From NCBI GenBank assembly GCA_963804955.1, contig CAWDSQ010000030.1:256001-320000 (forward strand): a stretch of DNA of 64,000 bases, read 5' to 3'. The DNA comes from an uncultured delta proteobacterium. GTDB lineage: Bacteria > Desulfobacterota > WTBG01 > CAIYCZ01 > CAIRTM01. A model generated the notes under the pieces. The model was not told the origin of the DNA. It saw only the letters and a list, made by a program, of their open reading frames with translations, and did not search any database. The translations under genes were made by a program, and so were the position numbers. The first letter of the stretch is position 1. The number at the start of each line of letters is the position of its first letter. This document shows, piece after piece, positions 1-64,000 of this stretch.

Positions 1-12
1 ATTCGTTCGAAT

Positions 13-260
13 TTAACGAGTCGGTTCGGCATGCAGCTTAAGCCCCAGGGCTTGAAGCACTTTCATGACCGTATCGAAACGGGGTTTTGCTCCTGATGCG
101 AAAGCTTTATAAAGACTCTCTCGCCCCAAGCCGGAATCACGGGCAATTGTGGCCATTCCTCGCGCCTTGGCCACATCACCAACTGCCGCAAGCAGCAAAT
201 CAAGATCATTTTTTTCCATAACGGCGGAAAGATACTCCGCTATGGTTTCCTCATTATCAG
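13..260 (-). pseudogene. Addiction-module antidote protein (HI1420-like HTH), 5'-truncated remnant
   Basis: Reads DNEETIAEYLSAVMEKND...VAKARGMATIARDSGLGRESLYKAFASGAKPRFDTVMKVLQALG; similarity stops near 260 with no start codon or RBS for the usual N-terminus. Confidence 0.7.
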
Positions 261-484
261 GAAAAATAGGAGATAACCACTAATTAAATTGTCAAGTGGC
301 TGTTTATTTTATTGAAATTGCGGTAAGAAATCAAAGTGCCAGGTCGCGTTAGACTTTTGATGCTGATTAAATGGACCCGGCCTGCATTATTTTCATTTAT
401 AGATTTCTTAGGCTGACTGTTACGTGCCATAAAGAAGGGGGTGAAGAGTACGCTCAAGCCCCCATGTAATCTCTTATAGGCAAA

Positions 485-556
485 TTCCCCGAAGCTCGCT
501 TCGATTGGAAATAAAAACTAAAATCCCGAGTTACCCCGCAGTTTGTTGCGGGGAGG
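485..556. repeat. Short palindromic intergenic element
   Basis: Hairpins cgaagctcgcttcg and ccccgcagtttgttgcgggg; a related hairpin occurs near 45805. Confidence 0.45.
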
Positions 557-999
557 TTTATTAGCAATAAAATGATAAAATTTAATAAAAATTAAATTTT
601 TTTACTACGGCTCTTTTTTATTTTTGTCATAGAAAAAAATATTTTTTTTTCGTGGTTTTATGGCGGATTAAGATTTTTGATGTTATAATAAAAATAAATG
701 GCTTAAATTTTATTTAATCCAGAAAACTTAGTTTTTCTAAGTAAAAAAGCAGTTCAAATAGGGATAAAATAAAGGGGGAAAAGCCCCTATTGATTCACTA
801 GCGGTGAATTCACACAAAATCAGGTTGTAAATAAATCACCTTGTTTTTTTTGACATTTTTAAAGATTAAAAAAACAAAAGAATATTTTTTTAAACATTGA
901 TTTTATTACGAAACATGTTATATATTTTTTAGGTATGAAATAATAAGGTTGCTAATCTGCAGCTTGGGCAAAAAAATAAAGCGAAAGGAGATATCTTAC

Positions 1000-1194
1000 A
1001 TGAAAAAGGAAGCAAGTGATTCAATTATTATGACAGTCGATGAAGTTGCTGAGTATTTGAAGCTTTCAAAAATCACTGTCTACAAACTCACCCAGAAGGG
1101 AGAGATCCCTGGTTTCAGAATTGGAAGTTCATGGCGATATAACCGTCAGGTTATAGACGAGATTGCAAGAGTTGGCACCAAAAAGAGCGCATAG
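1000..1194 (+). CDS. Excisionase-family (HTH_17) DNA-binding protein
   Basis: IMTVDEVAEYLKLSKITVYKLTQKGEIPGFRIGSSWRY motif; AAGGAG RBS upstream of ATG 1000. Confidence 0.85.
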   Translation: MKKEASDSIIMTVDEVAEYLKLSKITVYKLTQKGEIPGFRIGSSWRYNRQVIDEIARVGTKKSA

Positions 1195-1261
1195 TTTTGT
1201 AGCGCCCGCCATACTTTGTAACGCAAGAGATATAACGGACATAAAGGGGTTTGATTCCCTC

Positions 1262-1291
1262 AAAAGGTCTCCAGCATGCTGGAGACCTTTT
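1262..1291. terminator. Intrinsic (bidirectional) terminator
   Basis: Perfect 30-bp palindrome aaaaggtctccagcatgctggagacctttt downstream of the HTH gene. Confidence 0.75.
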
Positions 1292-1429
1292 CTTGTTGTC
1301 TGGATTATAATTGCCTTGAAATTACAGCGCGAATAAGCTAATGTAAGAACCTTATTTTCTGAATGGTTCTGTTTAGATTAATGTGTCATGAAGCCACGAA
1401 GGGTTGTGCACGAAAAGTAAGGAGGATTA

Positions 1430-1516
1430 ATGGGTAAGATAAGCCGTCAGCAGTCTGCTAAAAGAAAGAAAAGAAAAAGAAAAGTTAAAAGAATCGGTAG
1501 AGGAAAAAGAAGATAG
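1430..1516 (+). CDS. 28-aa Lys/Arg-rich small protein (not in ORF track)
   Basis: AAGGAGG RBS then MGKISRQQSAKRKKRKRKVKRIGRGKRR*; ends 7 nt before the queH start. Confidence 0.7.
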   Translation: MGKISRQQSAKRKKRKRKVKRIGRGKRR

Positions 1517-1523
1517 TCCGCCA

Positions 1524-2117
1524 GTGTTGCATGATAAAAGAGATTTGCTGCTTCATGTTTGTTGCGCTCCGTGCGCAACAGCTGTTTTTGAAGCATTGGT
1601 ACAGGACTTTACACTAACAGCTTTTTTCTACAATCCCAATATCCAGCCTGATACGGAATATCAAAAGCGCCTTGAGCATGTACAAACGCTTTGCAGGATG
1701 CAGGATATACCTCTCGTCATACCAGAGTACGACGATGGCAGCTGGGCGCGGCATACGGCCGGCTTGGAACATGAAACTGAAGGCGGCAGTCGCTGCAGTA
1801 TCTGTTTTCAGGTTCGGCTTGCACGTACTGTGTTTGCAGCTCAAACCATGGGTATTGGAACAGTTGCGACAACGCTATCGGTGAGCCCTCATAAAAATGC
1901 CCGTCTTATCAACGATATCGGCTCGGATGCGGCGCAGGGCACGGGCATCATGTTTTTAGATCGTGATTTCAAGAAAAATGATGGATACCGGAAAAGCTGT
2001 GAACTGAGTAGAAAATATGGCCTGTACCGGCAGAAGTATTGCGGCTGCCTGTACAGCCTGCCAATGAAGAGCGAAGATGGAACACCAGTGAGAGCAAAAA
2101 AGCTTTTGAATTTATAG
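1524..2117 (+). CDS. queH: Epoxyqueuosine reductase QueH (DUF208)
   Basis: LLLHVCCAPC, FFYNPNIQP, EGGSRCSIC, YRQKYCGC motifs. Confidence 0.92.
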   Translation: MLHDKRDLLLHVCCAPCATAVFEALVQDFTLTAFFYNPNIQPDTEYQKRLEHVQTLCRMQDIPLVIPEYDDGSWARHTAGLEHETEGGSRCSICFQVRLARTVFAAQTMGIGTVATTLSVSPHKNARLINDIGSDAAQGTGIMFLDRDFKKNDGYRKSCELSRKYGLYRQKYCGCLYSLPMKSEDGTPVRAKKLLNL

Positions 2118-2898
2118 ACATCCTGCCGCGATCTGAAAAACCACGCAGGCAGGGGCTTGTGATGATGCTTGATAAGGGCCTCGGGCTTCATCTTGCAAAG
2201 GACATGGCTGCTGCGGCTCAGTTTATCGATATTGTGAAGCTCGGATGGGCAACCCCCCGCCTTTTTAACGAAGCATTCATCCAGGAAAAGGTGCAAGCTC
2301 TACCGCGATCACGGTATTATGGTCGGCAATGGCGGAACTCTTCTGGAAATAGCCTATCCAGCAGGGCAAAGTCGAACAGTTTCTCGTGTATTGCAGAAAA
2401 CTGGGTCTTGAGCTCATTGAGGTTTCAAACGGCGTCGTGCCCATCAATCCCGGTGAAAAAACAGGTATCATACGCAAAGCCTGCTCCATGGGGTTTTCTG
2501 TCATATCCGAGATCGGTAAAAAAGAACCGGCCGAAGACAGAAGGCTGTCGCTGCCTGACCGCGTCACCGAGGCGAAGCGCGATCTTGATGCCGGAGCGCA
2601 GTACGTGATTATCGAGGCGCGTGAAGGCGGCCGGAATCTCGGGGTTTATGACGAGTCCGGCGGCCTTAAGGAAGATATGGCGCGCTATCTGGCTGAAGAA
2701 ATCGGCATTGAAAATATCATGTTTGAGGCGCCCGAAAAAAGCCAGCAGGCGGAACTGATCCTGCTTTTCGGCAGAGATGTAAACCTCGGCAATATCCGAC
2801 CTGAGGATGTGACATCGCTTGAAACGCTGCGTCGAGGCATACGAGGTGATACGTTTGGCAAAATACCGCATAGCGACCGGCCCTGGCCCGTTCCCTGA
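2077..2898 (+). CDS. comA: Phosphosulfolactate synthase ComA (frameshifted, start approximate)
   Basis: RSEKPRRQGLVMMLDKG, IDIVKLGW, IEVSNG, SEIGKK, VIIEAREGG, IMFEAP, VNLGNI, LETLRRGIRGDT across ORFs 2039 and 2386. Confidence 0.9.
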
Positions 2899-3550
2899 TC
2901 TGCAGGATGAAGAAGTTATAGTCCTCATAGATACGCTGCGTGCCTCAAGCACCATAGTAACAGCTCTCTCCCTTGGCATTGAAACCGTCATCCCCGTTCT
3001 TGATGATCTGCAGGCCTTTTCTCTCAAAAACGACGAAACGGTCATTTCAGGCGAAGCCGGCGGCGTGAAGATTCCCGGGCTATGACATCGGCAATTCGCC
3101 CGTTGAGCTTATTAAAACCTGCCGGCAGTCTTCTTTTTCGACACTTGTTATCAAAACCTCAAATCTTATTCCGCTGCTTGTATCGCTGCCCCGTGCCGTG
3201 GTATGCTCGACCCTGAACCTTGCGGCTGTTGCACGCTTTCTTGCCGGCCGCGAAGCCGTTATTATAGCCTCAGGCGGCAGACGCGGCATTGCAGAGGATT
3301 TGGGCACAGCGCTTGCCCTGGGCAGATATGCTCATGGGCGTGCAATTCGATGCCGGCGGCATAAAGTCTTTTATACAGGAGTCAAATGCGGCGCAGCATC
3401 TGTGCAGCATCGGCTATGCGCAGGATGTTGAATTCATCGCGCGCGTGAATGTGTTTGATATCGTTCCGGTGTATGACGGAAAGGTGATCAGACAAGCAGG
3501 CCTGTACACGCAACTGCGTGCAGGGCCGCCGCAGAGAGCTTACCCTATGA
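2855..3550 (+). CDS. comB: 2-phosphosulfolactate phosphatase ComB (frameshifted)
   Basis: VLIDTLRASSTIVTAL, GEAGGVKIPG-YDIGNSP, C-terminal GYAQDVEFIARVNVFDIVPVY. Confidence 0.85.
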
Positions 3551-4043
3551 TTGATACGCGCATTGTTCACTGCATGCAGGCGGCAGCTGTTGATATGGTT
3601 GTGAGCCTGCCCTGCAATATGCTGTCGGGCATTCTTGACGAAATCGACAGGCTGCCGATCAAGCGCATTCCCGTCTGCCGCGAGGAGGAGGGTGTGGGCA
3701 TTGCGGCAGGTGCGGCGCTGGCAGGCAAAAGGCCCGTGCTGCTGATGCAGAATTCAGGCCTTGGCAATTGCGTGAACGCGCTGGCCTCCCTCACCGGCCT
3801 GTACCGGCTGCCGCTGTTTCTGCTGATGAGCCACCGGGGCGGACCCGGGCGAGCAGATAGCAGCCCAGATCCCCATGGGGCAGGCGGCCCCCGGGCTGCT
3901 TGAAGCGCTTGCTATTCCCTATACGAGCAGTCACAACACCAGCCGATCTGGATACCCTTGCATCCTTCATGCGACAGACATATGCCGACAGCGCTGTCGG
4001 CGCGGCTTTTTTATCGCGGGAGCTGTGGCATGCGGCGAAGTGA
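3547..4043 (+). CDS. comD: Sulfopyruvate decarboxylase subunit alpha (frameshifted)
   Basis: VSLPC, REEEGVGIAAGAALAG, LMQNSGLGN, LMSHRG-EQIAAQIPMG; TPP-enzyme PYR domain; follows comAB. Confidence 0.85.
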
Positions 4044-4583
4044 AATTATAGAGGAAATTGCCCGGCGCGATTGGCTGATTGTGGCAAATATCGGCTATCC
4101 GGCCCGGGAGCTGTTTGCCGCTGCTGACCGGCCGGGCAATTTTTATATGCTCGGCTCCATGGGGCTTGCAAGCTCCATTGGCCTGGGGCTTGCCGTCAGC
4201 CAGCCCGAGCGGGTCTGCGTTATCGACGGCGACGGATCAGTGCTTATGAATCTCGGCTCCCTTGCAACCATAGCCCACCATGCCCCTGATAATTTCTGCC
4301 TGGTCATTGTAGACAACAAGGTCTATGGCAGCACGGGAGGTCAGCCGACCTATACCGGCGGCAAGACCGATCTTGCAGCCCTTGCCCGGGCTGCGGGAAA
4401 TAAGCAGGTAAGCCGTGTCAGCACGAAAGCCCGAGCTGGCACGGGCTCTTGATGAACATGAAGGGCATGCCGCGATTATTATAGCCGATACGGATCCGGG
4501 CAATGAAGACGTGCCCGTCATTCCACTATCGCCAGTTGCAATCAAAGAGCGCTTTATGGCGCGTCTTCATGAAAGGAAAATAA
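4030..4583 (+). CDS. comE: Sulfopyruvate decarboxylase subunit beta (frameshifted)
   Basis: VANIGYPARELF, NFYMLGSMGLASSIGLGLA, IDGDGSVLMN TPP motif, DNKVYGSTGGQPT. Confidence 0.88.
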
Positions 4584-4588
4584 AATCC

Positions 4589-5511
4589 ATGCGCTACCTG
4601 TTCGGTCCTGTCCCGTCCCGAAGGCTCGGGTATTCCCTGGGTGTTGATATCATACCGCATAAGGTCTGCACGCTTGACTGCGTGTACTGTCAGCTCGGGC
4701 CGACAACACTGAAGACCATTGAACGCAGGGCCTATGTCGAGCCCGGTCCCGTTCTTGCCGAACTTGATGAAATTCTTTCACAAAAACTGCAGATAGACTG
4801 CATCACGTTTTCCGGCTCGGGCGAGCCGACGCTTAATACCTGCCTGGGGGATATAATCGCCGGCATAAAAAGCCGCTGCTCCATACCGGTAACGGTGCTC
4901 ACCAACGGGACGCTGCTGCATCTGCCCGAGGTCCGCGCCGGTCTTTTGCAGGCCGATATCGTTTGCCCGTCATTTGATGCGGCCACACCGCAGGCTTTCA
5001 GCAGGATAAACCGTCCGCATGAGAGCCTTATCGCATTGAACATGATGATTGCAGGGTCTGAAAGCATTCCGGCGGGAGTTTTCCGGGAAAATCTATCTTG
5101 AAGTGATGCTTGCCCGCGGAGTCAATGACTCCCCGCAGGAGCTTGAAGCGTTTGCGAAAGTTCTGCCCGAATTCGGAGCTGATCGGATTCAGATTAATAC
5201 CGTGATCCGGCCCGCTGCTGCAGATGGTGTCTGGGCCGTAAGCCCGGCAACGCTTGCAGCAGGCCCGCACCCTTTTCGGTCCGAATGCCGAAATAATCGG
5301 CGGCTTTCTGAAGGAGCGCTCGCTTCATGAGCAGGAGAATATCGCAGACCGCATAGTGCAGCTTGTCGGGCGGCATCCGAGCACCGCACAGGATATCTGC
5401 GCCGCCCTTGGTCTCACCGCTGATCTGGCACATGAATTTTTGAACCAGCTTATCTCGCAGGGCCGCATTTCCAAAACTATACATGGCGGCAGCACGTTTT
5501 ACACGTCGTGA
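4589..5511 (+). CDS. Radical SAM Fe-S oxidoreductase (COG0731-like; frameshifted)
   Basis: FGPVPSRRLGYSLGVD, CTLDCVYC (CxxxCxxC), TFSGSGEPTL, LTNG. Confidence 0.85.
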
Positions 5512-5583
5512 GCTGTTTTTTCCAAAAGCCGTGGGGTGGATCTCCCATGAATGATAGTAGCGCTGCAGCAAAGCCATTGGTTT

Positions 5584-5787
5584 TAGAGCGTGTACCTAAA
5601 TCCGGTAACCGAAAATCAGAAAACAGGGGAGTGCGTTAGCAGTATGACAGCATTTCTTGTCATTCCCGCTTGACGGGAATCCCTTTTGGTGTGCAGAAAA
5701 AGGATTCCGGACAAGCGGAATGACCAGGGTCTGTGTTGCTCGTCAACACAGGAATACGGGCTGCAGTATTTTGTTAAATGCTCTCAG
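5584..5787. mobile_element. MITE-like element, copy 1 (about 200 bp)
   Basis: Ends tagagcg...aaatgctct; internal gtcattcccgc-ttga-cgggaatcc hairpin; closely similar to 44621-44823. Confidence 0.7.
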
Positions 5788-5818
5788 GAAGCGGAGAATA
5801 TGGATTTTCAGAAAACGA

Positions 5819-6529
5819 TTACGCCTTTGGGAGATAGAATCGGGGGTTGCGGGGTTTGTTGTCGCAGCGGATCTGAAAATGCAGATAGGTCTGGGGCTTG
5901 CTGCTGGGTGAGCCTCCGACCTCGGCGATTTTTTGTCCCTTGGTAACGGTCTGTCCCTGCGCGACAAGATTTTTCTGATTATTGGCATATACCGTGGCGT
6001 AATTTTCTTTATGCTCGATGATGATGGTGTTGCCGTAGCCTTCCAGAACACCTGAAAACGCCACTGTTCCTTCCTTGGCAGCCTTGACAGGGGCGCCTTC
6101 AGGCGCTTTTATATTAATGCCATCATGTTTGATGCCGCCGTAAATGCCGTATTCCTCAATGATCTTGCCGCGCACGGGCCAGATAAAAAGGCCCGGCCTG
6201 CTGATGATTTTTTCGGGCTGGGTTTTGTCGGTTGCGGCTTTGGTCTCTGAAAGGCTCCTGGGTTTGTCGGCGCCGGGGATGAAAATTTTATCGCCGGCCT
6301 TAATCAGAGATGTGTCTTTTATATTGTTGATCTCGGCCACATCCTGCAGGCTCACGCCATAGAATTTGCAGATTTTCCAAAGGCTTTCTCTTTTCTGCAC
6401 GGTATGATAGGCGCCGGGCATTGACTGTTTTTTGTCTGGAAGAATCGGGGCAGAGGGGCGAAACAGTGCGCAGGCCTGCAGCAGTAATGCCACACTAAAA
6501 ATAAGCAGCAGTGTTTTTGAAAGTCTCAT
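5819..6529 (-). CDS. nlpD: LysM + M23 peptidase lipoprotein (NlpD-like)
   Basis: Signal with lipobox LQAC, LysM (YHTVQKRESLWKI), FIWPVRG, HDGINI, YLHFQIR; near surE. Confidence 0.82.
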   Translation of the reverse strand: MRLSKTLLLIFSVALLLQACALFRPSAPILPDKKQSMPGAYHTVQKRESLWKICKFYGVSLQDVAEINNIKDTSLIKAGDKIFIPGADKPRSLSETKAATDKTQPEKIISRPGLFIWPVRGKIIEEYGIYGGIKHDGINIKAPEGAPVKAAKEGTVAFSGVLEGYGNTIIIEHKENYATVYANNQKNLVAQGQTVTKGQKIAEVGGSPSSKPQTYLHFQIRCDNKPRNPRFYLPKA

Positions 6530-7000
6530 TGCTGTATTAACCATATGCAGGGCTTTTTCAACCGCCTCCCGGGCAGTATGGGCCTTGATGATTTCAGGGC
6601 CGATGTCCCATGTCTGAAGCCCTATGACGGGCTTGCCAATCTTCAGCGCCAGGGCGATTTCTGAAAGCGTGCCGTATGATCCGTCAACGGCGATTACCGC
6701 CATAGCCGCGCGAACCACCAGAATATTGCGCGCATGGCTCAGCCCTGTCGGTATGGCGATGTCGATATACGGGTTGGCATCGCCGAACTCAAAACCGGGC
6801 AGCAGCCCCACAGTCAGCCCGCCGGCCTCACGTGCGCCTTTTGCCGCCATTTCCATCACACCGCCAAGCCCTCCGCAGAACAGCACGGCATTGTTCAGGG
6901 CAATATGGCGTCCCACATCATAGGCAAGGCGTGCAGCCTCTTTGGAACACTCTCCAGCGCCTATGACGCCGATATGGACCCTGTCTTTTATATCGGCCAT
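6530..7000 (-). CDS. TIGR00725 / LOG-family Rossmann-fold nucleotide-binding protein
   Basis: IGVIGAG, CGGLGGVM, GLLPG, TGLSHARN, GSYGTLSEIALALK; appears fused in frame to nlpD. Confidence 0.85.
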
Positions 7001-7728
7001 GATCGTAAAATCTCAAGTGCTTTGTAGTTTGTAAGATCCGTCTGAATCGGTGTTATTGATGCGCAGGCCTCAGAAACCGCCTCGGCATCGGAGCCGGGAA
7101 TTGCATGGTGCCGGTCGCCATCGCCGCCGATCCAGTAATAGATTTCTCCGCGCGGGTTCATGCGTTTTTCGATAGCTCCCTCATAAATGCTTTTGCCCTG
7201 ATGCGTAAAGCGGTATCCCGCTATCGCGCCTCCCTGCGTGTCGGGGATGTTTATGTTCAGAAAGGTATCCGGCGGCAGGCCATGGCGCAGCACTGCGGCT
7301 GCAACCCGGGCTGCAAACTGAGCAGCCGGGCCGAAATTAAAGTTTGAGCGGCAGGCAAGAGATACCGCTATGGCCGGTATGCCCCAGATAGTGGCTTCAA
7401 AGGCTGCGGCTACAGTACCGGAATAGGGTATATCATCGGCCATGTTGGCGCCCTTGTTGATGCCCGACACGACCAGTCCCGGCTTTTCCGGCAGCAGGCT
7501 GTTCACGGCAAGGTTGATGCAGTCCGACGGGGTGCCGTCAACCATGATGCGGCGTTCGGCAAGAGCTGTCGCCCTGAGGGGCCGGTGGAGCGTGAGCGCC
7601 CTTCCCACGGCGCTCATCCCCTGCGCGGGCGCGACTGTCCAAATCCGGCCGAGGCCCATCAGTGCTTCCTCAAGGGCATGAAGGCCCTCGGACTGAATGC
7701 CGTCGTCGTTTGATAGAAGAATAAGCAT
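6988..7728 (-). CDS. surE: 5'/3'-nucleotidase SurE
   Basis: ILLSNDDG, GTPSDC, VSGINKGAN, YSGTVAAA motifs. Confidence 0.95.
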   Translation of the reverse strand: MLILLSNDDGIQSEGLHALEEALMGLGRIWTVAPAQGMSAVGRALTLHRPLRATALAERRIMVDGTPSDCINLAVNSLLPEKPGLVVSGINKGANMADDIPYSGTVAAAFEATIWGIPAIAVSLACRSNFNFGPAAQFAARVAAAVLRHGLPPDTFLNINIPDTQGGAIAGYRFTHQGKSIYEGAIEKRMNPRGEIYYWIGGDGDRHHAIPGSDAEAVSEACASITPIQTDLTNYKALEILRSWPI

Positions 7729-7936
7729 GATAAAAAATACCCAAAAGGGGTTCGGGTGTCAATTAAAACAGTTGCCGGCCTGATGTCAAAATACATTTTT
7801 ATTGACACAATAACATATATTTTCATATAGTTGGAGTTCTATTCGCAGCCAAATCCATATGAAATCTTCGGCGGATGCTGATCGCGAGCCGTTGCAATCA
7901 TAAATACCACACCAGAAACCAAGGAAGGATAGAGGC

Positions 7937-10031
7937 ATGAAAAAAAACGAGTCAAAGCAGATCAGAAATATTGCCATTACCGGCCACGGCAAATCCGGGA
8001 AAACATCCCTGGCCGAAGCGCTTCTCTTCAGCGGCAAGTCGACGGACCGGCTCTGCAAGGTCGACAATGGCGAATCAGTGCTTGACTTCGAGCAGGAGGA
8101 AAAAGACCGCCACATGACCATCATGAGCTCCTTCCACCATGTATCATGGAAGAAGGCGACAATTAATATTATCGACACACCCGGCGACGCGAATTTCGTT
8201 GCCGACACCTATAACAGCCTGCAGGTCGTTGACGGCGCCGTCCTGGTTGTGGATGCTTCATCGGGCGTGCAGCTCATTACCGAGAAGATCTGGCAGCGCC
8301 TGCGCGAGAACAAAGTCCCCTGCCATCATCGTCATCAATAAGCTGGACCGCGAGAATACCGATTTTTACAGGGTTTTTGAAAATATAAAAAACATGCTCA
8401 AGGCAAAGGTCACGCCGCTGCAGATACCCATCGGCAGTCAGGCGAACTTTAAGGGCTTTGTCGATCTGGTGAAACTGAAGGGCTATGCCTTCGCCGCTGA
8501 TGATTCCGGCAACACCTCCGACTGTGACATTCCCGCTGATATTAAAGAACAAGCCGATGAGCTGCGCATGCAGCTCATCGAAGATGTGGCAGAGTCAAGC
8601 GAGGAGCTCATGGAGAAATATCTCGACGGCCAGGAGCTTTCAGATGATGAAATAGCCGCCGGCATCAGGGCCGGCGTTCAGTCAGGCAGCCTCGTCGGTG
8701 TGCTGTGCGCATCGGGGATCAAGAATTTCGGCGCCAAACAGCTTATGGATTTTGTTGTGCAGTTTTTTCCGTCACCGCTTGAGCGGCCTGCTATTCAGGC
8801 ACTAGATGCCAGGTCGGGCGAGCTGAAAGAAGTAATCCCATCCGAGGACGGGCCGCTGTTTGCCTATGTATTCAAGACGATTGCCGACCCCTATGCCGGT
8901 AAGCTCACCATTTTTCGGGTTTTCTCAGGGTCGCTTGCAGCTGATGCAACAGTGTATAATGCCAGGAAAAGGGTCAAAGAAAAGATCGGCTCCATTCTGC
9001 AGCTTGAAGGCAAGGCGCAGAAGCCCATTGACATGGCCGTAGCCGGCGATATCGTGGCGCTGGCAAAATTGCGCGAAACAACCACGGGCGACACCTTCGG
9101 GGTGGAGGGCAAGGAGCTGAACTTCAAGAGTATCGAACATGTCAGGCCGGTTACTTCCTACGCTATCGTCCCGAAGAGCCGCGGCGACGAAGATAAGATG
9201 GCAGGCGCTTTCGCCCGACTGATGGAAGAGGACCCAACGCTGGTCATGAAGCGCGATGAGCAGACCTTCGAGTTCATTCTTTCGGGCGTCGGCCAGGCCC
9301 ACCTTGATGTGACCGTTGCGAAAATGAAACGCAAATTCGGCGTCGAGATCGACATGCAGCTGCCGCGCATTCCCTATCAGGAAACCATCAAGGGAAAAAC
9401 CAGGGTCCAGGGCAAGCATAAAAAACAGACCGGCGGCCGCGGGCAGTTCGCCGACACCTGGATTCAGATCGAGCCCAATGCCCGTGGCGGCGGATTCGAG
9501 TTTGTTGATAAGATCGTTGGCGGCGCCATTCCGCGCAACTATATACCCGCTGTTGAGAAGGGTATCGTCAATCAGATGAAAAAGGGCATCATCGCAGGCT
9601 ATCCGATCGTCGACGTGCGGGTTCTACTCGACGACGGCGGCTACCATGATGTCGATTCGTCAGATATGGCTTTCCAGATAGCAGGGTCCAAGGGCTTTAA
9701 AAAGGGTTTTGTTGAATGCAGCCCGATTCTGCTCGAGCCCATTATGACGGTTGAGGTGACTGTGCCGGAGGACATGACCGGCGACATCATGGGCGACATG
9801 AACAGCCGTCGCGGCCGCGTTCTCGGCATGGAGCAGAGCGTGGGCGGGCAGCTCATCAAGGCCATGGTGCCCCTGTCGGAGATGCAGCGCTATGCGGTTG
9901 AACTCATATCCATGACCAGCGGCAGGGGCATGTTTACCATGGAGTTCGACCACTATGAAGAAGTTCCGCAGCATTTAACGCAGAAGATTATAGCCGCCTC
10001 CAAGCACGGAGAGGAAGAAGACGACGAATAA
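7937..10031 (+). CDS. fusA: Elongation factor G paralog (divergent EF-G2 type; frameshift near 8320)
   Basis: IRNIAITGHGKSGKT, DTPG, NKLD, KKQTGGRGQF, DSSDMAF, LLEPIM. Confidence 0.9.
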
Positions 10032-10039
10032 TTATTGAG

Positions 10040-10531
10040 GTGCCTGCAGCCATGGATGATACCGAATTCCCCAAAGAGCTGATTGAGGAAACCGGAGAGG
10101 CAAAGCCCGAAAAGATTTTCGAGTCTTTGTATCAGCGGCTTCTGAATATGGCGGTCAATGAAAAGATCCGGCTGGCGACACTCGGCAATAAGGAGGCGCG
10201 CAACCTGCTGATCAAGGATCCCAATCGCCTCGTGATACATTCCGTTATCAGCAGTCCCAAGCTGACCGAGGATGAGGTAATCAGTTTTGCGGGCAATAAG
10301 AACCTGTCGAAAGATGTGGCTAACCTCATCGCCAGCAAGAAGGAATTTTTGAAAAGCTATGCTGTGAAGGTGGCGCTGGTGAATAATCCCAAAACAGCCG
10401 TTCCTACGGCCATCAAGCTCATGCCCCATCTCATGGAAAAGGATGTGCGCAACGTGGCAAAGAGCAGAGGTATTTCCAGTGTTGTGGTCGCAGCCGCTCG
10501 AAGGATTATTACGCAACGGGCAGCCAAGTGA
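10040..10531 (+). CDS. Conserved hypothetical helical-repeat protein
   Basis: EKIRLATLGNKEARNLLIKDPN...ALVNNPKT pattern common in deltaproteobacterial hypotheticals. Confidence 0.7.
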   Translation: MPAAMDDTEFPKELIEETGEAKPEKIFESLYQRLLNMAVNEKIRLATLGNKEARNLLIKDPNRLVIHSVISSPKLTEDEVISFAGNKNLSKDVANLIASKKEFLKSYAVKVALVNNPKTAVPTAIKLMPHLMEKDVRNVAKSRGISSVVVAAARRIITQRAAK

Positions 10532-10595
10532 TGTGAAATCTTAAGCGCCGGCAGACAACGATTATCTGCCGGCGCTCCTAGTGTGCGGGTGGTGT

Positions 10596-11084
10596 ATGCG
10601 TGCTGCAGTGCTTACTATCAGCGACAAGGGTTCCATCGGGCAGCGGCAGGACACAAGCGGCCCTGCGGTGGCAGCGGTTTTGCAAACCATCGGCGCCGTT
10701 GTTGAGAAATATGAGATCGTGCCTGATGAGGTTGATGTGATCGCCGGCAAACTCATTGAGTATGCCGATATGCTCGGCCTCGATCTGGTCGTTACCACTG
10801 GCGGCACAGGCGTGGCGCCACGCGACCTGACCCCGGAGGCAACCCGCACAGTCATCGACCGCGATGTGCCGGGCATGGCCGAGGCCATGCGCATGGAAAG
10901 CTTCAAAAAAACCCCCCACGCGCTTATCTCCCGGGCGATTGTCGGCATCCGCAAACAGACCCTCATTATCAACCTGCCAGGAAGCCCCAGAGGCGCCACC
11001 GAAAACCTCCAGTTTATACTGAAAGCCATTCCCCATGCCGTTGAGAAGATCAAGGGCGACCCGTCCGAGTGCGCAGTTCAATAA
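10596..11084 (+). CDS. mogA: MogA/MoaB molybdopterin adenylyltransferase
   Basis: LTISDKG, DTSGP, VPDE, TTGGTGVAPRDLTPEAT, INLPGSP. Confidence 0.9.
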   Translation: MRAAVLTISDKGSIGQRQDTSGPAVAAVLQTIGAVVEKYEIVPDEVDVIAGKLIEYADMLGLDLVVTTGGTGVAPRDLTPEATRTVIDRDVPGMAEAMRMESFKKTPHALISRAIVGIRKQTLIINLPGSPRGATENLQFILKAIPHAVEKIKGDPSECAVQ

Positions 11085-11393
11085 TAACAATGAAGGCACA
11101 AAAAGTGCCCGGGGATTTTTTTAAAGGATTGTATGCAGGCAGTGGATGTTTTTTGTCGTATTGCTTTTTATAAAGTCGTCCCGGGTTTCGCGTGTGCCGA
11201 GGCACAGCAATAAGAGTTTTTTGCCTGAAATACTTTAATTTTTAAATAGTTCGTTTGTTCGGTTTTATATCATTGGCGCACTAATGATTTGACAGAAAAG
11301 GACTTTTTTATTATCATCATTAGAACTTTCTAACTATAGCCAGAGACAGGTGTGCTCCAGTAAAAAGTTAAATATTTGTCAGAGGAACAGGCG

Positions 11394-11880
11394 ATGAATC
11401 ACACAAGTCACATCATCCGGTTTGCAGTCGTGCTGGTAGCAGTGATAGCTGGTTTTTTTACTCTCAGGAGCTTTTTGGTGCCTGACAGCTTCGGCGTACA
11501 GGGAGATTATAAATACGGCTATCATCGGGGGGCCTCGGATGCTGAGCAGGCCGCGCTGCCTGCCCTGTATACGGGCAGCAAAAAATGCGCCCAGTGTCAT
11601 GCTGAAGCAACTGCGGAGTGGCAGGCTGGCAAACATGCAGGAGTAGCATGCGAAACCTGTCATGGCAACTGGCAGGCCCATAATAATAATACCAAAGACA
11701 AAGCAGGCAAAGACAGTTCGGCAGAGGCCTGCATGCTGTGCCACGGAGAAGTTGATGCGCGGCCGGCTGATTTCCCGCAAATTGCCGGATATGAAAAAGC
11801 ATGTGCGAGGACAAGGGCGGGCCTATGAAAAGGGCATGCTCTGCGTGGCCTGCCACAGCGCCCACAGTCCGAAGCAGTAA
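11394..11880 (+). CDS. Membrane-anchored tetraheme cytochrome c (frameshift near 11800)
   Basis: N-terminal TM helix; CAQCH, CETCH, CMLCH, CVACH. Confidence 0.85.
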
Positions 11881-11974
11881 AAGGGCTTATAGCGTGGTGA
11901 GTGCTGGTTTCGGAATCAACGGATTACCTGATAAAAACGATTCTTAAAAAACGAATCAAGCATAAAAAAAGGGA

Positions 11975-12724
11975 ATGGCCATGGTGACGAACAGACGAGA
12001 CTTTTTGAAGCAGGCAGGCTGGACAGTGCTGGGCGGGGGTCTTATGGCGGCTGTGGTACAGGTGCCTGCCCGCGGGGCGCAGGCCTCATCGGGGGGCAGA
12101 ACGCATCTCTACGGCTATGTGGTTGACACCCATACATGCATCGGCTGCGGCAAATGCGTTGAGGCATGCAGGAATGAGAACAGGGTGCCGGAAAATTTCT
12201 ACCGTACATGGATCGAGCGCTACACGATTTATTCCGACGGCAAGGTCGCCGTCGACTCTGTGCAAGGCGGCGAGAAGGGCGCAGCGCAGCTTGAAAAACA
12301 GGGCCGGATTGACCGGTCGTTTTTCGTCCCCAAGCTGTGCAACCACTGCAAGGAGCCCAACTGCGTGCAGGTCTGCCCGGTGGGCGCGACCTATGTGAGC
12401 CGTCAGGGCGTGGTGCTTGTCGATGAAAAGCACTGCGTGGGCTGCGGCTACTGCATTCAGGCCTGCCCCTACGGAGCCCGTTTCATTAACCCGAAAACAC
12501 ATGTCGCCGACAAGTGCACGTGGTGCTATCACCGGGTGCTCAGGGGCCTGAAGCCCGCATGCGTGACCGTCTGCCCGGTCGGCGCGCGGCAGTTCGGAAA
12601 AGTTGACGACCCCAATGACCCTGTCGGCAAGCTTATCAAAGAGGCCCGGCTGCAGGTGCTGAAACCCGAGATGGGCAATCAGCCCATGGTCTTCTACAAT
12701 GGCCTTGACAAGGAGGTGCGGTGA
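11975..12724 (+). CDS. Tat-exported 4Fe-4S dicluster protein (NrfC/DsrO-like)
   Basis: TNRRDFLK Tat motif; four ferredoxin Cys clusters. Confidence 0.9.
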   Translation: MAMVTNRRDFLKQAGWTVLGGGLMAAVVQVPARGAQASSGGRTHLYGYVVDTHTCIGCGKCVEACRNENRVPENFYRTWIERYTIYSDGKVAVDSVQGGEKGAAQLEKQGRIDRSFFVPKLCNHCKEPNCVQVCPVGATYVSRQGVVLVDEKHCVGCGYCIQACPYGARFINPKTHVADKCTWCYHRVLRGLKPACVTVCPVGARQFGKVDDPNDPVGKLIKEARLQVLKPEMGNQPMVFYNGLDKEVR

Positions 12725-13900
12725 TGCTGCATGAAGTGCTGACGCAAGGATTCGTTTTCCCCAATGAGATTGAGGTCCTCTGGAGCCTCATGATCGTGCT
12801 GTATCCCTATATAACCGGCCTTGTGGCCGGAGCGTTCATCGTTTCCTCGCTGTACCATGTTTTCGGCAAAGACGAGCTCAAGCCCGTGGCAAAGTTTTCG
12901 CTCGTGGCGGCATTCAGTTTTCTGCTGTTTGCCTGCACGCCCCTGCTGTTTCATTTGGGCCATCCCGAGCGAGCGTTTAATATCATGTTTACCCCGCATT
13001 TTTATTCGGCCATGTCGGGCTTCGGCTATATATACTCGTTTTACCTGATCGTGGTGCTGCTTGAAATCTGGTTTGTCTTCCGGCCGGATATCATCGCCCG
13101 CGCAAAGAGCAGCACCGGGATTATGAAAGCGCTGTACTGGGTGCTGGCCCTCGGAAGCATGGATGATTCAGAGGAAGCGCTGCATATCGACCACAAAATA
13201 ACCATGGTGCTGGCTGCAATCGGCATCCCGTCGGCCTGCACGCTGCACGGCTATGTCGGGTTCCTGTTCGGATCGCTCAAATCAAATCCCTGGTGGTCAA
13301 CGCCGCTGATGCCGGTCATCTTTCTCATGTCGGCTATCGTGTCGGGCATCGCAATTTTGATTCTTTCCTACTATATCGTCATGGTCATAAAGAAGCAGGC
13401 TGTTGACAACAGCTGCCTGAAGTCCATGTACGGTTTTCTGTGGGGTTTTTTCATTATCGATTTGACCCTTGAATTTCTCAATGAGCTTGCCTCGGTCTAT
13501 GCCCAGAACCAGTCCCATGCGATCCTTGCCCTGCTGATCAGAGGAAAAGCTCAATTTCAGCTATACCATCCTGCAGATGGGCATTTGTTCCGTGATTCCC
13601 CTGGTGGTGCTCGGTTTTGTCGTGCTCAAGCCCATGTCCGATATGCTGCGCAATCGCCTGGGCCTCATCTGCTCGGCATTGATTCTCATACAGGTTTTAG
13701 CCATGCGCTGGAATGTCGTTGTGGGCGGCCAGCTGTTTTCAAAAAGCCTGCGGGGCCTGACGAGCTATATGCCGACATTCCTTGGCCGTGAGGGCATACT
13801 GGTGGCTGTTATTCTGTTCACCATGCCGTTTGTGGTCATGTATGTATTTAATCTGATTCTTCCTCTTTTTGAAAACAAGGGCGAAGAGGCGCAGGGCTGA
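12721..13900 (+). CDS. NrfD/PsrC-family membrane subunit (frameshift near 13550)
   Basis: WSLMIVLYPYITGLVAG, HLGHPER, LHGYVGFLFG, multiple TM helices. Confidence 0.88.
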
Positions 13901-13951
13901 GTGGTGCCGATGGTGCGGTCAATTAATCATAGTTTGAGGAGATGACGTGAC

Positions 13952-15899
13952 ATGCTGACGATATTTGATCCTTTACTGGTTGTCATAGCACTGGTCATCT
14001 GCATTACGGGCTTTATCAAGCGCTCGAAGATGTGGATGAAGGGGAAAACCGATAATGAGAATATAGCAGAAGCAGGCAAGCGCCTGTGGGATTTTATCGT
14101 GTACGGTGTGGCCCACGGCCGCATTTTGCGCGAAGCCTATCCCGGCATCATGCATCTTTTTATCTTTTTCGCGTGCCTGATTCCCGTGCTGGTCATTGTT
14201 GCCGTGCAGGCGCCCTTTACCGTGCCGGCGATGCTGGGCAATGTTCTGTCGCTGGTGCTTGATATCGTCGGGTTGTGCGGTCTTGCCGGTATCGCTCTTG
14301 CCGCCTATCGCCGCTATGTACAGAAGCCTGATCGCCTGAGCGACACAAAGACCGAGGACGCCATAGCCATTATCTGGGTGGCGGCAATCCTTATCATCGG
14401 TTTCTGCATCGAGGGCCTGCGGCTGTCGATAACCGGCGAGGGCGCCCAGTGGGCGCCCTGTGGGTGCTGTTTTTTCCTTTATCTTCAAGCCGCTGCCGCA
14501 GGCCGCTCAGGTGACGCTGCACAGCCTGCTGTGGCGCATTCATTTTTTTATCGTGCTTGCGCTGATTGCGGCTATTCCGTACACCAAGTTTCTGCATCTC
14601 ATTACCTCATCAATTAATATTTTCCTTCGCAAATACGGCCCCCCGGGGGTCATCAGCAAAATAGCCGATTTTGAAACCGCTGAAACCTTCGGCGTTGCCG
14701 CTATCGAGGAGTTTACCCGCACGCAGCTGTTTCAGCTTGACGCCTGCACGCGCTGCGGCCGCTGCCAGGACAACTGCCCGGCCCATTTAAGCGAAAAGCC
14801 CCTGTCGCCTAAAAAACTGCTGCAGGATCTGAAGGCCCATATGGAAGAGAAGCTGGGCGGCAATCCGCCTGCTGCACAGGACGGCGCAGAGGCGAAGCCC
14901 CTTGTGGGCGGCGTGATCGAGACTGATACGATCTGGGCCTGTACGACCTGTCTGGCCTGCCATGCACAGTGTCCGGTGTTTGAAACAACCGTAGATAAGA
15001 CCATTGAAATGCGGCGCAACCTGGTGCTGATGGAGTCCAACTTCCCGCAGGAGGTTCAGGCGGTATTCCGCAATATGGAAAACAACTCCAATCCCTGGGG
15101 CGTGGGCGCGCATACGCGCGGCGACTGGGCAAAAGAGTTCGGCGTGAAACTGGCAAGCTCGGGAGAGCCTTTTGAGTATCTGCTGTATGTAGGCTGCGCC
15201 GGCGCTTTCGACGACCGGTATAAGAAGGTTGCCATAGCCGTCACAAAGATTCTGCAGGCCGCAGGCATTGATTTTGCCATACTCGGGGCTGAGGAGGGCT
15301 GCTGCGGCGATTCGGCCCGCCGGATAGGCAATGAGTACCTGTATGAGACGCTGGTACAGAACAACCTTGCCGCCCTGCAGGGCTATAATGTAAAGAAAAT
15401 CATCACCATGTGCCCGCACTGCCTGAACGCTCTCAAGAACGAATACCCTCAGCATGGCACAAACTTCGAGGTGGTGCATCACAGCCAGCTTATTTTGAAG
15501 CTTATTGAGCAGGGGCGTATCAACCTGAAGCCGGCCGGCCAGAGCATGAAAGTCTGCTATCACGATTCCTGCTTTCTCGGGCGCTATAATGATATCTACG
15601 ATCAGCCCCGCAAGGTGCTGACCTCCATCAAGGGCATTTCGCTCGTCGAGATGGACCGCAACCGCGACCGCGCCTTTTGCTGCGGCGCAGGGGGCGGGCG
15701 CATGTGGATGGAGGAGCATCACGGCAAGCGCATCAATGAGATGCGCACAGACATGGCTCTTGATAAAAATCCTGATGCCATTGCAACGGCATGCCCGTAC
15801 TGCCTGACAATGCTCTATGACGGACTGAAGGTGCGTGAGAAGTCCGAAACGGTCAAGAGCCAGGATATTGCTGAATTTGTTTTAAATGTGATGGAGTGA
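13952..15899 (+). CDS. HdrF-like protein: NarI-type cytochrome b domain fused to 4Fe-4S/CCG (HdrD-like) domain (frameshift near 14460)
   Basis: TM region with His (GIMHLFIF, WRIHFF, KFLHL); CTRCGRC, CTTCLAC; two CCG motifs; YHDSC. Confidence 0.88.
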
Positions 15900-15906
15900 G
15901 CCGACC

Positions 15907-16803
15907 ATGAAAAGAGACAGCCTTAGCAAACTGACAATAGCGGTTCTTACCTCTGTATGCCTGGTGCTGGCTTTCAGCTGTGTCAGGCAGTCCTGCGCGC
16001 AGGATATCGACGACTGCCTTGCCTGCCATCAGGACCGGAACCTTGTAAAGACGGATGCGTCCGGCAGGGTTCACAGCCTGTTTGTCGACAAGGAGGCCTT
16101 TCTTCGGTCAACCCATGGCAGCACTGCATGCGTTGACTGCCATGAGGGTGTCGAGGCAAAAAAACATCCCGCCGCAGGCCTTCCCGACGTACAGTGCTCA
16201 GGATGTCACGAAGAAGAGGCCGGGAAGTACGGGAAAAGCAAGCATGGCCAGCTGCTCACGTCAGGCAATCCCCGTGCCCCTCAGTGTTATGACTGCCATA
16301 CGATGCATGCCGTACTTCCGGCGCAGGATGCCGCATCGACCGTCAATAGCGCCAACCTGTACAAAACCTGCGGCGCCTGCCATGAAGAACAGGCAAAAGC
16401 CGCCCTGGTGCCTCTTATGAGAGGATTTGTGCAGGGTGAAGAGCCCCTTGAGGCTTTGACCCTTACGACCCTTGCTTCTCACATTGCCACGCGTGTGCAA
16501 GGCCATGGTAAAGTGAACCTTGGCTGCGAGTATTCCACCAGGACCTGCTCCAACTGCCACCTTGACCCCATCGATCACGGCTCTGATGCTGTCAAGCCAG
16601 CTGTGTGCGTTAACTGCCACGGTCAGGCGAAAGCGGGAATTATTTTCGGGAAAATCCATAAAGCCAATGTCGTGACAAATCCCTTCCTGTCCGTGCTGCT
16701 TGCCCTGGGATATATCGCGGCACTCGCAGGTTTTGTTTTTTACTGCCGGTCTTCCTGCTGCTGCAAAAAGGCTGAAGGCGGTGAGCCCCCGGCAGAAGGT
16801 TGA
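15907..16803 (+). CDS. Heptaheme cytochrome c with C-terminal membrane anchor
   Basis: Signal peptide; CLACH, CVDCH, CSGCH, CYDCH, CGACH, CSNCH, CVNCH. Confidence 0.88.
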   Translation: MKRDSLSKLTIAVLTSVCLVLAFSCVRQSCAQDIDDCLACHQDRNLVKTDASGRVHSLFVDKEAFLRSTHGSTACVDCHEGVEAKKHPAAGLPDVQCSGCHEEEAGKYGKSKHGQLLTSGNPRAPQCYDCHTMHAVLPAQDAASTVNSANLYKTCGACHEEQAKAALVPLMRGFVQGEEPLEALTLTTLASHIATRVQGHGKVNLGCEYSTRTCSNCHLDPIDHGSDAVKPAVCVNCHGQAKAGIIFGKIHKANVVTNPFLSVLLALGYIAALAGFVFYCRSSCCCKKAEGGEPPAEG

Positions 16804-16934
16804 AAAGAACATGCTTTCACGTAAGCCGTATTAATTGCATGCCGGACACAGACTGATTTTGAGTCATGGCAGTGTCCGGCATTTTTTGTTTAACAAAAAA
16901 ACTGTTTTATTAAAACATACAAATGGAGGTTTTT

Positions 16935-18320
16935 ATGGATGAAGATCTGAAGGAATTAATCGCTCGAGCACGCAAAGCACAGGCTGTTGTCGAGCACTGG
17001 TCTCAGGAGCAGGTAGATGAGATGGCCCTTGCCGCCGCATGGGAAGCGATCAAGCCCGAAAGCGCCAAGGAGTGCGCCGAGCTAGCCGTCAAGGAAACCA
17101 AGATGGGCGTCTATGATAACAAGTATGCCAAGCACCGCAATAAGTGCCTGGGAGCACTCATGGATCTTGAGGGCGTCAAGACCACCGGCGTTGTTGACGA
17201 AGACAGGGAAAAGGGCATTTTCAAGGTTGTGAAGCCCGTGGGCGTTATTTTCGCTCTTATTCCCTGTACCAATCCCACGGCCACGCCGATAGTGAAGGGC
17301 ATTTCAGCCCTCAAGACCCGAAATGCAATTATCATGGCCCCCCACATGGTGGCGCGGCGCTGCACCGGCAAGGCAATTGATTTCATGCGTAAGGGTTTGG
17401 AGAAGGCCGGGGCCCCGGTTGATCTGATTCAGGTTCTTGAGAAGCCTTTTATTGAAAGAAACCAGATGATGATGTCTGCTGCAGACCTCATTATTTCCAC
17501 GGGCGGCGGTGGCGCAGTCAAGGCCGCCTACTCAAGCGGCAAGCCGGCCTACGGCGTGGGCGCCGGCAACTCGGTAGCCATTGTCGACGAGACAGTCAAC
17601 GCTGCGCAAGCGGCTGAAAAAATTGTCGCCAGCAAAACATTCGATAATGCCACCTCCTGCTCGGCTGAAAACTCGGCGATCATTCATGAGTCGAAATGGA
17701 ACGAAATGCTGGAAACCTTCAAGAAACTCGGCGGCTATCTGTGCAATGACGAAGAAAAGGCAAAGCTGAAAGCCGCTATGTGGCCCGACGGTGAGCATAT
17801 CGAAGCCAAGATCGTTGCCCGCTCGGCAAAAGTCATTGCCGGCGCCGCAGGCATTGCAGCCCCCGATGACGTGCGCTTCATCATGGTGCTGGGCAAAGAG
17901 CCCATCGCAGAGGAAAAGTTTGCCGATGAAAAGCTGTCGCCGGTCATGACGCTCTGGAAATATTCTGATTTCGACGGCGCGGTTGACATGCTCAGGCAGA
18001 TCCACGGCGTGCGCGGCGAGGGCCACTGCTGCGCCATTCACACAACCGACCGCAGCCGCATGGTAAAGCTTGCCGAACTGGCGCATGTGAGCCGCATGAT
18101 GGTCAATCAGCCGCAGTGCCTGGCAAACAGCGGCGCCTTCACCAACGGCATGCCCTTCACCATGACGCTCGGGTGCGGCACCTGGGGCGGCAATATTTCA
18201 TCGGACAATATCACCTGGAAGCATATGGTCAACTATACCTGGGTGTCCGAGCCAACGCCAGAGCACAAGCCCGATGAGGAGAAGATTTTCAAGAGCATCT
18301 GGGACAAGTACGGCAAGTAA
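16935..18320 (+). CDS. CoA-acylating aldehyde dehydrogenase (SauS/sulfoacetaldehyde dehydrogenase-like)
   Basis: PCTNPTAT, STGG, GVGAGN, SKTFDNATSCSAENS, EKLSP, TLGCGTWG; GGAGG RBS. Confidence 0.85.
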   Translation: MDEDLKELIARARKAQAVVEHWSQEQVDEMALAAAWEAIKPESAKECAELAVKETKMGVYDNKYAKHRNKCLGALMDLEGVKTTGVVDEDREKGIFKVVKPVGVIFALIPCTNPTATPIVKGISALKTRNAIIMAPHMVARRCTGKAIDFMRKGLEKAGAPVDLIQVLEKPFIERNQMMMSAADLIISTGGGGAVKAAYSSGKPAYGVGAGNSVAIVDETVNAAQAAEKIVASKTFDNATSCSAENSAIIHESKWNEMLETFKKLGGYLCNDEEKAKLKAAMWPDGEHIEAKIVARSAKVIAGAAGIAAPDDVRFIMVLGKEPIAEEKFADEKLSPVMTLWKYSDFDGAVDMLRQIHGVRGEGHCCAIHTTDRSRMVKLAELAHVSRMMVNQPQCLANSGAFTNGMPFTMTLGCGTWGGNISSDNITWKHMVNYTWVSEPTPEHKPDEEKIFKSIWDKYGK

Positions 18321-18367
18321 AAAGATACAGAGATACATCGCGAATAATATTATGTAAGGAGATACGC

Positions 18368-18607
18368 ATGGAAAGACAGGAAGTTGTTGAAAAAATCACG
18401 GGTTTTGCCCGCAAGGCCCTTGCCAAGAAGGATATCGAAATCGCCCCTGACGCGCGGCTCAAGGATCTGGGTATGAACTCCTCCGGCCGCCTGGAGCTGT
18501 TCACCATGATCGAGGACGAGTGGGACCTGATGATGGAAGAGGAAGACCAGGACAAGATCAGAACCGTTAATGACGCTGCCGACTATGTGATGTCACAGGT
18601 CGGCTGA
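18368..18607 (+). CDS. Acyl carrier protein
   Basis: Acidic 79 aa; LKDLGMNSSGRLEL (Ppant Ser) and KIRTVNDAADYV. Confidence 0.8.
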   Translation: MERQEVVEKITGFARKALAKKDIEIAPDARLKDLGMNSSGRLELFTMIEDEWDLMMEEEDQDKIRTVNDAADYVMSQVG

Positions 18608-18622
18608 CGCACGTAGGACTTT

Positions 18623-18673
18623 ATACATAAAAAGCGCGCCGGAGATTCCTTCCAGTGCGCTTTTTTTATGTAT
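18623..18673 (+). terminator. Intrinsic terminator after ACP
   Basis: aaaaagcgc...gcgcttttttt stem with T-tract. Confidence 0.7.
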
Positions 18674-18754
18674 AGAAGCTCCATGGCATTGCCTGTTCAG
18701 AGCCTCTTTTTTTCGCTGGCTCAACGACGGCAGGCATGGCGCTGCCTGCCTTTT

Positions 18755-18890
18755 TTATATTCTGGATTCGACAAAAGCTTGTATCCTCTCCCTGTGCATC
18801 GGCGACATTTCAGTGAACTGTATCCCCATTCCTGATGGAAATGAATTGGCTGTCTTTTTTATCCATACCACACGGCCATGAAGATGCCGT
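18755..18890 (-). pseudogene. PilZ-domain gene 3' remnant
   Basis: Minus strand reads HLHGRVVWIKKTANSFPSGMGIQFTEMSPMHRERIQAFVESRI*. Confidence 0.6.
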
Positions 18891-19233
18891 CGCTGCTTAA
18901 GTCACACGGCATGTAGCAGTCACAGGAGCACCGGAGTTCTGGAATGCTATTTTGATAGTGGTCGCTACGCGAGGGCTTGCCTGTCTTGCTTTCCTCCATA
19001 CATCCTCCCTTGTAGAATCAAAAGTCAGAGCTGCTCTGAAAACATTTTTTAAACAAACCATGACCGGACTTTTTTTAGATTGTAATAAAAAAAGCTCATG
19101 TCAACACTACAGCTTCTCGACCGGCTTTTCAAAAGAATTTTGCACATGCTTGCCGCATACGCAGGATTATCGTCCCCTGGCAGTGCCCAGCGCATCTGCC
19201 CGCCTCTGACTGCAATGTCAGTTTCTGCGAGAA

Positions 19234-19472
19234 TCAGGCAACCGACCGCATGGCCGCCATATCCTCATAGCGCACCAGTTTCTCAACATCAAGCAGTATT
19301 TTTACGGCCTCGCCCAGCTTGCCTAAACCCATAATGCAGCGATGCGTGCTGTTCCGGGAAACCTCAGGCGGCAGCTCGATCTGATTTTCGGCAATATCAG
19401 CAACCTCCCTCACTGTATCAACGACCAGTCCTACGGGCGTTCCGTTTACATTCACCACGATGATGCATCGCG
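19234..19472 (-). pseudogene. cheW: CheW 3' remnant
   Basis: RCIIVVNVNGTPVGLVVDTVREV...IMGLGKLGEAVKILLDVEKL; N-terminal half absent. Confidence 0.8.
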
Positions 19473-19477
19473 CCGGG

Positions 19478-19946
19478 TCAGCCTCCATCGGTCTGGGGAA
19501 AGGCGGTGTTGGAGTAGAGATATTCCACCTTTTCCTTGTGCCGTTTTTCTTCGTTTGCCATCCGAAGGAGCATCTCTTTGACCTGACCGTCGGGATGAAT
19601 GGCAGCCAGACCGGTATAGAAGTTGACAGAGTTCTGCTCCCTGTGGGCGGCCACCAGGTAGACGTCACTGCTGTGCATGTTCTGTTGGATGTCGGGCTTT
19701 TCGAGGTGCTCGGCGATCTTGTAGTCGATCACCTGCGTGAGCCTCAGTGTGCCGGGCCCCAGCTTGCCGGCCTGATAGCTTTCCAGAAATTCGCGGTGCT
19801 TCCGCTCCTCGCTGGCCAGGAAATCAAGGGCATCCCGCGCGGTCTGTGTCCTGCACCGTGTCACAGAGTCCCCGGTAGAACTCGTACGCCTCGATTTCGC
19901 GCTGGATGGCGATATCGATGAAGTCAGACAGCCTTCGCTCCTCCAT
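19478..19946 (-). CDS. Ferritin-like/rubrerythrin-family protein (frameshifted)
   Basis: AIQREIEAYEFY, EERKH, REQNSVNFY, EEKRH; GGAGG RBS. Confidence 0.85.
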
Positions 19947-20140
19947 ACAGCCTCCTATTCTGGTTGACACATGCCCCGTATTATAAAGGCGCCTGCACAA
20001 GAGTCAAATCTTAAAATACAAAAAGTTTTTTTGAACCACTATGCTGTATGCGGGCAGCATACCGTGAAGGCGCTCTGGCAGGCAAGAAAAGCAGCTTTAT
20101 CTATCATTCCATTCCAGAGCGGGTTGTAGAGGCTGCAGTG

Positions 20141-20693
20141 TCACTTTAGAAAAAGGACTTTCAACCCGATTAAGATAAGCACGCGCGCCGCCGAGCCGCT
20201 CGGCCCATTCTCCAAGATAGATGCCTGCACGTTTTCCGAGAAACATGCCGATGGCGGTCATAATCAGGGCCACAACGCCGATCACCGCGGCCGGAAACCA
20301 CACCGACACCTTCAAAAGCGCCAGCGATACGCCGATGGCAAAAGCATCAAGGCTGGTGGCGACCGACAGTCCCACAAGGCTCATGCCCCGCGTCGGGTCG
20401 AAATCGCGGGCAATTTCCTCTTCATGAAAGGATTCCCAAATCATTTTACCCCCCAGAACGCAGAGAATGCCGCAGGCTATCCAGTTGCCGAGGCTGCCGA
20501 TATGGCTGACAATGGCTTCGCCAAGCAGCCAGCCCGCTATGGGCATGAGCGCCTGAAACAGGCCGAAATGCCAGCTCAGGCGCAGCGTGTGCCGCCAGGT
20601 ATGGCTGTTCAGGGATATGGCAACGGCCACGGCCACGGCGAATGCATCCATGGCAAGGGCAAGAGCGGTACCGATGAGGGTAAGGTAGTCCAT
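20141..20693 (-). CDS. mntP: Manganese efflux pump MntP family
   Basis: ALAMDAFAV, FGLFQALMP, ATSLDAFAIG. Confidence 0.9.
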
Positions 20694-20699
20694 GCAGGG

Positions 20700-21124
20700 T
20701 TCAGCTTTTTTCGGTTTAAAATATGATCGCAGGATATCGACGGCCTCGGCAACGCGCATGCCCGGCCTGATTCCTGCTTTCCCGGCAAGTCCGTTGACAT
20801 GGGACACGATGCCGCATGCATAGGTGTCTGCGGCATTGGCAATTTCTGCGGATTCATGGCTTACGGCAACTGCGATAATGCTGTTTTTCTCCAATCCGCC
20901 ATCCCTTTGATGCCTGCATCGTTTTTGCCGCTGCCGGCATCATTGAAGAAAGCAGCAGCAACTCGTGCATCAATGGCATACCCGGCAGAGGATGTGCCGC
21001 CATGGGAGCCGGATATGATGATATCGCCGCGGTTTTCAGGAGAGACATAGGAGATGCTGTCCATCAGAACGGTTTTCACGGAGCCGTCGGTAAAGAGTAT
21101 TTCAAAAGGATGTATGTTCGTCAT
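20700..21124 (-). CDS. Conserved hypothetical protein (frameshifted)
   Basis: DSIS...GSHGG...FNDAG.GKNDAGI...SAEI...GIVSHVN...GIRPGM across ORFs 20861 and 20097. Confidence 0.65.
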
Positions 21125-21233
21125 TTGTTTATTTTTACAATAACACTATTTGTCGGGCACGCTCCGCTTTGCCCAACCTGCGGGCTGCTGTAATCATATG
21201 CCATAAAAGGTCTGATATGACAGCATAAAAAAA

Positions 21234-21263
21234 TGTAGGGAACAGGCATGCCTGTTCCCTACA
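21234..21263. repeat. GTAG-type REP palindrome (family also at 23449, 43920, 46009, 54632)
   Basis: Perfect palindrome tgtagggaacaggcatgcctgttccctaca. Confidence 0.7.
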
Positions 21264-21294
21264 GATACCAGCGAAAACGGATTTATGTATAGTA

Positions 21295-23424
21295 TCAGGT
21301 ATTCTGCCCGAGCAAATTCAGCACCTGGTCTGCCGATGCTGTCACCACGGTGCCGGGGCCGAATATTGCCGAAACGCCTGCCTGCTGCAGAAACTCATAA
21401 TCGGCAGGAGGAATGATGCCACCCACCACGACTTTGATGTCTGCGGCATCCTGCTTCTTCAGCTCATCGATAAGTTTGGGAACGAGGTCTTTGTGGCCGG
21501 CTGCCAGGCTTGATATGCCAACGACATGCACGTCGTTTTCAACGGCCATTTTCGCCACTTCCTCCGGCGTCTGAAACATGGGGCTCACGTCGACATCAAA
21601 GCCGAGGTCGGCATAGGCCGTGGCGATGACTTTAAAGCCCCGGTCATGGCCGTCCTGGCCCATCTTGGCAACCAGGATGCGCGGCCTGCGGCCGCTTGCC
21701 TCCTTAAACTCGTCGCAGCGCTTGCGTATGGAGGCCACGATTTCGCTGTCGCCGTATTCGGCGGCAAAGGCCCCGGAAATGCACTGCGTGGTTGCCACAT
21801 AGCGGCCGAATACTTTTTCAAGGGCATCGGACACCTCTCCACCGGTTGCTCGGGCGCGCATGGCGGGTATGGTCGCCTCAAGAAGGTTGCCGCCCTGCGC
21901 AGCGCAGTTGGTGAGGTTTTCAAGCGCCGCCTGCACGGCCTTCTCATCGCGCTTGCCCCTGATGTCCTTGAGGCGCGCAACCTGCTCGTCGCGCACGGCG
22001 CTTGATATCTCGCGCACCTCCATGGGCGTTTCATCTTTTGCTTTGTACTTGTTCACGCCGACGATGATGTCTTTGCCCTGGTCGATGCGGGCCTGCTTGC
22101 GCGCGGCAGCCTCTTCGATGCGCATCTTGGGCATGCCCGCCATGATGGCCTTGGCCATGCCGCCCATGTCCTCGATTTCCCTGATGATCGCGCGCGCCTG
22201 GTTGATGATGGACTGGGTGAGTGACTCGACATAGTAGGAGCCGCCCAGCGGATCGACAACATGGCAGATCTGGGACTCTTCCTGCAGCACGATCTGCGTG
22301 TTGCGGGCAATGCGCGCGGAAAGGTCGGTGGGCAGGCTCACAGCCTCGTCGAATGAGTTTGTGTGCAGCGACTGCGTTCCGCCAAGCGCTGCGGCAAGGG
22401 CCTCCAGTGTCGTGCGGATGATATTGTTGTAGGGGTCCTGCTGCGTGAGGCTCCAGCCCGAGGTCTGGCAGTGGGTGCGCAGCATGCGCGATGAGGGCTT
22501 TTTCGGGTTGAACCGGCCGATGATGTCATTCCACATGAAGCGCGCGGCCCGCAGCATGGCAATGTCCATGAAGAAGTTCATGCCGATGCCGAAGAAAAAT
22601 GACAGGCGGCCTGCGAAGGTATCGATATCAAGGCCTGCGTTGAGGGCCGCTTTCACGAACTCCAGACCGTCGGCCAGGGTGAAGGCAACCTGCTGCACCG
22701 AGTTTGCCCCTGCCTCCATCATGTGATAGCCGCTGATGCTCACGGTGTTGTACTTGGGCATGTTTTTCGAGCAGTAGCCGATGATGTCCGAGACGATGCG
22801 CATGGACGGCTCGGGCGGATAGATATAGGTGTTGCGCGTCAGGTACTCTTTGAGAATATCATTCTGTATGGTGCCCTCGAGCTTGTCCTGCGCAACGCCC
22901 TGCTCCTCGGCGGCCACGATATAGCCCGCAAGAATCGGCAGCACCGCGCCGTTCATGGTCATGGAGACCGACATCTGGTCAAGGGGAATCTGGTCGAACA
23001 GTATCTTCATGTCCTCGACCGAGTCAACGGCAACGCCTGCCTTGCCTACATCGCCGGCCACGCGGGGGTGGTCGGAGTCATAGCCGCGGTGGGTTGCAAG
23101 GTCGAAGGCCACGGAGAGGCCTTTCTGGCCTGCGGCAAGGTTTTTCCGGTAAAAGGCATTGGACTCCCTGGCTGTTGAAAAGCCGGCATACTGGCGTATG
23201 GTCCAGGGCCGCTGCGTATACATGGTGCCGCGCACGCCGCGCACAAAGGGCGCAAGGCCGGGCAGGGTATTGACGCATTCAAGGCCTTCAAGATCTTCAG
23301 CGGTGTAGAGCGGCTTGACCATAATGCCCTCAGGCGTTGCCCAGTTCAGGGTCTCCAGGGGCTTGTCTTTCAGCTCTTTTGCCGCAAGGTCTTTCCATTT
23401 TTGCAGGTCGGGATGTTCAGCCAT
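21295..23424 (-). CDS. scpA: Methylmalonyl-CoA mutase (B12-dependent)
   Basis: [44 protein letters not shown]. Confidence 0.96.
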
Positions 23425-23509
23425 GGTAACCCTCCAAATATATTTTCCGTAGGGGCGTACGGCGTACGCCCGCAATACACGGGTACGGCCATAGCCCGCC
23501 ATGGCTATG

Positions 23510-23914
23510 TTAATCTCTCTGAGAAAGCTCCACAAGGATGCCGCTGGTGGCCTTGGGATGCAGAAACGCTATCATGGCCCCTCCGGCGCCGCGGCGCGGC
23601 TTTTCATCGATAAGGGGAATGCCCTTGGCTTTCAGCTCGGCAAGCGCCTCTTCGATGTTCTCGACGCGGAAGGCTATATGCTGAATGCCCTCGCCCCGCT
23701 TTTCAATATATTTGCCGATGGGCCCGTCGGGCGCGGTGGACTCGAGCAGTTCGACTTCGCTTTCTCCAACGGGGAAAAAAGCCGTGGTGACCTTCTGCTC
23801 CTGCACGGTCTCCGTGCCGGTAAGCTGAAGCCCCATCACATCGGTCCAGAAATTTTTACCTTCATCTATGCTTTTTACGGCAATGCCCAGATGGTCGATT
23901 TTTAAAATTTTCAT
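23510..23914 (-). CDS. mce: Methylmalonyl-CoA epimerase
   Basis: [27 protein letters not shown]; directly upstream of the mutase. Confidence 0.95.
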
Positions 23915-24368
23915 GGGTTCGCTCCTTCTTTTTTTTCGTTTTTTATCCAAAGGTACGGTGGGATTTTTTTCTGAGAATGGTCAGTATAAAATAAGAGGGT
24001 TTTGCTGTCAATCAGGAACCGCACCTTGCCTGGCCAGTCAAAAAGGGTTGTTTTGCAGCCTGTATCCCGAATTTGCGCTCCAGCAGAGTCCGTTATAAAA
24101 TGCCAAAACCCTAAACCCTTGCAAAAAAACAGGGTGGCATTCAGGCAGAAGATTGTTGGGTTCGCCACTGCGCTGCTGTGGTTCTTCACAAACAGTTGTT
24201 TTTATGATAGTTCTGAGTTCTTCAGCCGTAGCGGATCAAGCTGCAATCTATTCTCCCTTTTTACGCTATCAACCGGATTTTGCATTGACATACAAGGGTG
24301 ATTTACCTATATGAAAACTATTATGCCTTTTATAATATAACCATACTAATTTTTCTGAGGAGGCAATT

Positions 24369-25079
24369 ATGATCCGCAAAACGATTGTCCGATGCCTGCT
24401 TGCCGCAGCATGTGCCTGCACGGCACTGCCCGGCGCTGTGCAGGCGGCCCCTGCAGCGGATTTAAACTACAATCTTATTGATTTCAGCGTTCAGGCCCGC
24501 CGCGAAGTGGGCAATGATCTCATGCAGGCAACGCTGTTTGCCGAATCCGTCGGCAGCAATCCGGGAGAGCTGGCAGCCATTGTCAACAAGCGCCTTGCCG
24601 CTGCTGTGGGGAAGGCCAAAGCCGTTCAGACTGTCAAGGTGGAAAGCGGCAATTATAACAGCTGGGCCAATTATCAGAAAGGCAAACAGGATGGCTGGCG
24701 CACCCGGGCTGAGCTGCGCCTTGAAAGCCGCGATTTTGCAGCCCTTGCCGAGCTCATCGGCAGGCTGCAGGCAGGCGATATGCAGCTCGGGGGCATGCAG
24801 TTTGTCATTTCGCCGTCGCTGCGCTCGCAGGTTGAGGCGGAGCTGACCAAAGAGGCTGTGGCTGCTTTTCAGGCCCGTGCCGATCTGGTCAGGCAAAGCC
24901 TCTCTGCCCAGACAAGCAGGATCGTCACGCTTCGCCTGGATGCGCAAGCTCCGCAGCCGCCCCGGCCCATGTTTCGCGCCAGGGCCATGGCTGCCATGGA
25001 AGAGGCGGCAGCGCCGCCGGCTGAAGCAGGCACCGGCGAGATTGTGATCATCGCAAGCGGCACGGTGCAGGTGCAGTGA
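24369..25079 (+). CDS. Periplasmic SIMPL (DUF541) domain protein
   Basis: Signal peptide; REVGNDLMQATL, LESRDFAALAELIG, EAGTGEI. Confidence 0.8.
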   Translation: MIRKTIVRCLLAAACACTALPGAVQAAPAADLNYNLIDFSVQARREVGNDLMQATLFAESVGSNPGELAAIVNKRLAAAVGKAKAVQTVKVESGNYNSWANYQKGKQDGWRTRAELRLESRDFAALAELIGRLQAGDMQLGGMQFVISPSLRSQVEAELTKEAVAAFQARADLVRQSLSAQTSRIVTLRLDAQAPQPPRPMFRARAMAAMEEAAAPPAEAGTGEIVIIASGTVQVQ

Positions 25080-25138
25080 CAGGAACATGGTCAGGGAGAT
25101 GCTTTTACCCTCACAGAATTCATTGAAAGGAGAACAGT

Positions 25139-25924
25139 ATGGTTGCCGGCAGGTTCGTTATTACAGGAATTTTGGTCTTTGCAGGTATCGTGCTGGTCAT
25201 GGGCTCTTTTGCTACCGTTCCGCCCGGGCACCGGGGCATATCGGTCACCCTGGGCAAGGTTTCCCCGCAGGCCCTTGGCGAAGGCTTTACTTTGAAGAAG
25301 CCGTTCATCGAAACAATCCTTAAATACCCTATCATGCAGATTACCCAGAAGGGCAAGGCCGCAAGCTTTTCCTCGGATTTGCAGACCATAACCGTCGACT
25401 ATGCCCTGATGTACAAGACCCCGGAGGGCAAGGTCGTGGAGATATATCAGCAGTATGCCGGCGACCCCTATGCCGCCCTCATTGAGCCGCGGCTGCAGGA
25501 GGCGATTAAACAGGTAACAGCCATGTTCAAGGCCGAGGAGCTGGTAAAAAACAGGGAAAAGATCAAGGCAACGGTCCTTGAAAAAACCAAAAAGGAAATG
25601 GTCGGCCTGCTCACCATCGTCGATTTTGCCATCACCAATATCGATCTCACCGATCTGCTCGAGAAGGCCATCGAAGACAAGCAGGTCAAGGAGCAGCAGG
25701 CCCTTGCAAAAGTCTATGAGCTGCAGAAGGCGCAGAAGGATGCCGAGATACGCATGGTCAATGCCAGGGCCGAAGCCGAGGCTATAAAGATAACCGGCGA
25801 TGCCCTTGCAGCGGCGCCCAAGCTCATCGAGCTGGAGCTGGTGAAGAAGTGGGACGGCCGGGCACCCCAGAGCGTTGTCACGTCGCAGGGCGGGGCCAAT
25901 ATCCTGCTGCCCCTGACGAAGTGA
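25139..25924 (+). CDS. Prohibitin/SPFH (band 7) family protein
   Basis: N-terminal TM, VPPGHRG, SSDLQ, AIEDKQ, KWDG. Confidence 0.9.
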   Translation: MVAGRFVITGILVFAGIVLVMGSFATVPPGHRGISVTLGKVSPQALGEGFTLKKPFIETILKYPIMQITQKGKAASFSSDLQTITVDYALMYKTPEGKVVEIYQQYAGDPYAALIEPRLQEAIKQVTAMFKAEELVKNREKIKATVLEKTKKEMVGLLTIVDFAITNIDLTDLLEKAIEDKQVKEQQALAKVYELQKAQKDAEIRMVNARAEAEAIKITGDALAAAPKLIELELVKKWDGRAPQSVVTSQGGANILLPLTK

Positions 25925-25948
25925 TGCCGGACAGCCTTACGATCATTG

Positions 25949-26265
25949 CTCAACCGCGCCGACATAGACCGGATTGGCAGCGGCGATCATATACCCGTAG
26001 AGCAGCCGCAGGGGCAGGGGCATCTGCGGCAGGCCGAGCAGCTCGGCGCGGAAATAATCCCCCTCTCGGGCCGGGGCGCTGAACGCAACCGAGCCCGCTC
26101 CGTTCATGCGCCATGCCTTATAGAGCCTGCCGTTTTTATACACGCAGGCAAGATAGCGCTCGGGGCGCTGCGCCACGTTTTTTTTGTTTTGTGGTAGAGT
26201 ATTTTTAAAACGGCCCTTGCCCGCCGGCAGGGCTTTCAGTTCTTCAGGCTTCAGCTCCTGCGCGG
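25949..26265 (-). repeat. Direct-repeat copy of the PHP gene 3' end (partner 29181-29498)
   Basis: Near-identical about 317-bp segments; both encode YKNGRLYKAWRMNGAGSVAFSAPAREGDYFRAELLG...NPVYVGAVE. Confidence 0.92.
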
Positions 26266-27528
26266 GCTGTCATGCTCAGGCGGTAGCGGGCTCTGTGCAT
26301 CCGCAACAGTATGCCGCAGAGTGCCGGACAGTATGGGTAGTGCCAGGTGCATCAGCCATGAGCATAGCAGAGCGCTGAACGCCCAGATGCCGATCGTGAT
26401 GAGGGCTTCCGCAACTGTAGGCGAATACTCAACGATTTCCCCCAGCGGCGTTGGTATAAAACCAGGCACGATCATTCCCAGGCCCTTTTCGATCCATATC
26501 CCGACAAAGGAAAGTATGCAGGCGGTGTTGAGGCAGGTTATCTGCCGCGCAACGGGCGGTATGACCAGAATGCCCGCGGCGATTGCTTCGATCGTGATGG
26601 CAAACCAGATCCAGGGCACCAGCTTATGTGTGGCCGTGGAGGCCGAAAAACAGGTACTGCGCAGAGCTTGAATGGATGGAGGCGGCATAGAATTCCTTGA
26701 ACGCCTCGCACCCGAGCAGGAACAGGTTCACCAGCAGCGATATCGTGACGATCTGGCGCAGGATCTGCAATGCCTCATCCGTAATTTTGTAGCCCGAATA
26801 GCGCCGGATGAACTGAAATACCACGATCATCAGGGCCGGACCAGCCGTAAATGCCGAGCCGATAAAGCGGGGCGCCACGATGGCCGCGTTCCAGAAGGGC
26901 CGCCCGACAAGGCCCACGTAGAGAAACGCGGTGACGGTGTGAATGCTTATCGCCCAGGCTATGGAGATAAACACGAACGGCAGGTACAGCAGCTTTTTCG
27001 GCTTCCTGCCGAGATAGCGCATGTAGAGCAGGTAGCCGCTGATGTAGACATTGAGTATGAGATAGCCGAACAGGACGATGACGTCCCAGGCGAGCATGGA
27101 GGCTGGGAAGTTGAACATGCCCAGGAACGGCACCAGGTGCCAGGCTCTGTCAAGCCGTCCGAGATCGATGTTCACGAGCAGCAGGCACATGTATGATCGA
27201 TGCCACGGCGATGAGCTCGCCCGAGTATGACCACGTCCTGCAGGGGCTTGTTGTCGTAAATGTAGGCCGGTATGACCAGCATGACAGCGGCTGCCGCAAG
27301 CCCGACGACGAACGTAAAGTTGGCGATATACAGGCCCCAGGATATCTGCTGCGTCATGCCCGTTACGGCAAGGCCGGAAACGATCTGCTCGGCATAGCCG
27401 TACACGCCGGCCAGCGTGAGGACCGTCAGCAGCGCCATCCACCCGTAATAGAAGCGGCTGCCGAGAAAGCTGAGCATGAAAACCCGCCGGAGAAAAACGC
27501 CGCAGTCGCGCATATCCTGCTGTGTCAT
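26251..27528 (-). CDS. NrfD/DsrP-family membrane subunit (frameshifted)
   Basis: SWGLYIANFTF, IDLGRLDR, SIHTVTAF, APRF, WIEKG. Confidence 0.88.
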
Positions 27529-27535
27529 GCTGCTC

Positions 27536-28497
27536 TCACATCTCAAAGAAATAATAGAAGCGCGGTATGGTCTGAGCCTCTTCTTTCAAAATGTACACCC
27601 GCTTGTTTCTGAGAATGTAGTTTATGGGGCTGTCGGGGTCGCGGATATTGCTGAAGATGCGCGACCCTGTCGGGCAGGCCTCGGCGCAGGCCGGCAGCAG
27701 GCCCTGACGCACGCGGCCAATGCAAAACGTGCATTTTTCAACAACGCCCCGGGGCCGTATCCTGTTGCCCAGGTACGCCATCTCGGTCGTGATTTCCCCG
27801 GCGGGGATCGAGGGGGCCGCATAATTGAACCTCCGCGCAAAGTACGGGCAGGCGGCCATGCAGTAGCGGCAGCCGATGCACCAGTTGTAGTCGACAACAA
27901 TGATCCCGTCGGGCTCCTGCCAGGTTGCCTTGACCGGGCATGCATGTACGCAGGGAGGATTTTTGCATTGATGGCACTGAACGGGCATGTAGTACCTGTC
28001 TTGCGGGGCACTGTTTCGCTTGTGTAATAATGGTCCGAGGTTTCTACATTGATGGCGCCCTTTTTCATCTCCAGCACCCGTATGTACTGGATCTGCGGGG
28101 ACTGCGAGGTGTTGTTTTCTTTCATGCAGGCATAGACGCACCGGCGGCATCCTATGCACTTGCTGAGATTGAGGGCATAGGCATACTCTGACCCGGGCAA
28201 GGGCTTGAAATCCTGTATGTGCGCCGCAACCCCGTAGTCGCGGCTGATTTCTTTCTCCAGGCGTGCCAGCACCTGCTGCATCATCTCCGGCGTCAGCCGC
28301 GTATAGTGCTGCTGCAGAAGCTCGTCAATGCTCACCGCTCCCTGCAGCTTTCTGAGCGGCGACAGCGCTATGCCCAGGCCTGCCGCTGCAACAGCCCCGG
28401 CCTTCAGCAGGCCCCTGCGGGAAATCGTACCGAGATCGATCTGCTCGGTCAAGCGCGGCTTTTCGCCAGTCTGCCTCTCTTTTTTCCGGTCACTCAT
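27536..28497 (-). CDS. 4Fe-4S dicluster protein with Tat-like motif (NrfC/DsrO-like; frameshift near 28010)
   Basis: SRRGLLK; CIGCRRC, CHQCKNPPC, CIGCRYC, EKCTFC. Confidence 0.88.
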
Positions 28498-29104
28498 GGC
28501 GGCCTTCTTTGTCATGCTGCTGCGCCACTGCCGGCTCAGGGGCAGGCATTGGAATCAGCAGGGGAAAGTGGGGCTCATGCGGGTTATGGCACTGGTTGCA
28601 CTCGAGTTTCCTGTAGAGGCTGTTTGGCGGGTCCCAGGAGCCGTTCAGGCGGCCGTGCGTGCCGGCAACCCAGTCGCGGTATGTGGGGCCGTGGCATTTC
28701 CGGCAGAGCAGCACCGGCATGTCGGCCGGAATCTGGCTGCCGTCATGGTCGACATAGGTTTCCAGATCGGCGATGTTGTGGCAGTTGAAGCACCTGATAT
28801 TGAGGCCGTGGTTGAAAGGCATGCCCCGGTGCGCGCCCAGGGGCAGGTGGGACCGCCTGGGTTCCCGGAAGTCGACATGGCATTCACTGCAACGCTGCAC
28901 ATAGAAAGTATTCAGGTAGAACAGCAGGTTTCTGTCTTTGCGCACAGGCGTAAAATCAAGCCAGTCGGCGGGCGGAGCTATTATTTTTCGGGGGGCTGAC
29001 GGCGGGCCTTTTTTCTCTTCGGTGCGCCCGGTGCCCGCAAGCCATGCGAGCACAGTGCATGCTGCAACTGCCATTATGCAATAAGAAATGCGGTTCTTTT
29101 TCAT
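28490..29104 (-). CDS. Tetraheme cytochrome c
   Basis: Signal/TM; CSECH, CFNCH, CRKCH, CNQCH. Confidence 0.88.
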   Translation of the reverse strand: MKKNRISYCIMAVAACTVLAWLAGTGRTEEKKGPPSAPRKIIAPPADWLDFTPVRKDRNLLFYLNTFYVQRCSECHVDFREPRRSHLPLGAHRGMPFNHGLNIRCFNCHNIADLETYVDHDGSQIPADMPVLLCRKCHGPTYRDWVAGTHGRLNGSWDPPNSLYRKLECNQCHNPHEPHFPLLIPMPAPEPAVAQQHDKEGRHE

Positions 29105-29147
29105 AATGGGAAAATTTTTTCAGCGCACGAATTTTTGCAAATTCTAA

Positions 29148-30424
29148 CTATGTATAGATTCGTATTTTGATTTTGTCAAACTCAACCGCGCCGACATAGA
29201 CCGGATTGGTAACGGCGATCATATAGCCGTAGAGCAGCCGCAGGGGCAGGGGCATCTGCGGCAGGCCGAGCAGCTCGGCGCGGAAATAATCCCCCTCTCG
29301 GGCCGGAGCGCTGAACGCAACAGAGCCCGCTCCGTTCATGCGCCATGCCTTGTAGAGCCTGCCGTTTTTATACACGCAGGCAAGATAGCGCTCATGCAGC
29401 TGTGCGCCGGTGTTTTTGTTTTTGCTTACCGTACTTGCAAAACGGCCCCTGCCCGCCGGCAGGGCTTTCAGTTCTTCAGGGCTTCAGCTCCTGCGCGGCA
29501 GCAGCGCTCAGCGTTGTAGCGCCTGCTGCCGCAACCGATAGCCGCATGCTCAGCTCCGTGCTCTCCGGGGCCGCATCACCCATCATGGTTTCAAACTCGC
29601 CATCGTCGTCGGCATCAGCCGCAAGCTCAAGGCGCGGCGCATCGCTTGCATAGCTGATGGTTACCTGCCCGCCTTTAATGCCGGCAAGAATCGCCTCTGC
29701 TGTGCGCTCCTGCGCCCACACCCAGGTGGTGGGCATGGCCATGTCGTAGATACGCGACATCCATTTTTTCAGATGATGCGTGTCGCTGCCCCCAACGGCA
29801 GTAATGCGCCGGCCCTGCAGCAGCAGATTGTCCCAGAAGGTGTGCGCTGCCATGCGGTTCATGCCCGGCAGGCTGTACATGGCATTCCATATCTCGACGC
29901 AGTCTGCTATCAGGCGGCAACCGGATAGCTCCAGGGGCAGACCACGAATTCCTGCGGGTGATTGATTGAAAAAAGCGCTCCCCCGTCATGGGCGGCTTGT
30001 GCGGCAGCAGCCGCGTCACGGCTTGTATGGGCAGCCCACAGCGGGGCATAATCAAACGGCGCCGCAGCCCAGACATTGGCATGCCCGAAAGCGGTTGTCC
30101 ACTCCATGCCGTAGAGCAGCACCAGTTCGTCTGAGGCATAGCCCGGATCACTCCAGTGCAGGGGCTCGCCGCTCATGCTGCCGTCATGATCAGTGAGGGC
30201 GAAGAAATCAAGGCCCAGCCGCTCCGCTTCGGCAACCACATCTGCCGGAGGGCTGTCGCCGTCGCTGTAGGTGGAGTGGCTGTGCAGGTCGCCGCGCAGC
30301 CACTGACCGGCCAGGGCAGGGCAGGGGAGTAAGCACAGGCACATAAGCAGCAGGAGACCTGCTAACAAAATACTGTAGCCTCGGAGTTTGGGACAGCGTT
30401 TGTGATAAGGTGGAGGTTTTTCAT
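29148..30424 (-). CDS. Secreted PHP-domain (CehA/McbA-like) metallohydrolase (frameshifted)
   Basis: WLRGDLHSHSTYSDG, LTDH, GMEWT, GHAN, SINHP, GGSDTH. Confidence 0.85.
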
Positions 30425-30542
30425 GGCGTTCTTTCTGTATGTTACGTATTGTGCAGGAGCGGTTTCAGCCGCGAAACAATCGCTGCTTCAACGTATGCAC
30501 CTGTCTAATTTTTCCAGACTAACTCACCTATCAGGGCTTTTT

Positions 30543-33012
30543 TTATTTTCGCAACGTTGCTGAAATTTTGTATTCATATAACGTATCTGCAGGTTCTGTC
30601 CCAACCACAGTGCTCCACGTGGTTTTTAATGAATCAATAGCATTTTCAAAAGATGATTTCCGGTTAAGCTCTAGCGGGTTTTTATTATCTCCATCCAAGA
30701 TATCTATTTGTGCATGAATAGCAAAGTTGCTCTTTTGATACGTATACGTGGTATGGCAGTCCCAACCACATTCAACAGGTATATTATAAGGATGCGTGGC
30801 GCAATTCGAATAACCATGAATAAGCAAGTGTTGAAAATAGTAAATATGAAGTATCGTACTTTGGGCAAATAGAGCATTCTCTCCATGAACACTTGTTGTG
30901 TATTCATCCTGCGAGCTGGGCTCCCCATCATAGGACGTATCGCAGTGATTATATCCACTGAGACTATATTTATACAAAGGCCCAAACAGCGTAGAGGCTT
31001 CATATTCGTCCGAATAAGTTCCTTCAGATGTACACTCTCCATCACATACACCAGCATCTGTATAGGCTGAAAGAGCAGTATGCTTCGCTGTGTATCCTGT
31101 TCTAATCCCGGATTTGTTATTACAGTTTAAATCATAGCCAAAATAAGCTTCCGACTCATAAGAACGACTATAATACGGGCAGCACTCTTCGCAGGAAGCT
31201 GAATTAGACACAAAAATATAGTTCATTAATGGGCTTCCTGAAAAATCAATAAGACCCGATTCCGTTGATTCTTCACAAGATGCAATACTTCCGGAACACC
31301 CGGGATCACCGAGATTACAAGTTAATATTCTATCAGGAAAAGATTGCACAGTATACAAATTACGCCCAAAATCACCTGTGAGGCTTTGCCATTCATTCAA
31401 ATTCTGCAAATCACATGGGAATATAATTTGAGATCCATCCGTTTTTTTGATATCTGCATAACTATCCTTGAGGGGATCCCAAACGAATGCCCTGGTCACA
31501 CCACGTCCTTCGATTTTCACGAGGGCATATTCTTTTTTGAATTCAACGTATTTGCTTACTGCTACGCCAGTATCTGTTTCCTGTCCGATAGTGCCATAAT
31601 AACCTACTTGTACAGTAAGATCATAAAAATCGGCCGGCACCTTGCTGCTTGAGAAAATAAAGGTTGCTTCCGTAGGGTTACCCGCATCAGTGCTGAGCTC
31701 TCCGGCCTCAGTATTTTCATCTGAAACAGCATATGAAAACTGTTCTTCCGCAGGATCGGTTTTGTATTTCGCAACGGCAAAAAGTTTGCCGCCGGGCATG
31801 ACTTCAATTTGGCCACTGTAAACGGTCGTATTGATTACTTTAGCTTTGATCTTTGTTATGCCACTGCTGTCACCGCCAATAATTGCAGGCTCTGTCACCT
31901 CAAGCTTCCCGCGGAAGAAGTAATCAAGTAGCCCTGCGGAGTAGCCCACCGCCTTCGGTAAAAGTTTTTGCGCGTAGTCTTTATGGCAATTATCATCAAG
32001 CGTAAATAGTTGCGACTCTGATACTAAAACAAGATGGTCGCTGGTAAGATATCGTACACCCATAAGACGATAACTGCTTTGCCCCTCTATTTTTCGCACA
32101 TAAATCAAATGATCCGTCACGCCGTCTTCTGCATCTACCGCTTCCGGATTAGCCCAGTTTATAGTGTTCAAGTCTGTATCAGCCCTACTAGGATGAGGAA
32201 ATCCAGGCTCATCAAGCAATCTGAATGCGCTTAAAAAATTGGCGGATGAATATTCTGCAAGCCCGGTATTAAAACTGTCGTTAATATCGTCGCCAGTGTA
32301 TAGGCCTGTATCCCAGAAAAACCTTGCCTCCATTGGCAAACCAAGATTGAAAACCGGCACTGAGCCGGATGCCATATAATTGTATAGCAAATCTCCCTGC
32401 GCTTGTCTTCTTTGCACATACTGTTCAAAATTATTTCCAAAATAGCTTGTAAAATTCAACCCGGTGCCGTTCTGAGGAAACAAATGGCCTTTGAAATCAT
32501 TGCGGGTATGAGCGGGAACTGCCATGTCCTGTATCATATGCATGACATAGCCCAGGCTTCTAAAAGTCTTATCAAAACCCCACGACCTGATATTGCTGCT
32601 TTGCGAAGTCAGTGCTTCACAATAATAAGTGCGTGCTTTCTTCCACGAATATTCATTGCTGTTCATATCGCCCAATGCCCATGCAAGAGCTGAACCGCCC
32701 CGGAAAATATCATTTAATCCAGTGTTATGTATCGGCTCATAAAAATGATTCAATGCGCGGCTGTCGGCATCTTCTCTTTCTGACCCATCAACTAGTATGC
32801 CAAGATCGTTTTTCCATACAGTGTCGCATTCAAACCTTCTTGTAAAACCAAGATAGGTCGTTAGATATTCAATTATTGTTGATTTGTTAGGAATAGTATA
32901 TTCTGTAATTTTTCGATGAGTCAGTTTGTCGTCCCATGCAAAGAGTATTATCGGCAAAACAAAATAAAATATACAATAACGAAATTATGATTATTTGCTT
33001 CTTTGCGAGCAT
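30543..33012 (-). CDS. Large secreted protein with N-terminal Zn phospholipase C/P1-nuclease-like domain and Cys-rich C-terminus
   Basis: AW...TH mature N-terminus, RALNHFY, GYVMHMIQDMAVPAHTRND; GGAG RBS and ATG at 33012 with frameshift in the signal peptide; low GC. Confidence 0.65.
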
Positions 33013-33020
33013 AAAAACTC

Positions 33021-33662
33021 CTATTTTTTTAATTTTCTTTCATTCCTTATATCATTAGACAGTTGATCATCTTCCTTTAAAAGAAAAGGCAATTCATAGT
33101 CTCTAAAAATATCATCGATTTTTATCGTACTAGGGGCATATTTATCCCAAATTCCAGAATCCAAGCACCTACTTAAAAATGATCTATGCTCAACATGCGG
33201 ATATTTAACATACGTATTCTTTTCTAAAAGTATTTTGGCTGCCTTATCAAACTTTTGGAGTTTAATAGTTCTTTGTTCATCATTAAACTCCGCAAGGTCA
33301 CGCATACCAGAAGAAAAATTAAACTTGCTGTCCCACAAAGCATATCCGGGTTTGTATATTGTTAGCCGTGGCCGTTTGGAGAAAATATACGTCAGCCAAA
33401 AATCTTTTATGTATATTCTGCCCTCTTTATCTGAAAAAGATTCCTTCGCTTTAACAAGCACCTCTGTGCCGCCTTCCCACCAAGCCCGCTTTGTCCAGCT
33501 ATGCTCCATCCACTGCGCAAGCGCCACTGCTCCCTCTATCGGCTGGCCTGTGTCATTATCTACAATGACGGCGGTCGGAACTTCCCTGGCTGATGCGCAT
33601 GCACTGAAAAACACACAAGCCAAACAGAGTAAAATGAAAGGTGCTAATAACGTTTTTTGCAT
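33021..33662 (-). CDS. Putative lipoprotein, paralog B
   Basis: Signal ending FSAC; IVDNDTGQPIEGA carboxypeptidase-regulatory-like start; IYKPGY. Confidence 0.8.
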   Translation of the reverse strand: MQKTLLAPFILLCLACVFFSACASAREVPTAVIVDNDTGQPIEGAVALAQWMEHSWTKRAWWEGGTEVLVKAKESFSDKEGRIYIKDFWLTYIFSKRPRLTIYKPGYALWDSKFNFSSGMRDLAEFNDEQRTIKLQKFDKAAKILLEKNTYVKYPHVEHRSFLSRCLDSGIWDKYAPSTIKIDDIFRDYELPFLLKEDDQLSNDIRNERKLKK

Positions 33663-33759
33663 GTCATTATCCTTTTAGATATTATTTTATTGACTGACTC
33701 CTTAAAACTTTGTGTTTTTCAAGACAATACACATCTGTCACTGTACAGCTTACAGGGCA

Positions 33760-33946
33760 GCAATCTTACATGTACCGTCTGTATCTTTATATGTAATACG
33801 TCAGAGTGATATTCTGACCGTCGATGTTAACCTTTGTTATTTATCTATGCGTTAGATTATCATCCTAAGCAAACAAGCTTCTGCAGAAAAAATTGGAAAT
33901 AAGAGCAAAACAAATAATAATTAAAATTTGGTTTTTATTTTATCAT
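33760..33946 (-). pseudogene. Deletion scar: 5' remnant of PLC-like gene fused to 3' remnant of the Ig-domain gene
   Basis: Minus strand reads NQILIIICFALISNFFCRSLFA*DDNLTHR*ITK then VNIDGQNITLTYYI. Confidence 0.8.
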
Positions 33947-33960
33947 TCAGCGACTCCTTT

Positions 33961-34596
33961 TTAACTTTCATCCTTTGGATCTCTTTCTTTTATTATAAAA
34001 GACAATTCATATTCTCTAAAAATATCGTCTATTTTTATATGATCAGGTGCATATTTATCGCGGATTCCTGAGTCTAAACATTCGTCTAAAAACGATTCAT
34101 GATAATCATGAACATATTTAAGTGTTTCTATTATGGGTGTATCATTTTTGAATTTATCCAAAAGCATTTCAGCTGCCCTATCAAATTTTTGCAGTTTAAT
34201 ATTTCTTTGTTCATTATTGAAATCAGCGGCGTCACGAACACCGAAATGAAAGCTTACATTACTGTCCCATAAAGCATATCCGGGTTTGTATATTGTTAGC
34301 CGTGGCCGTTTGGAGAAAATATACGTCCCCCAAAAATCTTCTATGTATATTTTGCCCTCTTTATCTGAAAAAGATTCCTTCGCTTTAACAAGGACCTCTG
34401 TGCCGCCTTCCCACCAAGCCCGCTTTGTCCAGCTATGCTCCATCCACTGCGCAAGCGCCACTGCTCCCTCTATCGGCTGGCCTGTGTCATTATCTACAAT
34501 GACGGCGGTTGGAACTTCCCTGGGTGATGCGCATGCACTGAAAAACACACAAGCCAAACAGAGTAAAATGAAAGGTGCGAATAACGTTTTTTGCAT
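33961..34596 (-). CDS. Putative lipoprotein, paralog A
   Basis: First about 110 aa nearly identical to paralog B; C-terminal half divergent. Confidence 0.8.
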   Translation of the reverse strand: MQKTLFAPFILLCLACVFFSACASPREVPTAVIVDNDTGQPIEGAVALAQWMEHSWTKRAWWEGGTEVLVKAKESFSDKEGKIYIEDFWGTYIFSKRPRLTIYKPGYALWDSNVSFHFGVRDAADFNNEQRNIKLQKFDRAAEMLLDKFKNDTPIIETLKYVHDYHESFLDECLDSGIRDKYAPDHIKIDDIFREYELSFIIKERDPKDES

Positions 34597-34676
34597 GTCA
34601 TTATCCCTTTAGATATTATTTTATTGACTGATTAGTTAAAGCTTTGTTTTTTTTTACACACCTTATGCAATACATC

Positions 34677-36622
34677 TTACCAGGTATCAATCTTCCACGT
34701 ACCGTCAGTATCTTTCACAAAGTATATGTAATAAGTTAGCGTTACATTCTGACCATCGATGTTATGAACACGCCTGATTCGGTATTTTGCCAGTCTATCC
34801 TGCACGTAAATCAGTTGGATATCCTGCATATTTGCAATTATGCCCGGTAATTGTGCAGAAAGGTCACTATAAACCTGATTATATGTTTCTTTCGAGGCGT
34901 TAGAGATAAACTTAAGAGCATTAGCAGTGTTGAGAGATGACAGCGCCTCCTTCATCGCACCCCACTTAACTCTCAACTTCGTATCAAACGCTGTTCGGTT
35001 ATCGGCCATGATGGCGATGTTGTCTGTGCGCAGCACGCGGGTTCCGTTATCCAGGGTTTCATTATCATCAACCGTGATGAAATACAGCCCCGGCTCCGCA
35101 ACACGGCGCTCGAATTTCATGGTTGTTTCGTTATCGCCACGGTTTTCTATTGATCCATTATCGGGGTCATAGCTGAATGAGTACCCCTGGCTGGAGTAGG
35201 TTTTTGCCAGACTCAATGTAAAGTCAAGCGGTGCCGTGCCCGAGACTATGCCCGATTCAGGGTTGCTTGAGAGGGTAAGATAATTGCTGGTGGTATCGGC
35301 AATTACCGAAACTGAATCTGTGGCATTGTCGCCAGAATCATTAAATGCATAGGCGGTTATGGTGCTGTTGTCGCCATTGCGCAGGGGCACATGGTTGGCT
35401 GCAAACACTCCATTATATACATGCGCGACCACGCCATTAACAACCACGCCGATATCATCGCCGGTAAACGCATCTCGATCAATGGTGCCCTGAACGAGCG
35501 TGTCGGGCCGCTCGATATGCGAGCCTTCCAGAGGCGAGGTTATCACAAGGTGGGCCGTGACCATAACACTCACAGCACTGCTTTCAGTGCCGCCGGGGCC
35601 TGCGGCAGTGATGGTGTAGGTTGTATTCATGCGCGGCGTTTTTTGAATGGAACCGTTAGCCGGATCAACACTGTCATTATCAGGCTGCAATACGCATGTG
35701 TCGACAATTCCAGTAGTGTTCCATGAAAGGGTAACAGTTTCGCCCTTATTGATACTGGTTCGGTCAGCCTGAAGGGTAACCGTTGGTTTCTGATAAACTG
35801 TAACAGTAACGCTTGCAGGATCGGATGTTCCGCCCGGGCCTGTGGCAGTTATGGTATAGTCGGTGGTATCTGACGGAGAAACGGGCATAGACCCCTCACG
35901 CCCAACCACGCCGATACCGGGTTGCATGGTGCAGGAATCAGCGTCAGTTGAACTCCATCTGAGCATTGCCTGTTCGCCGGTTTTAATAGCAGCCGGCTCT
36001 GCGTAGATAAAAACTGTGGGTTTCCTGAACTGCTGCTCACAGGCAGGCTGTCCGCATCCCCCACAGCCGGGCGTCGGGTCGCAGACATCACCAAGGCCAT
36101 CATGATCGGCATCAAGCTGGAGGGGATTGTAGATGTTCGGACAGTTATCAACGACATCAGCTATACTGTCATTGTCTGAATCGACCGGAGGCTGTTCACA
36201 GGCAGGCTGCCCGCAACCCCCACAGCCGGGCGTCGGGTCGCAGACATCACCCGGCCGTCATGATCGGCATCAAGCTGCAGGGGATTGTAAATGTTCGGGC
36301 AGTTATCACAGGCATTGTGTATGCCATCATGATCGGTATCTCCGCCATCAATAAGACCATCGCAATCATCATCAATGCCGTTGCATACTTCCGGAGCGCC
36401 GGGATGCACGGTGCTAGTATTGTCATTACAGTCGAGGTTATTGATCACATAACCATCAGGTGGTGAAAATTCATTGATTACAACCAAGGGATCTCCATAA
36501 CCGTCTGCATCGGCATCACGGTAATAGGGTGTTGCCGTTTGAGCATAAGCCTGCTGCAACAATGTGCAGGAAAAAATTATGGCAACTATGAACAGGGATT
36601 TTTGTGAAAGTTTTGAACGCAC
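34677..36622 (-). CDS. Secreted surface protein: MopE-like metal-binding motif, TSP3-like repeats, Ig/PKD-like repeats, C-terminal domain (frameshifted)
   Basis: YYRDADADGYG...DCND...PGAPEVCNGIDDDCDG; two DNCPNIYNPLQLDADHDG..DVCDPTPGCGGCGQPACE repeats; TTxYTITAxGPGGT repeats. Confidence 0.75.
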
Positions 36623-37025
36623 GAAGCCCCCCTTAATGAAAAAAATTTTAAACCTGGTGTTTCATCAAATACAATGAAGCTAAGTTGAAAAAAAATAGCA
36701 TTGAAAAATACAAATCACAATAAGCACAACTACTCAATTTTAACTGAGTATTTGTACTCATGCCGTTTGGATAATTTTGAGTTTGCGACTGACTTTTTTG
36801 TTAAAATCTTGAGGTGGGCAAGCAGGCAGGCTGTAGAGCGTACTCCCTCAAACTGCCCACACAACCGGAGGTATAGAGGATTTGCATCTCCACGGGGAGA
36901 AACGGCGTCGGACCTCAACTCCTGCCATCTACGCCTCGTTTTATCGCTTGTTTTGCAGTTGACAAATCCCGTTCTGGCGTTATACTTTTAATGGAAAATG
37001 TATAACACAGCAAGGGAGCAGCGAC

Positions 37026-37259
37026 ATGCATCTCACCGTTTCAAGCAAAGGCTGGGTTGTCATACCGGCGGAATTCCGCAAAAAATACCGGCTGCAGCCG
37101 GGATCAAAAGTCAGAATGGTCGACTATGGCGGCGTGCTTGCCGTAGTTCCCGAGCTGCAGGATGCCGTTGCGCAGGGCTATGGCATGCTGAAAGGCACGG
37201 GCTCACTGACACAAGCGCTTCTGCGGGAGCACCGCAAGGAATACCGGCGTGGCAAATAA
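37026..37259 (+). CDS. AbrB/MazE-family antitoxin
   Basis: VSSKGWVVIPAEFRKKYRL; overlaps PIN gene. Confidence 0.88.
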   Translation: MHLTVSSKGWVVIPAEFRKKYRLQPGSKVRMVDYGGVLAVVPELQDAVAQGYGMLKGTGSLTQALLREHRKEYRRGK

Positions 37260-37692
37260 GGAAAGCGCCTATGTGCTGGACAGCTTTGCCGCGCTGGCCT
37301 ATCTGGAAGGCGAACTTTCCGCTGATCGGGTTCTCGTGATTTTGCAGGAGGCTCGCGCGGGCCGGTGCCAGGTTTTCATGTCCCTTGTAAATCTGGGGGA
37401 AGTGCTCTATATCACGGAGCGGGAGCAGGGCCTCACCAAAGCGCAGGCGGCGCTGGCAGCTGTCGAGCAACTGCCCATAAAAATTCTTCCAGCATCACAG
37501 CAAGCCGTTTTCGCAGCTGCCCATATCAAGGCGCAGAACCGCGTTTCCTATGCCGATGCTTTTGCCATTGCCGCGGCTCAGGCCCTTGGCGCGGCAGTGG
37601 TCACCGGCGACCCGGAATTCAAACAGGTGAAAGACAGCGTCAGGATTGAATGGCTTGTCAAAAAATCCCGGTCAGTCAAATCCCCCAAATAA
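37249..37692 (+). CDS. vapC: VapC (PIN) toxin
   Basis: YVLDSFA, NLGEV, SYADAF, VTGDPEF. Confidence 0.9.
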   Translation: MANKESAYVLDSFAALAYLEGELSADRVLVILQEARAGRCQVFMSLVNLGEVLYITEREQGLTKAQAALAAVEQLPIKILPASQQAVFAAAHIKAQNRVSYADAFAIAAAQALGAAVVTGDPEFKQVKDSVRIEWLVKKSRSVKSPK

Positions 37693-37712
37693 TATCGAAA
37701 TACAAAATCCCA

Positions 37713-38155
37713 GCACCACCCGCTGCGCGCAAAATAAGTTTCAATCGTTTCAGTTGTTTGAACTGATCAAACCGATGAAACTGCTGAAACTGTTTGAACC
37801 GTTGGAACGATGAATATCGCCTCAGTGGTTCACCCTTCTTTACTTCCGCTTTCTGAATCCCGGCTTCTTTTTTATATTTGAATCTTGAATTTTAAATCTT
37901 TAATCTATCCTTCCTACCCTCTGTCTGTTCTGTAGTTTTGAATTTTGAATCCGGAATTTGAATCTGGAATCATTACTCCCTAACTCCTAACTCCCTAACT
38001 CCTAACTCCTAACTCCGAACCCCGAACTCTGAACTCTGAACTCTGAACTCTGGAACTCCGAACTCTGAACTCCGAACCCTGAACCCCGAACTCCGAACTC
38101 ATGACTCCGAACTAATGTCACATTAACCATTTGCCAATTAAAAACTGCTATTGTA
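37713..38155 (+). repeat. Junction repeat copy 1 (GCACCACCCGCTGCGC + tail + heptamer tract)
   Basis: Homologous to 39325-39570 and 42781-42940. Confidence 0.85.
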
Positions 38156-38196
38156 TGAATAACACAGTGAAATTTTAAATCCGCACGGGAGAGCAT

Positions 38197-39198
38197 ATGA
38201 AAATTACGTTAAACGAATTGACGGAGCTTACCGACAAAGCGCTGAAAAACTTCGGCTACACTGATGAGGAAATCCCCATCATTCGTCAGGCCCTTTTCTA
38301 TGCCCAGCTCAGGGGCAACAATCAGGGCGTGGTGAAGCTCATCGGTGCGGGCATGCCCAAAAGTCCCGATGCCGGAGAGATCGCCATTGTGAAGGAAACG
38401 CCCGTTTCGGCGCGCATCGACGGCAGCGGCAATCAGGCCATGGTCGTGATGAAAAAGGCCGTTACCGTGGCTCTTGCAAAAGCCAAACAGAGCGGCTTTG
38501 CCATTGTCGGTACATTCAATACGTCGACCTCCTCGGGCGCTGTTGGCAATTATGCCATGCAGCTGGCGCAGGAGGGATTTATCGGCCTGGTGTTCGGCCG
38601 CTCAACCGAGCGTGTTGCCATGTACGGCTCCTTCGAGCCGGTATTCGGCACAAATCCCATCGCCATTGCCATACCGTGCTCGCCCTCGCCGGTTGTGCTC
38701 GATATGTCGACGGCGGCAATTTCGTATTTCGGACTGGTTGAGGCAAAAACCGCCGGCAGGAAAATACCTGCTGATATGGCCTATGATGCCCGGGGCCGCG
38801 CCACGGACGATCCGGCTGCAGCCATACAGGGCGCTATCCGCTCTTTTGACCGAAGCTACAAAGGCTCGGGCCTTGCGCTCATGGCGGAAATTCTTGCCGG
38901 CCCGCTTGCGGGCGCGGCATTTGCGGGTATCGGCAACAGCAAGAAGAACTGGGGGCATCTGCTGATCGCCATTGATCCTGATCTGCTTGGCGACCGCGAC
39001 GAGTTCACGGGCAATGTGGCTGCCATGGCGGCAAAAATAAAATCGACCAAACGCCTGCCCGGTGTCGATGAGATTTTTGTGCCCGGCGAGCGGGAGGAGC
39101 AGCTTGCGCGGCAATGCCTTGAAAGCGGTGAAATCGATATTGAGGATAATCTGCTGAAGGGATTGCGCCTTGCCGCACAGCAGCCAGGCGAATGCTGA
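38197..39198 (+). CDS. Ldh_2-family (malate/L-lactate/sulfolactate, ComC-like) dehydrogenase
   Basis: AQLRGNNQG, GTNPIAIA, LDMST, YKGSGLALMAEIL, PGERE. Confidence 0.85.
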   Translation: MKITLNELTELTDKALKNFGYTDEEIPIIRQALFYAQLRGNNQGVVKLIGAGMPKSPDAGEIAIVKETPVSARIDGSGNQAMVVMKKAVTVALAKAKQSGFAIVGTFNTSTSSGAVGNYAMQLAQEGFIGLVFGRSTERVAMYGSFEPVFGTNPIAIAIPCSPSPVVLDMSTAAISYFGLVEAKTAGRKIPADMAYDARGRATDDPAAAIQGAIRSFDRSYKGSGLALMAEILAGPLAGAAFAGIGNSKKNWGHLLIAIDPDLLGDRDEFTGNVAAMAAKIKSTKRLPGVDEIFVPGEREEQLARQCLESGEIDIEDNLLKGLRLAAQQPGEC

Positions 39199-39324
39199 TT
39201 ATGCGTTTGCAGAATAAGCGAATGTTTCCGCTAATTAGGTCTCCAAAAAAAGGGTGCAAGTCTGCTCTTGGCTGATGCAAAGGTCAACGCGACGAGCCTC
39301 TTTCTGCCCCCGGATATATTTTTT

Positions 39325-39570
39325 GCACCACCCGCTGCGCGCAAAATAAGTTTTAATCGTTGTCAGTTGATGGAACTGATCAAACCGTATGAGACTGCGG
39401 AGACTGTTTGAACCGGTTGGAACGTTGAATATCGCCTCAGTGGTTCACCCTTCTTTACTTCCGCTTTCTGAATCCCGGCTTCTTTTTTATTATCTTGAAT
39501 CTTGAACTATCCTTCCTCCCCTCTGTCCGCTTGTAGATTTGAATTTTGAATCTGGAATCATTACCCCCGA
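39325..39570 (+). repeat. Junction repeat copy 2
   Basis: gcaccacccgctgcgcgcaaaataagttt...aatatcgcctcagtggttcacccttctttacttccgctttctgaatcccggcttc shared with copy 1. Confidence 0.85.
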
Positions 39571-39739
39571 TTCCGGAACCAGTATTCTGCTCTCCGCCTT
39601 CTTCAGTGAAACAAGCTTGCATGCTTGCTGGTTCCGTCTTGAATCTTGAATCCGGAATCTTGAACGTTCTTGTATTTTTAACCCGAACCCAGCACTCCGC
39701 CCTCCATGCCGCTGCAATGAATTCTCCAGGGTCAAATTA

Positions 39740-39820
39740 GTCAGCATATATATTGACTAATTTAATTTTATGTAAATAAATATATTGACAAAATGAAAAA
39801 AATGTCTATATATATTGACA
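39740..39820 (+). promoter_or_regulatory. Putative autoregulatory operators of the mobile mystery pair
   Basis: Three TATATTGAC repeats, two in near-palindromes (gtctatatatattgac), overlapping TTGACA-like boxes just before the GGAGG RBS. Confidence 0.55.
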
Positions 39821-39831
39821 GGAGGTGTTCA

Positions 39832-40293
39832 ATGAAAACAAATTGCAAACTCATTAGACAGGCAGCTTGACAGCACCCTGAAAAAGTTTCAGCCTTTGCG
39901 GGCTGCACCGATTCCGGCAAAGGGCTGGATCAGGGCAATACGTGATGCTCTGGGCATAACCGGCCAACAACTTGGTCATCGTCTGGGGCTGAGTAAACAG
40001 CGTGCCGCCTTCATCGAAAAGCAGGAGCTGGATGGCGCCGCTACTCTTAAAACCATGCGCAGGGTTGCAGAGGCGCTTGATTGCGTTTTCGTCTACGGTT
40101 TTGTACCGCGGACCAGCCTTGAAAAAACTGTGCTCAGCCAGGCGGAATCCGTTGCCGCCGAGGCAGCTTGGCAGGGCCGCTCATACAATGCGTCTTGAAG
40201 ATCAAAGCCGGGACATAGGGAGAATCAGGAGAGTCTCATTAACCTGACCCGAAAACTTGTCGACACACCCCCGAAGAATCTTGGGAGGAATAA
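39832..40293 (+). CDS. Mobile mystery protein A (HTH; frameshifted)
   Basis: PAKGWIRAIRDALG, TLKTMRRVAEALDCVFVYGFVP, HTMRLEDQ. Confidence 0.85.
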
Positions 40294-40882
40294 TGCCTGA
40301 TTTCAACTATCCTGAAGGAGCAACTCCCCTTAGCCCGGATGAAGCTGCAGGTCTGCTTCTTACGCATATAACAACTCGCGGTGAGCTGGATAGATGGGAG
40401 CAGGACACTATCATTGAAGCCCAGGTTTGGCTTGACGGAAAAAAACCGAAAGACTTACTGAATGAGCTGTTTCTGAAAAATCTTCACAAGAGGATGTTCT
40501 CCAGAGTCTGGAAATGGGCGGGGCAGTATCGTCAAGCAAATAAAAATCTCGGCATTGACTGCAGCAGATACCCGTGAGCATCAGAAATCTGTTCGATGAT
40601 GCAAAGCTCTGGATTGAGGTTCGACACGACTCATCCGATGAAATTGCCGTTCGTTTTCACCACCGTCTCGTTGCAATTCACCCCTTTTCAAACGGCAATG
40701 GCCGCCACGCACGGCTTATGACGGATCTGCTGCTTGAAAACATTTTGGACGTTAAACGGTTCACCTGGGGCAGCGGTCAGGAGCTTTCAAAGTCCGGCGA
40801 GACCAGAGGCACATACATTGCCGCACTTCGTGAAGCAGACACGGGGAACTATAAACCCCTGCTAAAATTTGCCCGGTCATAA
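40293..40882 (+). CDS. Mobile mystery protein B (Fic domain; frameshift near 40565)
   Basis: PEGATPL, WKWAGQYR, HPFSNGNGRHAR Fic motif. Confidence 0.88.
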
Positions 40883-40905
40883 GCAGTAGAAAAATACACC
40901 GCCCG

Positions 40906-42621
40906 CTATTGCCCGTACTGGCTGCCCGGCTGCGCCCAGTCTTTTGCGGAATCGCACACACGGCTTTTTTCCGCAAAAATAGCCTTGATTTCATTGTCTC
41001 CTGCGGTCGAAAGCTGCTCTTCGGCCGTGCTTATTTCGGTTGATCTCTTCCCGCGCTTCCACCAGGGCCCTCCCCGGCGGATATAGGTCTGCGTATCGCC
41101 ATAGAACATGCTTGCGCTCATCCCGTAGGTGTTCGGGTCCTCATAATTGGTCCACGGCTCAACCCCCTCTTCCTCCTCATAGCGGATCATATCGTGGTCC
41201 TGATCCGTGGCCACGACTTTCTCGACGAGGAATTTATGGCGCAGCTCATGGGCGACAATGGCGGCCACGGCCTCTATTCCTTCCACGCGATCCCGGGTGA
41301 GCGTGAGCGAGTGCGTTCCGGTCTTGTCGGTCAGGGGCTGGTTCATGGGGCCGAAAGCATAGCTTGCTGCTGTTTTGCCGATGGTCAGGGTGTGGCTTGT
41401 CCAGTCGTAGTAGCCGCCCTTATCGGAGTCTTCATAGGTGAACTGGTCAAGCTTGGGCACCGGCCCCTGCTTCCAGTAATAATACCAGTTTGCGCTTTTC
41501 GTTCCGCCGGAGTCAGGGTGGTCCGTGCCGTCCCGCTCGAAGAATACCCGGAAATCCTTTGAGTTGCTCAGCTCCAGGTCGGGAATGCTGGCGGTGATTG
41601 TCTTTGATCCGAAATCGTCATTGCCCTCAGGAAGCTTCTTGTACGTGACCACCACTTTCGACACACCCGTTACAGGGTTATTGGTGACTTTGATCTCCCT
41701 GTCCGACTCATTGCCGATTGCCGGGACATCCCAGTGCACCTGGTCTGCCATGTTCGCGGGAGTTACTTTGGCCTTGGCGAAGAATACAAGCCTGCCGTTA
41801 TGGAAAACAAGATCGGTCTCAGGGCCCGGCTTTATAACGAACTGCTGCTTCAGCTTTATAATCTCAAGAGTGGCGTCCTGTTTGTCGCCGGGCACCAGGG
41901 TCCAGTTGAAGGGGACTTGAAGGTTCTCTTGGCCGTAAAAAGATGCGTTAACATTGGTAATGCTGCCCTTGAGGGTCAGGCCTGATGCCGGGAGCGGCGT
42001 ATAATAATCGGTTTCAAAAGGGCCGAAGCCGACGATGCTCGTGTCTGTTTCGCCTGAGCAGGTATCGTTTAAATTGGAGTCGAACGTGACATTCTGTGTC
42101 ACAAAATGATAGGTGTTCAGCGTTTCCCCCTCGTAATAATTTATATCGAGAAAATAGTAATCAGCCACCGGCTCCATGGGTTGAAGCTCGGAGCTTTCTT
42201 CGGTTTCGGTCCATGAAATGCATCCGCCATCGCTGCGTTCGCATTCCACATTGATGGTGTCCTGGTATGAGCCCGTGAGCGTGCCTTCTCCTGACCAGGT
42301 GGCGACCATAGTATCGGGAGGGCTGATCGTATGATCCAGATTAAGGGTGCATTGTCCGTTAACCGTCCAGTTTCGCGTTTGCGTATAGGCGCAGTAATAA
42401 TTGTCACCCGTAAACGAGTACTCTGAAACCGTGCTGGGCAGGCTCGCATTGAACGTGCCCTTCCAGCTTTTTACCAGGGCAAAGCGCCTGGGGCCGGTGG
42501 ACTGGGCGCTTGCCATTGAGCTGCCGCAGAGGAGAATAAGCGAGACGATAATACATACTCTTACTCCGGCTTGATACGTCCGTGCGCTTTGTATTCTTTG
42601 TTTGAAGGTAAAGTAATTCAT
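40906..42621 (-). CDS. Secreted hypothetical protein with HExxH motif
   Basis: N-terminal signal; beta-rich body; AHELRH near the C-terminus. Confidence 0.7.
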   Translation of the reverse strand: MNYFTFKQRIQSARTYQAGVRVCIIVSLILLCGSSMASAQSTGPRRFALVKSWKGTFNASLPSTVSEYSFTGDNYYCAYTQTRNWTVNGQCTLNLDHTISPPDTMVATWSGEGTLTGSYQDTINVECERSDGGCISWTETEESSELQPMEPVADYYFLDINYYEGETLNTYHFVTQNVTFDSNLNDTCSGETDTSIVGFGPFETDYYTPLPASGLTLKGSITNVNASFYGQENLQVPFNWTLVPGDKQDATLEIIKLKQQFVIKPGPETDLVFHNGRLVFFAKAKVTPANMADQVHWDVPAIGNESDREIKVTNNPVTGVSKVVVTYKKLPEGNDDFGSKTITASIPDLELSNSKDFRVFFERDGTDHPDSGGTKSANWYYYWKQGPVPKLDQFTYEDSDKGGYYDWTSHTLTIGKTAASYAFGPMNQPLTDKTGTHSLTLTRDRVEGIEAVAAIVAHELRHKFLVEKVVATDQDHDMIRYEEEEGVEPWTNYEDPNTYGMSASMFYGDTQTYIRRGGPWWKRGKRSTEISTAEEQLSTAGDNEIKAIFAEKSRVCDSAKDWAQPGSQYGQ

Positions 42622-42780
42622 ACGCCCTTTTCTTTCTTGATAGTTATACCAGCATGTTTAAAGTTTTTTCCCGGTTCATTATAAGACCTTTGGAAAAATA
42701 ATCAACCTTTCTGATAGCTCCACAGGCGAGACTTTGCGCAAAGGTTTCCGTCCCGGCTTGCCTGCCACCTTATGTTTTTT

Positions 42781-42940
42781 GCACCACCCGCTGCGCTCGC
42801 ATCTTAAACTCCGCACTCTGTCCGCTCTGTAGTTTTGAATCCTGAATTTTGAATCTGGAATCGATTACCCCCGAACTCTGAACTCATGATTCCGAACTAA
42901 TGGCACATTAACCATTTGAATATTAAAAACAATCATTGTA
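42781..42940 (+). repeat. Junction repeat copy 3 (internally deleted)
   Basis: gcaccacccgctgcgc then gaactcatgattccgaactaatggcacattaaccatttg as in copy 1. Confidence 0.8.
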
Positions 42941-43154
42941 TAAAAATAATGCTGTTGTTGAGTTTCATAAAAATACTGCTTCAAGGGGGTTCTTCGGCAT
43001 GTCTTTTCATATTACATTACATCGATTTTATTGTGGTGGTGATAAGGTCGCAGGTTGCGCGACGCGCATGTATTCGCGTGCCGGCTTATTTGAGAAAAAC
43101 AGTCGGAAAAAATTAAACTCATGAAAAATACATCAAAATTGATGTTGAAAAAGA

Positions 43155-43508
43155 ATGGAATTCATCGTAGAGTTTTATGATACGGCGGATGGATGCTGCC
43201 CGGTTCGGGAATTTCTGGACGGGCTGAAAGCCAGCGATCCGGGCGATTTTGCGGCGGTGCTGGCCGGGCTGGCAAAACTTCGCAACAGGCAGTATCATCG
43301 CGAACCGCTGTCAAAAGCTATTGGCGACGGGCTTTTTGAACTGCGCCATGTGGGAAAACTCAACACCCGGGTGCTCTGGTTTTTTGTGAAAGATCAACGA
43401 ATTATTGCCGTACATGGTATCCGGAATAAGAGGCAGGCCATACCGGCCCGAGACAGGCAAATCGCCCTCGATCGGATGCGCGACTGGCGGAAACGGATGA
43501 AAATATGA
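43155..43508 (+). CDS. RelE/ParE-family (HigB/Gp49-like) toxin
   Basis: VEFY...PVREFL, PLSKAIGDGLFELR, RVLWFF, AVHG. Confidence 0.85.
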   Translation: MEFIVEFYDTADGCCPVREFLDGLKASDPGDFAAVLAGLAKLRNRQYHREPLSKAIGDGLFELRHVGKLNTRVLWFFVKDQRIIAVHGIRNKRQAIPARDRQIALDRMRDWRKRMKI

Positions 43509-43858
43509 AAAAAACAAACTTTGACCGCTATCTGCAGGAGCAGATGAAGGACGAGGCATTTGCCGCGCGCTTTGAGCAGGCAGGGCAGGCCTGGGATGTG
43601 GCGCTGCAGATTGCTTCTCTTCGCAGGCAGGCCGGGCTTTCGCAAAAAGAACTTGCCAAAGCTCTCAATACTTCTCAGCAGCAGGTAAGCCGCCTTGAGT
43701 CACCATCCTATGAAGGTCATTCGCTCAGCATGTTGCGCCGCGTCGCCGATGTTCTGCATACCAGGGTGCGTATCGTGTTTGAGCCTGTAAAAAAGCGGCA
43801 GGCCGGAATCCATGCCGCCGAGGCAGCCGCGCCGTATCGCGCCCGGCGAAGCAAATAG
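43505..43858 (+). CDS. HTH (HigA-like) antitoxin
   Basis: LRRQAGLSQKELAKALNTSQQQVSRLES; ATGA overlap with toxin. Confidence 0.85.
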   Translation: MKKTNFDRYLQEQMKDEAFAARFEQAGQAWDVALQIASLRRQAGLSQKELAKALNTSQQQVSRLESPSYEGHSLSMLRRVADVLHTRVRIVFEPVKKRQAGIHAAEAAAPYRARRSK

Positions 43859-44275
43859 GAAGAAATAAGAAATAAAAAGCTGGAATGAAGAAACATGAAT
43901 ATGATTTGAGGGATAGCTCGTAGGGTGCGCCGTGCGCACCGATATTCTCTGAATTCTGCCTTCTATTTTTCTGCCCACCGAACCCCGACCCCTGTACCCT
44001 GTTTTTCTGCGCTACGCCCTCTGAAAGAAAAGGGGTCAGGTCTACGTTTGACTTATGAACGCGGAGAGGTGTCGATGGACTAATCTATATTTTGATATTT
44101 CTGTATGCTGGAAAATAAAGGGGGCAGCAGCGCCCTTAACTAAAAAATTTATCTAGATGAGCTGACAAAACACGACAGCAAACCTTGATATCTTTTTGCT
44201 GTAAAGACGAAGCCCTTGAAGACAGCGCCAATCTCCCGGCCCCCGATAGAGCTGCAGAGTAACAGAGGTGGAAAA

Positions 44276-44581
44276 TTATTTACAACAAGGATTGAAGTTT
44301 TTATCTTTTAAATAGCGATAACCATCCGGGCATTTAATGCAGCGCTTGAGAGGCGACTTGGTGTAAAAATACCCTTGTGGGCATTTTACACATGTATTTC
44401 TCTCCGAAAGAGTATAGGTCGATGGGCAACTGCCGTCTGAACTAACTTTCATCTCACTTTCTATTGAAACCTCACTGAACCCCACACAGTCTTCTGCGCA
44501 ATAGGTTTGCGGTGTTTGGGTTACTACAAAAAAAGTCACTGTTAACAATACAATTAAGAAAAAAAACACGTACTTTTTCAT
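44276..44581 (-). CDS. Small Cys-rich secreted hypothetical protein
   Basis: Signal peptide; repeated CxKCPxGY; GAGGA RBS. Confidence 0.65.
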   Translation of the reverse strand: MKKYVFFFLIVLLTVTFFVVTQTPQTYCAEDCVGFSEVSIESEMKVSSDGSCPSTYTLSERNTCVKCPQGYFYTKSPLKRCIKCPDGYRYLKDKNFNPCCK

Positions 44582-44620
44582 GATATATCCTCGTAAAAAG
44601 AAAAGTTAAATTTCTGCACC

Positions 44621-44823
44621 TGGAGCATTTATCTAAATCTTGTAACCGAAAATCAAAAAACAGATGAGAGCGTTAGCTGTATGACAGCATTTGTTGTCAT
44701 TCCCGCATGACGGGAATCCCTTTTGGTGTGCTGAAAAATGATTCCGGACAAGCCGATGACCAGGGTCTGTTTCGCTCGCCAACACATCAATAATGGTTAT
44801 AGTAAAATGTTAAATGCTCTAAG
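44621..44823. mobile_element. MITE-like element, copy 2
   Basis: Homologous to 5584-5787; ends gagcattt...aaatgctct. Confidence 0.7.
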
Positions 44824-44884
44824 GAAGAAATAGTTTATATATACTTCCCTGCTCATTTTTTGAATAAATAGGTACAGAATTTGG

Positions 44885-44966
44885 ACGCGCCATCTTTGAT
44901 GCCTGCCTCGTCAAACCCTTTTTTCTCAGGATGCCGCTGTCGAACTGGCTGCAGGGGCTGCCGTCG
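44885..44966 (-). pseudogene. Degenerate duplicate of the queC 3' end
   Basis: Matches 46079-46160; encodes [13 protein letters not shown]. Confidence 0.8.
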
Positions 44967-44979
44967 GGAGGCTTTGCCG

Positions 44980-45496
44980 CTATCCCTCCAGCGACGGTTT
45001 TTCATGCACAAAAAACCATTGCGCTGGATCTTCCAGATACAGCAGCGTTTCTCTGAGCGACCTGAAATGTTCAAGCTCCATGGCAGCCATGCGGGCGAAA
45101 AAAAATTTTTCTTCGGGAGATTCTCCCGCACGTACTCAGGTTTTCATACAGGGTATACCCCTTTGTTTCAAAAGCAATGGCAACCTTGAGGGCATCGTGA
45201 TCATCCGGATCAACCGGCGACTTGTCGGTGGTTGATCGCGCAATATCAAACAGATGCTGCATGGCAACGGTATCGCTGCTGTCTGAGGTTATGTATTCAG
45301 GCCACGTTCCCCTGGCGGTAAGCTCTCCATGAATTCTCTGCAGGCGTTCAAAATGTTCCTGCTCATCGTCGGCAATGCGGGCAAACATTCCTTTAGCAAC
45401 GGGGTTTTTCGCCTTGCTGCTGTGCAGCAGATAAAAATTCCGCTCATGAATTTCGTTTTCAAGAGCGAGGTCAATCGACTTGAATTCGTTTTTCAT
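44980..45496 (-). CDS. Ferritin-like/rubrerythrin-family protein (frameshift near 45125)
   Basis: ALENEIHERNFY, DEQEH, AIAFETKG, ELEH...DPAQWFFVHEKPSLEG*. Confidence 0.82.
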
Positions 45497-45724
45497 AGGC
45501 ACCTCTTGGTAAAAAAAACAGTGTTAGCTCCTTCAGGGCAGGAAATCCTCATCATTGCACATGCCATTCCCGTTTGGTTAGTTTGTGAATTATGACAGGT
45601 ATATAAAGATTTGATGTAGCATATTTTTCCAAGCATTCAACAGGTAATCGAACCAGGTTCTTCGGCCGGGTGATTTTACGAATGCATTCACTTCGGGTTC
45701 AGCCCCGCGGCTTACCATATATCC

Positions 45725-45792
45725 CTTCATTCCGGCGAAAGCCGGAATCCAGTAAAAAGCAGACTGGATGCCGGATCAAGTCCGGCATGACG
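45725..45792. repeat. REP/RPE-like double hairpin
   Basis: cattccggcgaaagccggaatccag...ctggatgccggatcaagtccggcatgac. Confidence 0.65.
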
Positions 45793-46067
45793 AAACAACT
45801 TTAATACGCCGCTGCTTGCGGCAGGGGGGAGTAAAAACAGACAGGAGGCAGAAATAAGAAAGGCTGTAGGCTGTTAGGCTGTCGGCGGAAGGAACAGGAA
45901 AGGCTGCCAGGCGTAAAAACAGTAGTCAGTATCGCAGAAGTCAGAAAAGCGAGAAGCGTGGATCGAAAGGCAGGGAGCAAAAAGACGACAGTAGTGAGTA
46001 GGGATTTTGTAGGGGCGTTCGGCTGAACGCCCAGGGTCTGCGGATGAATCAACCCCCGCAGGGAGCA

Positions 46068-46763
46068 TCAGACTTTATACGCGCCATCCTTGATGCCTGC
46101 CTCGTCAAACCCTTTTTTCCGAAGGATGCAGCTGTCGCACCGGCCGCAGGGGCTGCCGCCAGGCAGCGGGTCGTAGCAGCTGTGGGTCAGGCTGTAGTCG
46201 ACGCCCAGGGCTGCGCCTGCTGTGATGATCTCGGCTTTGGTCATGTGCAGAAGGGGGGCATGAATCTGTATTTTTGTGGTTCCTTCCACGCCGGCTTTTG
46301 TTGCAAGGTTTGCCATGGCTTCAAAGGCAGCTATGTAGTCGGGCCTGCAGTCGGGGTAGCCCGAATAGTCCAGGGCATTGACGCCGATGAAGATATCGGC
46401 AGCGCCGAGAACCTCGGCCCAGGCAAGGGCATAGGACAAAAAGATGGTGTTGCGCGCAGGCACATAGGTGACGGGAATCTCTCCCTCCATGTCCTTTTGG
46501 GACCTGCCTTTGGGCACATCGATAGCGTCGGTGAGGGCGGAGCCGCCGATTTTGTCCAGATCGAGGTTCAGCACGAGGTGCTGGGCAACATTGAAAAAAC
46601 GCGAAACCCTTTCCGCTGCTGCAATTTCAATGTCGTGCCGCTGGCCGTAGCGGAAGCTGAGGCTGTAGATTTCGTAGCCCTGTTTTTTTGCCATGGCCAT
46701 GACGGTTGTGGAATCAACGCCGCCGCTGCACAGCACAACGGCGCGGGTGGTTTGATGAGGCAT
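46068..46763 (-). CDS. queC: 7-cyano-7-deazaguanine synthase
   Basis: SGGVDS, YGQRH, TYVPARN, GYPDCRP, SCY, CGRCDSC. Confidence 0.96.
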
Positions 46764-47104
46764 GGCTGTCTCCTTTAACAAATGTTCACCGCCCGTAGCG
46801 TGCGCTTGAGACGCAGAGAACGCTGAGTGCTTATTTTTTCCCTTTCTGCTGAGAGGGCAGAAAGCGAAAAGCAATCTCCATGGCAAGGCGGGAAGACTTT
46901 TATGTTTCGCCCTGCTCTGCGAACCATAAAAAATCCCTACTCCTACTGCGTCTTTGTGCTCCTTGCCTTTCGATTCTGAATTCTGGGGTTCGCCAACGTT
47001 TCTCCGCCTACAGCCTAACAGTCTATAGATTACGCCTTTCGCTGTTCCTACCGCCTACAGTCGAACAGCCTAATGCCTTTCTTGCATCTGACTTCTGCCC
47101 CGGC

Positions 47105-48479
47105 CTATTTCACCAGGGCAGTGTGAATGGCCAGCAGCGCCTTGTCGGCATCCTCGTCATCGATGACGCAGGAGATATTGATCTCCGATGCGCCCTGGGA
47201 GATCATTTCGATATTGACGCCCTCGGCGGCCAGCACTGAAAACATTTTTCCCGCAAGCCCCACGCAGTGCTTCTGCCCGCGGCCCACAAGGCTGACAATA
47301 GCCATATCCTTGTTGACGGAAACGCGGCCCAGATGCTCCAGGTCCGCCATGGCTGCGGCAAGGCGGTCGGTTTTTTCAACGGTGACCGACACATTGACCT
47401 CGGAGGTCGAGATCAGGTCGATGACGATGCCGTGCTTTTCGAAAACATTGAACACCTTGGCCATGAAGCCGTAGGCCATGAGCATGCGGTTGGAGTTGAT
47501 GTTGACGACCGTGATGCCCCGCTTGGCTGTTATTGCCGTGGCAGGCTTGGCCGGAGACAGGCTGTCGGCGCTGGGGTCGACAATGGTGCCGGGCAGCTCG
47601 GGCTTGAAGGTGTTTTTAATGTGGATCGGTATGCCCACCCGCACGACCTGCTCCATGGTGAACGGGTGAATGACCTCGGAGCCGTAGTAGGTCAGCTCGG
47701 CTGCTTCTTCGGGCGTGATGGCCGGCAGTACCACGGCACCCGGCACCTTGCGCGGGTCGGCGGAGAAAACGCCATCGACTTCTTTCCATATCTGCAGCTC
47801 CCGCGCGCCGATGGCTGCCGCGGCAAGGGCTGCGGTCAGGTCGGTATAGCCCCGGCCGATGCTGTTGATGATGCCCCCGGGCACAAAGCCGAAATAGCCG
47901 GTGAGCACGGCCACCTTGTGGCCGCAGGCCTCGATGCGGCTGCGCAGACGGGTCTGCGTGTAGGCGTAGAAATCCTGGCCCGCCTCCTTAAACTTTTTTT
48001 GGATGATCAGCGAGAGGTCCACAAATTCGGCATCGATGCCCATGCTGTTGAGAAGGCCCGCAAAGATACAGGCCGAGAGCTTCTCTCCCATGCCGATGAC
48101 GACATCCTGCGACCGCGTGGACATTTCGCCGATAATGCTGATGGCTCCGAGAAACGATTTAAGCCCCCGCAGCTCTTCTTTGATTTGCTCGCTGACCTGC
48201 TCGCCGCAGCTCTCCGGTCATGAGCTCGTTGACAGCTTCCAGATGATGCTCTTCGATGGAATCGATGATGCCGTGAAAGTCTTTTTTTGCAAGGGCCGCA
48301 TCGGCTGCCTCGATGAGCTTGCTTGTGGTGCCCTCGGCTTTCACATAGCTGCTCATGGCCGACAGGGCCAGCACAACCCGGTCGCTTTTCAGGCTGTTTT
48401 TAACAATATCGGCAACCCCGCGCATGCGGTCGGCCTTGCCAAGGCTCGTTCCGCCGAATTTCTGAACAATGTACTTCAT
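47105..48479 (-). CDS. lysC: Aspartate kinase (frameshift near 48190)
   Basis: VQKFGGTS, GRGYTD, WKEVDG, ADPR, two ACT domains. Confidence 0.92.
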
Positions 48480-48640
48480 GGTGCTCCTTTCCGGACTGTT
48501 GAAAAATAGATTTAACTATATAAGTTTACGTGTGTTTTTTTGCAAGCTAAATTTTTGCCGGGAGAGCGGTTTTATGCTTTTTCATCACCTGCCGCGCGCG
48601 CGCAGGGGAAGGTTTAAATTGTTCACATTTAGTATTCTAA

Positions 48641-49472
<832 letters not shown>

Positions 49473-49634
49473 ATGTAAAGAGCCTGTAGGCGTTTAGGCC
49501 GCAGGCTGTAGCAGAGGGCAAAGGCGAAAGACAAGAAAGAAGCCGGTCCGCCGCAGCGTAGAGAATTTAGAATGTGAACCCTGATACAGGTGTTTTCAAT
49601 GAATGATTTAATAACCAGCTAAGGAGGATCTGAA

Positions 49635-50448
49635 ATGAATCTCAAGGATAAAGTCGCAATCATCACTGGAGCAAGCAAGGGCATCGGGAAGGCAATGGCA
49701 TATATTCTTGCTGACGAGGGTTGCCATATTGTATGCGCTGCGCGCTCTGTTGATAAACTCGAGCAGGTGGTAGCCGCTATTCGGGCAAAGGGGCGCAGGG
49801 CCCTGGCCGTGGGCACGGATGTGAGCGACCGGAAGTCGGTACAGAGCATGGTTGCCGCCGCCATGGCGGAGTTCGGCAGGATTGATATTCTCATCAACAA
49901 TGCCGGCGGCCCTCTTGCCGGCATTCCCGGCATGGCGCGGCCCGTGAACGACTCAAATGAATTTTTTGATGTGATGGAGAAAATGACGTTTATCAATATT
50001 GACGACGCAAGACTGGGACCTGATTTTTAATATAAACTTTTACGGCGCGGTCTATGCAACAAAGGCAGTGCTGCCTATTATGATAAAGCAGGGATCGGGG
50101 CATATTATCAATACAAGTTCAAAGGCGGGAAAGATAAAAGCCGATATCGTGCCCGGCATGATAGCCTATGCAACCGCCAAGGGCGCTCTGTCGCGCTTTA
50201 CGGAAGCGCTTGCCTATGAGCTGATGTGCGAAGTCTCCCCGATACGGGTCAACGCCATAAGCCCCGGCAATGTTGCCGTTACGATGCATGAGAACCTGCC
50301 GCCTGAAGAGCTGGAGGGCTACCGCAAGCCGGAAGATATAAAGGATATTCTGCTGTTCGTGCTGGATGAGGAAAAGTCGGTCAGCGGCGAAATCTACGGC
50401 TCGGAGACCATGAAATCCTGGTATCAGGAGATACAGGAGGGGATATAG
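49635..50448 (+). CDS. SDR-family oxidoreductase (frameshift near 50005)
   Basis: TGASKGIG, INNAG, YATAK, VNAISPG. Confidence 0.88.
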
Positions 50449-50572
50449 CAGGAAAGATCAGCGCCTAAAATATTTAGGCCTCAGTCTGGCGCAGGGCTGT
50501 TTTAGATGTTATTAGATTAGAAATACCTATTAATGTGCCGGACTCCAGAGTTTTGAACCGGGTGCATGCACC

Positions 50573-50606
50573 CAGGGGCGGTCCGGTATGGGACCGCCCT
50601 TTTTTT
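50573..50606 (+). terminator. Intrinsic terminator
   Basis: gggcggtcc-ggtatg-ggaccgccc followed by T7. Confidence 0.7.
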
Positions 50607-50646
50607 AACGATACGGCTCATAAGCCGGATAGCGTAGCAAGAGCCC

Positions 50647-52182
50647 ATGAACCCATCGCCTGACAAGATTACCTCCATCGGTTACGGCCGGCGCAAGAAG
50701 GCCGACCCGTCAAGCGGCCGCAGCCATGCCTCGCAGCGCAATGAAAAACGCCTTAGGGGGGTTGAGCAGGAGCAGGCCGGGCCTGCAGCCGCAGATGAAC
50801 TGTCGCACACCGGCCATTCCGCAGTCAACGTCCTGCTGAATACGCCTTTTGATGCCGTGTGCGTGCTTGATGCCGAGGGTAGAGTCCTTGATCTCAATGA
50901 GGTCGCTGTCATGAGACTGGGAAAGCCGAGAACGGCTCTTGCAGATCACGTAATCTGGGATTTTTTTCCTCCCCATGTTTCCCGTTTCAGAAAACAGCAC
51001 ATAGACGGGGTCTTTGCATCCGGCAATCCTGTGCGTTTTGAGGATGAACGCGACGGGATATGGACTGACAGTATCGTATACCCGATTCACAATCCCGATG
51101 GCCTGGTGGCCGGCGTTGTTGTCGTAGCCCATGACATTACCGAGCTCAGGCTGGCAGAACGCGAGCTGCGCAGGAGCACACGAATGCTTGAAAACGCGCA
51201 GCGTATGGCACGGGTCGGCAACTGGGATGTTGATCTGATCGTCCGAACTACGCGGTGGTCGGATGAGCTGTACCGGATACTCGGGTATGCTCCCGGTGAA
51301 GTTGAGCCGACGGTTGATTTTTTTGCAAAGCATATCCACCCCGATGATCTCGATCAATTTCTCAACCGCAGCAAAAAGCACGGCGTGGGAGATTATAACC
51401 TTCTTGGTACGCAGGCGGAATACCGGCTTGTCTCCCGCGACGGCTCACAGAAGTGGGTCATGGGCAACACCGAGGCTGAATATGATGATGAGGGGAACAT
51501 CTGCCGCATCTCCGGCACGGTTCAGGATATAACCGACCGAAGGCAGATGGAAGAGGTGCTGCGGTGCAATGAGGAGAAATTCCGCAGCCTTTTTATGGGC
51601 TCCGGCGAAGGTATTGTTCTGTATGATAATTACTGGCGGATTATAGGATGGAACAGGGCCATGGAGCGCATCACCGGCCGGGCTGAGCAGGATTTTATCA
51701 GCAAATATGCCTGGGATATGGCCTATGAGTTTCTTCCCGCAGACATGAAAAAGCCTGCCATGCTCGACATGCTCAAAGCCCAGCACGCCACATTTCTATC
51801 GCACCAGGATTTTGCCGTCGGCGAATTCAATATCTTTGTCGAGGACGGGGCATCCCGGACTATTTCCTATACGACATTTAAAATACCGGCAGGGGCTGAA
51901 TTTATGTATGGCAGCATTTTGCGTGACATAACCGACCGTAAGATGGTAGAAGCTGAACGTGAGCATCTGATCGCAGAGCTTACCGATGCCCTTGCCCAGA
52001 TAAAAACGCTGAAAGGCCTGCTGCCGATCTGCTCATCCTGCAAGAAAATCAGGGATGACATGGGGTACTGGAATACGCTGGAATTATATATCATGGAGCA
52101 TACCGATGCCGAATTTACGCATGGCATCTGCCCCGACTGCATCAGGAAGTTTTTTCCGGAAGCCTGTGAGGATGACGAGTAA
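50647..52182 (+). CDS. Triple-PAS sensor with C-terminal Cys-motif domain
   Basis: Three PAS/PAC units (HDITE, QDITD, RDITD); LPICSSCKKIRD...THGICPDC; no kinase or GGDEF domain. Confidence 0.85.
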   Translation: MNPSPDKITSIGYGRRKKADPSSGRSHASQRNEKRLRGVEQEQAGPAAADELSHTGHSAVNVLLNTPFDAVCVLDAEGRVLDLNEVAVMRLGKPRTALADHVIWDFFPPHVSRFRKQHIDGVFASGNPVRFEDERDGIWTDSIVYPIHNPDGLVAGVVVVAHDITELRLAERELRRSTRMLENAQRMARVGNWDVDLIVRTTRWSDELYRILGYAPGEVEPTVDFFAKHIHPDDLDQFLNRSKKHGVGDYNLLGTQAEYRLVSRDGSQKWVMGNTEAEYDDEGNICRISGTVQDITDRRQMEEVLRCNEEKFRSLFMGSGEGIVLYDNYWRIIGWNRAMERITGRAEQDFISKYAWDMAYEFLPADMKKPAMLDMLKAQHATFLSHQDFAVGEFNIFVEDGASRTISYTTFKIPAGAEFMYGSILRDITDRKMVEAEREHLIAELTDALAQIKTLKGLLPICSSCKKIRDDMGYWNTLELYIMEHTDAEFTHGICPDCIRKFFPEACEDDE

Positions 52183-52259
52183 TGCAACGATGACGCGCGA
52201 GCTGTGTTAGAGTATACCGGAGAGGGGCAGTGAGCGCGCAGAGGGGAAGGATACAGACA

Positions 52260-53235
52260 ATGCGTACAGTTCTCGTATGGCTGGCTTGTGCAGCTTTTAT
52301 TTTTTGCGGCCAGGCGTGTAAAAAGATTGCAGCTCCGCCGGGACAGGCCGATGCGGGCTATGGCTCAGGCCAGAACTACATAAGCGACAGCTATACCCGC
52401 CAGAGCGTCGGCAGTGACGCCGATGGAACCAGGGTATGGTACTATGTGCCCCATACGCTCAAAAACGGCATCAGCGCTCCCGGGGTCATTTTTCTGCATG
52501 GCTATACCGCAATCGATCCTGAAATTTATTACGGCCATATAGAGCATCTGGTGAAACAGGGCTATATCGTTATATATCCCGTATACCAGATATCCGGCGA
52601 GATGGGCTCCGCAGAGGATCTCGACCAGACGGTTATGCTTGAGCGTGCCGTTGACGCTGTCGATAAGGCCCTTGAAGCTTTAGGCGATACGGTCGAGACG
52701 GGCAGCCTTACCGCCTACGGACATTCCCTGGGCGGGCTGTTCGCTTTCTGCTGGCAGGGCGCAGGCGGCGCACCGGTTCGCCGGATTGTCATGTCGCATG
52801 CCAATATGGACCCGTCGACGGGCATACCTGCTTTTGCCATCGGCCGCGTGACGCTTATCGACTACACCGACCCTGCATACGGCCCGGAAGTCAGGGTCCC
52901 GGTCATTATGCTGTGGGGCAATGGCGACACTGATATCGCACCGTTTTCCCAGCAGCAGGAGGCCTACGATCTGCTGGCTCATGCGCCGTCAAAGGTGCTG
53001 TATTCCGCACGCTCGGACAATCATGGGCTTCCGCAGCTTGAGCGCCAGCCATGCAGCACCCATACAGATGCTCAATGAACGCACAGGGCGGGCACAGCAG
53101 GATGCCCTTGACTACAGGTTTTATTATGCCGCCCTTGATGCCGCCCTTGACGGGCGGGACACGGTATCCTTTGCCATGGGCACCTGGAGCGACGGCACGC
53201 CGGTAAAAAAGGTGAAGCGGCTGCTGCCGGAGTAA
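52260..53235 (+). CDS. Alpha/beta-hydrolase lipoprotein (frameshift near 53040)
   Basis: Lipobox-like GQAC, FLHG, GHSLG. Confidence 0.8.
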
Positions 53236-53702
53236 CTGCACACCACATCAAATAATCCCCTCAACGAACCCCCAGCACTATCGCTGGAAAATTTTCCAAG
53301 CGATCGGTTCTGTCTGTGTGCCTGATCATGTAGACAAATTTGCCCTGTAACCAGATATCTCACTGCGGTCGAGCGACAGAATAAACCAACTGTCTTTAGA
53401 AAGACACTCTACGTCATTGAGGGGTCAGGCTTGCTCCTGGACGCTCATATTTTCAGAATGGCATCGGCCATATTCGCATAGTGCGTTCCCTTCCAGTGGG
53501 AACGACCAGAAATGAAGTCATACAGCTTTCGCACTCAACTGTTTTCTGATGTTCGGTTACAAGAATTCAGTTACGTTCTCCAGTATAGCGTATCGGCGCT
53601 GCAGTTAACGATTCAAAAATTCGCCGCTAGGGGCCGACAGCGCAATATAAAAAGGACGGATGGGCTGCTGCTCATCCGTCCGGAGGTTCCGACTTTTTGA
53701 AG

Positions 53703-53813
53703 TTACTTTACTTCCTCAAATTTGTCCGCAGGCGCGCCGCAGATGGGGCAGGTGTCGGGAGGTGTCGGGCCTTCATGAACATAACCGCAGATTTTGCAAC
53801 GCCATTTTTTCAT
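53703..53813 (-). CDS. 36-aa rubredoxin-like protein (not in ORF track)
   Basis: AAGGAG RBS; MKKWRCKICGYVHEGPTPPDTCPICGAPADKFEEVK*. Confidence 0.88.
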   Translation of the reverse strand: MKKWRCKICGYVHEGPTPPDTCPICGAPADKFEEVK

Positions 53814-53867
53814 TCCAGTTCTCCTTGTCGTAGTGTTTAGGGTCTGACCCGGGCAGCGCCGGGTGGC

Positions 53868-54611
53868 TCACGTTTGTACAGTGCCGACAGCGCCAAGGTA
53901 GACGGCTGTCTCGTTCTGTCCGTCGATGCCGATAATCTCATTGACCTCGGCGTCGAAAAAAGCGCCGATGGTGCAGCAGCCAAGGCCGAGGGCAGTTGCT
54001 GCAAGATACAGATTCTGGCCGATATGTCCCGCGTCAAGGTAGATGTAGCGGTACGCGCGCTCGTGGTATTTCCACTTGCTGCGGCCGGCAATGGCGGTCC
54101 AGATGAACGCAGCAGCGCTCTCGCTGACCATGTCCTGGCCAAGCGCTGCAATGGCAAGCGAGGCGCTGCAATCGCCGGGGCGGATGAGTTCCAGCGCCTG
54201 CCGGGCAATATTGAGGTGATACAGGCCGCAGTCAAGCCCGGTCACACGGTTTGCATGGATATATGTTTCAATCGGGTAGAGAGCTCCGGCCGAGGGTGCT
54301 GCCCGGAACAGGTTGTCATCCAGATCCTCGGTAATGCCCTGCGTGGCAAAGATGAGCAGGGCAAGCTCGTCCAGTGGCAGGGTATCTTTGGTGAAATCGC
54401 GCTGCGAGCGCCGGCTGGAAAGCGTGTCCCAAAAATCAGCCTTCTTTTCAGGCTGCACGGGCGGCAGAGGTATAATTTTTATCGCATCGGGGTAGTGCTT
54501 GTACTGCTCAGCCCGCTCAAACACGCCGGACGAGTAGACTTTCATGCCGTCGCGCAGGTATTTTGTTTCTTCCTGATATCTGTCGCCGATGCCTTTTTTT
54601 TCTTCGTTCAT
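53868..54611 (-). CDS. SagB/ThcOx-family nitroreductase-like dehydrogenase
   Basis: RRSQRDF, RAAPSAGALYP, DAGHIGQN. Confidence 0.88.
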   Translation of the reverse strand: MNEEKKGIGDRYQEETKYLRDGMKVYSSGVFERAEQYKHYPDAIKIIPLPPVQPEKKADFWDTLSSRRSQRDFTKDTLPLDELALLIFATQGITEDLDDNLFRAAPSAGALYPIETYIHANRVTGLDCGLYHLNIARQALELIRPGDCSASLAIAALGQDMVSESAAAFIWTAIAGRSKWKYHERAYRYIYLDAGHIGQNLYLAATALGLGCCTIGAFFDAEVNEIIGIDGQNETAVYLGAVGTVQT

Positions 54612-54655
54612 AGTCGCCTCAGATGTGCGCCGCAGGGGCGTATTGCCATACGCCC

Positions 54656-55861
54656 TTACTTCAGCCGCGCGCAGTCGAAATCAGGCTTTGCAAGATCGGC
54701 TTTGAGCGCCGAAATATTTTTTTTGTTTTTGATGGCCGCAAGTATCTCATCGGCGCCGTGATTGTCCCCGAGCAGTATGGCGCCGGCCAGAATATTGTCC
54801 TGTATGACGAATTTCCGGTAGGTCGCCTGCGCCGCATCCTGAACAACAATAGATTCAAGCTTCGCGTCGGCATCGATATCGCCCCCGGCGGTCAGATTAA
54901 TGCCGACGACCTTCAGTGAATTCGACATGACGCTGCCGCCGTAGTGCACGCTGCCGCCGGCCATATTCGTGCCGGCAACGCGGCCCTGATCCATTGACGG
55001 CTGCCAGAGGCCATAGAACATGCCGCGATGCTCGATGAGGTCGCCTGCGGCATATATATCATCAATGCCGGTCTTCATGCAGTCGTCAACTTTTACGCCC
55101 TTATCGATCTCAAGGCCGATTGCTTTTGCAAGAGCCACTTCGGGCCTGACGCCGGCAGAAATCATGACCATGTCGGCGGGCAGTTTCTCGCCGCCTTCAA
55201 GATTGACAAAGAGCTTGCCGCCCTGGCTGGTAATGTCCCTGGTTTTCGCTCCGAGATAAAAGCTGAAGCCCATTTTTTCCATTTCCTTCTGCAGGATGGC
55301 AGCCCCCGGAACATCCATCTGGCGGGGCAGCAGGCGCGGAAATACTTCAACAACGGAGACCTTGAGGCCTGCTTTCCGAAGGCCGTTGCCGGCTTCAAGG
55401 CCAAGCACGCCGCCGCCGATGAGCACGAGCTCTTTTGCCGTCTCAGCTCTTTTCTTTATGGCCTGGGCATCTGCAGCCGTGCGCAGCGCAACCACGCCCT
55501 CATTTTTTGATCCCGGTATGGGCGGAATAAAAGAATATCCGCCGGTTGCAATCAGCAGTGTATCATAGGAAAAGCTTGTACCGCCTTTGGTTGTGACGGT
55601 TTTTGCCTTCGGGTCGATGGCAGTCACCTCGGTGTCCAGATGCAGCTCGATGCCGTTGCCTGTATACCACTGCTCGTTATGAATGATGATGCCGCTTATG
55701 TCTTTCTCGCCCGCAAGAAATTCAGGCAGGGCCGGTACATAGTAGAAGGGCGCCTTCTCTTTTGAGAACATGATTATGGAGCCCTGTTTGTCCGTCGCGC
55801 GGATTTTTTCAGCAGCGGCATTCGCAGCCACACTGTTGCCGATGATGATATGCTTTGCCAT
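54656..55861 (-). CDS. FAD-dependent NAD(P)H oxidoreductase (rubredoxin reductase-like)
   Basis: LIATG, IGGGVLGLE, IYAAGD. Confidence 0.88.
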   Translation of the reverse strand: MAKHIIIGNSVAANAAAEKIRATDKQGSIIMFSKEKAPFYYVPALPEFLAGEKDISGIIIHNEQWYTGNGIELHLDTEVTAIDPKAKTVTTKGGTSFSYDTLLIATGGYSFIPPIPGSKNEGVVALRTAADAQAIKKRAETAKELVLIGGGVLGLEAGNGLRKAGLKVSVVEVFPRLLPRQMDVPGAAILQKEMEKMGFSFYLGAKTRDITSQGGKLFVNLEGGEKLPADMVMISAGVRPEVALAKAIGLEIDKGVKVDDCMKTGIDDIYAAGDLIEHRGMFYGLWQPSMDQGRVAGTNMAGGSVHYGGSVMSNSLKVVGINLTAGGDIDADAKLESIVVQDAAQATYRKFVIQDNILAGAILLGDNHGADEILAAIKNKKNISALKADLAKPDFDCARLK

Positions 55862-55912
55862 GATGACCCCCTGTTGGAATATGTTGGTTGTTTGTCGCGA
55901 GCCCGGTTTGCC

Positions 55913-56488
55913 CTATGTGAGCACAATAGCTCTCCCGAGTTTTTTTGCTTCCTCGCATAGTTCGGGCTGCTCCAGAAGCGCGCCTTTTTTGTCGATGCCG
56001 CCATAGGTGAGATGATGCGAGAACGGCATGTCAAGGGCATCGAAAAAATATTTTGCCGTGAGCAGGATGCCGTCAAAATTTTTCTTTCCCTTTGCTCCTC
56101 CGACGCTGAGCAGAATGCCCCGGCCCTCTGCGGCCCGCTCCAGGCGCAGCCCCCGGCCAAGCAGATACTTGCGCGCCCAGAAGCATTGCGTGCGGTCAAC
56201 CATTGCTTTAGCAAGGGCGTTCAGGCCGTAAAAGAAGACGGGCGCCGCCAGCACAATGACATCGGTTGCGATCAGGCGCGGATAGATGTCATCCATGCCG
56301 TCGCGCAGCACGCATATCCCTGTTGCTTCGCAGCCGCCGCAGTCAATGCAGGGTGAAAAGGTGACATCCCGAAGGAAAATTTCCTGCACCCCGGCGCCTG
56401 CCTCCCGTACGCCCCCGAGGAAAGCCTGCATGAGCAGATCTGTGTTGCCGTCTTTTCTCGGGCTGCCGTAGATCGCGGTTATTCGCAT
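55913..56488 (-). CDS. Iron-sulfur flavoprotein / flavodoxin family
   Basis: GSPRKDGNT, CIDCGGC...C. Confidence 0.85.
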   Translation of the reverse strand: MRITAIYGSPRKDGNTDLLMQAFLGGVREAGAGVQEIFLRDVTFSPCIDCGGCEATGICVLRDGMDDIYPRLIATDVIVLAAPVFFYGLNALAKAMVDRTQCFWARKYLLGRGLRLERAAEGRGILLSVGGAKGKKNFDGILLTAKYFFDALDMPFSHHLTYGGIDKKGALLEQPELCEEAKKLGRAIVLT

Positions 56489-56581
56489 GGTTGCTCGCGT
56501 GTGGATATTGTTTAATCGCAGGGGCGGGCTGTATGCCGGCCCTGGCAGGAGGAGATGCCCCCCTGCCTGCATCGGATAGTG

Positions 56582-57760
56582 TCAGGACTTGATTTTTTCA
56601 ATAATTTTTTCAGCAAGCGCTATGATCTGTGCAGTATCTTCAGCATTGGGAAGATACTGGGCGCGCACGCCCGGCTCGATGACGTCAAGGCCGATGGCCT
56701 TCAGCTCGTCGCTCACCAGCTGCATGGATTCGCCGCTCCAGCCATAGGAGCCGAAAGCCGCGGCAATCTTTTTTTGCGGCTTCAGGCCTTTCATATAGCA
56801 GAGCAGGTCGGCCACAGTCGGGAAAAGATTGCGGTGCAGTGTCGGCGAGCCTATGCACACGGCCTTCGAATCCAGTATCTCGGCCATAATATCGCTGCGG
56901 TGCCATTGGCGAAGCTTCATGAGCTTTACTTCGATGCCTTTGCCCATAAAAAATTCCGTCATGGTTTTGGCCATTTTTTCCGTGCTCTGCCACATGGTAT
57001 CATATACTACAGATACTTTGTTGCCCGCTTCGTAACGGCTCCACTGGTCATAGGCTTTGATGATACGGCCCGGGTCCGTGCGCCAGATGATTCCGTGGCT
57101 CGGAGCTATCATGTCGATTTCAAGTTTCAGCTCGCCAACTTTTTTAAGCGTGTTCTGAATCAGGGGCGAGAGGTGTATGAGTAGATTGGCGTAATATTTA
57201 CGGGCCTCATACATCACGTCGTGCATGTCCACTTCATCGTCAAAGCGTTCCGATGTTGCGATGTGCTGTCCGAAGCCGTCCATGGAAAACAGCAGCTTGT
57301 CCCCGGGCAGATAGGAGAACATGCTGTCGGGCCAGTGCACCATGGGGGTTTCGATAAATTGCAGGCTGCGGCTGCCCAGGTTGAGCGAGTCGCCGGTCTT
57401 AACGATTTCAAGGGGCAGATCGCCGAAATATTTCTGCAGGCCGGGCTTTGCCATCTGGGTGGCAAATATTTTCACGTTCGGGAACAGGCGGTGAAACTCG
57501 CCAAGGGAGCCCGAGTGGTCTTTCTCAATGTGGTTGCAGATGAGATAGTCGATTTTTGCAGGATCGATGATCTGCCGGATGCGATCAAGCATTTCACCTA
57601 AAAACGCCGCCTTGACCGTATCGATGAGCGTGATTTTTTCATCGATGATAAGGTAGCTGTTGTAGGTTGCGCCGCGGCCGGTTATGTAGCCGTGAAAGTC
57701 GCGCAGATTCCAGTCGATGGCGCCGACCCAGTAGATGCTGTCTCTAAGCTGTACGGACAT
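56582..57760 (-). CDS. fprA: Flavodiiron protein (FprA/ROO-like)
   Basis: NHIEKDHSG, HWPDSM, PSHG, flavodoxin domain FGSYGWSG. Confidence 0.93.
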   Translation of the reverse strand: MSVQLRDSIYWVGAIDWNLRDFHGYITGRGATYNSYLIIDEKITLIDTVKAAFLGEMLDRIRQIIDPAKIDYLICNHIEKDHSGSLGEFHRLFPNVKIFATQMAKPGLQKYFGDLPLEIVKTGDSLNLGSRSLQFIETPMVHWPDSMFSYLPGDKLLFSMDGFGQHIATSERFDDEVDMHDVMYEARKYYANLLIHLSPLIQNTLKKVGELKLEIDMIAPSHGIIWRTDPGRIIKAYDQWSRYEAGNKVSVVYDTMWQSTEKMAKTMTEFFMGKGIEVKLMKLRQWHRSDIMAEILDSKAVCIGSPTLHRNLFPTVADLLCYMKGLKPQKKIAAAFGSYGWSGESMQLVSDELKAIGLDVIEPGVRAQYLPNAEDTAQIIALAEKIIEKIKS

Positions 57761-57871
57761 TGATTTCTCCCTGTTGAAATTTTTTATGGCTAAAATTTAA
57801 GTCTATTAGGCTGTAGACTGTTAGGCTGAAGGCTATTGGTTAGAAGACCTGCAGCCTGAACTGCCTACAGT

Positions 57872-59257
57872 CTAAAGACCTATTTTCACACTCTTTTCGA
57901 CCATATCGACAATCGGCAGTACGGGAGCGTCTTTCCCGAGCAGCAGGTTTGCCACTGACTGCGGGTAGGAGCGGTACCTCAGCACAACGCGCACGTCCAG
58001 CGGCAGTTTTGCATCCGGCGGCGTCAGGAACGAGAAGGTTTCTGTAGCCGAGCCCTTTGGCGGTATGGTTTTAACATATTCAAACCGCACGATCTCCCAG
58101 GGCTTTACCGTGTGCTTGCCGTCTTTGTCAACGGCATAGGCGCAAAAAATGCGCGCATCTTCCCCAAGATCTCCCTTTTCGTCAAGCGCGCCGGAACGGA
58201 AAACCTGTTTTCCCGCGGCGTCTGTCACCTTCACATCGAGCCACATCTGGCGCACCTCGGTGAGGCTGGTTGGCAGGTTGTGGCCTGCGCCGACATTGGA
58301 AACTTTTATGCCCATGGTTACCATGCTGCCGGGCTTTGCAGCTTGCGGGGCTAAAATGTCAAGCTCGGCCGCGCTCTTGAGCCGCTTTTCAGCCATGTCG
58401 GCATGCCCCTTTGCGCCAAGCAGCGCAGGTACCGTAAAATTGGCGCCCACGAATTCATGGGTGAACATATTGTCCCGCTTGGGTCCCATGGTGCAGGGCT
58501 GGCCCGGGTTCTGGGGCTTTTTCATGGTTTTTGCGACCTCTATCGATTTTTCTACCGGCATCATGTGGCAGTCCTGGCACTGGATGTCATTTTGCGCATA
58601 GACGGAATATTTCCACTCATCATAGGTGCGCTCGATGTGGAAGTTTGAAACCGGGTGAAACACCTGGTGGCAGTTGGCGCAGAATTTTGATTTGGTGTGC
58701 AGCTCGGAATATTCAGACTTATGATAGGGCGACACCGAATCTTTATAGGGGCCGCGCTTGACATCGCCGGGAGCAACAATCAGGGAGGCATTGTTCGGCT
58801 CATAGGTCGGCGTTTCCAGGAATGAGCTGTCCTTGATGGTGTGGCACACATCGCACTGCACGCCATCCCGGGCGATTTCACTGGTGATGAACTGGTCGTC
58901 TTTGAATGTCAGATCACCGGAGACAACGCCGACGACGGTATGACAGCCGCCGCAGAGATTTTTAGTGAAACCCTTGGTTTCCTTTTCGCCCATCTTCCAG
59001 AGGGCCTGAAAAACCGGGTCGACAAACGCGTTGGAGTGCATGGAGCCTTTCCACTGTGCATATATTTCAGGGTGGCAGCCCATGCAGATTTTGGGCGATT
59101 CGAATTTGTCGGGAGTTACCGGCTTGCCCGTGTCGGTTGTGAGCATTGAGGGATAAAAAGGAAATTTTTTCGTGTCGACTTCGGCAGCAGCGGCAAGCGT
59201 GCAGCAGAAAGCCACGATGGCGATACAGGCTGTGCATGAAAAAAGTTTTTGTGCCAT
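57872..59257 (-). CDS. Pentaheme cytochrome c (c554-like family)
   Basis: Signal; CMGCH, CGGCH, CDVCH, CANCH, CQDCH; WKGSMH; GAGHNLPT. Confidence 0.85.
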   Translation of the reverse strand: MAQKLFSCTACIAIVAFCCTLAAAAEVDTKKFPFYPSMLTTDTGKPVTPDKFESPKICMGCHPEIYAQWKGSMHSNAFVDPVFQALWKMGEKETKGFTKNLCGGCHTVVGVVSGDLTFKDDQFITSEIARDGVQCDVCHTIKDSSFLETPTYEPNNASLIVAPGDVKRGPYKDSVSPYHKSEYSELHTKSKFCANCHQVFHPVSNFHIERTYDEWKYSVYAQNDIQCQDCHMMPVEKSIEVAKTMKKPQNPGQPCTMGPKRDNMFTHEFVGANFTVPALLGAKGHADMAEKRLKSAAELDILAPQAAKPGSMVTMGIKVSNVGAGHNLPTSLTEVRQMWLDVKVTDAAGKQVFRSGALDEKGDLGEDARIFCAYAVDKDGKHTVKPWEIVRFEYVKTIPPKGSATETFSFLTPPDAKLPLDVRVVLRYRSYPQSVANLLLGKDAPVLPIVDMVEKSVKIGL

Positions 59258-59337
59258 GGTTCCTCCGAAAAGAATATGAATATAGATTAATGAGATTGTT
59301 CTATTGATGCAGGAAAGGTCATGCTGTTGCTCGTGCA

Positions 59338-59736
59338 TTACGAGCCGCCGGACCGGCTGCAGGCCGGGCAGGTCCCCCAGAATTCAAGGCGGTGGCCCAT
59401 GACGGTGTAGCCGCTCTTTTCCGAAAGATCGTGGTCGAGCGCTTCAACCGGGCTCATATCGACATCGTCGACTCTGCCGCAGCCTATACAGCGAATGTGA
59501 TAGTGCAACTTTGCGGTGCCGTCAAATCTTTTCTGGCGGCCGCCGACCTCGATTTTCTGAACGACACCCCTCTGGCACAGCCATTCAAGGTTGCGGTATA
59601 CGGTTGCGAGACTCACCCGTGGCAGGCGGCTGCGCACCTGTTCAAAAAGCTCATCAGCCGTGGGATGGGTCTTCACGGACCGCAGTTCATCCAGGATGAT
59701 TTCACGCTGATGGGTAATGCGAAATTTGTCAACCAT
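59338..59736 (-). CDS. perR: Fur/PerR-family regulator
   Basis: THPTADE, ATVYRNL, HYHIRCIGC, CPAC; divergent from rubrerythrin. Confidence 0.85.
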   Translation of the reverse strand: MVDKFRITHQREIILDELRSVKTHPTADELFEQVRSRLPRVSLATVYRNLEWLCQRGVVQKIEVGGRQKRFDGTAKLHYHIRCIGCGRVDDVDMSPVEALDHDLSEKSGYTVMGHRLEFWGTCPACSRSGGS

Positions 59737-59747
59737 AGGACCTCTTA

Positions 59748-59907
59748 TTGATAATAATTATTAGCTGATAATGCCAATATGTCAAGCATGAATCAGCTGA
59801 AACAAAAATAAATCATTTATTTGAAATATATTGCATGCATGTGCTACATCTTAAAAATATAATACAGCTTGACTTGAAAAAAATTATCAAGTAGTAATTA
59901 TTATCAA
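59748..59907. promoter_or_regulatory. Two inverted PerR/Fur-like boxes in the divergent promoter
   Basis: ttgataataattatt (59748) and agtaattattatcaa (59893) are near reverse complements. Confidence 0.6.
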
Positions 59908-60010
59908 AAGGCTGGCTGTTTCAGAACGTATACAAAATTTAAAAAAGCTATTTTATGCATTCATTTTTATTATAGTTATTTTAGCCCTAACTTCAAGAAA
60001 GGAGAATTGC

Positions 60011-60592
60011 ATGGATTTCAAGAACAGCAGGACAAAGCAGAACCTCATGAATTCATTTGCCGGGGAGTCGCAGGCCCGCAACCGGTATACTTTTTTTGCC
60101 GGTGTGGCAAAAAAAGCCGGGTATGAGCAGATTGCAGCTATTTTTCTCGACACGGCCGACAATGAAAAAGAGCATGCGAAAGTTTATTATAAGCACCTTG
60201 CCAAGTATATGGGCGAGGGAGCCGTAACGGTTAACGGCACCTATCCGGTTGTGTTCAGCGATACTCTGAAGCACCTGACAGAGGCTATTGCCGGCGAGAA
60301 TGAAGAGTGGACCAAGCTGTATCCTGATGCTGCAAAAATAGCCGATGAGGAAGGTTTTCAGGATGTAGCGGAAAGCTTCAGGCAGATCGCCCAGGCCGAG
60401 GTTGAACATGAAAAACGCTATCAGGCTTTGAAGACTAATATCGAAACCGGCAGCGTGTTCAAGAAGAAGTCGACTGTCAGATGGCGCTGCCGCAATTGCG
60501 GCCGCGTGATCGAAGCGGCAGGCGCGCCTGAGAAATGCCCGACCTGCGATCATCCGCAGGCGCATTTTGAAATAATGGCTGAAAATTATTAA
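60011..60592 (+). CDS. rbr: Rubrerythrin
   Basis: FAGESQARNRY, NEKEHA, EVEHE, WRCRNCG...CPTC. Confidence 0.95.
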   Translation: MDFKNSRTKQNLMNSFAGESQARNRYTFFAGVAKKAGYEQIAAIFLDTADNEKEHAKVYYKHLAKYMGEGAVTVNGTYPVVFSDTLKHLTEAIAGENEEWTKLYPDAAKIADEEGFQDVAESFRQIAQAEVEHEKRYQALKTNIETGSVFKKKSTVRWRCRNCGRVIEAAGAPEKCPTCDHPQAHFEIMAENY

Positions 60593-60613
60593 CCGGTGAA
60601 GAGGAGGATTCGT

Positions 60614-60994
60614 ATGACACAGCGAGATGAAGTGTATAAATGTGAGCATTGCGGCAATATTGCAACCATTATGCATACCGGCGGCGGCAAGCTGATCTGC
60701 TGCGGCGAGGAGATGAAACTGCTGAAGGAAAACACGACTGATGCGGCAGTGGAGAAGCATGTGCCCGTTATCGAACGCAGCGGCAACACGGTAACGGTAA
60801 AAGTCGGCAGCGTGCCCCATCCCATGGAAGAAAAGCACTATATCGAAGTGATCGGTGTGCTGGTAGAAGGCGATAAGCTGTACCGGGCCTATTTGAAGCC
60901 GGGAGACAAGCCCGAGGCAACGTTTGAAATTCCGGGCAAAGTCATCTGCGCGCGTGAATACTGCAATATCCACGGGCTGTGGAAAAGCAACTAG
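60614..60994 (+). CDS. dfx: Desulfoferrodoxin (superoxide reductase)
   Basis: [26 protein letters not shown]. Confidence 0.95.
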
Positions 60995-61105
60995 GAACTC
61001 ATCTGCAAAATTTCAGCTCTTCGTGTTTTTTTATGCGCGTCTTTTGAGTGCGCACTAGAGCCGTCCGCTATGCCGGCGGCTGCTGCTTCAGAAAGGAGTG
61101 ACGAC

Positions 61106-61624
61106 ATGATCAGCGACAAAATGCAGAAAGCAATCAATGATCAGATCAATGCCGAAATGTATTCGGCCTATCTCTACCTTGCCATGGAGGCCTATTTTCA
61201 GTCAAAGGGCCTTGCCGGCTTTGCCAGCTGGATGCGCGTGCAGACGCAGGAGGAGATCGTGCATGCCATGAAGATGTATGACTTCATCAATGCGCGCAAT
61301 GGCCGCGTTGAGCTGCAGGAGATTGCCAAACCGCCGCTTGCCTGGGACTCGCCGCTCAAGGCTTTCGAGGCCGCCTACAAGCACGAAACCGTTGTTACGG
61401 GCCGTATCAATAAGCTTGTGGACCTTGCCATCAGGGAAAGCGATCATGCATCGAATAATTTTTTGCAGTGGTTTGTGGCAGAGCAGGTTGAGGAGGAGCA
61501 GTCGGCCGGCGCCGTGGTCGATAAGCTGAAACTGCTCGGCAAATCGACTGAAGGGCTCTTTCAGCTTGATAAAGAGCTGGGCGCCCGTGTCTTCACCCCG
61601 CCTGTACAGGGCGCTGCCGCGTAA
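61106..61624 (+). CDS. ftn: Ferritin
   Basis: [27 protein letters not shown]. Confidence 0.93.
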
Positions 61625-61636
61625 CTTTGATGTTTG

Positions 61637-61674
61637 TATAAAAAAGGCCGCACTCGCTGCGGCCTTTTTTATAT
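61637..61674. terminator. Bidirectional intrinsic terminator
   Basis: tataaaaaaggccgca...tgcggccttttttata. Confidence 0.8.
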
Positions 61675-61687
61675 GCGGTTTTGGTTA

Positions 61688-61813
61688 GGGCTTGTAAAAA
61701 AGCAGCTGTTACAGAATCCGTTCGCTCCGGGCTTGTCGAAGGGCCTCCATTCCTGGTGTGATCATTAGACAAGCTCATGATCACCACGAACGGCTGATTT
61801 TATTTACAAGCCC
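61688..61813. repeat. MITE/REP-like element with terminal inverted repeats
   Basis: gggcttgtaaa...tttacaagccc ends; internal ccgttcg...gcttgtc/gacaagc...cgaacgg. Confidence 0.6.
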
Positions 61814-61830
61814 GTATGCCGTCTGCTGAT

Positions 61831-62088
61831 CTATTTCAGGCCAATTTCCTTTGCCGCTTCTTTTAAAGAGTTTGCATCCTTCTGAATCGACTTCATCATG
61901 GGGTTTTGCGTTTCCTGTGCCGCCTTGACGAAGCTTTCAGCTGTTTTGTGTTTCTCCAGCAGCTTTTCTTTGTTCGGAGCCATGGTGCCGTTGTGGCAGG
62001 CGACGCAGGTGTTCCATCCGGCCGAGGCGGTTGTGGCCAGGACAAAAAAAGCGCATACTGAGAGAGCCGTGAGCGAGAGTGTTTTCAT
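61831..62088 (-). CDS. Small monoheme cytochrome c
   Basis: Signal peptide, CVACH, distal PMM. Confidence 0.78.
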   Translation of the reverse strand: MKTLSLTALSVCAFFVLATTASAGWNTCVACHNGTMAPNKEKLLEKHKTAESFVKAAQETQNPMMKSIQKDANSLKEAAKEIGLK

Positions 62089-62331
62089 GCCTGTATCTCC
62101 TTCTGGAATTAATGTGCACTATGAGCAATTATATACCATCACTTGCAGCTGCACGCAAGGCTGCCCGCGACGTATTGCCCGATTCAAAACAGCGCTGCGC
62201 CCTGTTTCTGTGCGCTGAAAATGCGTTGTGCACGCGGCTGGTAATTGCCGCTTGACATGACGGCTCTTATTCCCTAAACTTCTCAAACTTACGTTGCATG
62301 CATTGCCAGCACTTTATTATTGTATGGGGTT

Positions 62332-63156
62332 ATGGTGGAAACAGCTGCCAGGAAACCGATCGGTATTTTTGATTCCGGTGTCGGCGGGCTGACGGTCGTC
62401 AAAGAGGTTTGCAAAAAGCTCCCTCATGAAAATATTATTTATCTTGGCGATACGGCGCGGGTACCCTATGGTACCCGTTCAGCGCAGACGGTACAGAAGT
62501 ATGCGATTTCAAATACGGATTTTCTTTTAACGCAGGATATAAAGCTTCTGGTCATTGCCTGCAACACGGCATCGGCCGTAGCATACGAAAAGCTCAAGGA
62601 CACGTACGGGCTTCCGATCATTGACGTCGTCGGCCCCGGAGCGCGGGCCGCTGTGGCTGCAAGCCGCACCAGGCGCATCGGCATTATCGGCACCGACGGC
62701 ACAATCCTGAGCGGCGCCTATCAGAAAGAGATTGTGCGGCTTGAGCCTGCATGCAGGATTGTCACCCAGGCATGCCCACTGTTTGTGCCACTGGCAGAAG
62801 CCGGGTGGTGCGACAAGGACGATGAGGTTGTGCTGCTCACTGCGCGGCGCTATCTTGAACCGCTTATGAATTCCGGCATCGACACGCTGGTGCTGGGCTG
62901 TACGCATTATCCGATTTTGAAGGAGGCCATACGGGCGGTCATGGGGCCGGGTATCAGGCTTATCGATTCGGCGGAAGAAACGGCCTGTGACGTTCTGCAG
63001 ATGCTTGACCGGCAGCACATCTTCAATGATGACGCAGCCCCCGGCACGAGCACGTTTTATGTAACTGATATCCCGCACCGGTTTGCAGAAACCGGCAGCC
63101 GTTTTCTGGGGCGGGATCTCTCGAATGTATCTGTTGTTGATATCGTGCACCTATGA
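62332..63156 (+). CDS. murI: Glutamate racemase
   Basis: IGIFDSGVGG, PYG, ACNTAS, LGCTHYP. Confidence 0.96.
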   Translation: MVETAARKPIGIFDSGVGGLTVVKEVCKKLPHENIIYLGDTARVPYGTRSAQTVQKYAISNTDFLLTQDIKLLVIACNTASAVAYEKLKDTYGLPIIDVVGPGARAAVAASRTRRIGIIGTDGTILSGAYQKEIVRLEPACRIVTQACPLFVPLAEAGWCDKDDEVVLLTARRYLEPLMNSGIDTLVLGCTHYPILKEAIRAVMGPGIRLIDSAEETACDVLQMLDRQHIFNDDAAPGTSTFYVTDIPHRFAETGSRFLGRDLSNVSVVDIVHL

Positions 63157-63752
63157 AAAAAAACCGGCCTGCACAGCGTACAAGGAAAAAAGGCAATACG
63201 CTCAGGTATCTGACCTTTGCTATCGTTATCCTGGCCGTTTCAGGGCTGGGTGTCTTTTTTTATAATAATAAAACCTTTGACGTGAGCACACTGCTGCCGC
63301 TGCTGGGGAAAATAAAAGGCGAGGATTCTGTCGGGTCATTTACCGCCACGCTCTGTTTCGGTGATGAAAGGGGTGAGTTTCTCATCAGGGAGCATCGTAT
63401 CATCACCAGCGGCCATACTCCCGATAAAAAAGCCGAGGCCCTGCTGCAGGAGCTGCTCAAGGGGCCGCTGACCAGGGGCACGCGCACGGTTCCGCTGCAG
63501 ACGCGGCTGCGTGGCGTTGCCTTTGACAATGGCCTTTTGACGGCAGACTTCAGCCCGGATCTGCAGCAGCATCACCCCGGGGGAAGCGCCTCTGAAATAC
63601 TGACGGTATATTCTGTTGTGAATACCCTGACGCTGAATGTCCCCGAAATCAAGCAGGTGGTTTTGCTGGTGGACGGAAAAAAAATAGACAGTATTGCCGG
63701 CCATATCGACTGCAGGCAGCCGATTTCACCCAGGCCGGATCTCACTCACTGA
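63153..63752 (+). CDS. GerMN-domain membrane protein
   Basis: N-terminal TM; ELLKGP, DFS, YSVVNTLT; follows murI. Confidence 0.85.
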   Translation: MKKNRPAQRTRKKGNTLRYLTFAIVILAVSGLGVFFYNNKTFDVSTLLPLLGKIKGEDSVGSFTATLCFGDERGEFLIREHRIITSGHTPDKKAEALLQELLKGPLTRGTRTVPLQTRLRGVAFDNGLLTADFSPDLQQHHPGGSASEILTVYSVVNTLTLNVPEIKQVVLLVDGKKIDSIAGHIDCRQPISPRPDLTH

Positions 63753-63761
63753 CGGACGGAT

Positions 63762-64000
<239 letters not shown>

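Follow-up and report, generated by a model that had tools for sequence, protein, structure and literature searches.

The window, that is, the whole stretch of 64,000 nucleotides analyzed here, carries on its forward strand a six-gene unit (positions 1524-5511) composed of queH, comA, comB, comD, comE and a radical SAM gene. On the strength of sequence comparisons, we consider it likely that queH-comA-comB-comD-comE(-radical SAM) represents a working, vertically inherited operon for the de novo synthesis of sulfoacetaldehyde by the archaeal PEP-dependent route, and that the frame breaks in its genes are consensus errors. Coenzyme M (CoM) and its precursor are commonly regarded as belonging to the chemistry of methanogens.

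All features of the locus lie on the forward strand. A terminator-like hairpin with a 13-pair stem (1262-1291) closes the upstream unit and is likely the 5′ boundary of the com operon. It is followed by queH, encoding epoxyqueuosine reductase (1524-2117; PF02677, 217.2 bits), which is intact and overlaps the start of comA. Pfam and NCBIfam matches of the open reading frame pieces assign ComA, ComB, ComD and ComE to positions 2077-4583, with neighboring genes abutting or overlapping. The phosphosulfolactate synthase gene comA (2077-2898) starts with the ATG at 2077 and contains insertions near 2084, 2295 and 2358, while comB, a member of the 2-phosphosulfolactate phosphatase family (2831-3550, with an approximate start at either 2819 or 2831), contains insertions near 3077, 3328 and 3510. 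The alpha and beta subunits of sulfopyruvate decarboxylase are encoded by comD (3547-4043; insertions near 3843 and 3925) and comE (4030-4583; insertions near 4433 and 4566), the latter reaching its TAA stop at 4581-4583 after one inserted T is skipped. The radical SAM gene (4589-5511) contains insertions near 5058 and 5257, and a second terminator-like hairpin (5654-5680) lies 3′ of it. No transporter gene is found inside the com operon. A sequence-only reading had named the four com genes with exactly these outer ends, which the model matches bear out; its gene list was incomplete in that it omitted queH upstream, the radical SAM gene downstream and a ComC-like gene at 38197-39198.

Besides the frame-broken window copies, intact orthologs from a genome of the same genus (G001) were scored. 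The ComA pieces matched PF02679 with 52.5 and 179 bits and TIGR03849 with 48.7 and 184.1 bits, and the intact ComA scored 288.9 bits with the latter model (cut-off 280). It aligned with ComA of M. jannaschii (PDB 1qwg) at 231.6 bits, whereas the Bacillus-type protein 1u83 gave 148.3 bits. On TIGR03845, the ComD piece of the window reached 123.6 bits and the intact protein 173.9 bits (cut-off 147.95), versus 83 bits on the phosphonopyruvate decarboxylase model. The ComE pieces scored 183 and 28.4 bits on TIGR03846 and the intact protein 217.5 bits, versus 142 bits on the phosphonopyruvate decarboxylase model; the TIGR03846 cut-off of 221.5 is passed by ComE of 11 of the 42 genomes of the class. 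For ComB, the pieces matched PF04029 with 52.7 and 22.5 bits, and the intact protein gave 118.4 bits with PF04029 and 75.9 bits with PDB 2yyv. Its best NCBIfam equivalog reached 103.1 bits where the cut-off is 235, and all eight equivalogs stayed far under their cut-offs. Membership of ComB in the family is thus clear at the Pfam level, with phosphosulfolactate as the putative substrate. By these scores, ComA and ComDE are of the archaeal (methanogen) type. The earlier proposal of a PEP-dependent, methanogen-type route is in line with these scores, ComA, ComD and ComE lying at or near the archaeal equivalog cut-offs and ComB matching at the Pfam level.

The closest known system is the type 1 CoM pathway of class I methanogens (in Methanocaldococcus jannaschii ComA, ComB, ComC, ComDE and MMP16/ComF), which follows the same chemistry up to sulfoacetaldehyde. 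ComA, ComD and ComE are orthologous to it at or near the equivalog level, and a ComB-family phosphatase is present. The system described here differs by its bacterial host, the lack of MMP16, a ComC that is not conserved and the arrangement of the genes as one operon behind queH; moreover, a search for MtaA/CmuA revealed no known CoM-using enzyme here.

The sequence-only reading had regarded the gene set as unusual for a Desulfobacterota-like genome. Instead, it is a trait of the class as a whole, ComA being encoded by 28 of 41 genomes and ComE by 29 of 42, and high-scoring ComE is limited to this class in a sample of 401 genomes of the phylum. The synteny survey suggested earlier revealed an identical gene order in 24 of 28 loci, the remaining four being cut by contig ends. 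In the ComE tree, the sequences of the class form one clade (27 rows, SH-aLRT 97), which clusters with archaeal sequences, within an unresolved radiation, and lies apart from the alphaproteobacterial degradative clades. Among the best 80 ComE loci, comA lies within the flank in three, namely in an archaeal SAG with one comABCDE cluster, in a Freyarchaeota MAG with comA and comB ~1.6 kb downstream, and in Methanobrevibacter with comA ~5.4 kb away. Judging from gene order and phylogeny, the queH-comABDE block appears to have been passed down vertically and to characterize one small class of uncultured Thermodesulfobacteriota.

The rarity claimed for the phylum is also contradicted in print. As early as 2021, the uncultured Desulfobacterota class Candidatus Anaeropigmentia was described to carry archaeal-like comABCDE in 17 of 17 genomes (Murphy et al. 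2021, bioRxiv 10.1101/2021.03.22.436540). Compared by that published description, that class and the genomes studied here have in common the phylum, the archaeal-type gene set and a similar genome size and range of habitats. However, of the described hallmarks cbb3-type oxidase and bchXYZ, COX1 and BchY were not found in the source genome (G000), which is 87% complete, such that its absences are to be read as “not found”. This genome has one SQS_PSY gene and a weak match to V-ATPase subunit I. Furthermore, comC is reported for every Candidatus Anaeropigmentia genome, in contrast to an Ldh_2 gene in 5 of 41 genomes here, and the account of Murphy et al. contains no operon structure, queH linkage or candidates for later steps.

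In the proposed route, sulfite would stem from the organism’s own assimilatory sulfate reduction; a sulfur assimilation cluster with PAPS-reductase, CysN-like and small sulfite reductase genes is located on the window’s contig. ComA would join PEP and sulfite, and ComB would remove the phosphate to yield sulfolactate. A dehydrogenase would then convert sulfolactate to sulfopyruvate, which the thiamine enzyme ComDE would decarboxylate to sulfoacetaldehyde. The CoM route of Xanthobacter autotrophicus Py2 has a common start, with a ComA homolog acting as phosphosulfolactate synthase on PEP and sulfite, but as described it departs from the archaeal route after step one, continuing with Xcb enzymes and requiring no ComB, ComC or ComDE (PMC9457059). 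Here, ComB and ComDE follow ComA, pointing to the archaeal route.

The absence of comC noted earlier holds for the operon, but not for the window, where an intact, solitary gene for a ComC-like Ldh_2 dehydrogenase (38197-39198, forward strand; PF02615, 265.2 bits) is located in a variable region. The best PDB match of its product is the L-sulfolactate dehydrogenase 2x06 (E 1.5e-37), and it scores 192.9 bits on NF040650 against a cut-off of 500. We regard this gene as a candidate for the conversion of sulfolactate to sulfopyruvate in the source genome. The Ldh_2 gene does not track the operon, as it is found in 5 of 41 genomes and one carrier, G016, is without com genes; in four relatives it is likewise solitary, with varying neighbors. 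In relatives without Ldh_2 another enzyme might take over this step, perhaps a general malate/lactate dehydrogenase.

Given a working operon, formation of CoM from sulfoacetaldehyde, via an L-ASST pair or direct reaction with sulfide, is a possibility to be taken seriously though not one to be expected; formation of a sulfoacetyl thioester or sulfoacetate via a SauS-like enzyme is a tentative option, and the remaining weight falls to another sulfonate. The best explanation in its narrower form, in which the operon makes CoM itself as a low-molecular-weight thiol or cofactor, is possible but doubtful overall. The CoM synthase MMP16/ComF (TIGR03287) was not found over its cut-off of 363.95 in any of 41 genomes, the best score of 125.6 bits belonging to an L-ASST paralog. 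The earlier statement that no CoM-forming final step is recognizable thus stands for MMP16, yet it overlooked the L-ASST pair of the source genome as a possible last step, consisting of a COG1900 protein (HcyBio, 513 bits) and a NIL-ferredoxin. In Methanosarcina (M. acetivorans), L-ASST has been implicated as a possible partial backup for MMP16 at sulfide concentrations of at least 0.4 mM, and a slow non-enzymatic reaction of sulfoacetaldehyde with sulfide is described in the same source (PMC12068725). Relatives of L-ASST occur in 41 of 41 genomes, but they are equally common in families without com genes and hence not tied to these. Murphy et al. interpret this gene set as conferring the ability to make CoM, although by their account propylene-degradation enzymes (alkene monooxygenase, 2-hydroxypropyl-CoM/2-oxopropyl-CoM) were not seen in their class. 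Nor did the MtaA/CmuA search reveal a recognizable CoM user: TIGR01463 gave no match in the source genome or in 20 genomes of families f1 and f2 (0/21), and none over the cut-off in the class. A CoM-dependent corrinoid methyltransferase system was dismissed on these grounds.

The archaeal-type enzymes might also serve not, or not only, for CoM. The gene of a SauS-like CoA/ACP-acylating semialdehyde dehydrogenase (16923-18320, forward strand), located 12 kb downstream of the com operon and present only in com-bearing families, encodes a protein with a full-length match to NF047625 of 518.2 bits, under the cut-off of 600, with the next NCBIfam family at 402 bits and a class maximum of 539.3 bits. 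In the PDB it best matches the succinate-semialdehyde dehydrogenase 8cei (325 bits), and close relatives are named sulfoacetaldehyde dehydrogenase by JGI. The gene is directly followed by one for a small acyl carrier protein (18368-18607, forward strand; PF00550, 32 bits), a pair kept in 11 of 11 loci of relatives. In f2 and f4, the two genes are accompanied by a phosphopantetheinyl transferase, a FabD-like acyltransferase and a hydrolase, and no sulfoacetate-CoA ligase, transporter, Xsc or IseG was found paired with the SauS-like loci. Compared to SauS of Cupriavidus necator and Bilophila wadsworthia as described (PMC10413351), the window protein covers the SauS model over its full length and scores more than 100 bits above other NCBIfam families; it differs in staying under the model cut-off (518 vs 600), in having a succinate-semialdehyde dehydrogenase as its nearest solved relative and in its own ACP partner. 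The protein is predicted to work like a SucD/SauS-type acylating semialdehyde dehydrogenase, and we regard it as a candidate consumer of sulfoacetaldehyde with a non-CoM fate.

That the SauS-like enzyme oxidizes sulfoacetaldehyde onto CoA or its own ACP, yielding a sulfoacetyl thioester, is an unlikely alternative. The thioester would be a sulfonate look-alike of malonyl-ACP. Conceivably, the FabD-like acyltransferase, phosphopantetheinyl transferase and hydrolase build the sulfoacetyl group into a sulfonated lipid or metabolite, or the thioester is hydrolyzed to sulfoacetate. If true, bacteria would thereby have a pathway for making a sulfoacetyl building block de novo, starting from sulfite and PEP; we found no description of such a pathway in the literature.

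In bacteria, ComDE is best known from the breakdown of sulfolactate, as in the Roseovarius case. A purely degradative role of the cluster, in which sulfolactate or a different C3 sulfonate is imported and broken down, as by the ComDE of marine Alphaproteobacteria, and no sulfonate is made, is nevertheless improbable. The presence of a SauS-like gene in the window would fit such a role, SauS being known from sulfoacetate degradation as described (PMC10413351). However, the enzymes for building sulfolactate out of PEP and sulfite, ComA and ComB, are encoded in this operon in every locus, and the operon is devoid of a transporter. Xsc (TIGR03457) gave a best score of 328.3 bits against a cut-off of 676.4, and neither a PFL-like glycyl radical enzyme nor DsrA or DsrC, which could release or use sulfite, was found in the genome. 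As no known desulfonating enzyme was found, the route appears to be biosynthetic, in agreement with the direction proposed in the sequence-only reading. The alphaproteobacterial sulfolactate/sulfoquinovose degradation systems (ComDE and Xsc) have the two-subunit sulfopyruvate decarboxylase in common with the system described here, but differ by Xsc, not found here, by the presence of ComA and ComB here and by a separate ComE clade.

A further alternative, which we judge very improbable, takes the frameshifts as genuine: the source organism would have lost sulfoacetaldehyde synthesis recently, leaving the operon as a dead relic. Indeed, tblastn with intact same-genus proteins showed all five genes after queH to be frame-broken as assembled, with 12 frame changes within 3.2 kb. 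Their density, ~3.5 per kb in the operon versus ~0.5 per kb in the neighboring 4 kb, is several-fold above that of the flanks, and in G016, a member of the family, the entire queH-com block seems to be gone. Against a relic, DNA alignment with G001 identified all 12 changes, between 2084 and 5257, as single-base insertions, with no deletion and no nonsense codon. When the insertions are skipped, 272, 237, 164, 183 and 305 codons of comA, comB, comD, comE and the radical SAM gene, respectively, are stop-free, and dN/dS in the operon is 0.08-0.28, resembling the 0.03-0.27 of the flanking housekeeping genes. In the same-genus genome, all six genes are intact and identically ordered. Moreover, the three other metagenome runs X1, X2 and X4 yielded near-identical contigs without the extra bases at 2297, 2356, 3077, 3326, 3843, 3925, 4433 and 4566, although these runs represent related strains, 90-99% alike and not proven to be the same organism, and do not strictly prove an error; one insertion-free contig of 154 bases differs at a single other site. 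The adjoining and essential EF-G gene is likewise split, as are other genes of the window and genome. Based on the intact same-genus copies, the insertion-free contigs, the stop-free frames and the flank-like dN/dS, the frame breaks in the window are almost certainly consensus errors of the assembly, as was presumed when they were first proposed for polishing. This assembly is rich in single-base insertions, and its broken genes should not be taken for pseudogenes.

We can practically discount ComDE being a phosphonopyruvate decarboxylase in a cluster making a phosphonate, a possibility raised with the original proposal: the only solved relative of ComE is 9iz3, the putative beta subunit of a phosphonopyruvate decarboxylase, aligned only over residues 17-109 (82.7 bits), a match that says little as the PDB search returned no solved ComDE structure, whereas ComD and ComE reach just 83 and 142 bits on TIGR03297 (cut-off 312.5) compared to 173.9 and 217.5 bits on the sulfopyruvate models, PEP mutase (TIGR02320) has no match in the source genome, and the neighbors are ComA and ComB.

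Archaeal genes are kept under purifying selection in a class of non-methanogenic, non-sulfate-reducing anaerobes, so the C2 sulfonate must benefit them. Identifying this benefit would extend the sources of organosulfonates in anoxic sediments by a biosynthetic one, and could reveal bacterial use of CoM or new sulfoacetyl chemistry.

The two outer genes of the unit are most likely neighbors by descent, not parts of the pathway. In 26 of 28 loci of relatives queH adjoins comA, the other two being cut by contig ends. A role of QueH as a hidden pathway enzyme providing the missing thiolation step was rejected, as it has the marks of an ordinary queuosine enzyme: it is single-copy in the source genome and is present in 37 of 42 genomes, including all eight of family f3, which lacks ComA, and QueA is present in 38 of 42. 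QueH of f3 and f5 is merely 36-38% identical to the com-linked QueH and shows no synteny with it. The radical SAM protein belongs to an uncharacterized family of about 305-310 amino acids with a C-terminal winged-helix-like part, and has no PDB relative or PHROG match. Only in families f1 and f2 does its gene close the unit. A part in the pathway is unsupported, given that the family is widespread in many phyla, that the gene is missing 3′ of comE in five loci that would have space for it (those of G010 and of four genomes in f4) and that a paralog exists on contig C16. A link of the com genes to an Hdr-like membrane complex, encoded by a DsrMKJOP-like operon at 11376-16803, was likewise rejected as this operon does not track the com operon; orthologs of its fused DsrM-DsrK subunit occur in all 42 genomes, including those without com genes.

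ORF listing and family scans of the window placed pieces of ComA (PF02679, TIGR03849), ComB (PF04029), ComD (TIGR03845) and ComE (TIGR03846) on the forward strand at 2077-4583, with the reading frame shifting between pieces. The comA ATG lies at 2077 and the comE stop at 4581-4583 if one extra T is skipped, so that the span claimed by the sequence-only reading is exact. An intact queH (1524-2117, +) stands ahead of the com block and a broken radical SAM gene (4589-5511, +, ATG at 4589) behind it, and terminator-like hairpins at 1262-1291 and 5654-5680 bound this six-gene unit. The anatomy of the operon, with queH in front and the radical SAM gene behind, is new here. The proposal that these genes represent an archaeal-type route from PEP and sulfite to sulfoacetaldehyde, the precursor of coenzyme M (CoM), describes a real finding and, judged by sequence comparison, was correctly read.

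The window corresponds to C30:256001-320000 of the source genome G000, an assembly of 4.26 Mb in 36 contigs with 87% completeness. In its same-genus relative G001 (460 contigs), all six genes are intact and in the same order, encoding QueH (188 aa), ComA (272), ComB (237), ComD (164), ComE (199, as ORF) and the radical SAM protein (305). In an alignment with the G001 DNA (90% identity), the window shows 12 insertions of a single base each; deletions are absent. The insertions fall in comA (2084, 2295 and 2358), comB (3077, 3328 and 3510), comD (3843 and 3925), comE (4433 and 4566) and the radical SAM gene (5058 and 5257). At every site covered, the extra bases are missing from contigs of three further public metagenome runs (90-99% alike); in one contig of 154 bases, the only departures from the window are a single letter and two gaps, at 2297 and 2356. 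When the inserted bases are ignored, comA, comB, comD, comE and the radical SAM gene are stop-free over 272, 237, 164, 183 and 305 codons, respectively. Values of dN/dS against G001 are 0.08-0.28 for the com-operon genes, the same range as for the flanking QueH, M23, SLOG, SurE and EF-G (0.03-0.27). Single-base insertions are also present in EF-G (7937-10031) and the SLOG/M23 pair, and splitting likewise affects several genes in the operon at 11-18 kb. Thus, the contigs of other runs, the stop-free codons, the flank-like dN/dS and the equally affected neighbouring genes identify the frameshifts of the com operon as consensus errors of the assembly. With 12 insertions in 3.2 kb, the com operon has about a sixfold higher density than the adjoining 4 kb (5800-9700; two insertions and one deletion). 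Five of the 12 directly precede AGC(A/T)G-like words, which may reflect a systematic base-calling effect.

The intact proteins of G001 were scored against family models. ComA reached 288.9 bits on TIGR03849 (cut-off 280) and ComD 173.9 bits on TIGR03845 (cut-off 147.95). ComE scored 217.5 bits on TIGR03846 at a cut-off of 221.5, which is passed by ComE in 11 of the 42 class genomes. ComB was recognised at Pfam level only (118.4 bits on PF04029) and stayed far under every NCBIfam ComB equivalog. ComA matched the M. jannaschii enzyme 1qwg with 231.6 bits, compared to 148.3 bits for the Bacillus-type 1u83. That ComDE is instead of the phosphonopyruvate decarboxylase (Ppd) type was the alternative named beforehand. 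A PDB search, which returned no solved ComDE structure, gave one solved relative for ComE, a putative Ppd beta subunit, with the match limited to residues 17-109. The Ppd model itself gave only 83 and 142 bits on ComD and ComE at a cut-off of 312.5, and no PEP mutase was found in G000, which argues against a Ppd-type ComDE.

The class to which G000 belongs, a small uncultured class of Thermodesulfobacteriota, is represented by 42 genomes in the collection. ComA is encoded in 28 of 41 class genomes including G000; by family, and without G000, the counts are 15/16 in f1, 4/4 in f2, 8/10 in f4, 0/8 in f3 and 0/1 each in f5 and f6. ComE is present in 29 of 42. Synteny was compared over 28 loci from 27 relatives. 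queH adjoins comA in 26 of them and the order comA-comB-comD-comE is kept in 24, the remaining two and four loci, respectively, ending at contig edges. Fifteen loci, exclusively of f1 and f2, have the radical SAM gene after comE; in five others (G010 and four f4 genomes) it is absent despite sufficient space. Another radical SAM gene, distinct from this one, whose best match is the PTO1314-family model at 141 bits, under the cut-off, lies upstream of queH in three f4 loci (G030, G036 and G040) and in the f2 genome G017. Selection acts on the com trait, which extends across the class. A divergent ComDE pair (44% and 40% identity) occurs in one f3 genome (G021:C262:2463-3503), in which ComA was not found; it possibly belongs to a different, cysteate-type supply route.

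In a 401-genome sample of the phylum, ComE matches of at least 200 bits were confined to the class, and weaker ones (108-177 bits) were seen in 16 of 387 other genomes. A scan of the genome collection returned at least 597 ComE-like stretches, the best 80 of which belong to methanogens, Asgard and other archaea, Alphaproteobacteria, Nitrospirota, Acidobacteriota and others. MAGs related to the window carry no closer designation than 'Thermodesulfobacteriota bacterium' or 'Deltaproteobacteria bacterium'. Among the best 80 loci, no bacterium from outside the class carried comA or comB within 6 kb of comDE, and comA lay within the flank in three archaeal loci: a single comABCDE cluster in an archaeal SAG, comA and comB about 1.6 kb downstream in a Freyarchaeota MAG, and comA about 5.4 kb away in Methanobrevibacter. 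In a quick IQ-TREE analysis of 102 ComE rows, the class formed one clade of 27 rows (SH-aLRT 97) with f4 as a subclade (99). The class clade is part of a radiation of unsettled branching order that also includes Methanosarcinales/Methanothrix, Jord-/Freyarchaeota, Methanococcales and further bacterial clades. One old acquisition followed by vertical descent of the com genes would fit this unrooted tree, in which the deep forks are unsettled.

An archaeal-like gene set of this kind has a precedent in the phylum. Murphy et al. 2021 (bioRxiv 10.1101/2021.03.22.436540) describe a complete PEP-dependent CoM gene set in 17 of 17 genomes of Candidatus Anaeropigmentia, a new Desulfobacterota class, find by AnnoTree comABCDE together in only 14 bacterial genomes, and report no propylene-degradation enzymes (alkene monooxygenase, 2-hydroxypropyl-CoM/2-oxopropyl-CoM) in Anaeropigmentia, leaving the function open. 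By this account, an archaeal-type com set in the same phylum is already published, whether or not G000 belongs to Anaeropigmentia; two hallmarks reported there, a cbb3-type oxidase and bchXYZ, were not found in G000 (87% complete). Added here are the position of comC outside the conserved set, the finding of no desulfonation enzyme, and two candidate fates of the product.

The absence of comC from the operon, remarked on in the sequence-only reading, is borne out across the class. Whereas comC is reported from all Anaeropigmentia genomes, an Ldh_2-type gene is present in only five of 41 genomes of the class, one of which, G016, is without com genes. The Ldh_2 gene of the window (38197-39198) is intact and solitary, and its neighbours vary. 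Among solved structures, it resembles L-sulfolactate dehydrogenase 2x06 most (E 1.5e-37), and it scores 192.9 bits on the sulfolactate dehydrogenase model (cut-off 500). The encoded protein may, by this resemblance, act as sulfolactate dehydrogenase in G000; given its sparse distribution, we infer that the class as a whole uses another dehydrogenase. General malate dehydrogenases of methanogens may accept sulfopyruvate. The region around the Ldh_2 gene (33021-43900) is variable. It encodes two lipoprotein paralogs (33021-33662 and 33961-34596) and large surface proteins in which Asp-rich repeats of the calcium-binding type occur. An ORF of 147 aa (37249-37692) and split ORFs (40257-40882) appear PIN-type toxin- and Fic-like by eye, and small toxin-antitoxin-like ORFs are also present.

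The com route is biosynthetic, since no known enzyme to release or respire sulfonate sulfur was found in G000: Xsc was not detected (best 328 bits against 676), nor were a PFL-like glycyl radical enzyme, DsrA or DsrC in this 87% complete genome. Sulfite would be supplied by a sulfur assimilation cluster that precedes the window by about 80-95 kb on its contig (locus L158, G000:C30:165700-179100). This cluster, for sulfur assimilation and methionine, encodes a PLP enzyme, a small NIR_SIR sulfite reductase, frameshifted PAPS-reductase and CysN-like pieces, O-acetylhomoserine sulfhydrylase, MetW, a split CysK, and L-ASST with NIL-ferredoxin.

The first candidate fate of sulfoacetaldehyde is CoM. 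The earlier statement that no CoM-forming last step is recognisable stands with regard to the CoM synthase MMP16, which passed the cut-off of 363.95 in none of 41 genomes (best 125.6 bits), and gives way with regard to the L-ASST pair, which is a candidate for this step. G000 has one COG1900 gene, which reaches 513 bits on HcyBio and is preceded by cysK and followed by a NIL-ferredoxin gene, features that assign the two at sequence level as a homocysteine L-ASST pair; L-ASST relatives are present in 41 of 41 genomes, com genes present or absent. According to Chadwick et al. 2025 (PMC12068725), the main CoM synthase of M. acetivorans is MMP16, a possible backup role for L-ASST is implicated at sulfide concentrations of at least 0.4 mM, and sulfoacetaldehyde reacts slowly with sulfide without enzyme. 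With L-ASST present, its reported backup role and the spontaneous reaction suggest that CoM formation is possible in the G000 lineage, where it would be marked by no dedicated gene. A search of G000, f1 and f2 for MtaA/CmuA-type methyltransferases gave no hit, and a link of the com genes to corrinoid methyltransferases thus does not hold in this lineage.

The second candidate fate is a sulfoacetyl thioester. An operon of about 7 kb (11376-18607, +) begins with the gene for a small multihaem cytochrome, followed by genes for DsrO-like and NrfD/DsrP-like proteins and for a DsrM-DsrK fusion (HdrED-like; 650 aa in relatives). Next come the genes for a c3-like cytochrome, for a SauS-like protein of 465 aa (NCBIfam acylating sulfoacetaldehyde dehydrogenase) and, last, for a small ACP. 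The SauS match is full length at 518.2 bits, under the cut-off of 600 and 116 bits over the next family. The nearest solved relative is the acylating succinate-semialdehyde dehydrogenase 8cei (325 bits), and close relatives are named 'sulfoacetaldehyde dehydrogenase' by JGI and only 'aldehyde dehydrogenase family protein' by NCBI. SauS enzymes are reported to act reversibly on sulfoacetyl-CoA and sulfoacetaldehyde and are members of the acylating succinate-semialdehyde dehydrogenase group (PMC10413351). By analogy, the SauS-like enzyme could plausibly yield a sulfoacetyl thioester, malonate or succinate semialdehyde being equally possible substrates. The gene is present in 21 of 42 class genomes including G000 (beyond G000, 13/16 in f1, 2/4 in f2, 5/11 in f4 and 0/10 in f3, f5 and f6 together), and 20 of the 21 carriers have com genes, G016 being the exception. 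This co-occurrence is weak evidence because it follows family lines. SauS-like and ACP genes stand together in 11 of 11 relatives' loci (L171-L181). In f1, the pair lies behind the Dsr-like operon (six loci and the window); in G018, G034 and G036 (f2/f4), it is tail to tail with genes for an alpha/beta hydrolase, an Sfp-type phosphopantetheinyl transferase and a FabD-like acyltransferase. The SauS-like/ACP set is an uncharacterised ACP-dependent module confined to com-bearing families. The DsrMKJOP-like membrane redox part of the operon covers 11376-16803 (+), in a genome without DsrA or DsrC. A tie between the fused DsrM-DsrK and the com genes was rejected, as its orthologs occur in 42 of 42 class genomes.

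QueH of the com-less families f3 and f5 (L150-L154) is only 36-38% identical to com-linked QueH (L016), identity among com-bearing families being 48-55%, and queH of f3 and f5 lies in a different neighbourhood. Based on this low identity and different setting, queH and the com block may have moved together. Another queuosine gene, queC, is located at 46071-46886 (-) and QueA elsewhere in the genome at G000:C22, which fits queH being an ordinary queuosine enzyme. The radical SAM protein encoded at 4589-5511 (+) has about 305 aa, one CX3CX2C motif and a winged-helix-like tail. No relative was found in the PDB; a paralog lies at G000:C16:105530-106438, and the family is widespread and unnamed (Aminicenantota, Planctomycetota, Campylobacterota and others).

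Farther along the window, an oxidative-stress island (54659-61621) comprises genes for a rubredoxin-reductase-like flavoprotein, an FMN reductase, a flavodiiron protein, a multihaem cytochrome, a Fur-family regulator and ferritin, and rubrerythrin-like pieces are present at 19478-19864 and 45074-45502.

What the first reader, a model, noticed from the sequence alone, without database searches (positions are those of the whole stretch)
30543..36622. Candidate undescribed polymorphic effector-immunity module (Ig/TSP3 surface protein, lipoprotein, PLC/P1-like protein)
Seen: a co-oriented, largely low-GC block with a surface protein, two lipoprotein paralogs nearly identical over the first about 110 aa and divergent after that, and an about 800-aa secreted protein with AW..TH / NHF / HxxQDxxxPxH residues typical of Zn phospholipase C/P1 folds. 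Known: accumulation of variable lipoprotein paralogs next to a lipase-type effector is the hallmark of antibacterial toxin-immunity loci. Inference: a Sec-exported effector with lipoprotein immunity and a dedicated display or carrier protein, with no T6SS, CDI or Rhs marker in the window.
Basis: partly seen in the sequence, partly recalled or inferred. Interest (0 to 1): 0.75.

Follow-up and report, generated by a model that had tools for sequence, protein, structure and literature searches.

The report
Secreted PLC-like enzyme with variable partner
A three-gene unit found in many sediment bacteria encodes a large adhesin-like protein, a small exported partner protein and a secreted zinc phospholipase-C-like enzyme, and the partner's tail and the enzyme's head vary together like a toxin and its antidote, although no toxicity has been shown.

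Summary
Window 30543-36622 (minus strand) carries a surface protein (SURF), two lipoprotein paralogs (LIP-A and LIP-B) and an 804-aa protein (BIG) in a low-GC block.

BIG's N-domain has the bacterial zinc phospholipase C fold: VIA-align Z 17.8 to B. cereus PC-PLC, with Trp8 on residue 1. Pfam scores it below threshold. BIG belongs to a large unannotated family (6844 representative clusters at E<=1e-10).

The order SURF, LIP, BIG is conserved. It occurs in 43 of 58 informative loci from other genomes, and by eye in 6-7 more.

In tandem arrays at independent loci, the LIP 5' half and a BIG segment ending at the HxxxDxxVPAHxRND motif stay near-identical. The stretch between them (LIP 3' half plus the first ~100 BIG codons) is divergent. 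In the window, dS is 0.057 for the LIP 5' half and 1.22 for the 3' half. Contigs of close relatives carry a single LIP or a replaced junction.

This fits a cognate, polymorphic enzyme-partner pair. An inhibitor or immunity role is my best reading (about 0.45) but is unproven. The complex prediction gave no verdict, and no delivery system is present.

Two frame breaks, in the SURF gene and in BIG's signal peptide, are probably assembly errors.

The parts
34677..36622 (-). SURF: a secreted adhesin-like protein. Order of features: Sec signal peptide, MopE-type Cys motif and TSP3-like repeats, Ig-like repeats, then a conserved C-terminal module (Glucodextran_B-like Ig, a second Ig, an NTF2-like domain). 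One frame break near 36251.
   Evidence: Frames are. Pfam: Cu-binding_MopE 2e-11, Glucodextran_B 2.4e-6. The model of the last 300 aa has pLDDT 95.7. Relatives' contigs have one more letter at 36251/36252.
34680..35000 (-). NTF2-like C-terminal domain of SURF (residues ~194-300 of the last 300 aa). This is the most conserved part of SURF across loci.
   Evidence: VIA-align wide: Z 9-10 over ~95 aligned residues to NTF2-like or cystatin-like proteins (2gxf, 3f7s, 8p32). tblastn with the last 150 aa hits 64 of 77 loci just upstream of LIP/BIG.
33961..34596 (-). LIP-A: upstream 'orphan' copy of the small exported partner. It has a lipobox-like FFSAC, a CarboxypepD_reg-like beta-sandwich and a variable C-terminal half.
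   Evidence: It is absent from the contigs of two relatives (X2 skips 33697-34656; X4 has one chimeric copy).
33745..33865 (-). Degraded remnant of the SURF 3' end between LIP-A and LIP-B. It marks a ~934-bp tandem duplication unit made of the SURF 3' end plus LIP.
   Evidence: Direct repeat D6 33788-33829 vs 34723-34764 (86%), and D1/D2 spacing 913-935. Sequence read.
33021..33662 (-). LIP-B: the copy directly upstream of BIG, and its presumed cognate partner.
   Evidence: Homologs lie directly upstream of BIG homologs in 58-61 of 77 loci.
32958..33012 (-). ATG-led start of BIG, encoding the n- and h-regions of a Sec signal peptide. It is in a different frame from the 804-aa ORF.
   Evidence: Homologs have a signal peptide followed by A|W/Y/F-D-x-x-x-H. 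The X2 contig lacks one letter at 32946.
31908..32936 (-). BIG residues 8-350: all-alpha zinc phospholipase C-fold domain. Candidate metal ligands are W8, H14, D63, H71, H140, D144, H150, H158 and E178.
   Evidence: Model pLDDT is mostly >85. Foldseek: alpha-toxin 1olp E 3.6e-6. VIA-align: 1ah7 Z 17.8, rmsd 3.4, 215 aligned, model 8 = chain 1.
31353..31907 (-). BIG residues 351-535: Ig-like beta-sandwich region, conserved across the family.
   Evidence: Z 6-7 to Ig/fn3-like domains. Homologs cover query residues ~1-467.
30546..31352 (-). BIG residues 536-804: Cys-rich C-terminal region shared only with the closest relatives. The fold is not resolved.
   Evidence: pLDDT 28-60. Only P0001 and P0003-P0006 cover it. 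In other homologs this position holds PD40, FG-GAP-like or Big domains.

Best explanation
The block is one copy of a widespread, unannotated three-gene operon for the cell envelope or exterior. All three proteins are Sec-exported.

BIG is a tri-zinc phosphodiesterase of the bacterial phospholipase C fold. After signal-peptide cleavage its N-terminal aromatic residue (Trp8 here) would complete the metal site. A beta-sandwich and a variable C-terminal binding region follow.

LIP is a small periplasmic protein, lipid-anchored in about half of the homologs. It has a constant beta-sandwich and a variable C-terminal half. I infer that this half binds the variable N-terminal ~100 residues of its own BIG, around the active-site entrance, and keeps the enzyme inactive in the producer. 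That is an inhibitor or immunity role.

The LIP 3' half and the BIG 5' end are exchanged and duplicated as one DNA cassette. The cassette is bounded by two conserved stretches: the LIP 5' half and the HxxxDxxVPAHxRND-coding segment. This produces specificity types and orphan copies such as LIP-A.

SURF is an adhesin-like protein of very variable length with a constant NTF2-like end. I infer that it holds or presents the enzyme at the surface.

Shown: the fold, the conserved ligand-type residues, the synteny, and the cassette pattern.

Inferred: LIP-BIG binding, inhibition, an antagonistic (toxin-like) use, and the role of SURF.
For: Fold:
- VIA-align Z 17.8/17.7/16.8 to B. cereus PC-PLC, C. 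perfringens alpha-toxin and Listeria PlcB. The next unrelated row is Z 7.4. Model residue 8 aligns with chain residue 1.
- Foldseek: all 10 hits with E<=0.001 are clostridial alpha-toxins.

Active site:
- H14, E62, D63, H71, H140, D144, H150, R152, D154 and E178 are invariant in 45 of 45 N-domains.
- H140, D144 and H150 are invariant in 121 of 121 sequences.

Operon:
- SURF, LIP and BIG are on the same strand and tightly spaced.
- 43 of 58 loci with a BIG ORF >=400 aa and >=1.5 kb of upstream sequence have all three genes.
- Of the 12 loci where no LIP was detected, 6-7 show a LIP-like ORF by eye. Two (L055, L070) have instead a ~200-aa polytopic membrane protein in the same slot.

Cassette:
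- Window nt identity is 97-100% over the first ~340 nt of LIP and 43-82% after that.
- dS is 0.057 vs 1.22, with dN/dS 0.22 in the divergent half, so both copies are under purifying selection.
- The same conserved/variable/conserved profile across LIP and the BIG 5' end appears in arrays of L011, L064, L078 and L027. It is partial in L075 and weak in L043.
- In 14 of 14 measurable adjacent LIP pairs the N-part is more alike than the C-part. Seven further pairs could not be measured.
- Truncated BIG copies in six loci end within a few residues of the VPAHxRND motif.
- One locus (L072) has five LIP genes before one BIG.

Strain level:
- The X2 contig has one LIP.
- The X4 contig has 32840-33093 (LIP 3' end plus BIG 5' end) replaced by 259 unlike letters, while the BIG body stays ~92% alike.

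Distribution:
- Patchy: 14 of 301 genomes and 13 of 201 genera of the phylum sample.
- The block is low-GC.
Against: - No activity, toxicity or binding has been measured.
- The LIP N-part is also the more conserved part between distant homologs. Part of the N/C contrast therefore reflects constraint; only the dS contrast and the nt profiles argue for separate histories.
- No recognised toxin-delivery domain or secretion-system gene is fused to or next to the module, either in the window or in the 77 loci. The next most common neighbour families are generic.
- The C-terminal domains of homologs (PD40, FG-GAP-like, Big) look like binding modules, which equally suits a nutrient-scavenging enzyme.
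- The gene order (partner upstream) and the N-terminal position of the variable part differ from described polymorphic toxins (PMC3482391, passages and section 27 read).
- Residue-by-residue equivalence of the metal ligands to PLC was not checked on coordinates.
- The window's own copy carries frame breaks.
Confidence: 0.45

Rival explanations
1. This is a surface or periplasmic scavenging or envelope-remodelling enzyme complex. BIG hydrolyses environmental phospholipids, nucleic acids or other phosphodiesters for phosphorus or carbon. SURF binds particles or substrates. LIP is a dedicated chaperone, pilot or anchor that must fit its own BIG. The variability comes from adaptation to substrates and from relaxed constraint.
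For: - The PLC fold with intact ligand-type residues.
- Binding-type C-terminal domains in homologs (PD40, FG-GAP-like, Big).
- Adhesin-like SURF proteins of 300 to over 3000 aa.
- No delivery machinery nearby.
- Several paralogous modules per genome: two in this genome and four loci in one MAG.
Against: - About half of the LIP homologs lack a lipobox Cys (35 of 73), which weakens an anchor role.
- A chaperone does not explain orphan LIP arrays (five in L072).
- It does not explain the sharp cassette boundaries with a 20-fold dS contrast.
- It does not explain strain-level replacement of just the LIP 3'/BIG 5' junction.
- It does not explain replacement of LIP by an unrelated polytopic membrane protein in two loci.
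Confidence: 0.3
2. This is a variable surface structure under selection from phages or grazers. The LIP C-terminal half and the BIG N-terminus form an exposed epitope or receptor. The arrays are a reservoir for switching it by recombination (antigenic-variation type). The enzymatic activity is secondary.
For: - The conserved-flank, variable-core cassette architecture.
- Truncated upstream copies that could recombine with the expressed gene.
- Strain-level replacement of the junction.
- The Ig-like repeats of SURF resemble virion Ig-like domains, a generic similarity.
Against: - The truncated copies keep start codons and signal peptides, unlike silent cassettes.
- The metal-site residues inside the variable stretch stay invariant, so the catalytic function is kept.
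- LIP, as an inner-leaflet lipoprotein or soluble periplasmic protein, would not be exposed unless it is surface-localised, which is unknown.
Confidence: 0.12
3. The window copy is a decaying, non-functional island: frameshifted SURF, frameshifted BIG start, duplicated LIP debris.
For: Frame breaks at ~36251 and between 33012 and 32957. A degraded SURF remnant between the LIPs. A low-GC island next to toxin-antitoxin genes.
Against: - Housekeeping neighbours are split in the same way (NrfD, 4Fe-4S, short-chain dehydrogenase).
- Relatives' contigs differ by single letters exactly at the break places.
- dN/dS is 0.22 in the divergent LIP half.
- The 804-aa frame stays open in 39% GC DNA.
Confidence: 0.08

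Closest known systems
Bacterial zinc metallophospholipases C (B. cereus PC-PLC 1ah7, C. perfringens alpha-toxin 1ca1, Listeria PlcB 8cqm)
   Same: The same all-alpha fold (Z 16.8-17.8, ~200-215 residues aligned). Sec export, with the first mature residue aligned to Trp1. The H-x3-D-x5-H motif and further conserved His/Asp/Glu. As in alpha-toxin, the catalytic domain is followed by a beta-sandwich.
   Different: Sequence similarity is below Pfam's cut-off: 16.6-18.6 bits against 26.8, with 19 of 45 members giving only sub-threshold hits. Profiles find no solved PLC. The domain is ~100 residues larger. A further variable C-terminal region follows. It comes with two conserved partner genes. The hosts are anaerobic Gram-negative lineages. 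The substrate is unknown.
Tox-HET-C, the PLC/S1-P1-like toxin domain of polymorphic toxin systems (Zhang et al. 2012, PMC3482391; table passages and section 27 read)
   Same: A predicted metal-dependent all-alpha hydrolase related to Zn-PLC and S1-P1 nucleases, placed in a conflict context. That paper's table lists no immunity protein for it.
   Different: 0 of 45 N-domains hit a Het-C Pfam model at E<=1. Tox-HET-C sits with T6SS, PVC or T2SS trafficking modules, which are not seen here.
T6SS Tle phospholipases with Tli lipoprotein immunity (e.g. Tle3/Tli3, PMC9860674; E. cloacae Tle/Tli, bioRxiv 10.1101/2023.03.28.534661; only title and start of abstract seen in a search listing)
   Same: A lipid-directed enzyme acting in the periplasm, paired with an adjacent periplasmic or lipoprotein partner that binds it specifically. 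Extra immunity-like copies occur.
   Different: The Tle catalytic folds (alpha/beta-hydrolase or PLD; recalled) differ from the Zn-PLC fold. Tle proteins are delivered by T6SS. Here export is via Sec and no T6SS genes are present.
Orphan cassette arrays of CDI and Rhs systems (variable C-terminal toxin plus immunity, delimited by a conserved motif such as VENN; recalled, general features in PMC3482391)
   Same: Tandem truncated copies, each with its own partner gene. The break point recurs at a strongly conserved motif. Variable cores lie between conserved recombination arms.
   Different: The layout is a mirror image. The partner gene lies upstream and the variable part is the N-terminus. Truncated copies keep their start codon and signal peptide. 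Only part of the catalytic domain is exchanged.
S1/P1 nucleases
   Same: The same superfamily by the literature (PMC3482391 section 27). An N-terminal Trp and H-x3-D-x5-H (recalled).
   Different: 0 of 45 Pfam hits. No S1/P1 chain appeared among the rows listed, which does not exclude the relationship.

Membership tests
Zinc-dependent phospholipase C (Pfam PF00882; PLC/P1 superfamily) | All-alpha PLC fold | tested here: met
   VIA-align: 1ah7 Z 17.8, rmsd 3.4, 215 of 245 aligned; 1ca1 Z 17.7. The next unrelated row is Z 7.4. Foldseek E 3.6e-6.
Zinc-dependent phospholipase C (Pfam PF00882; PLC/P1 superfamily) | Score above the Pfam gathering cut-off | tested here: not met
   16.6 bits (whole protein) and 18.6 bits (N-domain) against a cut-off of 26.8. 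19 of 45 relatives give only sub-threshold hits.
Zinc-dependent phospholipase C (Pfam PF00882; PLC/P1 superfamily) | The mature protein begins with the aromatic residue (Trp1) whose main chain binds zinc (feature recalled) | tested here: inconclusive
   Model residue W8 aligns with chain residue 1 in all 13 PLC rows. Homologs show a signal peptide followed by A|W/Y/F. Cleavage itself is not testable here, and the window's signal peptide is out of frame.
Zinc-dependent phospholipase C (Pfam PF00882; PLC/P1 superfamily) | Full set of His/Asp/Glu zinc ligands (nine in PC-PLC, recalled) | tested here: inconclusive
   H14, D63, H71, H140, D144, H150 and E178 are invariant in 45 of 45 sequences; H158 is conserved in >=90% of 121. 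Equivalence on coordinates was not checked.
Zinc-dependent phospholipase C (Pfam PF00882; PLC/P1 superfamily) | Phospholipase C activity | not testable with these tools
   Needs an enzyme assay.
Tox-HET-C (Pfam Het-C) | Match to the Het-C model | tested here: not met
   0 of 45 N-domains at E<=1; none for the window protein.
S1/P1 nuclease (Pfam S1-P1_nuclease) | Match to the family model or nearest fold | tested here: inconclusive
   0 of 45 Pfam hits. Not among the listed fold rows, which does not exclude it.
Polymorphic toxin-immunity system (sense of PMC3482391) | Variable toxin part with an adjacent, co-varying small partner gene | tested here: met
   The LIP 3' half and the BIG 5' ~300-400 nt vary as one block between conserved arms.
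Polymorphic toxin-immunity system (sense of PMC3482391) | Orphan or truncated cassettes in tandem | tested here: met
   Arrays of LIP, truncated BIG, LIP, BIG occur in L011, L027, L043, L058, L064, L075 and L078 (7 of 77 loci). The window has an orphan LIP-A.
Polymorphic toxin-immunity system (sense of PMC3482391) | C-terminal toxin domain on a conserved N-terminal trafficking or repeat region tied to a secretion system | tested here: not met
   The catalytic domain and the variable stretch are N-terminal. No Rhs, filamentous haemagglutinin, PAAR, LXG or similar family was found in the window.
Polymorphic toxin-immunity system (sense of PMC3482391) | Toxicity neutralised by the cognate partner | not testable with these tools
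   Needs expression and rescue experiments.
Bacterial lipoprotein (LIP-A, LIP-B) | Signal peptide ending in a lipobox with Cys (consensus recalled) | tested here: met
   Both window copies read ...CVFFSAC|AS. Among homologs, 38 of 73 have a lipobox-like Cys by my pattern, which missed a few.
CarboxypepD_reg-like domain (PF13620) for LIP | Score above the Pfam cut-off | tested here: inconclusive
   The window LIPs give no hit at E<=1. Of 10 homologs, 7 hit and 1 reaches the cut-off (33.1 vs 32.3 bits). The atlas's nearest clusters carry that name, with PF13620 on 18-21% of members.
NTF2-like fold (SURF C-terminus) | Alpha+beta cone fold | tested here: met
   Model pLDDT 95.7. Z 9-10 with ~93-99 residues aligned over model residues 194-300 to many NTF2-like or cystatin-like chains. 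This shows fold only, not function.

The most novel reading that the evidence does not exclude
This is a secretion-system-independent, mirror-image polymorphic toxin system of anaerobic sediment bacteria. It consists of a Sec-exported zinc-PLC toxin and an upstream periplasmic or lipoprotein immunity protein. The toxin's N-terminal ~100 residues and the immunity protein's C-terminal half form a specificity pair.

The pair is swapped as a single DNA cassette between two recombination arms: the LIP 5' half and the HxxxDxxVPAHxRND-coding stretch. The second arm plays the part that VENN plays in CDI.

A giant adhesin presents the toxin to neighbouring cells and docks it through its NTF2-like end. 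The family would comprise thousands of unannotated clusters.
Probability: 0.28. Interest if true: 0.85.

Novelty: new variant of a known kind. Interest (0 to 1): 0.66.

Why it matters
The enzyme family is large: 8872 representative clusters at E<=0.001 and 6844 at E<=1e-10. It has no Pfam or NCBIfam model above threshold. It always travels with the same two partner genes in Nitrospirota, Desulfobacterota and other anaerobes.

If the partner is an inhibitor or immunity protein, this would be, as far as my four literature searches show, an undescribed case. It would be a zinc-PLC-fold enzyme with a cognate protein partner, and a polymorphic cassette system built the other way round from CDI and Rhs.

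It would also open a testable route to how sulfate reducers and their neighbours compete or process lipids in anoxic sediments.

The cassette boundaries give a direct prediction of which residues of the two proteins touch.

Tried and rejected
- Complex prediction of BIG 8-475 with LIP-B 23-213, with alignments A1 and A2: no verdict (ipSAE 0.01 and 0.23, mark 0.32; controls were not run). This counts neither for nor against binding.
- Sequence searches against solved structures found no PLC: single protein, profile A1, profile A4. Profile A3 (SURF) found only Ig-type domains.
- NCBIfam gave nothing relevant. PADLOC gave one chance-level hit. PHROGs hit only the Ig-like repeats of SURF.
- tblastn of the BIG N-domain found no match in plasmids or phages.
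- The protein atlas gave no lead for the SURF end (score 0.75) and only a name for LIP.
- Foldseek on the SURF model was filled with tandem Ig hits. The NTF2-like end showed up only in the wide VIA search.
- Earlier findings: nothing by place or by sequence.
- No tRNA gene within 20000-46000. Promoter and terminator scans were at shuffle level. I therefore claim no island boundary or transcript structure.
- The DNA search in 30 relatives matched mainly the TSP3/Ig repeats, not the module.
- Sequencing runs: no RNA holder is listed, so nothing can be said on expression.
- My slip: the first tblastn with the SURF C-part used an out-of-frame translation and found 0 loci. The corrected query was used.
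- I looked at linking LIP C-terminal motif types with BIG N-terminal types. I did not use it, because it cannot be separated from shared ancestry.

Full report
WHAT IS THERE

On the minus strand, window 36622-30543 holds four co-oriented genes.

SURF runs 36622-34677. It starts with a Sec signal peptide ending ...QQAYA|QT. Next come a MopE-type Cys motif (Pfam E 2e-11) and TSP3-like repeats, then Ig-like repeats and a Glucodextran_B-like domain. It is not one ORF: the frame changes once near 36251, inside a 158-159-bp repeat.

LIP-A (33961-34596, 211 aa) and LIP-B (33021-33662, 213 aa) both begin with a signal peptide ending in FFSAC.

BIG is an 804-aa ORF (30543-32957) that starts at a TTG. 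Its true start is an ATG at 33012. That ATG encodes the n- and h-regions of a signal peptide in a different frame.

GC is 0.36-0.45 from 30500 to 35000. The flanks are 0.55-0.61 and the genome is 0.524.

ARE THE FRAME BREAKS REAL?

Probably not, for three reasons.
- The neighbouring NrfD and 4Fe-4S genes are each split into two ORFs that match consecutive parts of one Pfam model. A short-chain dehydrogenase further on is split in the same way.
- The SURF gene of the genome's second module is in about ten pieces.
- Contigs of close relatives (90-97% alike) were laid on the block. They carry one extra letter at 36251/36252 in three runs and one letter fewer at 32946 in run X2. Those are the two break places. 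X2 also has a compensating pair at 32842 and 32804. That pair brackets the only low-confidence stretch of the N-domain model, residues 41-49.

I therefore treat the genes as intact in the organism, without proof.

THE LARGE PROTEIN

Pfam gives only a sub-threshold hit to Zn_dep_PLPC (E 0.0077, 16.6 bits against a cut-off of 26.8). NCBIfam gives nothing.

A word-indexed search found 558 relatives. Almost all are 'hypothetical', from Thermodesulfobacteriota, Nitrospirota and others. They are alike over query residues ~1-467 and differ afterwards, with PD40, FG-GAP-like, Big or unknown domains.

A profile search of 1.84 billion representatives found 8872 at E<=0.001, 6844 at E<=1e-10 and 3882 at E<=1e-30.

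Homologs start with a signal peptide followed by A|W/Y/F-D-x-x-x-H.

The AlphaFold model built on 121 sequences has mean pLDDT 74. It is high in a helical domain (residues ~8-350) and a beta-sandwich (351-535), and low from 540 to 804.

Foldseek's ten hits with E<=0.001 are all clostridial alpha-toxins (best 3.6e-6). B. cereus PC-PLC and Listeria PlcB follow.

VIA-align results:

| Chain | Z | rmsd | Aligned |
|---|---|---|---|
| 1ah7 (B. cereus PC-PLC) | 17.8 | 3.4 | 215 of 245 |
| 1ca1 (alpha-toxin) | 17.7 | 3.3 | 208 |
| 8cqm (Listeria PlcB) | 16.8 | 3.7 | 207 |
| next unrelated row | 7.4 | - | - |

In every PLC row, model residue 8 (Trp) pairs with chain residue 1.

H14, E62, D63, H71, H140, D144, H150, R152, D154 and E178 are invariant in 45 of 45 N-domains. 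H140-x3-D144-x5-H150 is invariant in 121 of 121 sequences.

That these positions correspond to the nine zinc ligands of PC-PLC is my recollection plus the alignment. It was not checked on coordinates.

No member hits Het-C or S1-P1 nuclease models (0 of 45). 19 of 45 hit Zn_dep_PLPC below threshold. Profiles find no solved PLC by sequence.

BIG is therefore a new, distant branch of the zinc-PLC fold. Its substrate is unknown.

THE THREE GENES TRAVEL TOGETHER

A scan of one genome per species found 581 loci encoding a relative; 77 were kept.

By tblastn, LIP is found in 61 of 77 loci and the last 150 aa of SURF in 64 of 77. My first SURF query was out of frame and found nothing.

On called ORFs the order is SURF, LIP, BIG, on the same strand and abutting or overlapping.

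Among the 58 loci that have a BIG ORF >=400 aa and at least 1.5 kb of upstream sequence:
- 43 have all three genes.
- 1 has LIP and BIG only.
- 12 have SURF and BIG with no LIP detected.
- 2 have neither partner.

In the 12 loci without a detected LIP, the gap holds an ORF with the LIP motifs by eye in 6-7 cases. In two cases (L055, L070) it holds an unrelated ~200-aa polytopic membrane protein.

No other neighbour is shared widely. The next clusters are histidine kinases (13 loci), a small unannotated ORF after BIG (8 loci) and IS200-type transposases (6 loci).

The window's own genome has a second module on contig C20.

In an even sample of the phylum, 14 of 301 genomes (13 of 201 genera) have a match at E<=1e-10 with this one query. 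The distribution is patchy.

No plasmid or phage record matches.

THE PARTNERS

LIP has a weak CarboxypepD_reg-like beta-sandwich. Of 10 homologs, 7 hit and 1 reaches the cut-off. The atlas's nearest clusters carry that name. A ~90-aa C-terminal half with no family follows.

Only 38 of 73 homologs show a lipobox-like Cys by my pattern, which misses a few. The others have plain signal peptides.

SURF varies from about 300 to over 3000 aa, but its last 300 aa are conserved, with 39% mean column identity over 62 sequences. That part folds with pLDDT 95.7 into two Ig-like domains and a final alpha+beta domain. The final domain matches many NTF2-like or cystatin-like structures at Z 9-10 with ~95 residues aligned. 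A shared fold does not give a function.

THE CASSETTE PATTERN

This is the main new result.

In the window, LIP-A and LIP-B are the two copies of a ~934-bp tandem unit. The unit also holds the last ~30 codons of SURF, and a degraded remnant of these lies between the LIPs.

Nucleotide identity is 97-100% over the first ~340 nt of the LIP genes. It is 43-82% afterwards and 57-78% in the remnant.

dS is 0.057 in codons 1-112 and 1.22 in the rest. dN/dS is 0.22 in the divergent half. The halves have different histories, and both copies are under purifying selection.

Seven of 77 loci (L011, L027, L043, L058, L064, L075, L078) carry arrays of LIP, truncated BIG, LIP, full BIG.

I aligned six arrays:
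- Four (L011, L064, L078, L027) show the same profile. The LIP 5' half is 83-100% alike. The LIP 3' half plus the first 300-400 nt of BIG is 30-75% alike. The BIG segment before the truncation is again 85-100% alike.
- In L075 only the last block is conserved.
- L043 shows the pattern weakly.

The truncated BIG copies keep their start codon and signal peptide. In six loci they end within a few residues of the VPAHxRND motif.

In 14 of 14 measurable adjacent LIP pairs from nine loci, the N-part is more alike than the C-part (for example 98% vs 37%). Seven pairs could not be measured.

L072 has five LIP genes before one BIG.

Among close relatives of the window strain, two contigs differ informatively:
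- The X2 contig runs from SURF into a single LIP and on into BIG, skipping 33697-34656.
- The X4 contig keeps the BIG body ~92% alike but has 32840-33093 replaced by 259 unlike letters. That stretch is the LIP 3' end plus the BIG 5' end.

These are metagenome contigs. The X2 joint has long flanks and the X4 joints have shorter ones.

INTERPRETATION

A contiguous DNA block encodes the C-terminal half of one protein and the N-terminal ~100 residues of the next. That block is swapped and duplicated as a unit, while the metal-site residues inside it stay fixed. The simplest explanation is that the two parts form a specific interface.

The BIG part surrounds the N-terminal residues of the metal site. 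My best reading is therefore that LIP is a cognate inhibitor. The orphan copies, the strain-level polymorphism, the patchy distribution and the two non-homologous replacements fit an immunity-type role against a membrane-active enzyme (confidence about 0.45).

Several things count against or leave this open:
- Nothing has been measured.
- No delivery apparatus is linked to the module.
- The C-terminal domains of homologs look like binding modules.
- The layout is the reverse of described polymorphic toxins (PMC3482391, passages and section 27 read).

A scavenging enzyme with a fitted chaperone (0.30), a variable surface structure (0.12) and a dead island (0.08) remain possible.

COMPARISON WITH WHAT IS KNOWN

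By fold, BIG is a zinc PLC. By Pfam score it is not a member of PF00882, Het-C or S1-P1.

In logic the module resembles Tle/Tli pairs and CDI/Rhs orphan arrays, but it meets neither family's defining features.

Four literature searches found no description of this family or operon. That does not show there is none. Most subscription journals are not in the library.

Noticed in passing
window 26624-28515, 49635-50448; G000 contig C20 55319-61781: Many genes are split by single frame changes: NrfD, a 4Fe-4S protein, a short-chain dehydrogenase, and the second SURF gene (about ten pieces). This is the signature of an indel-prone assembly, so any 'pseudogene' call in this genome needs care.
   Followed up: partly
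window 37026-37692, 39896-40882, 43155-43858: Three small toxin-antitoxin-type pairs lie just beside the block: MazE/AbrB-like with a PIN protein; an HTH with a truncated Fic/Doc fragment; a Gp49/HigB-like protein with an HTH. This suggests an accessory-gene region.
   Followed up: no
window 40906-42621 (-): A 571-aa ORF with no Pfam family at E<=1e-5.
   Followed up: no
G000 C30:105789-117448, C7, C8, C20, C32, C36: The ~300-nt TSP3/Ig-like repeat of SURF (query 460-770 of the block) recurs at 70-78% identity at a dozen other places in the same genome and in congeners. The genome therefore encodes many proteins built from this repeat.
   Followed up: no
G000 C20:61344-64643 and 65155-65496: A second SURF-LIP-BIG module lies here (BIG 716 aa, about 35-42% identical to the window's). 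It also has lower GC than the genome. An ORF after it looked like an IS200/Y1-type transposase by eye; I did not scan it.
   Followed up: partly
L055:3883-4479, L070:9156-9779: In a Zixibacteria MAG and an Aminicenantes MAG, the slot between SURF and BIG holds a ~200-aa protein with several hydrophobic spans instead of a LIP.
   Followed up: no
L010:4292-4627, L011:7650-7952 and six more loci: A small (~100-110 aa) secreted protein without any Pfam family follows BIG in 8 of 77 loci. The window has no such gene.
   Followed up: no
P0002: A metagenome protein is near-identical to the window's BIG from about residue 350 onwards. Its PLC domain is far more divergent (55% identity overall). This is a mosaic consistent with recombination inside the gene.
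   Followed up: no

Follow-up and report, generated by a model that had tools for sequence, protein, structure and literature searches.

The 16-mer GCACCACCCGCTGCGC that punctuates a toxin-antitoxin-rich islet in the 64,000-nucleotide stretch of DNA analysed here (the window) is the 5' terminus of a family of palindromic, hairpin-forming intergenic elements of 100-300 nt (TTCACCRCCCGCTKCGCTCGAG ... CTCTGCGGTGAA). The tag belongs to this family, its members are dispersed beside housekeeping genes, the filler at fixed gene borders turns over, and homology breaks at the element ends. We consider that the locus probably reflects a repeat family of REP/MITE type, the conserved end of which acts as a hotspot of rearrangement. 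A dedicated gene-capture machine, as proposed by the sequence-only reading, is possible but is not the best reading.

A window search allowing up to two mismatches found three copies of the 16-mer, at 37713, 39325 and 42781, all on the plus strand; 0.04 copies are expected from shuffled sequences, and none of 100 shuffles reached three. In the whole genome (4,264,429 bases, 36 contigs), the same three sites were the only matches at one mismatch or fewer, and the reversed 16-mer, used as a control at this threshold, gave none. These searches confirm the positions and the common orientation claimed by the sequence-only reading. A fourth, partial tag, CACCGCCCGCT, lies on the plus strand at 40897-40907, 15 nt past the stop codon of mobile mystery protein B. 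Exact matches to CACCRCCCGCT number four, all on the plus strand and within 5.1 kb, so that the tags form direct repeats; the 16-mer itself shows no visible dyad. Copy 1 begins 21 nt beyond the vapC stop codon. From the 16-mer onward, copies 1 and 2 are alike over 248 nt at 87% (75 nt of these at 99%), and copies 1 and 3 share the 16-mer and two further blocks, 37919-37993 with 42816-42885 at 80% and 38084-38159 with 42869-42944 at 86%. Thus both the tail of about 250 bp claimed for copies 1 and 2 and the partial tail claimed for copies 1 and 3 were found. The tails consist of element bodies together with 7-mer and 9-mer tandem repeats that occur genome-wide.

Table 1. Features of the locus, with positions in the window
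Feature	Position	Strand	Remarks
VapBC module	36949..37692	+	Pfam and NCBIfam: MazE/AbrB + PIN
VapBC promoter-like site	36959-36986	+	TTGACA-16-TATACT, 11/12
vapB (MazE/AbrB)	37026-37259	+	
vapC (PIN)	37249-37692	+	
Tag copy 1 (16-mer)	37713..37728	+	
B-type element, copy 1	37711..37833	+	tag, 9-mer repeats and hairpins, degenerate 3' end CTCAGTGGTTCA
Spacer	37834..37980	+	common with copy 2, up to 99% over part of the spacer
Heptamer tandem array (AACTCCT / GAACTCY)	37982..38109	+	
AT-rich block upstream of Ldh_2	38084..38159	+	duplicate at 42869-42944 (86%)
Ldh_2-family dehydrogenase	38197..39198	+	Pfam 7.4e-79; resident gene
Tag copy 2, B-type element and shared spacer	39325..39568	+	hairpins degenerate
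Mobile mystery protein A	39896-40198	+	TIGR02612, 129.1 bits
Mobile mystery protein B (Fic-like)	40257-40577 and 40574-40882	+	split at about 40574
Partial tag CACCGCCCGCT	40897..40907	+	left boundary of the 1,885 bp inserted relative to G004
571-aa ORF	40906..42621	-	own promoter-like site 42705-42678 (-), 10/12
Tag copy 3 and TCGCATCTTAAAC, then 3'-arm-like block, heptamers, AT-rich block	42781..42944	+	internally short form
Gp49 (HigB-like) toxin	43155-43508	+	Pfam
HTH antitoxin	43505-43858	+	Pfam
Standard family element	46792..46961	+	between queC and aspartokinase gene; nhmmer 3.4e-43

The cargo identified from the letters (AbrB-VapC, Ldh_2, mobile mystery A/B and a RelE-HTH-type pair) holds by Pfam and NCBIfam (Table 1), and the two ORFs of mobile mystery protein B match positions 1-84 and 89-186 of the TIGR02613 profile. 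Each module unit comprises one or two genes; VapBC and the 571-aa gene each possess a separate promoter-like site, and the latter gene is inverted. The 571-aa protein has no family match in Pfam or NCBIfam, and its N-terminus, read by eye, is hydrophobic. No tRNA gene is present in the window. Copy 1 has a single-strand DNA fold z-score of -3.76, with the tag outside the stems, and the standard element at 46792..46961 one of -3.46; copy 2 folds no better than shuffles (z = -0.12) and copy 3 shows no fold (z = +1.45). An orthologous-type element compared with copy 1 (G002:C243:137-262) terminates in CTCTGTGGTGAA. The spacer after copy 1 passes into a 3'-arm-like block, CTCTGTCTGTTCTGTAG, and then into TTGAATY heptamers, which are common to all copies, and heptamer arrays similar to that at 37982 occur on at least 10 other contigs of this genome. 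Part of the AT-rich block is conserved upstream of Ldh_2 in genome G001, and a promoter scan of its plus strand listed no site.

Standard members of the family run from TTCACCRCCCGCTKCGCTCGAG through (CGCAGAG)n and two hairpins to (CTCTGCG)n-GTGAA, and the copies in this genome (G000) align end to end. They are small, contain no ORF and carry terminal inverted repeats (TTCACCGC ... GCGGTGAA) that are weak in copies 1-3. In the consensus fold, a long closing stem and two hairpins comprise 45 pairs, five of them with compensatory changes; the tag is outside this paired region, on its 5' side. An nhmmer search of the genome with a profile of six copies gave 15 loci besides the three to four local copies, all intergenic; in a scan of 46 neighbours, they adjoin genes for UbiA, an AMP-binding enzyme, ketoacyl synthases, DeaD, topoisomerase VI-A, ABC-F, PilZ, queC and aspartokinase. 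The sequence-only reading had named a dispersed, genome-wide REP unrelated to cargo boundaries as one of two findings that would count against its proposal, and this is largely what we found, with about 15 further loci beside housekeeping genes, although the exact 16-mer itself is local. Among relatives, 7 of 12 sites matching the 16-mer with at most one mismatch run on into T[CTA]GAG and CACAGAG-type repeats. Genomes of the Desulfobacterales type commonly carry the family: the 20-mer CACCRCCCGCTKCGCTCGAG matches at least 121 stretches of genome records, mostly from Desulfobacterales or 'delta proteobacterium' MAGs, Desulfosarcina and Desulfuromonas, and CTSYGYGGTGA follows within 300 nt downstream in 30 of 122 cases. 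The elements also form gene-free, pure tandem arrays, in which the period is 227, 167 or about 125 nt; the 227-nt array is that of G044:C29, with identical coordinates listed for G001:C29. Against the repeat-family explanation, the exact 16-mer is limited to this 5-kb stretch, the standard-element profile misses the three local copies, and only about 16-22 nt are common. No constant target-site duplication was seen in the T-rich element flanks, no autonomous IS with the same ends was noticed, and none of three IS110-like copies is inserted in a tag. We found no description of the family in the literature searched, which included parts of PMC12306157.

Comparison with relatives showed that the modules occur in other contexts without the tag. 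It was absent at the examined borders in 10 of 12 module copies, comprising VapBC (3/3), Ldh_2 (4/4) and Gp49-HTH (3/3); VapBC is homologous to G003:C4, G002:C436 and G004:C132 from 36945-36952 up to 37665-37690, and the Gp49-HTH module is solitary in G001:C91, G002:C231 and G015:C40. Cargo order, which if fixed would have told against the sequence-only reading, is not fixed, and each module has a different context in genomes of the same genus. Ldh_2 adjoins the Band_7 gene region in G010 and lies near it in G001. Because this ancestral neighbourhood is kept in four genomes of two genera (G000, G001, G010 and G016), we regard Ldh_2 as resident rather than captured. Turnover at fixed borders was observed at two other loci. 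In the queC-aspartokinase spacer, G000 carries a standard element, G002 a B-type element and G001 other filler, and in G006 and G013 the spacer is about 15-25 nt long; G000 and G002 agree through the left flank and the tag and then diverge. In the KAS-thioesterase spacer (C21), the borders are identical but G000, G003 and G004 each have a different filler, and in G003 hairpin 1 and the 3' arm are kept and the tag is missing. At two loci, queC and the C21 KAS gene, the element stops right at the ribosome-binding site, leaving 18-25 nt to the start codon.

Two variants break at the tag itself. Compared with G004, this genome has a 1,885-bp insertion, the 571-aa gene, framed by 11-bp copies of the tag (10/11 identical), with 60 of 70 columns alike in the left flank and 24 of 31 in the right; in G004:C401, mobile mystery B is followed by the same tag and TCGCATCTTAA, and the 571-aa segment is absent. 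In one Logan metagenome contig (run X2; depth 5.3, shorter side 57 nt), the VapC end and 16 letters are joined to 42781, exactly at the tag, which is the form that would be expected from exchange there. These variants come from one relative and one short contig. In addition, co-oriented tags recur in toxin-antitoxin islets of other genomes, between HicAB, HEPN/NT, PIN, MazF, Fic and HepT/MNT modules. In some genomes, exact tags are regional and co-oriented, not dispersed: 11/11 lie within 96 kb of a 9.6-Mb genome, 13/14 within 34 kb of a 7.6-Mb genome, and 7/7 on one strand in one toxin-antitoxin islet. The orientation of the elements relative to neighbouring genes is variable.

Such variants would fit site-specific accretion of cassettes, with the tag as a crossover core for an enzyme encoded elsewhere, a reading that we consider rather unlikely. 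Circular 'T-run-tag-tail A' segments would have integrated serially into a basal 'L1-tag-tail B' form, giving the observed junction order. The junction mosaic fits (copy 1, L1-tag-tailA; copy 2, T-run-tag-tailA; 40897, MMend-tag-X; copy 3, T-run-tag-tailB), the X2 contig provides the basal form, G004 provides MM-tag-tailB without the 571-aa segment, and the queC divergence and the tag arrays of other islets point the same way. However, to the left of the tag, copies 2 and 3 have nothing but a T-run in common, and 122 of 500 shuffles match or beat the local alignment there. The difference between G001 and G000 between Ldh_2 and Gp49 (39227 to 43124) is not tag-bounded, at C21 the tag-bearing arm is the part replaced, and standard copies are complete, two-ended elements beside housekeeping genes. 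The enzyme also lacks a candidate nearby: none of the 63 window ORFs of at least 100 aa matches a recombinase or transposase family, as had been claimed for recombinases. The suggested association with a tyrosine recombinase failed on this contig (C30), where none of the six PF00589 matches of the genome lies; the genome has no serine recombinase (no resolvase match), and no tyrosine recombinase was found within about 150 kb of the D. variabilis cluster. Of the cassette reading, the variable cargo context, the two tag-located breaks and the arrays in other islets stand, whereas the dispersed family end, the tag-free module copies, the resident Ldh_2, the inverted 571-aa gene, the promoter-like sites of VapBC and the 571-aa gene, and the missing recombinase count against it.

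It is similarly doubtful, if conceivable, that the CACCRCCCGCT|GCGC terminus is the cut-and-join site of a trans-acting enzyme, for example a single-strand HUH/RAYT-type transposase reading the adjacent hairpins. DNA between two co-oriented elements would then be excised and re-inserted at another element, and the family would be a chromosomal cassette shuffler for toxin-antitoxin and other small modules across Desulfobacterota that lacks both an integrase and attC. No mobilising enzyme or autonomous partner for the elements was found. A RAYT-like gene is present at G000:C30:145773-146471 (NF047646, 79.9 bits against a cut-off of 80), and its flanks carry their own 16-nt inverted repeat, AAAGGGGACGGTTCTA, not the family element. 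RAYT-like genes are multi-copy in relatives, and in a single case (G043) a tag lies 42 nt after a RAYT-like ORF.

Purely local duplication, in which unequal crossing-over or replication slippage copied an ancestral spacer in front of Ldh_2 within the islet while the genes arrived in unrelated events and the tag played no role, appears improbable. The three copies are indeed mutually closest and derivable from the 450-bp block 37703-38160 (copy 2 by truncation, copy 3 by internal deletion), the spacers are full of slippage-prone 7-mer and 9-mer arrays, and three 160-nt tandem blocks of the same kind lie at C30:144800-145260. Nevertheless, duplication leaves unexplained both the tag-located breaks in G004 and X2 and the conservation of the tag across many genomes with differing bodies. 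It is equally improbable that the elements recur by function rather than mobility, as selected, transcribed leaders or trailers (insulator, terminator, mRNA stabiliser or small RNA): the conserved hairpins, some compensatory changes and the ends abutting ribosome-binding sites would suit such a role, but there is no Rfam match in window positions 30000-50000, which hold four copies, orientation varies, the folds of copies 2 and 3 are no better than those of shuffled sequences, and orthologous spacers exist without the element.

According to the explanation that we prefer, a repeat family with a rearrangement-prone end, the three 16-mers and the partial copy are the conserved 5' termini of local, non-coding and hairpin-forming element copies, and the intergenic filler of this lineage consists of such elements and of 7-mer and 9-mer tandem repeats that change fast. 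In the 7-kb toxin-antitoxin-rich islet, a filler block of about 450 bp may have been copied, truncated and internally shortened, and would therefore separate self-sufficient modules (VapBC, the resident Ldh_2, mobile mystery A/B, the 571-aa gene and Gp49-HTH). We infer that the elements spread as units by means of a trans-acting enzyme, for which a single-strand HUH/RAYT type is a guess. Illegitimate or short-homology recombination at the conserved terminus, a likely spot because it is the longest identical stretch of co-oriented copies, would delete, insert or swap DNA between copies, and would therefore give the locus its cassette-like look. Against this explanation, 16 bp is short for RecA-type recombination, the 1,885-bp insertion is bounded by tag copies, the X2 contig is joined at the tag, and in some genomes the co-oriented tags are regional.

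These results give a baseline against which 'cassette-like arrays' of Desulfobacterota genomes can be read. Much of the intergenic DNA there is a common stock of short tandem repeats and palindromic elements, so that a junction that recurs does not by itself indicate a capture platform. At the same time, family ends coincide with synteny breaks, filler swaps between congeners and at least one gene-sized insertion. If the terminus is an enzyme cut site, defence and toxin-antitoxin modules would be shuffled by a non-integron route.

Among known systems, REP/REPIN sequences are short extragenic palindromic repeats associated with RAYT transposases (Bertels and Rainey 2011, PMC3116915; Mob Genet Elements 2011, PMC3337134). 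The elements here are likewise extragenic, palindromic, multi-copy, non-coding and hairpin-forming, with tandem clusters too, but differ in their length of 100-300 nt, their variable bodies and a conserved terminus of 16-20 nt outside the stem, and the RAYT-like gene is not flanked by family repeats. Standard elements also resemble MITEs in their terminal inverted repeats, size below 300 nt, lack of an ORF and presence or absence at orthologous spacers; their left arm differs in having an asymmetric insert (the tag), the ends of copies 1-3 are barely complementary, and no target-site duplication or autonomous IS with the same ends was found. Known MITEs include the Correia/NEMIS elements and the cyanobacterial Nezha.

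Integron attC sites are imperfect hairpins of 57-141 nt with R''(RYYYAAC)/R'(GTTRRRY) ends, the cassettes being mostly promoterless and co-oriented, and CALINs lack IntI by definition. The locus shares with them co-oriented repeated sites between small units, often toxin-antitoxin, in arrays without an integrase in view. In contrast, no IntI is near, no attC R boxes were seen by eye at the element ends, the tag lies outside the hairpin, the units have their own promoter-like sites in either orientation, and the same elements occur singly beside housekeeping genes. Tandem site-specific integration would leave each unit between direct repeats of one core, with a core-only empty site. Here cores flank three units, empty-type forms are known from G004 and X2 only, the G001 comparison is not core-bounded, and searches of C30, the genome and the window found no integrase in a unit or beside a site. 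In Acinetobacter plasmid dif modules (PMC6449649, PMC13141974), accessory modules including toxin-antitoxin pairs are bounded by short sites and moved from replicon to replicon by a housekeeping enzyme that acts in trans. The discrete modules and short bounding repeats here are similar, but pdif sites are 28-bp XerC/XerD sites that alternate in inverted orientation on plasmids, whereas the tags are chromosomal direct repeats with no dif-like dyad. Finally, cyanobacterial STRR sequences are heptanucleotide tandem repeats, and the TTGAATY and GAACTCY arrays in the tails, dispersed in the genome, resemble them as variable filler, not as the tag.

The sequence-only reading of this region proposed a cassette-like array punctuated by a repeated 16-mer (GCACCACCCGCTGCGC, the 'tag'), and its descriptive part held up. 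All three exact tags were recovered in the same orientation in the window, where shuffled sequences gave 0.04 expected sites (three were reached in 0 of 100 shuffles), and the rest of the 4.26-Mb genome contains no further site at one mismatch or fewer. The tails that follow the tags are conserved as claimed: copies 1 and 2 have 248 nt in common at 87% identity, including 75 nt at 99%, and copy 3 matches copy 1 at the tag and over the blocks 42816-42885 and 42869-42944. The family matches of the cargo genes between the repeats also agreed with that reading, and none of the window's 63 ORFs of at least 100 aa matched a recombinase or transposase family, as it had stated. The window contains no tRNA genes. 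A fourth tag, which is partial, overlaps with the 571-aa ORF at its stop codon.

Features of the tag locus and of the spacers compared. Bare coordinates are window positions; G000 is the window's own genome, other G numbers are genomes compared with it, C numbers are contigs and L numbers are extracted stretches.
Feature	Position	Strand	Remark
Tag, copy 1	37713	+	
Tag, copy 2	39325	+	
Tag, copy 3	42781	+	
Partial tag CACCGCCCGCT	40897-40907	+	15 nt past mobile mystery B stop
MazE/AbrB and PIN module (VapBC)			Cargo between tag copies
Ldh_2-family dehydrogenase			Cargo between tag copies
Mobile mystery protein A, then B (Fic-like)			Cargo; B in two ORFs, split near 40574
571-aa ORF		minus	No family match
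Gp49 (HigB-like) and HTH protein			Cargo
C21 KAS-thioesterase spacer	G000:C21:29340-29680 (L244:2242-2582); L245:2200-2420; L247:1800-1960		
queC-aspartokinase spacer	46740-47115; G002:C243:100-340; L214 (G001:C119); L220 (G006:C108); L225 (G013:C114)		

Several other features of the locus were recorded. The overlapping ORFs of mobile mystery B (40257-40882) match profile positions 1-84 and 89-186, a split due to a frameshift or else to a sequencing error; in one Logan contig, single G bases are inserted at 40560 and 40746. Upstream of mobile mystery A (39730-39830), ATATATTGAC occurs three times (39750, 39781 and 39810), the first forming a partial palindrome with TCAGCATATATATTGACTAAT, and these look like candidate operator sites; ATATATTGAC also precedes the G004 copy of mobile mystery. 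Tandem, near-identical paralogous ORFs of 213 and 211 aa with lipoprotein-like N-termini lie at 33021-33662 and 33961-34596, and a MopE-motif gene region (listed at 36032-36340) has internal 158-nt direct repeats. G001:C91 lacks a counterpart of the stretch 30445-38120 (which includes 30.5-36.6 kb). An AT-rich block at 38100-38159 was rejected as a promoter, the promoter scan giving no plus-strand site there and just a 9-of-12 site at 42923-42950.

Seven of the 12 sites in relatives from the same family (16-mer with at most one mismatch) continue into TCGAG and then CACAGAG-type heptads, as does site C7:199477 in the window's own genome, which, used as a query, returned about ten similar stretches, each ~180 nt and alignable end to end. 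This standard element comprises a 5' part (TTCACCGCCCGCTTCGCTCGAG-ACGCAGAGAACGCAGAG), hairpin 1 (CCCTTTCTGC-TGAGAGG-GCAGAAAGGG), hairpin 2 (TTTTATTTTTCGC-CCTCTCA-GCGAAAAATAAAA) and a 3' end (TTCTCTGCGCCCTCTGCGNCTCTGCGGTGAA). The consensus folds into a long closing stem with two hairpins (45 pairs, with compensatory changes in 5), and the tag-like segment is outside the paired part, on its 5' side; Rfam returned no family over 30000-50000, the sole match being a chance IRES (E 0.23). A six-copy profile (nhmmer) matched 15 loci in the genome, one of them within the window (46792-46961), and the locus neighbors (46 proteins scanned) are ordinary genes: UbiA, lycopene cyclase, an AMP-binding enzyme, ketoacyl synthases and thioesterase, as well as DeaD, topoisomerase VI-A, ABC-F, PilZ, queC and aspartokinase. 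Because the aligned copies start with a tag-like segment and sit by ordinary genes, the 16-mer is a locally varied form of the 5' end of an intergenic repeat family that is dispersed in the genome. The profile failed to detect copies 1-3, since these have only the terminus in common with standard members. The possibility that the motif is a dispersed repeat unrelated to cargo boundaries was largely borne out for the family, but the exact 16-mer is confined to the locus. Immediately after the standard element C7:199301-199483 lies a small ORF (C7:198950-199300) that resembles a GIY-YIG nuclease by eye.

The bodies of copies 1 and 2 are of another type (B-type, with the same terminus), ~120 nt long with 9-mer repeats and hairpins. 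Good folds as single-stranded DNA were obtained for copy 1 (z = -3.76) and for a B-type element of G002 with a clear 3' end, CTCTGTGGTGAA (z = -5.44), and no good fold for copy 2 (-0.12) or copy 3 (+1.45). Beyond the B-type body lie a spacer that is shared, the 3'-arm-like block CTCTGTCYGYTCTGTAG and arrays of TTGAATY and GAACTCY heptamers, and at least 10 other contigs of the genome have matches to the heptamer parts. Copy 2 looks like a shortened copy 1, and copy 3 like copy 1 minus its body; MAFFT placed copy 3 wrongly in the three-copy alignment, and copy comparisons rest on BLAST and repeat search. A second islet, G000:C30:143880-147000, contains three tandem blocks of 160 nt that resemble the tail filler in kind (C30:144800-145260), together with a Gp49-HTH paralogue, ORF6N fragments and a HigA-like HTH gene.

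In one-genome-per-species records, the 20-mer CACCRCCCGCTKCGCTCGAG matched at least 121 stretches. Those listed are mostly from Desulfobacterales, 'delta proteobacterium' and Thermodesulfobacteriota MAGs, Desulfosarcina and Desulfuromonas, and the few whose titles name other phyla may reflect chance or coding sequence; among the matches listed, a CTSYGYGGTGA end lies within 300 nt downstream in 30 of 122 cases. The element's ends are conserved between genomes and the bodies vary. Copies are dispersed across many contigs in the window's own family. Several larger genomes have their exact tags grouped by region. All 11 exact tags of Desulfosarcina variabilis lie inside 96 kb, amid exopolysaccharide, regulator and tRNA-synthetase genes; all seven of G043 are on the same strand, within a HicAB / HEPN-NT / PIN islet; and 13 of the 14 in G049 fall inside 34 kb. 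G049 has 16 consecutive same-strand copies amid small ORFs, and seven more form a 167-nt tandem array. A 46-kb region of this 7.6-Mb genome (G049:C1:1916000-1960000) holds 27 tag-like sites (at most 3 mismatches to the 20-mer) between small ORFs, in two subfamilies with the ends TCACCGC...GCGGTGA and TCTCGC...GCGAGA; four RAYT-like genes are found at a distance of 50-140 kb.

A genuine site-specific cassette system would be the result of interest, and four observations speak for exchange at the tag. Compared with G004:C401, G000 is longer by 1,885 bases, which carry the 571-aa gene; this insert is bounded by tag sequence at each end, starting directly after ...CACCGCCCGCT (40907) and ending with ...CACCACCCGCT (42792), and the G004 left flank is identical to its left junction in 60 of 70 columns and the right flank (GCGCTCGCATCTTAA...) to its right junction in 24 of 31. 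In a Logan contig from soil-metagenome run X2, the VapC end and 16 letters matching 37695-37712 run directly into 42781 onward, which places the tag with the tail of copy 3, not that of copy 1, after the VapC end (depth 5.3; the shorter side spans 57 nt). G000 and G002 begin alike at the queC site, with a common left flank and CACCGCCCGT, and then diverge completely. Finally, the four junctions read L1-tag-A, T-run-tag-A, MMend-tag-X and T-run-tag-B, the order that serial integration into L1-tag-B would give. The support comes from one relative, one short contig and the architecture in other genomes. A metagenome contig scan with CCCGCTGCGCTCGCATCTTAA found one stretch (L212), which is not independent support because its arrangement is that of G004:C401, and a 29-letter degenerate pattern spanning both tail types found none; the maximum share of sampled words of 36800-44100 in any sequencing run was 0.14. 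A joint in run X5 (42804 to 43980) was discarded as a variant, one side being 23 nt, and joints between heptamer blocks in Logan contigs were rejected as repeat noise.

Other observations argue against a cassette system. The T-run is the family's usual left flank, and apart from it the sequences to the left of copies 2 and 3 are unrelated, with homology not above shuffles. The C21 spacer has identical gene-side borders and three different fillers in three congeners, and this replacement is not tied to the tag because G003 lost the tag-bearing arm and retained hairpin 1 and the 3' arm. In G000, a second dispersed repeat (~130 nt, on many contigs) is nested inside hairpin 2 of the C21 element. 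G001 shares the element of the C11 locus by inheritance (90% over 2.3 kb), and the homology of G002 and G004 ends at the element's 3' end. Breaks fall at both ends of such elements and not at the tag alone. In the queC-aspartokinase spacer, G000 has a standard element and G002 a B-type one (each beginning 20-25 nt from the queC start codon), G001 has an unrelated palindromic filler, and in G006 and G013 the spacer is only ~15-25 nt long.

The modules give a divided answer on the cassette array. Each recurs in another context in same-genus genomes, with homology stopping at the operon's own borders, so that cargo order is not fixed, and breaks at tags do occur. However, most borders in relatives are without the tag (all three VapBC copies, all four of Ldh_2 and all three of Gp49-HTH); it was found only 3' of mobile mystery B in G004, and is absent in G001:C413. 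Ldh_2 adjoins the Band_7 gene region in G010, lies near Band_7 in G001 and G000, and in G010 and G016 has the same neighbor downstream. Because this neighborhood is kept in the four genomes, Ldh_2 is a resident gene, and the filler and modules accumulated around it. From Ldh_2 to Gp49, G001 differs from G000 over 39227-43124, and the borders are not tags. VapBC and the 571-aa gene, which is inverted, have strong promoter-like sites of their own.

As for an associated mobile enzyme, the contig has no tyrosine recombinase genes and the whole genome no serine recombinase match; the IS91/Y2_Tnp search was without a match, and its control was likewise blank in all 14 of its genomes, which voids the test. 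IS110-like elements (three 1.57-kb copies) were rejected as tag-targeting, none being inserted in tags. The sole RAYT-like gene, in the second islet, lies 150 kb from the locus with its own inverted repeat (AAAGGGGACGGTTCTA) on both sides (232 aa; 79.9 bits against a cut-off of 80). Among 41 relatives, 34 have a RAYT-like gene and 34 have the tag (at most one mismatch), but this co-occurrence is uninformative because a reversed control shows background and the genomes are related. We infer an enzyme of the HUH/RAYT type as a candidate for mobilization.

We regard a site-specific cassette system, and with it the gene-capture platform proposed earlier, as unlikely; that the copies arose by pure local duplication is improbable, and a selected RNA or cis-regulatory role for the element is just as doubtful. 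A literature search found no description linking miniature inverted-repeat transposable elements, Desulfobacter and intergenic DNA, and Desulfotalea occupies just one row in the count table of PMC12306157. The best-supported account is that the element and short tandem repeats form a fast-turning filler between the genes of this lineage, the element having been copied locally inside the toxin-antitoxin-rich islet, and that its conserved terminus is a favored breakpoint. The tag probably belongs to an undescribed repeat of the REP/MITE kind.
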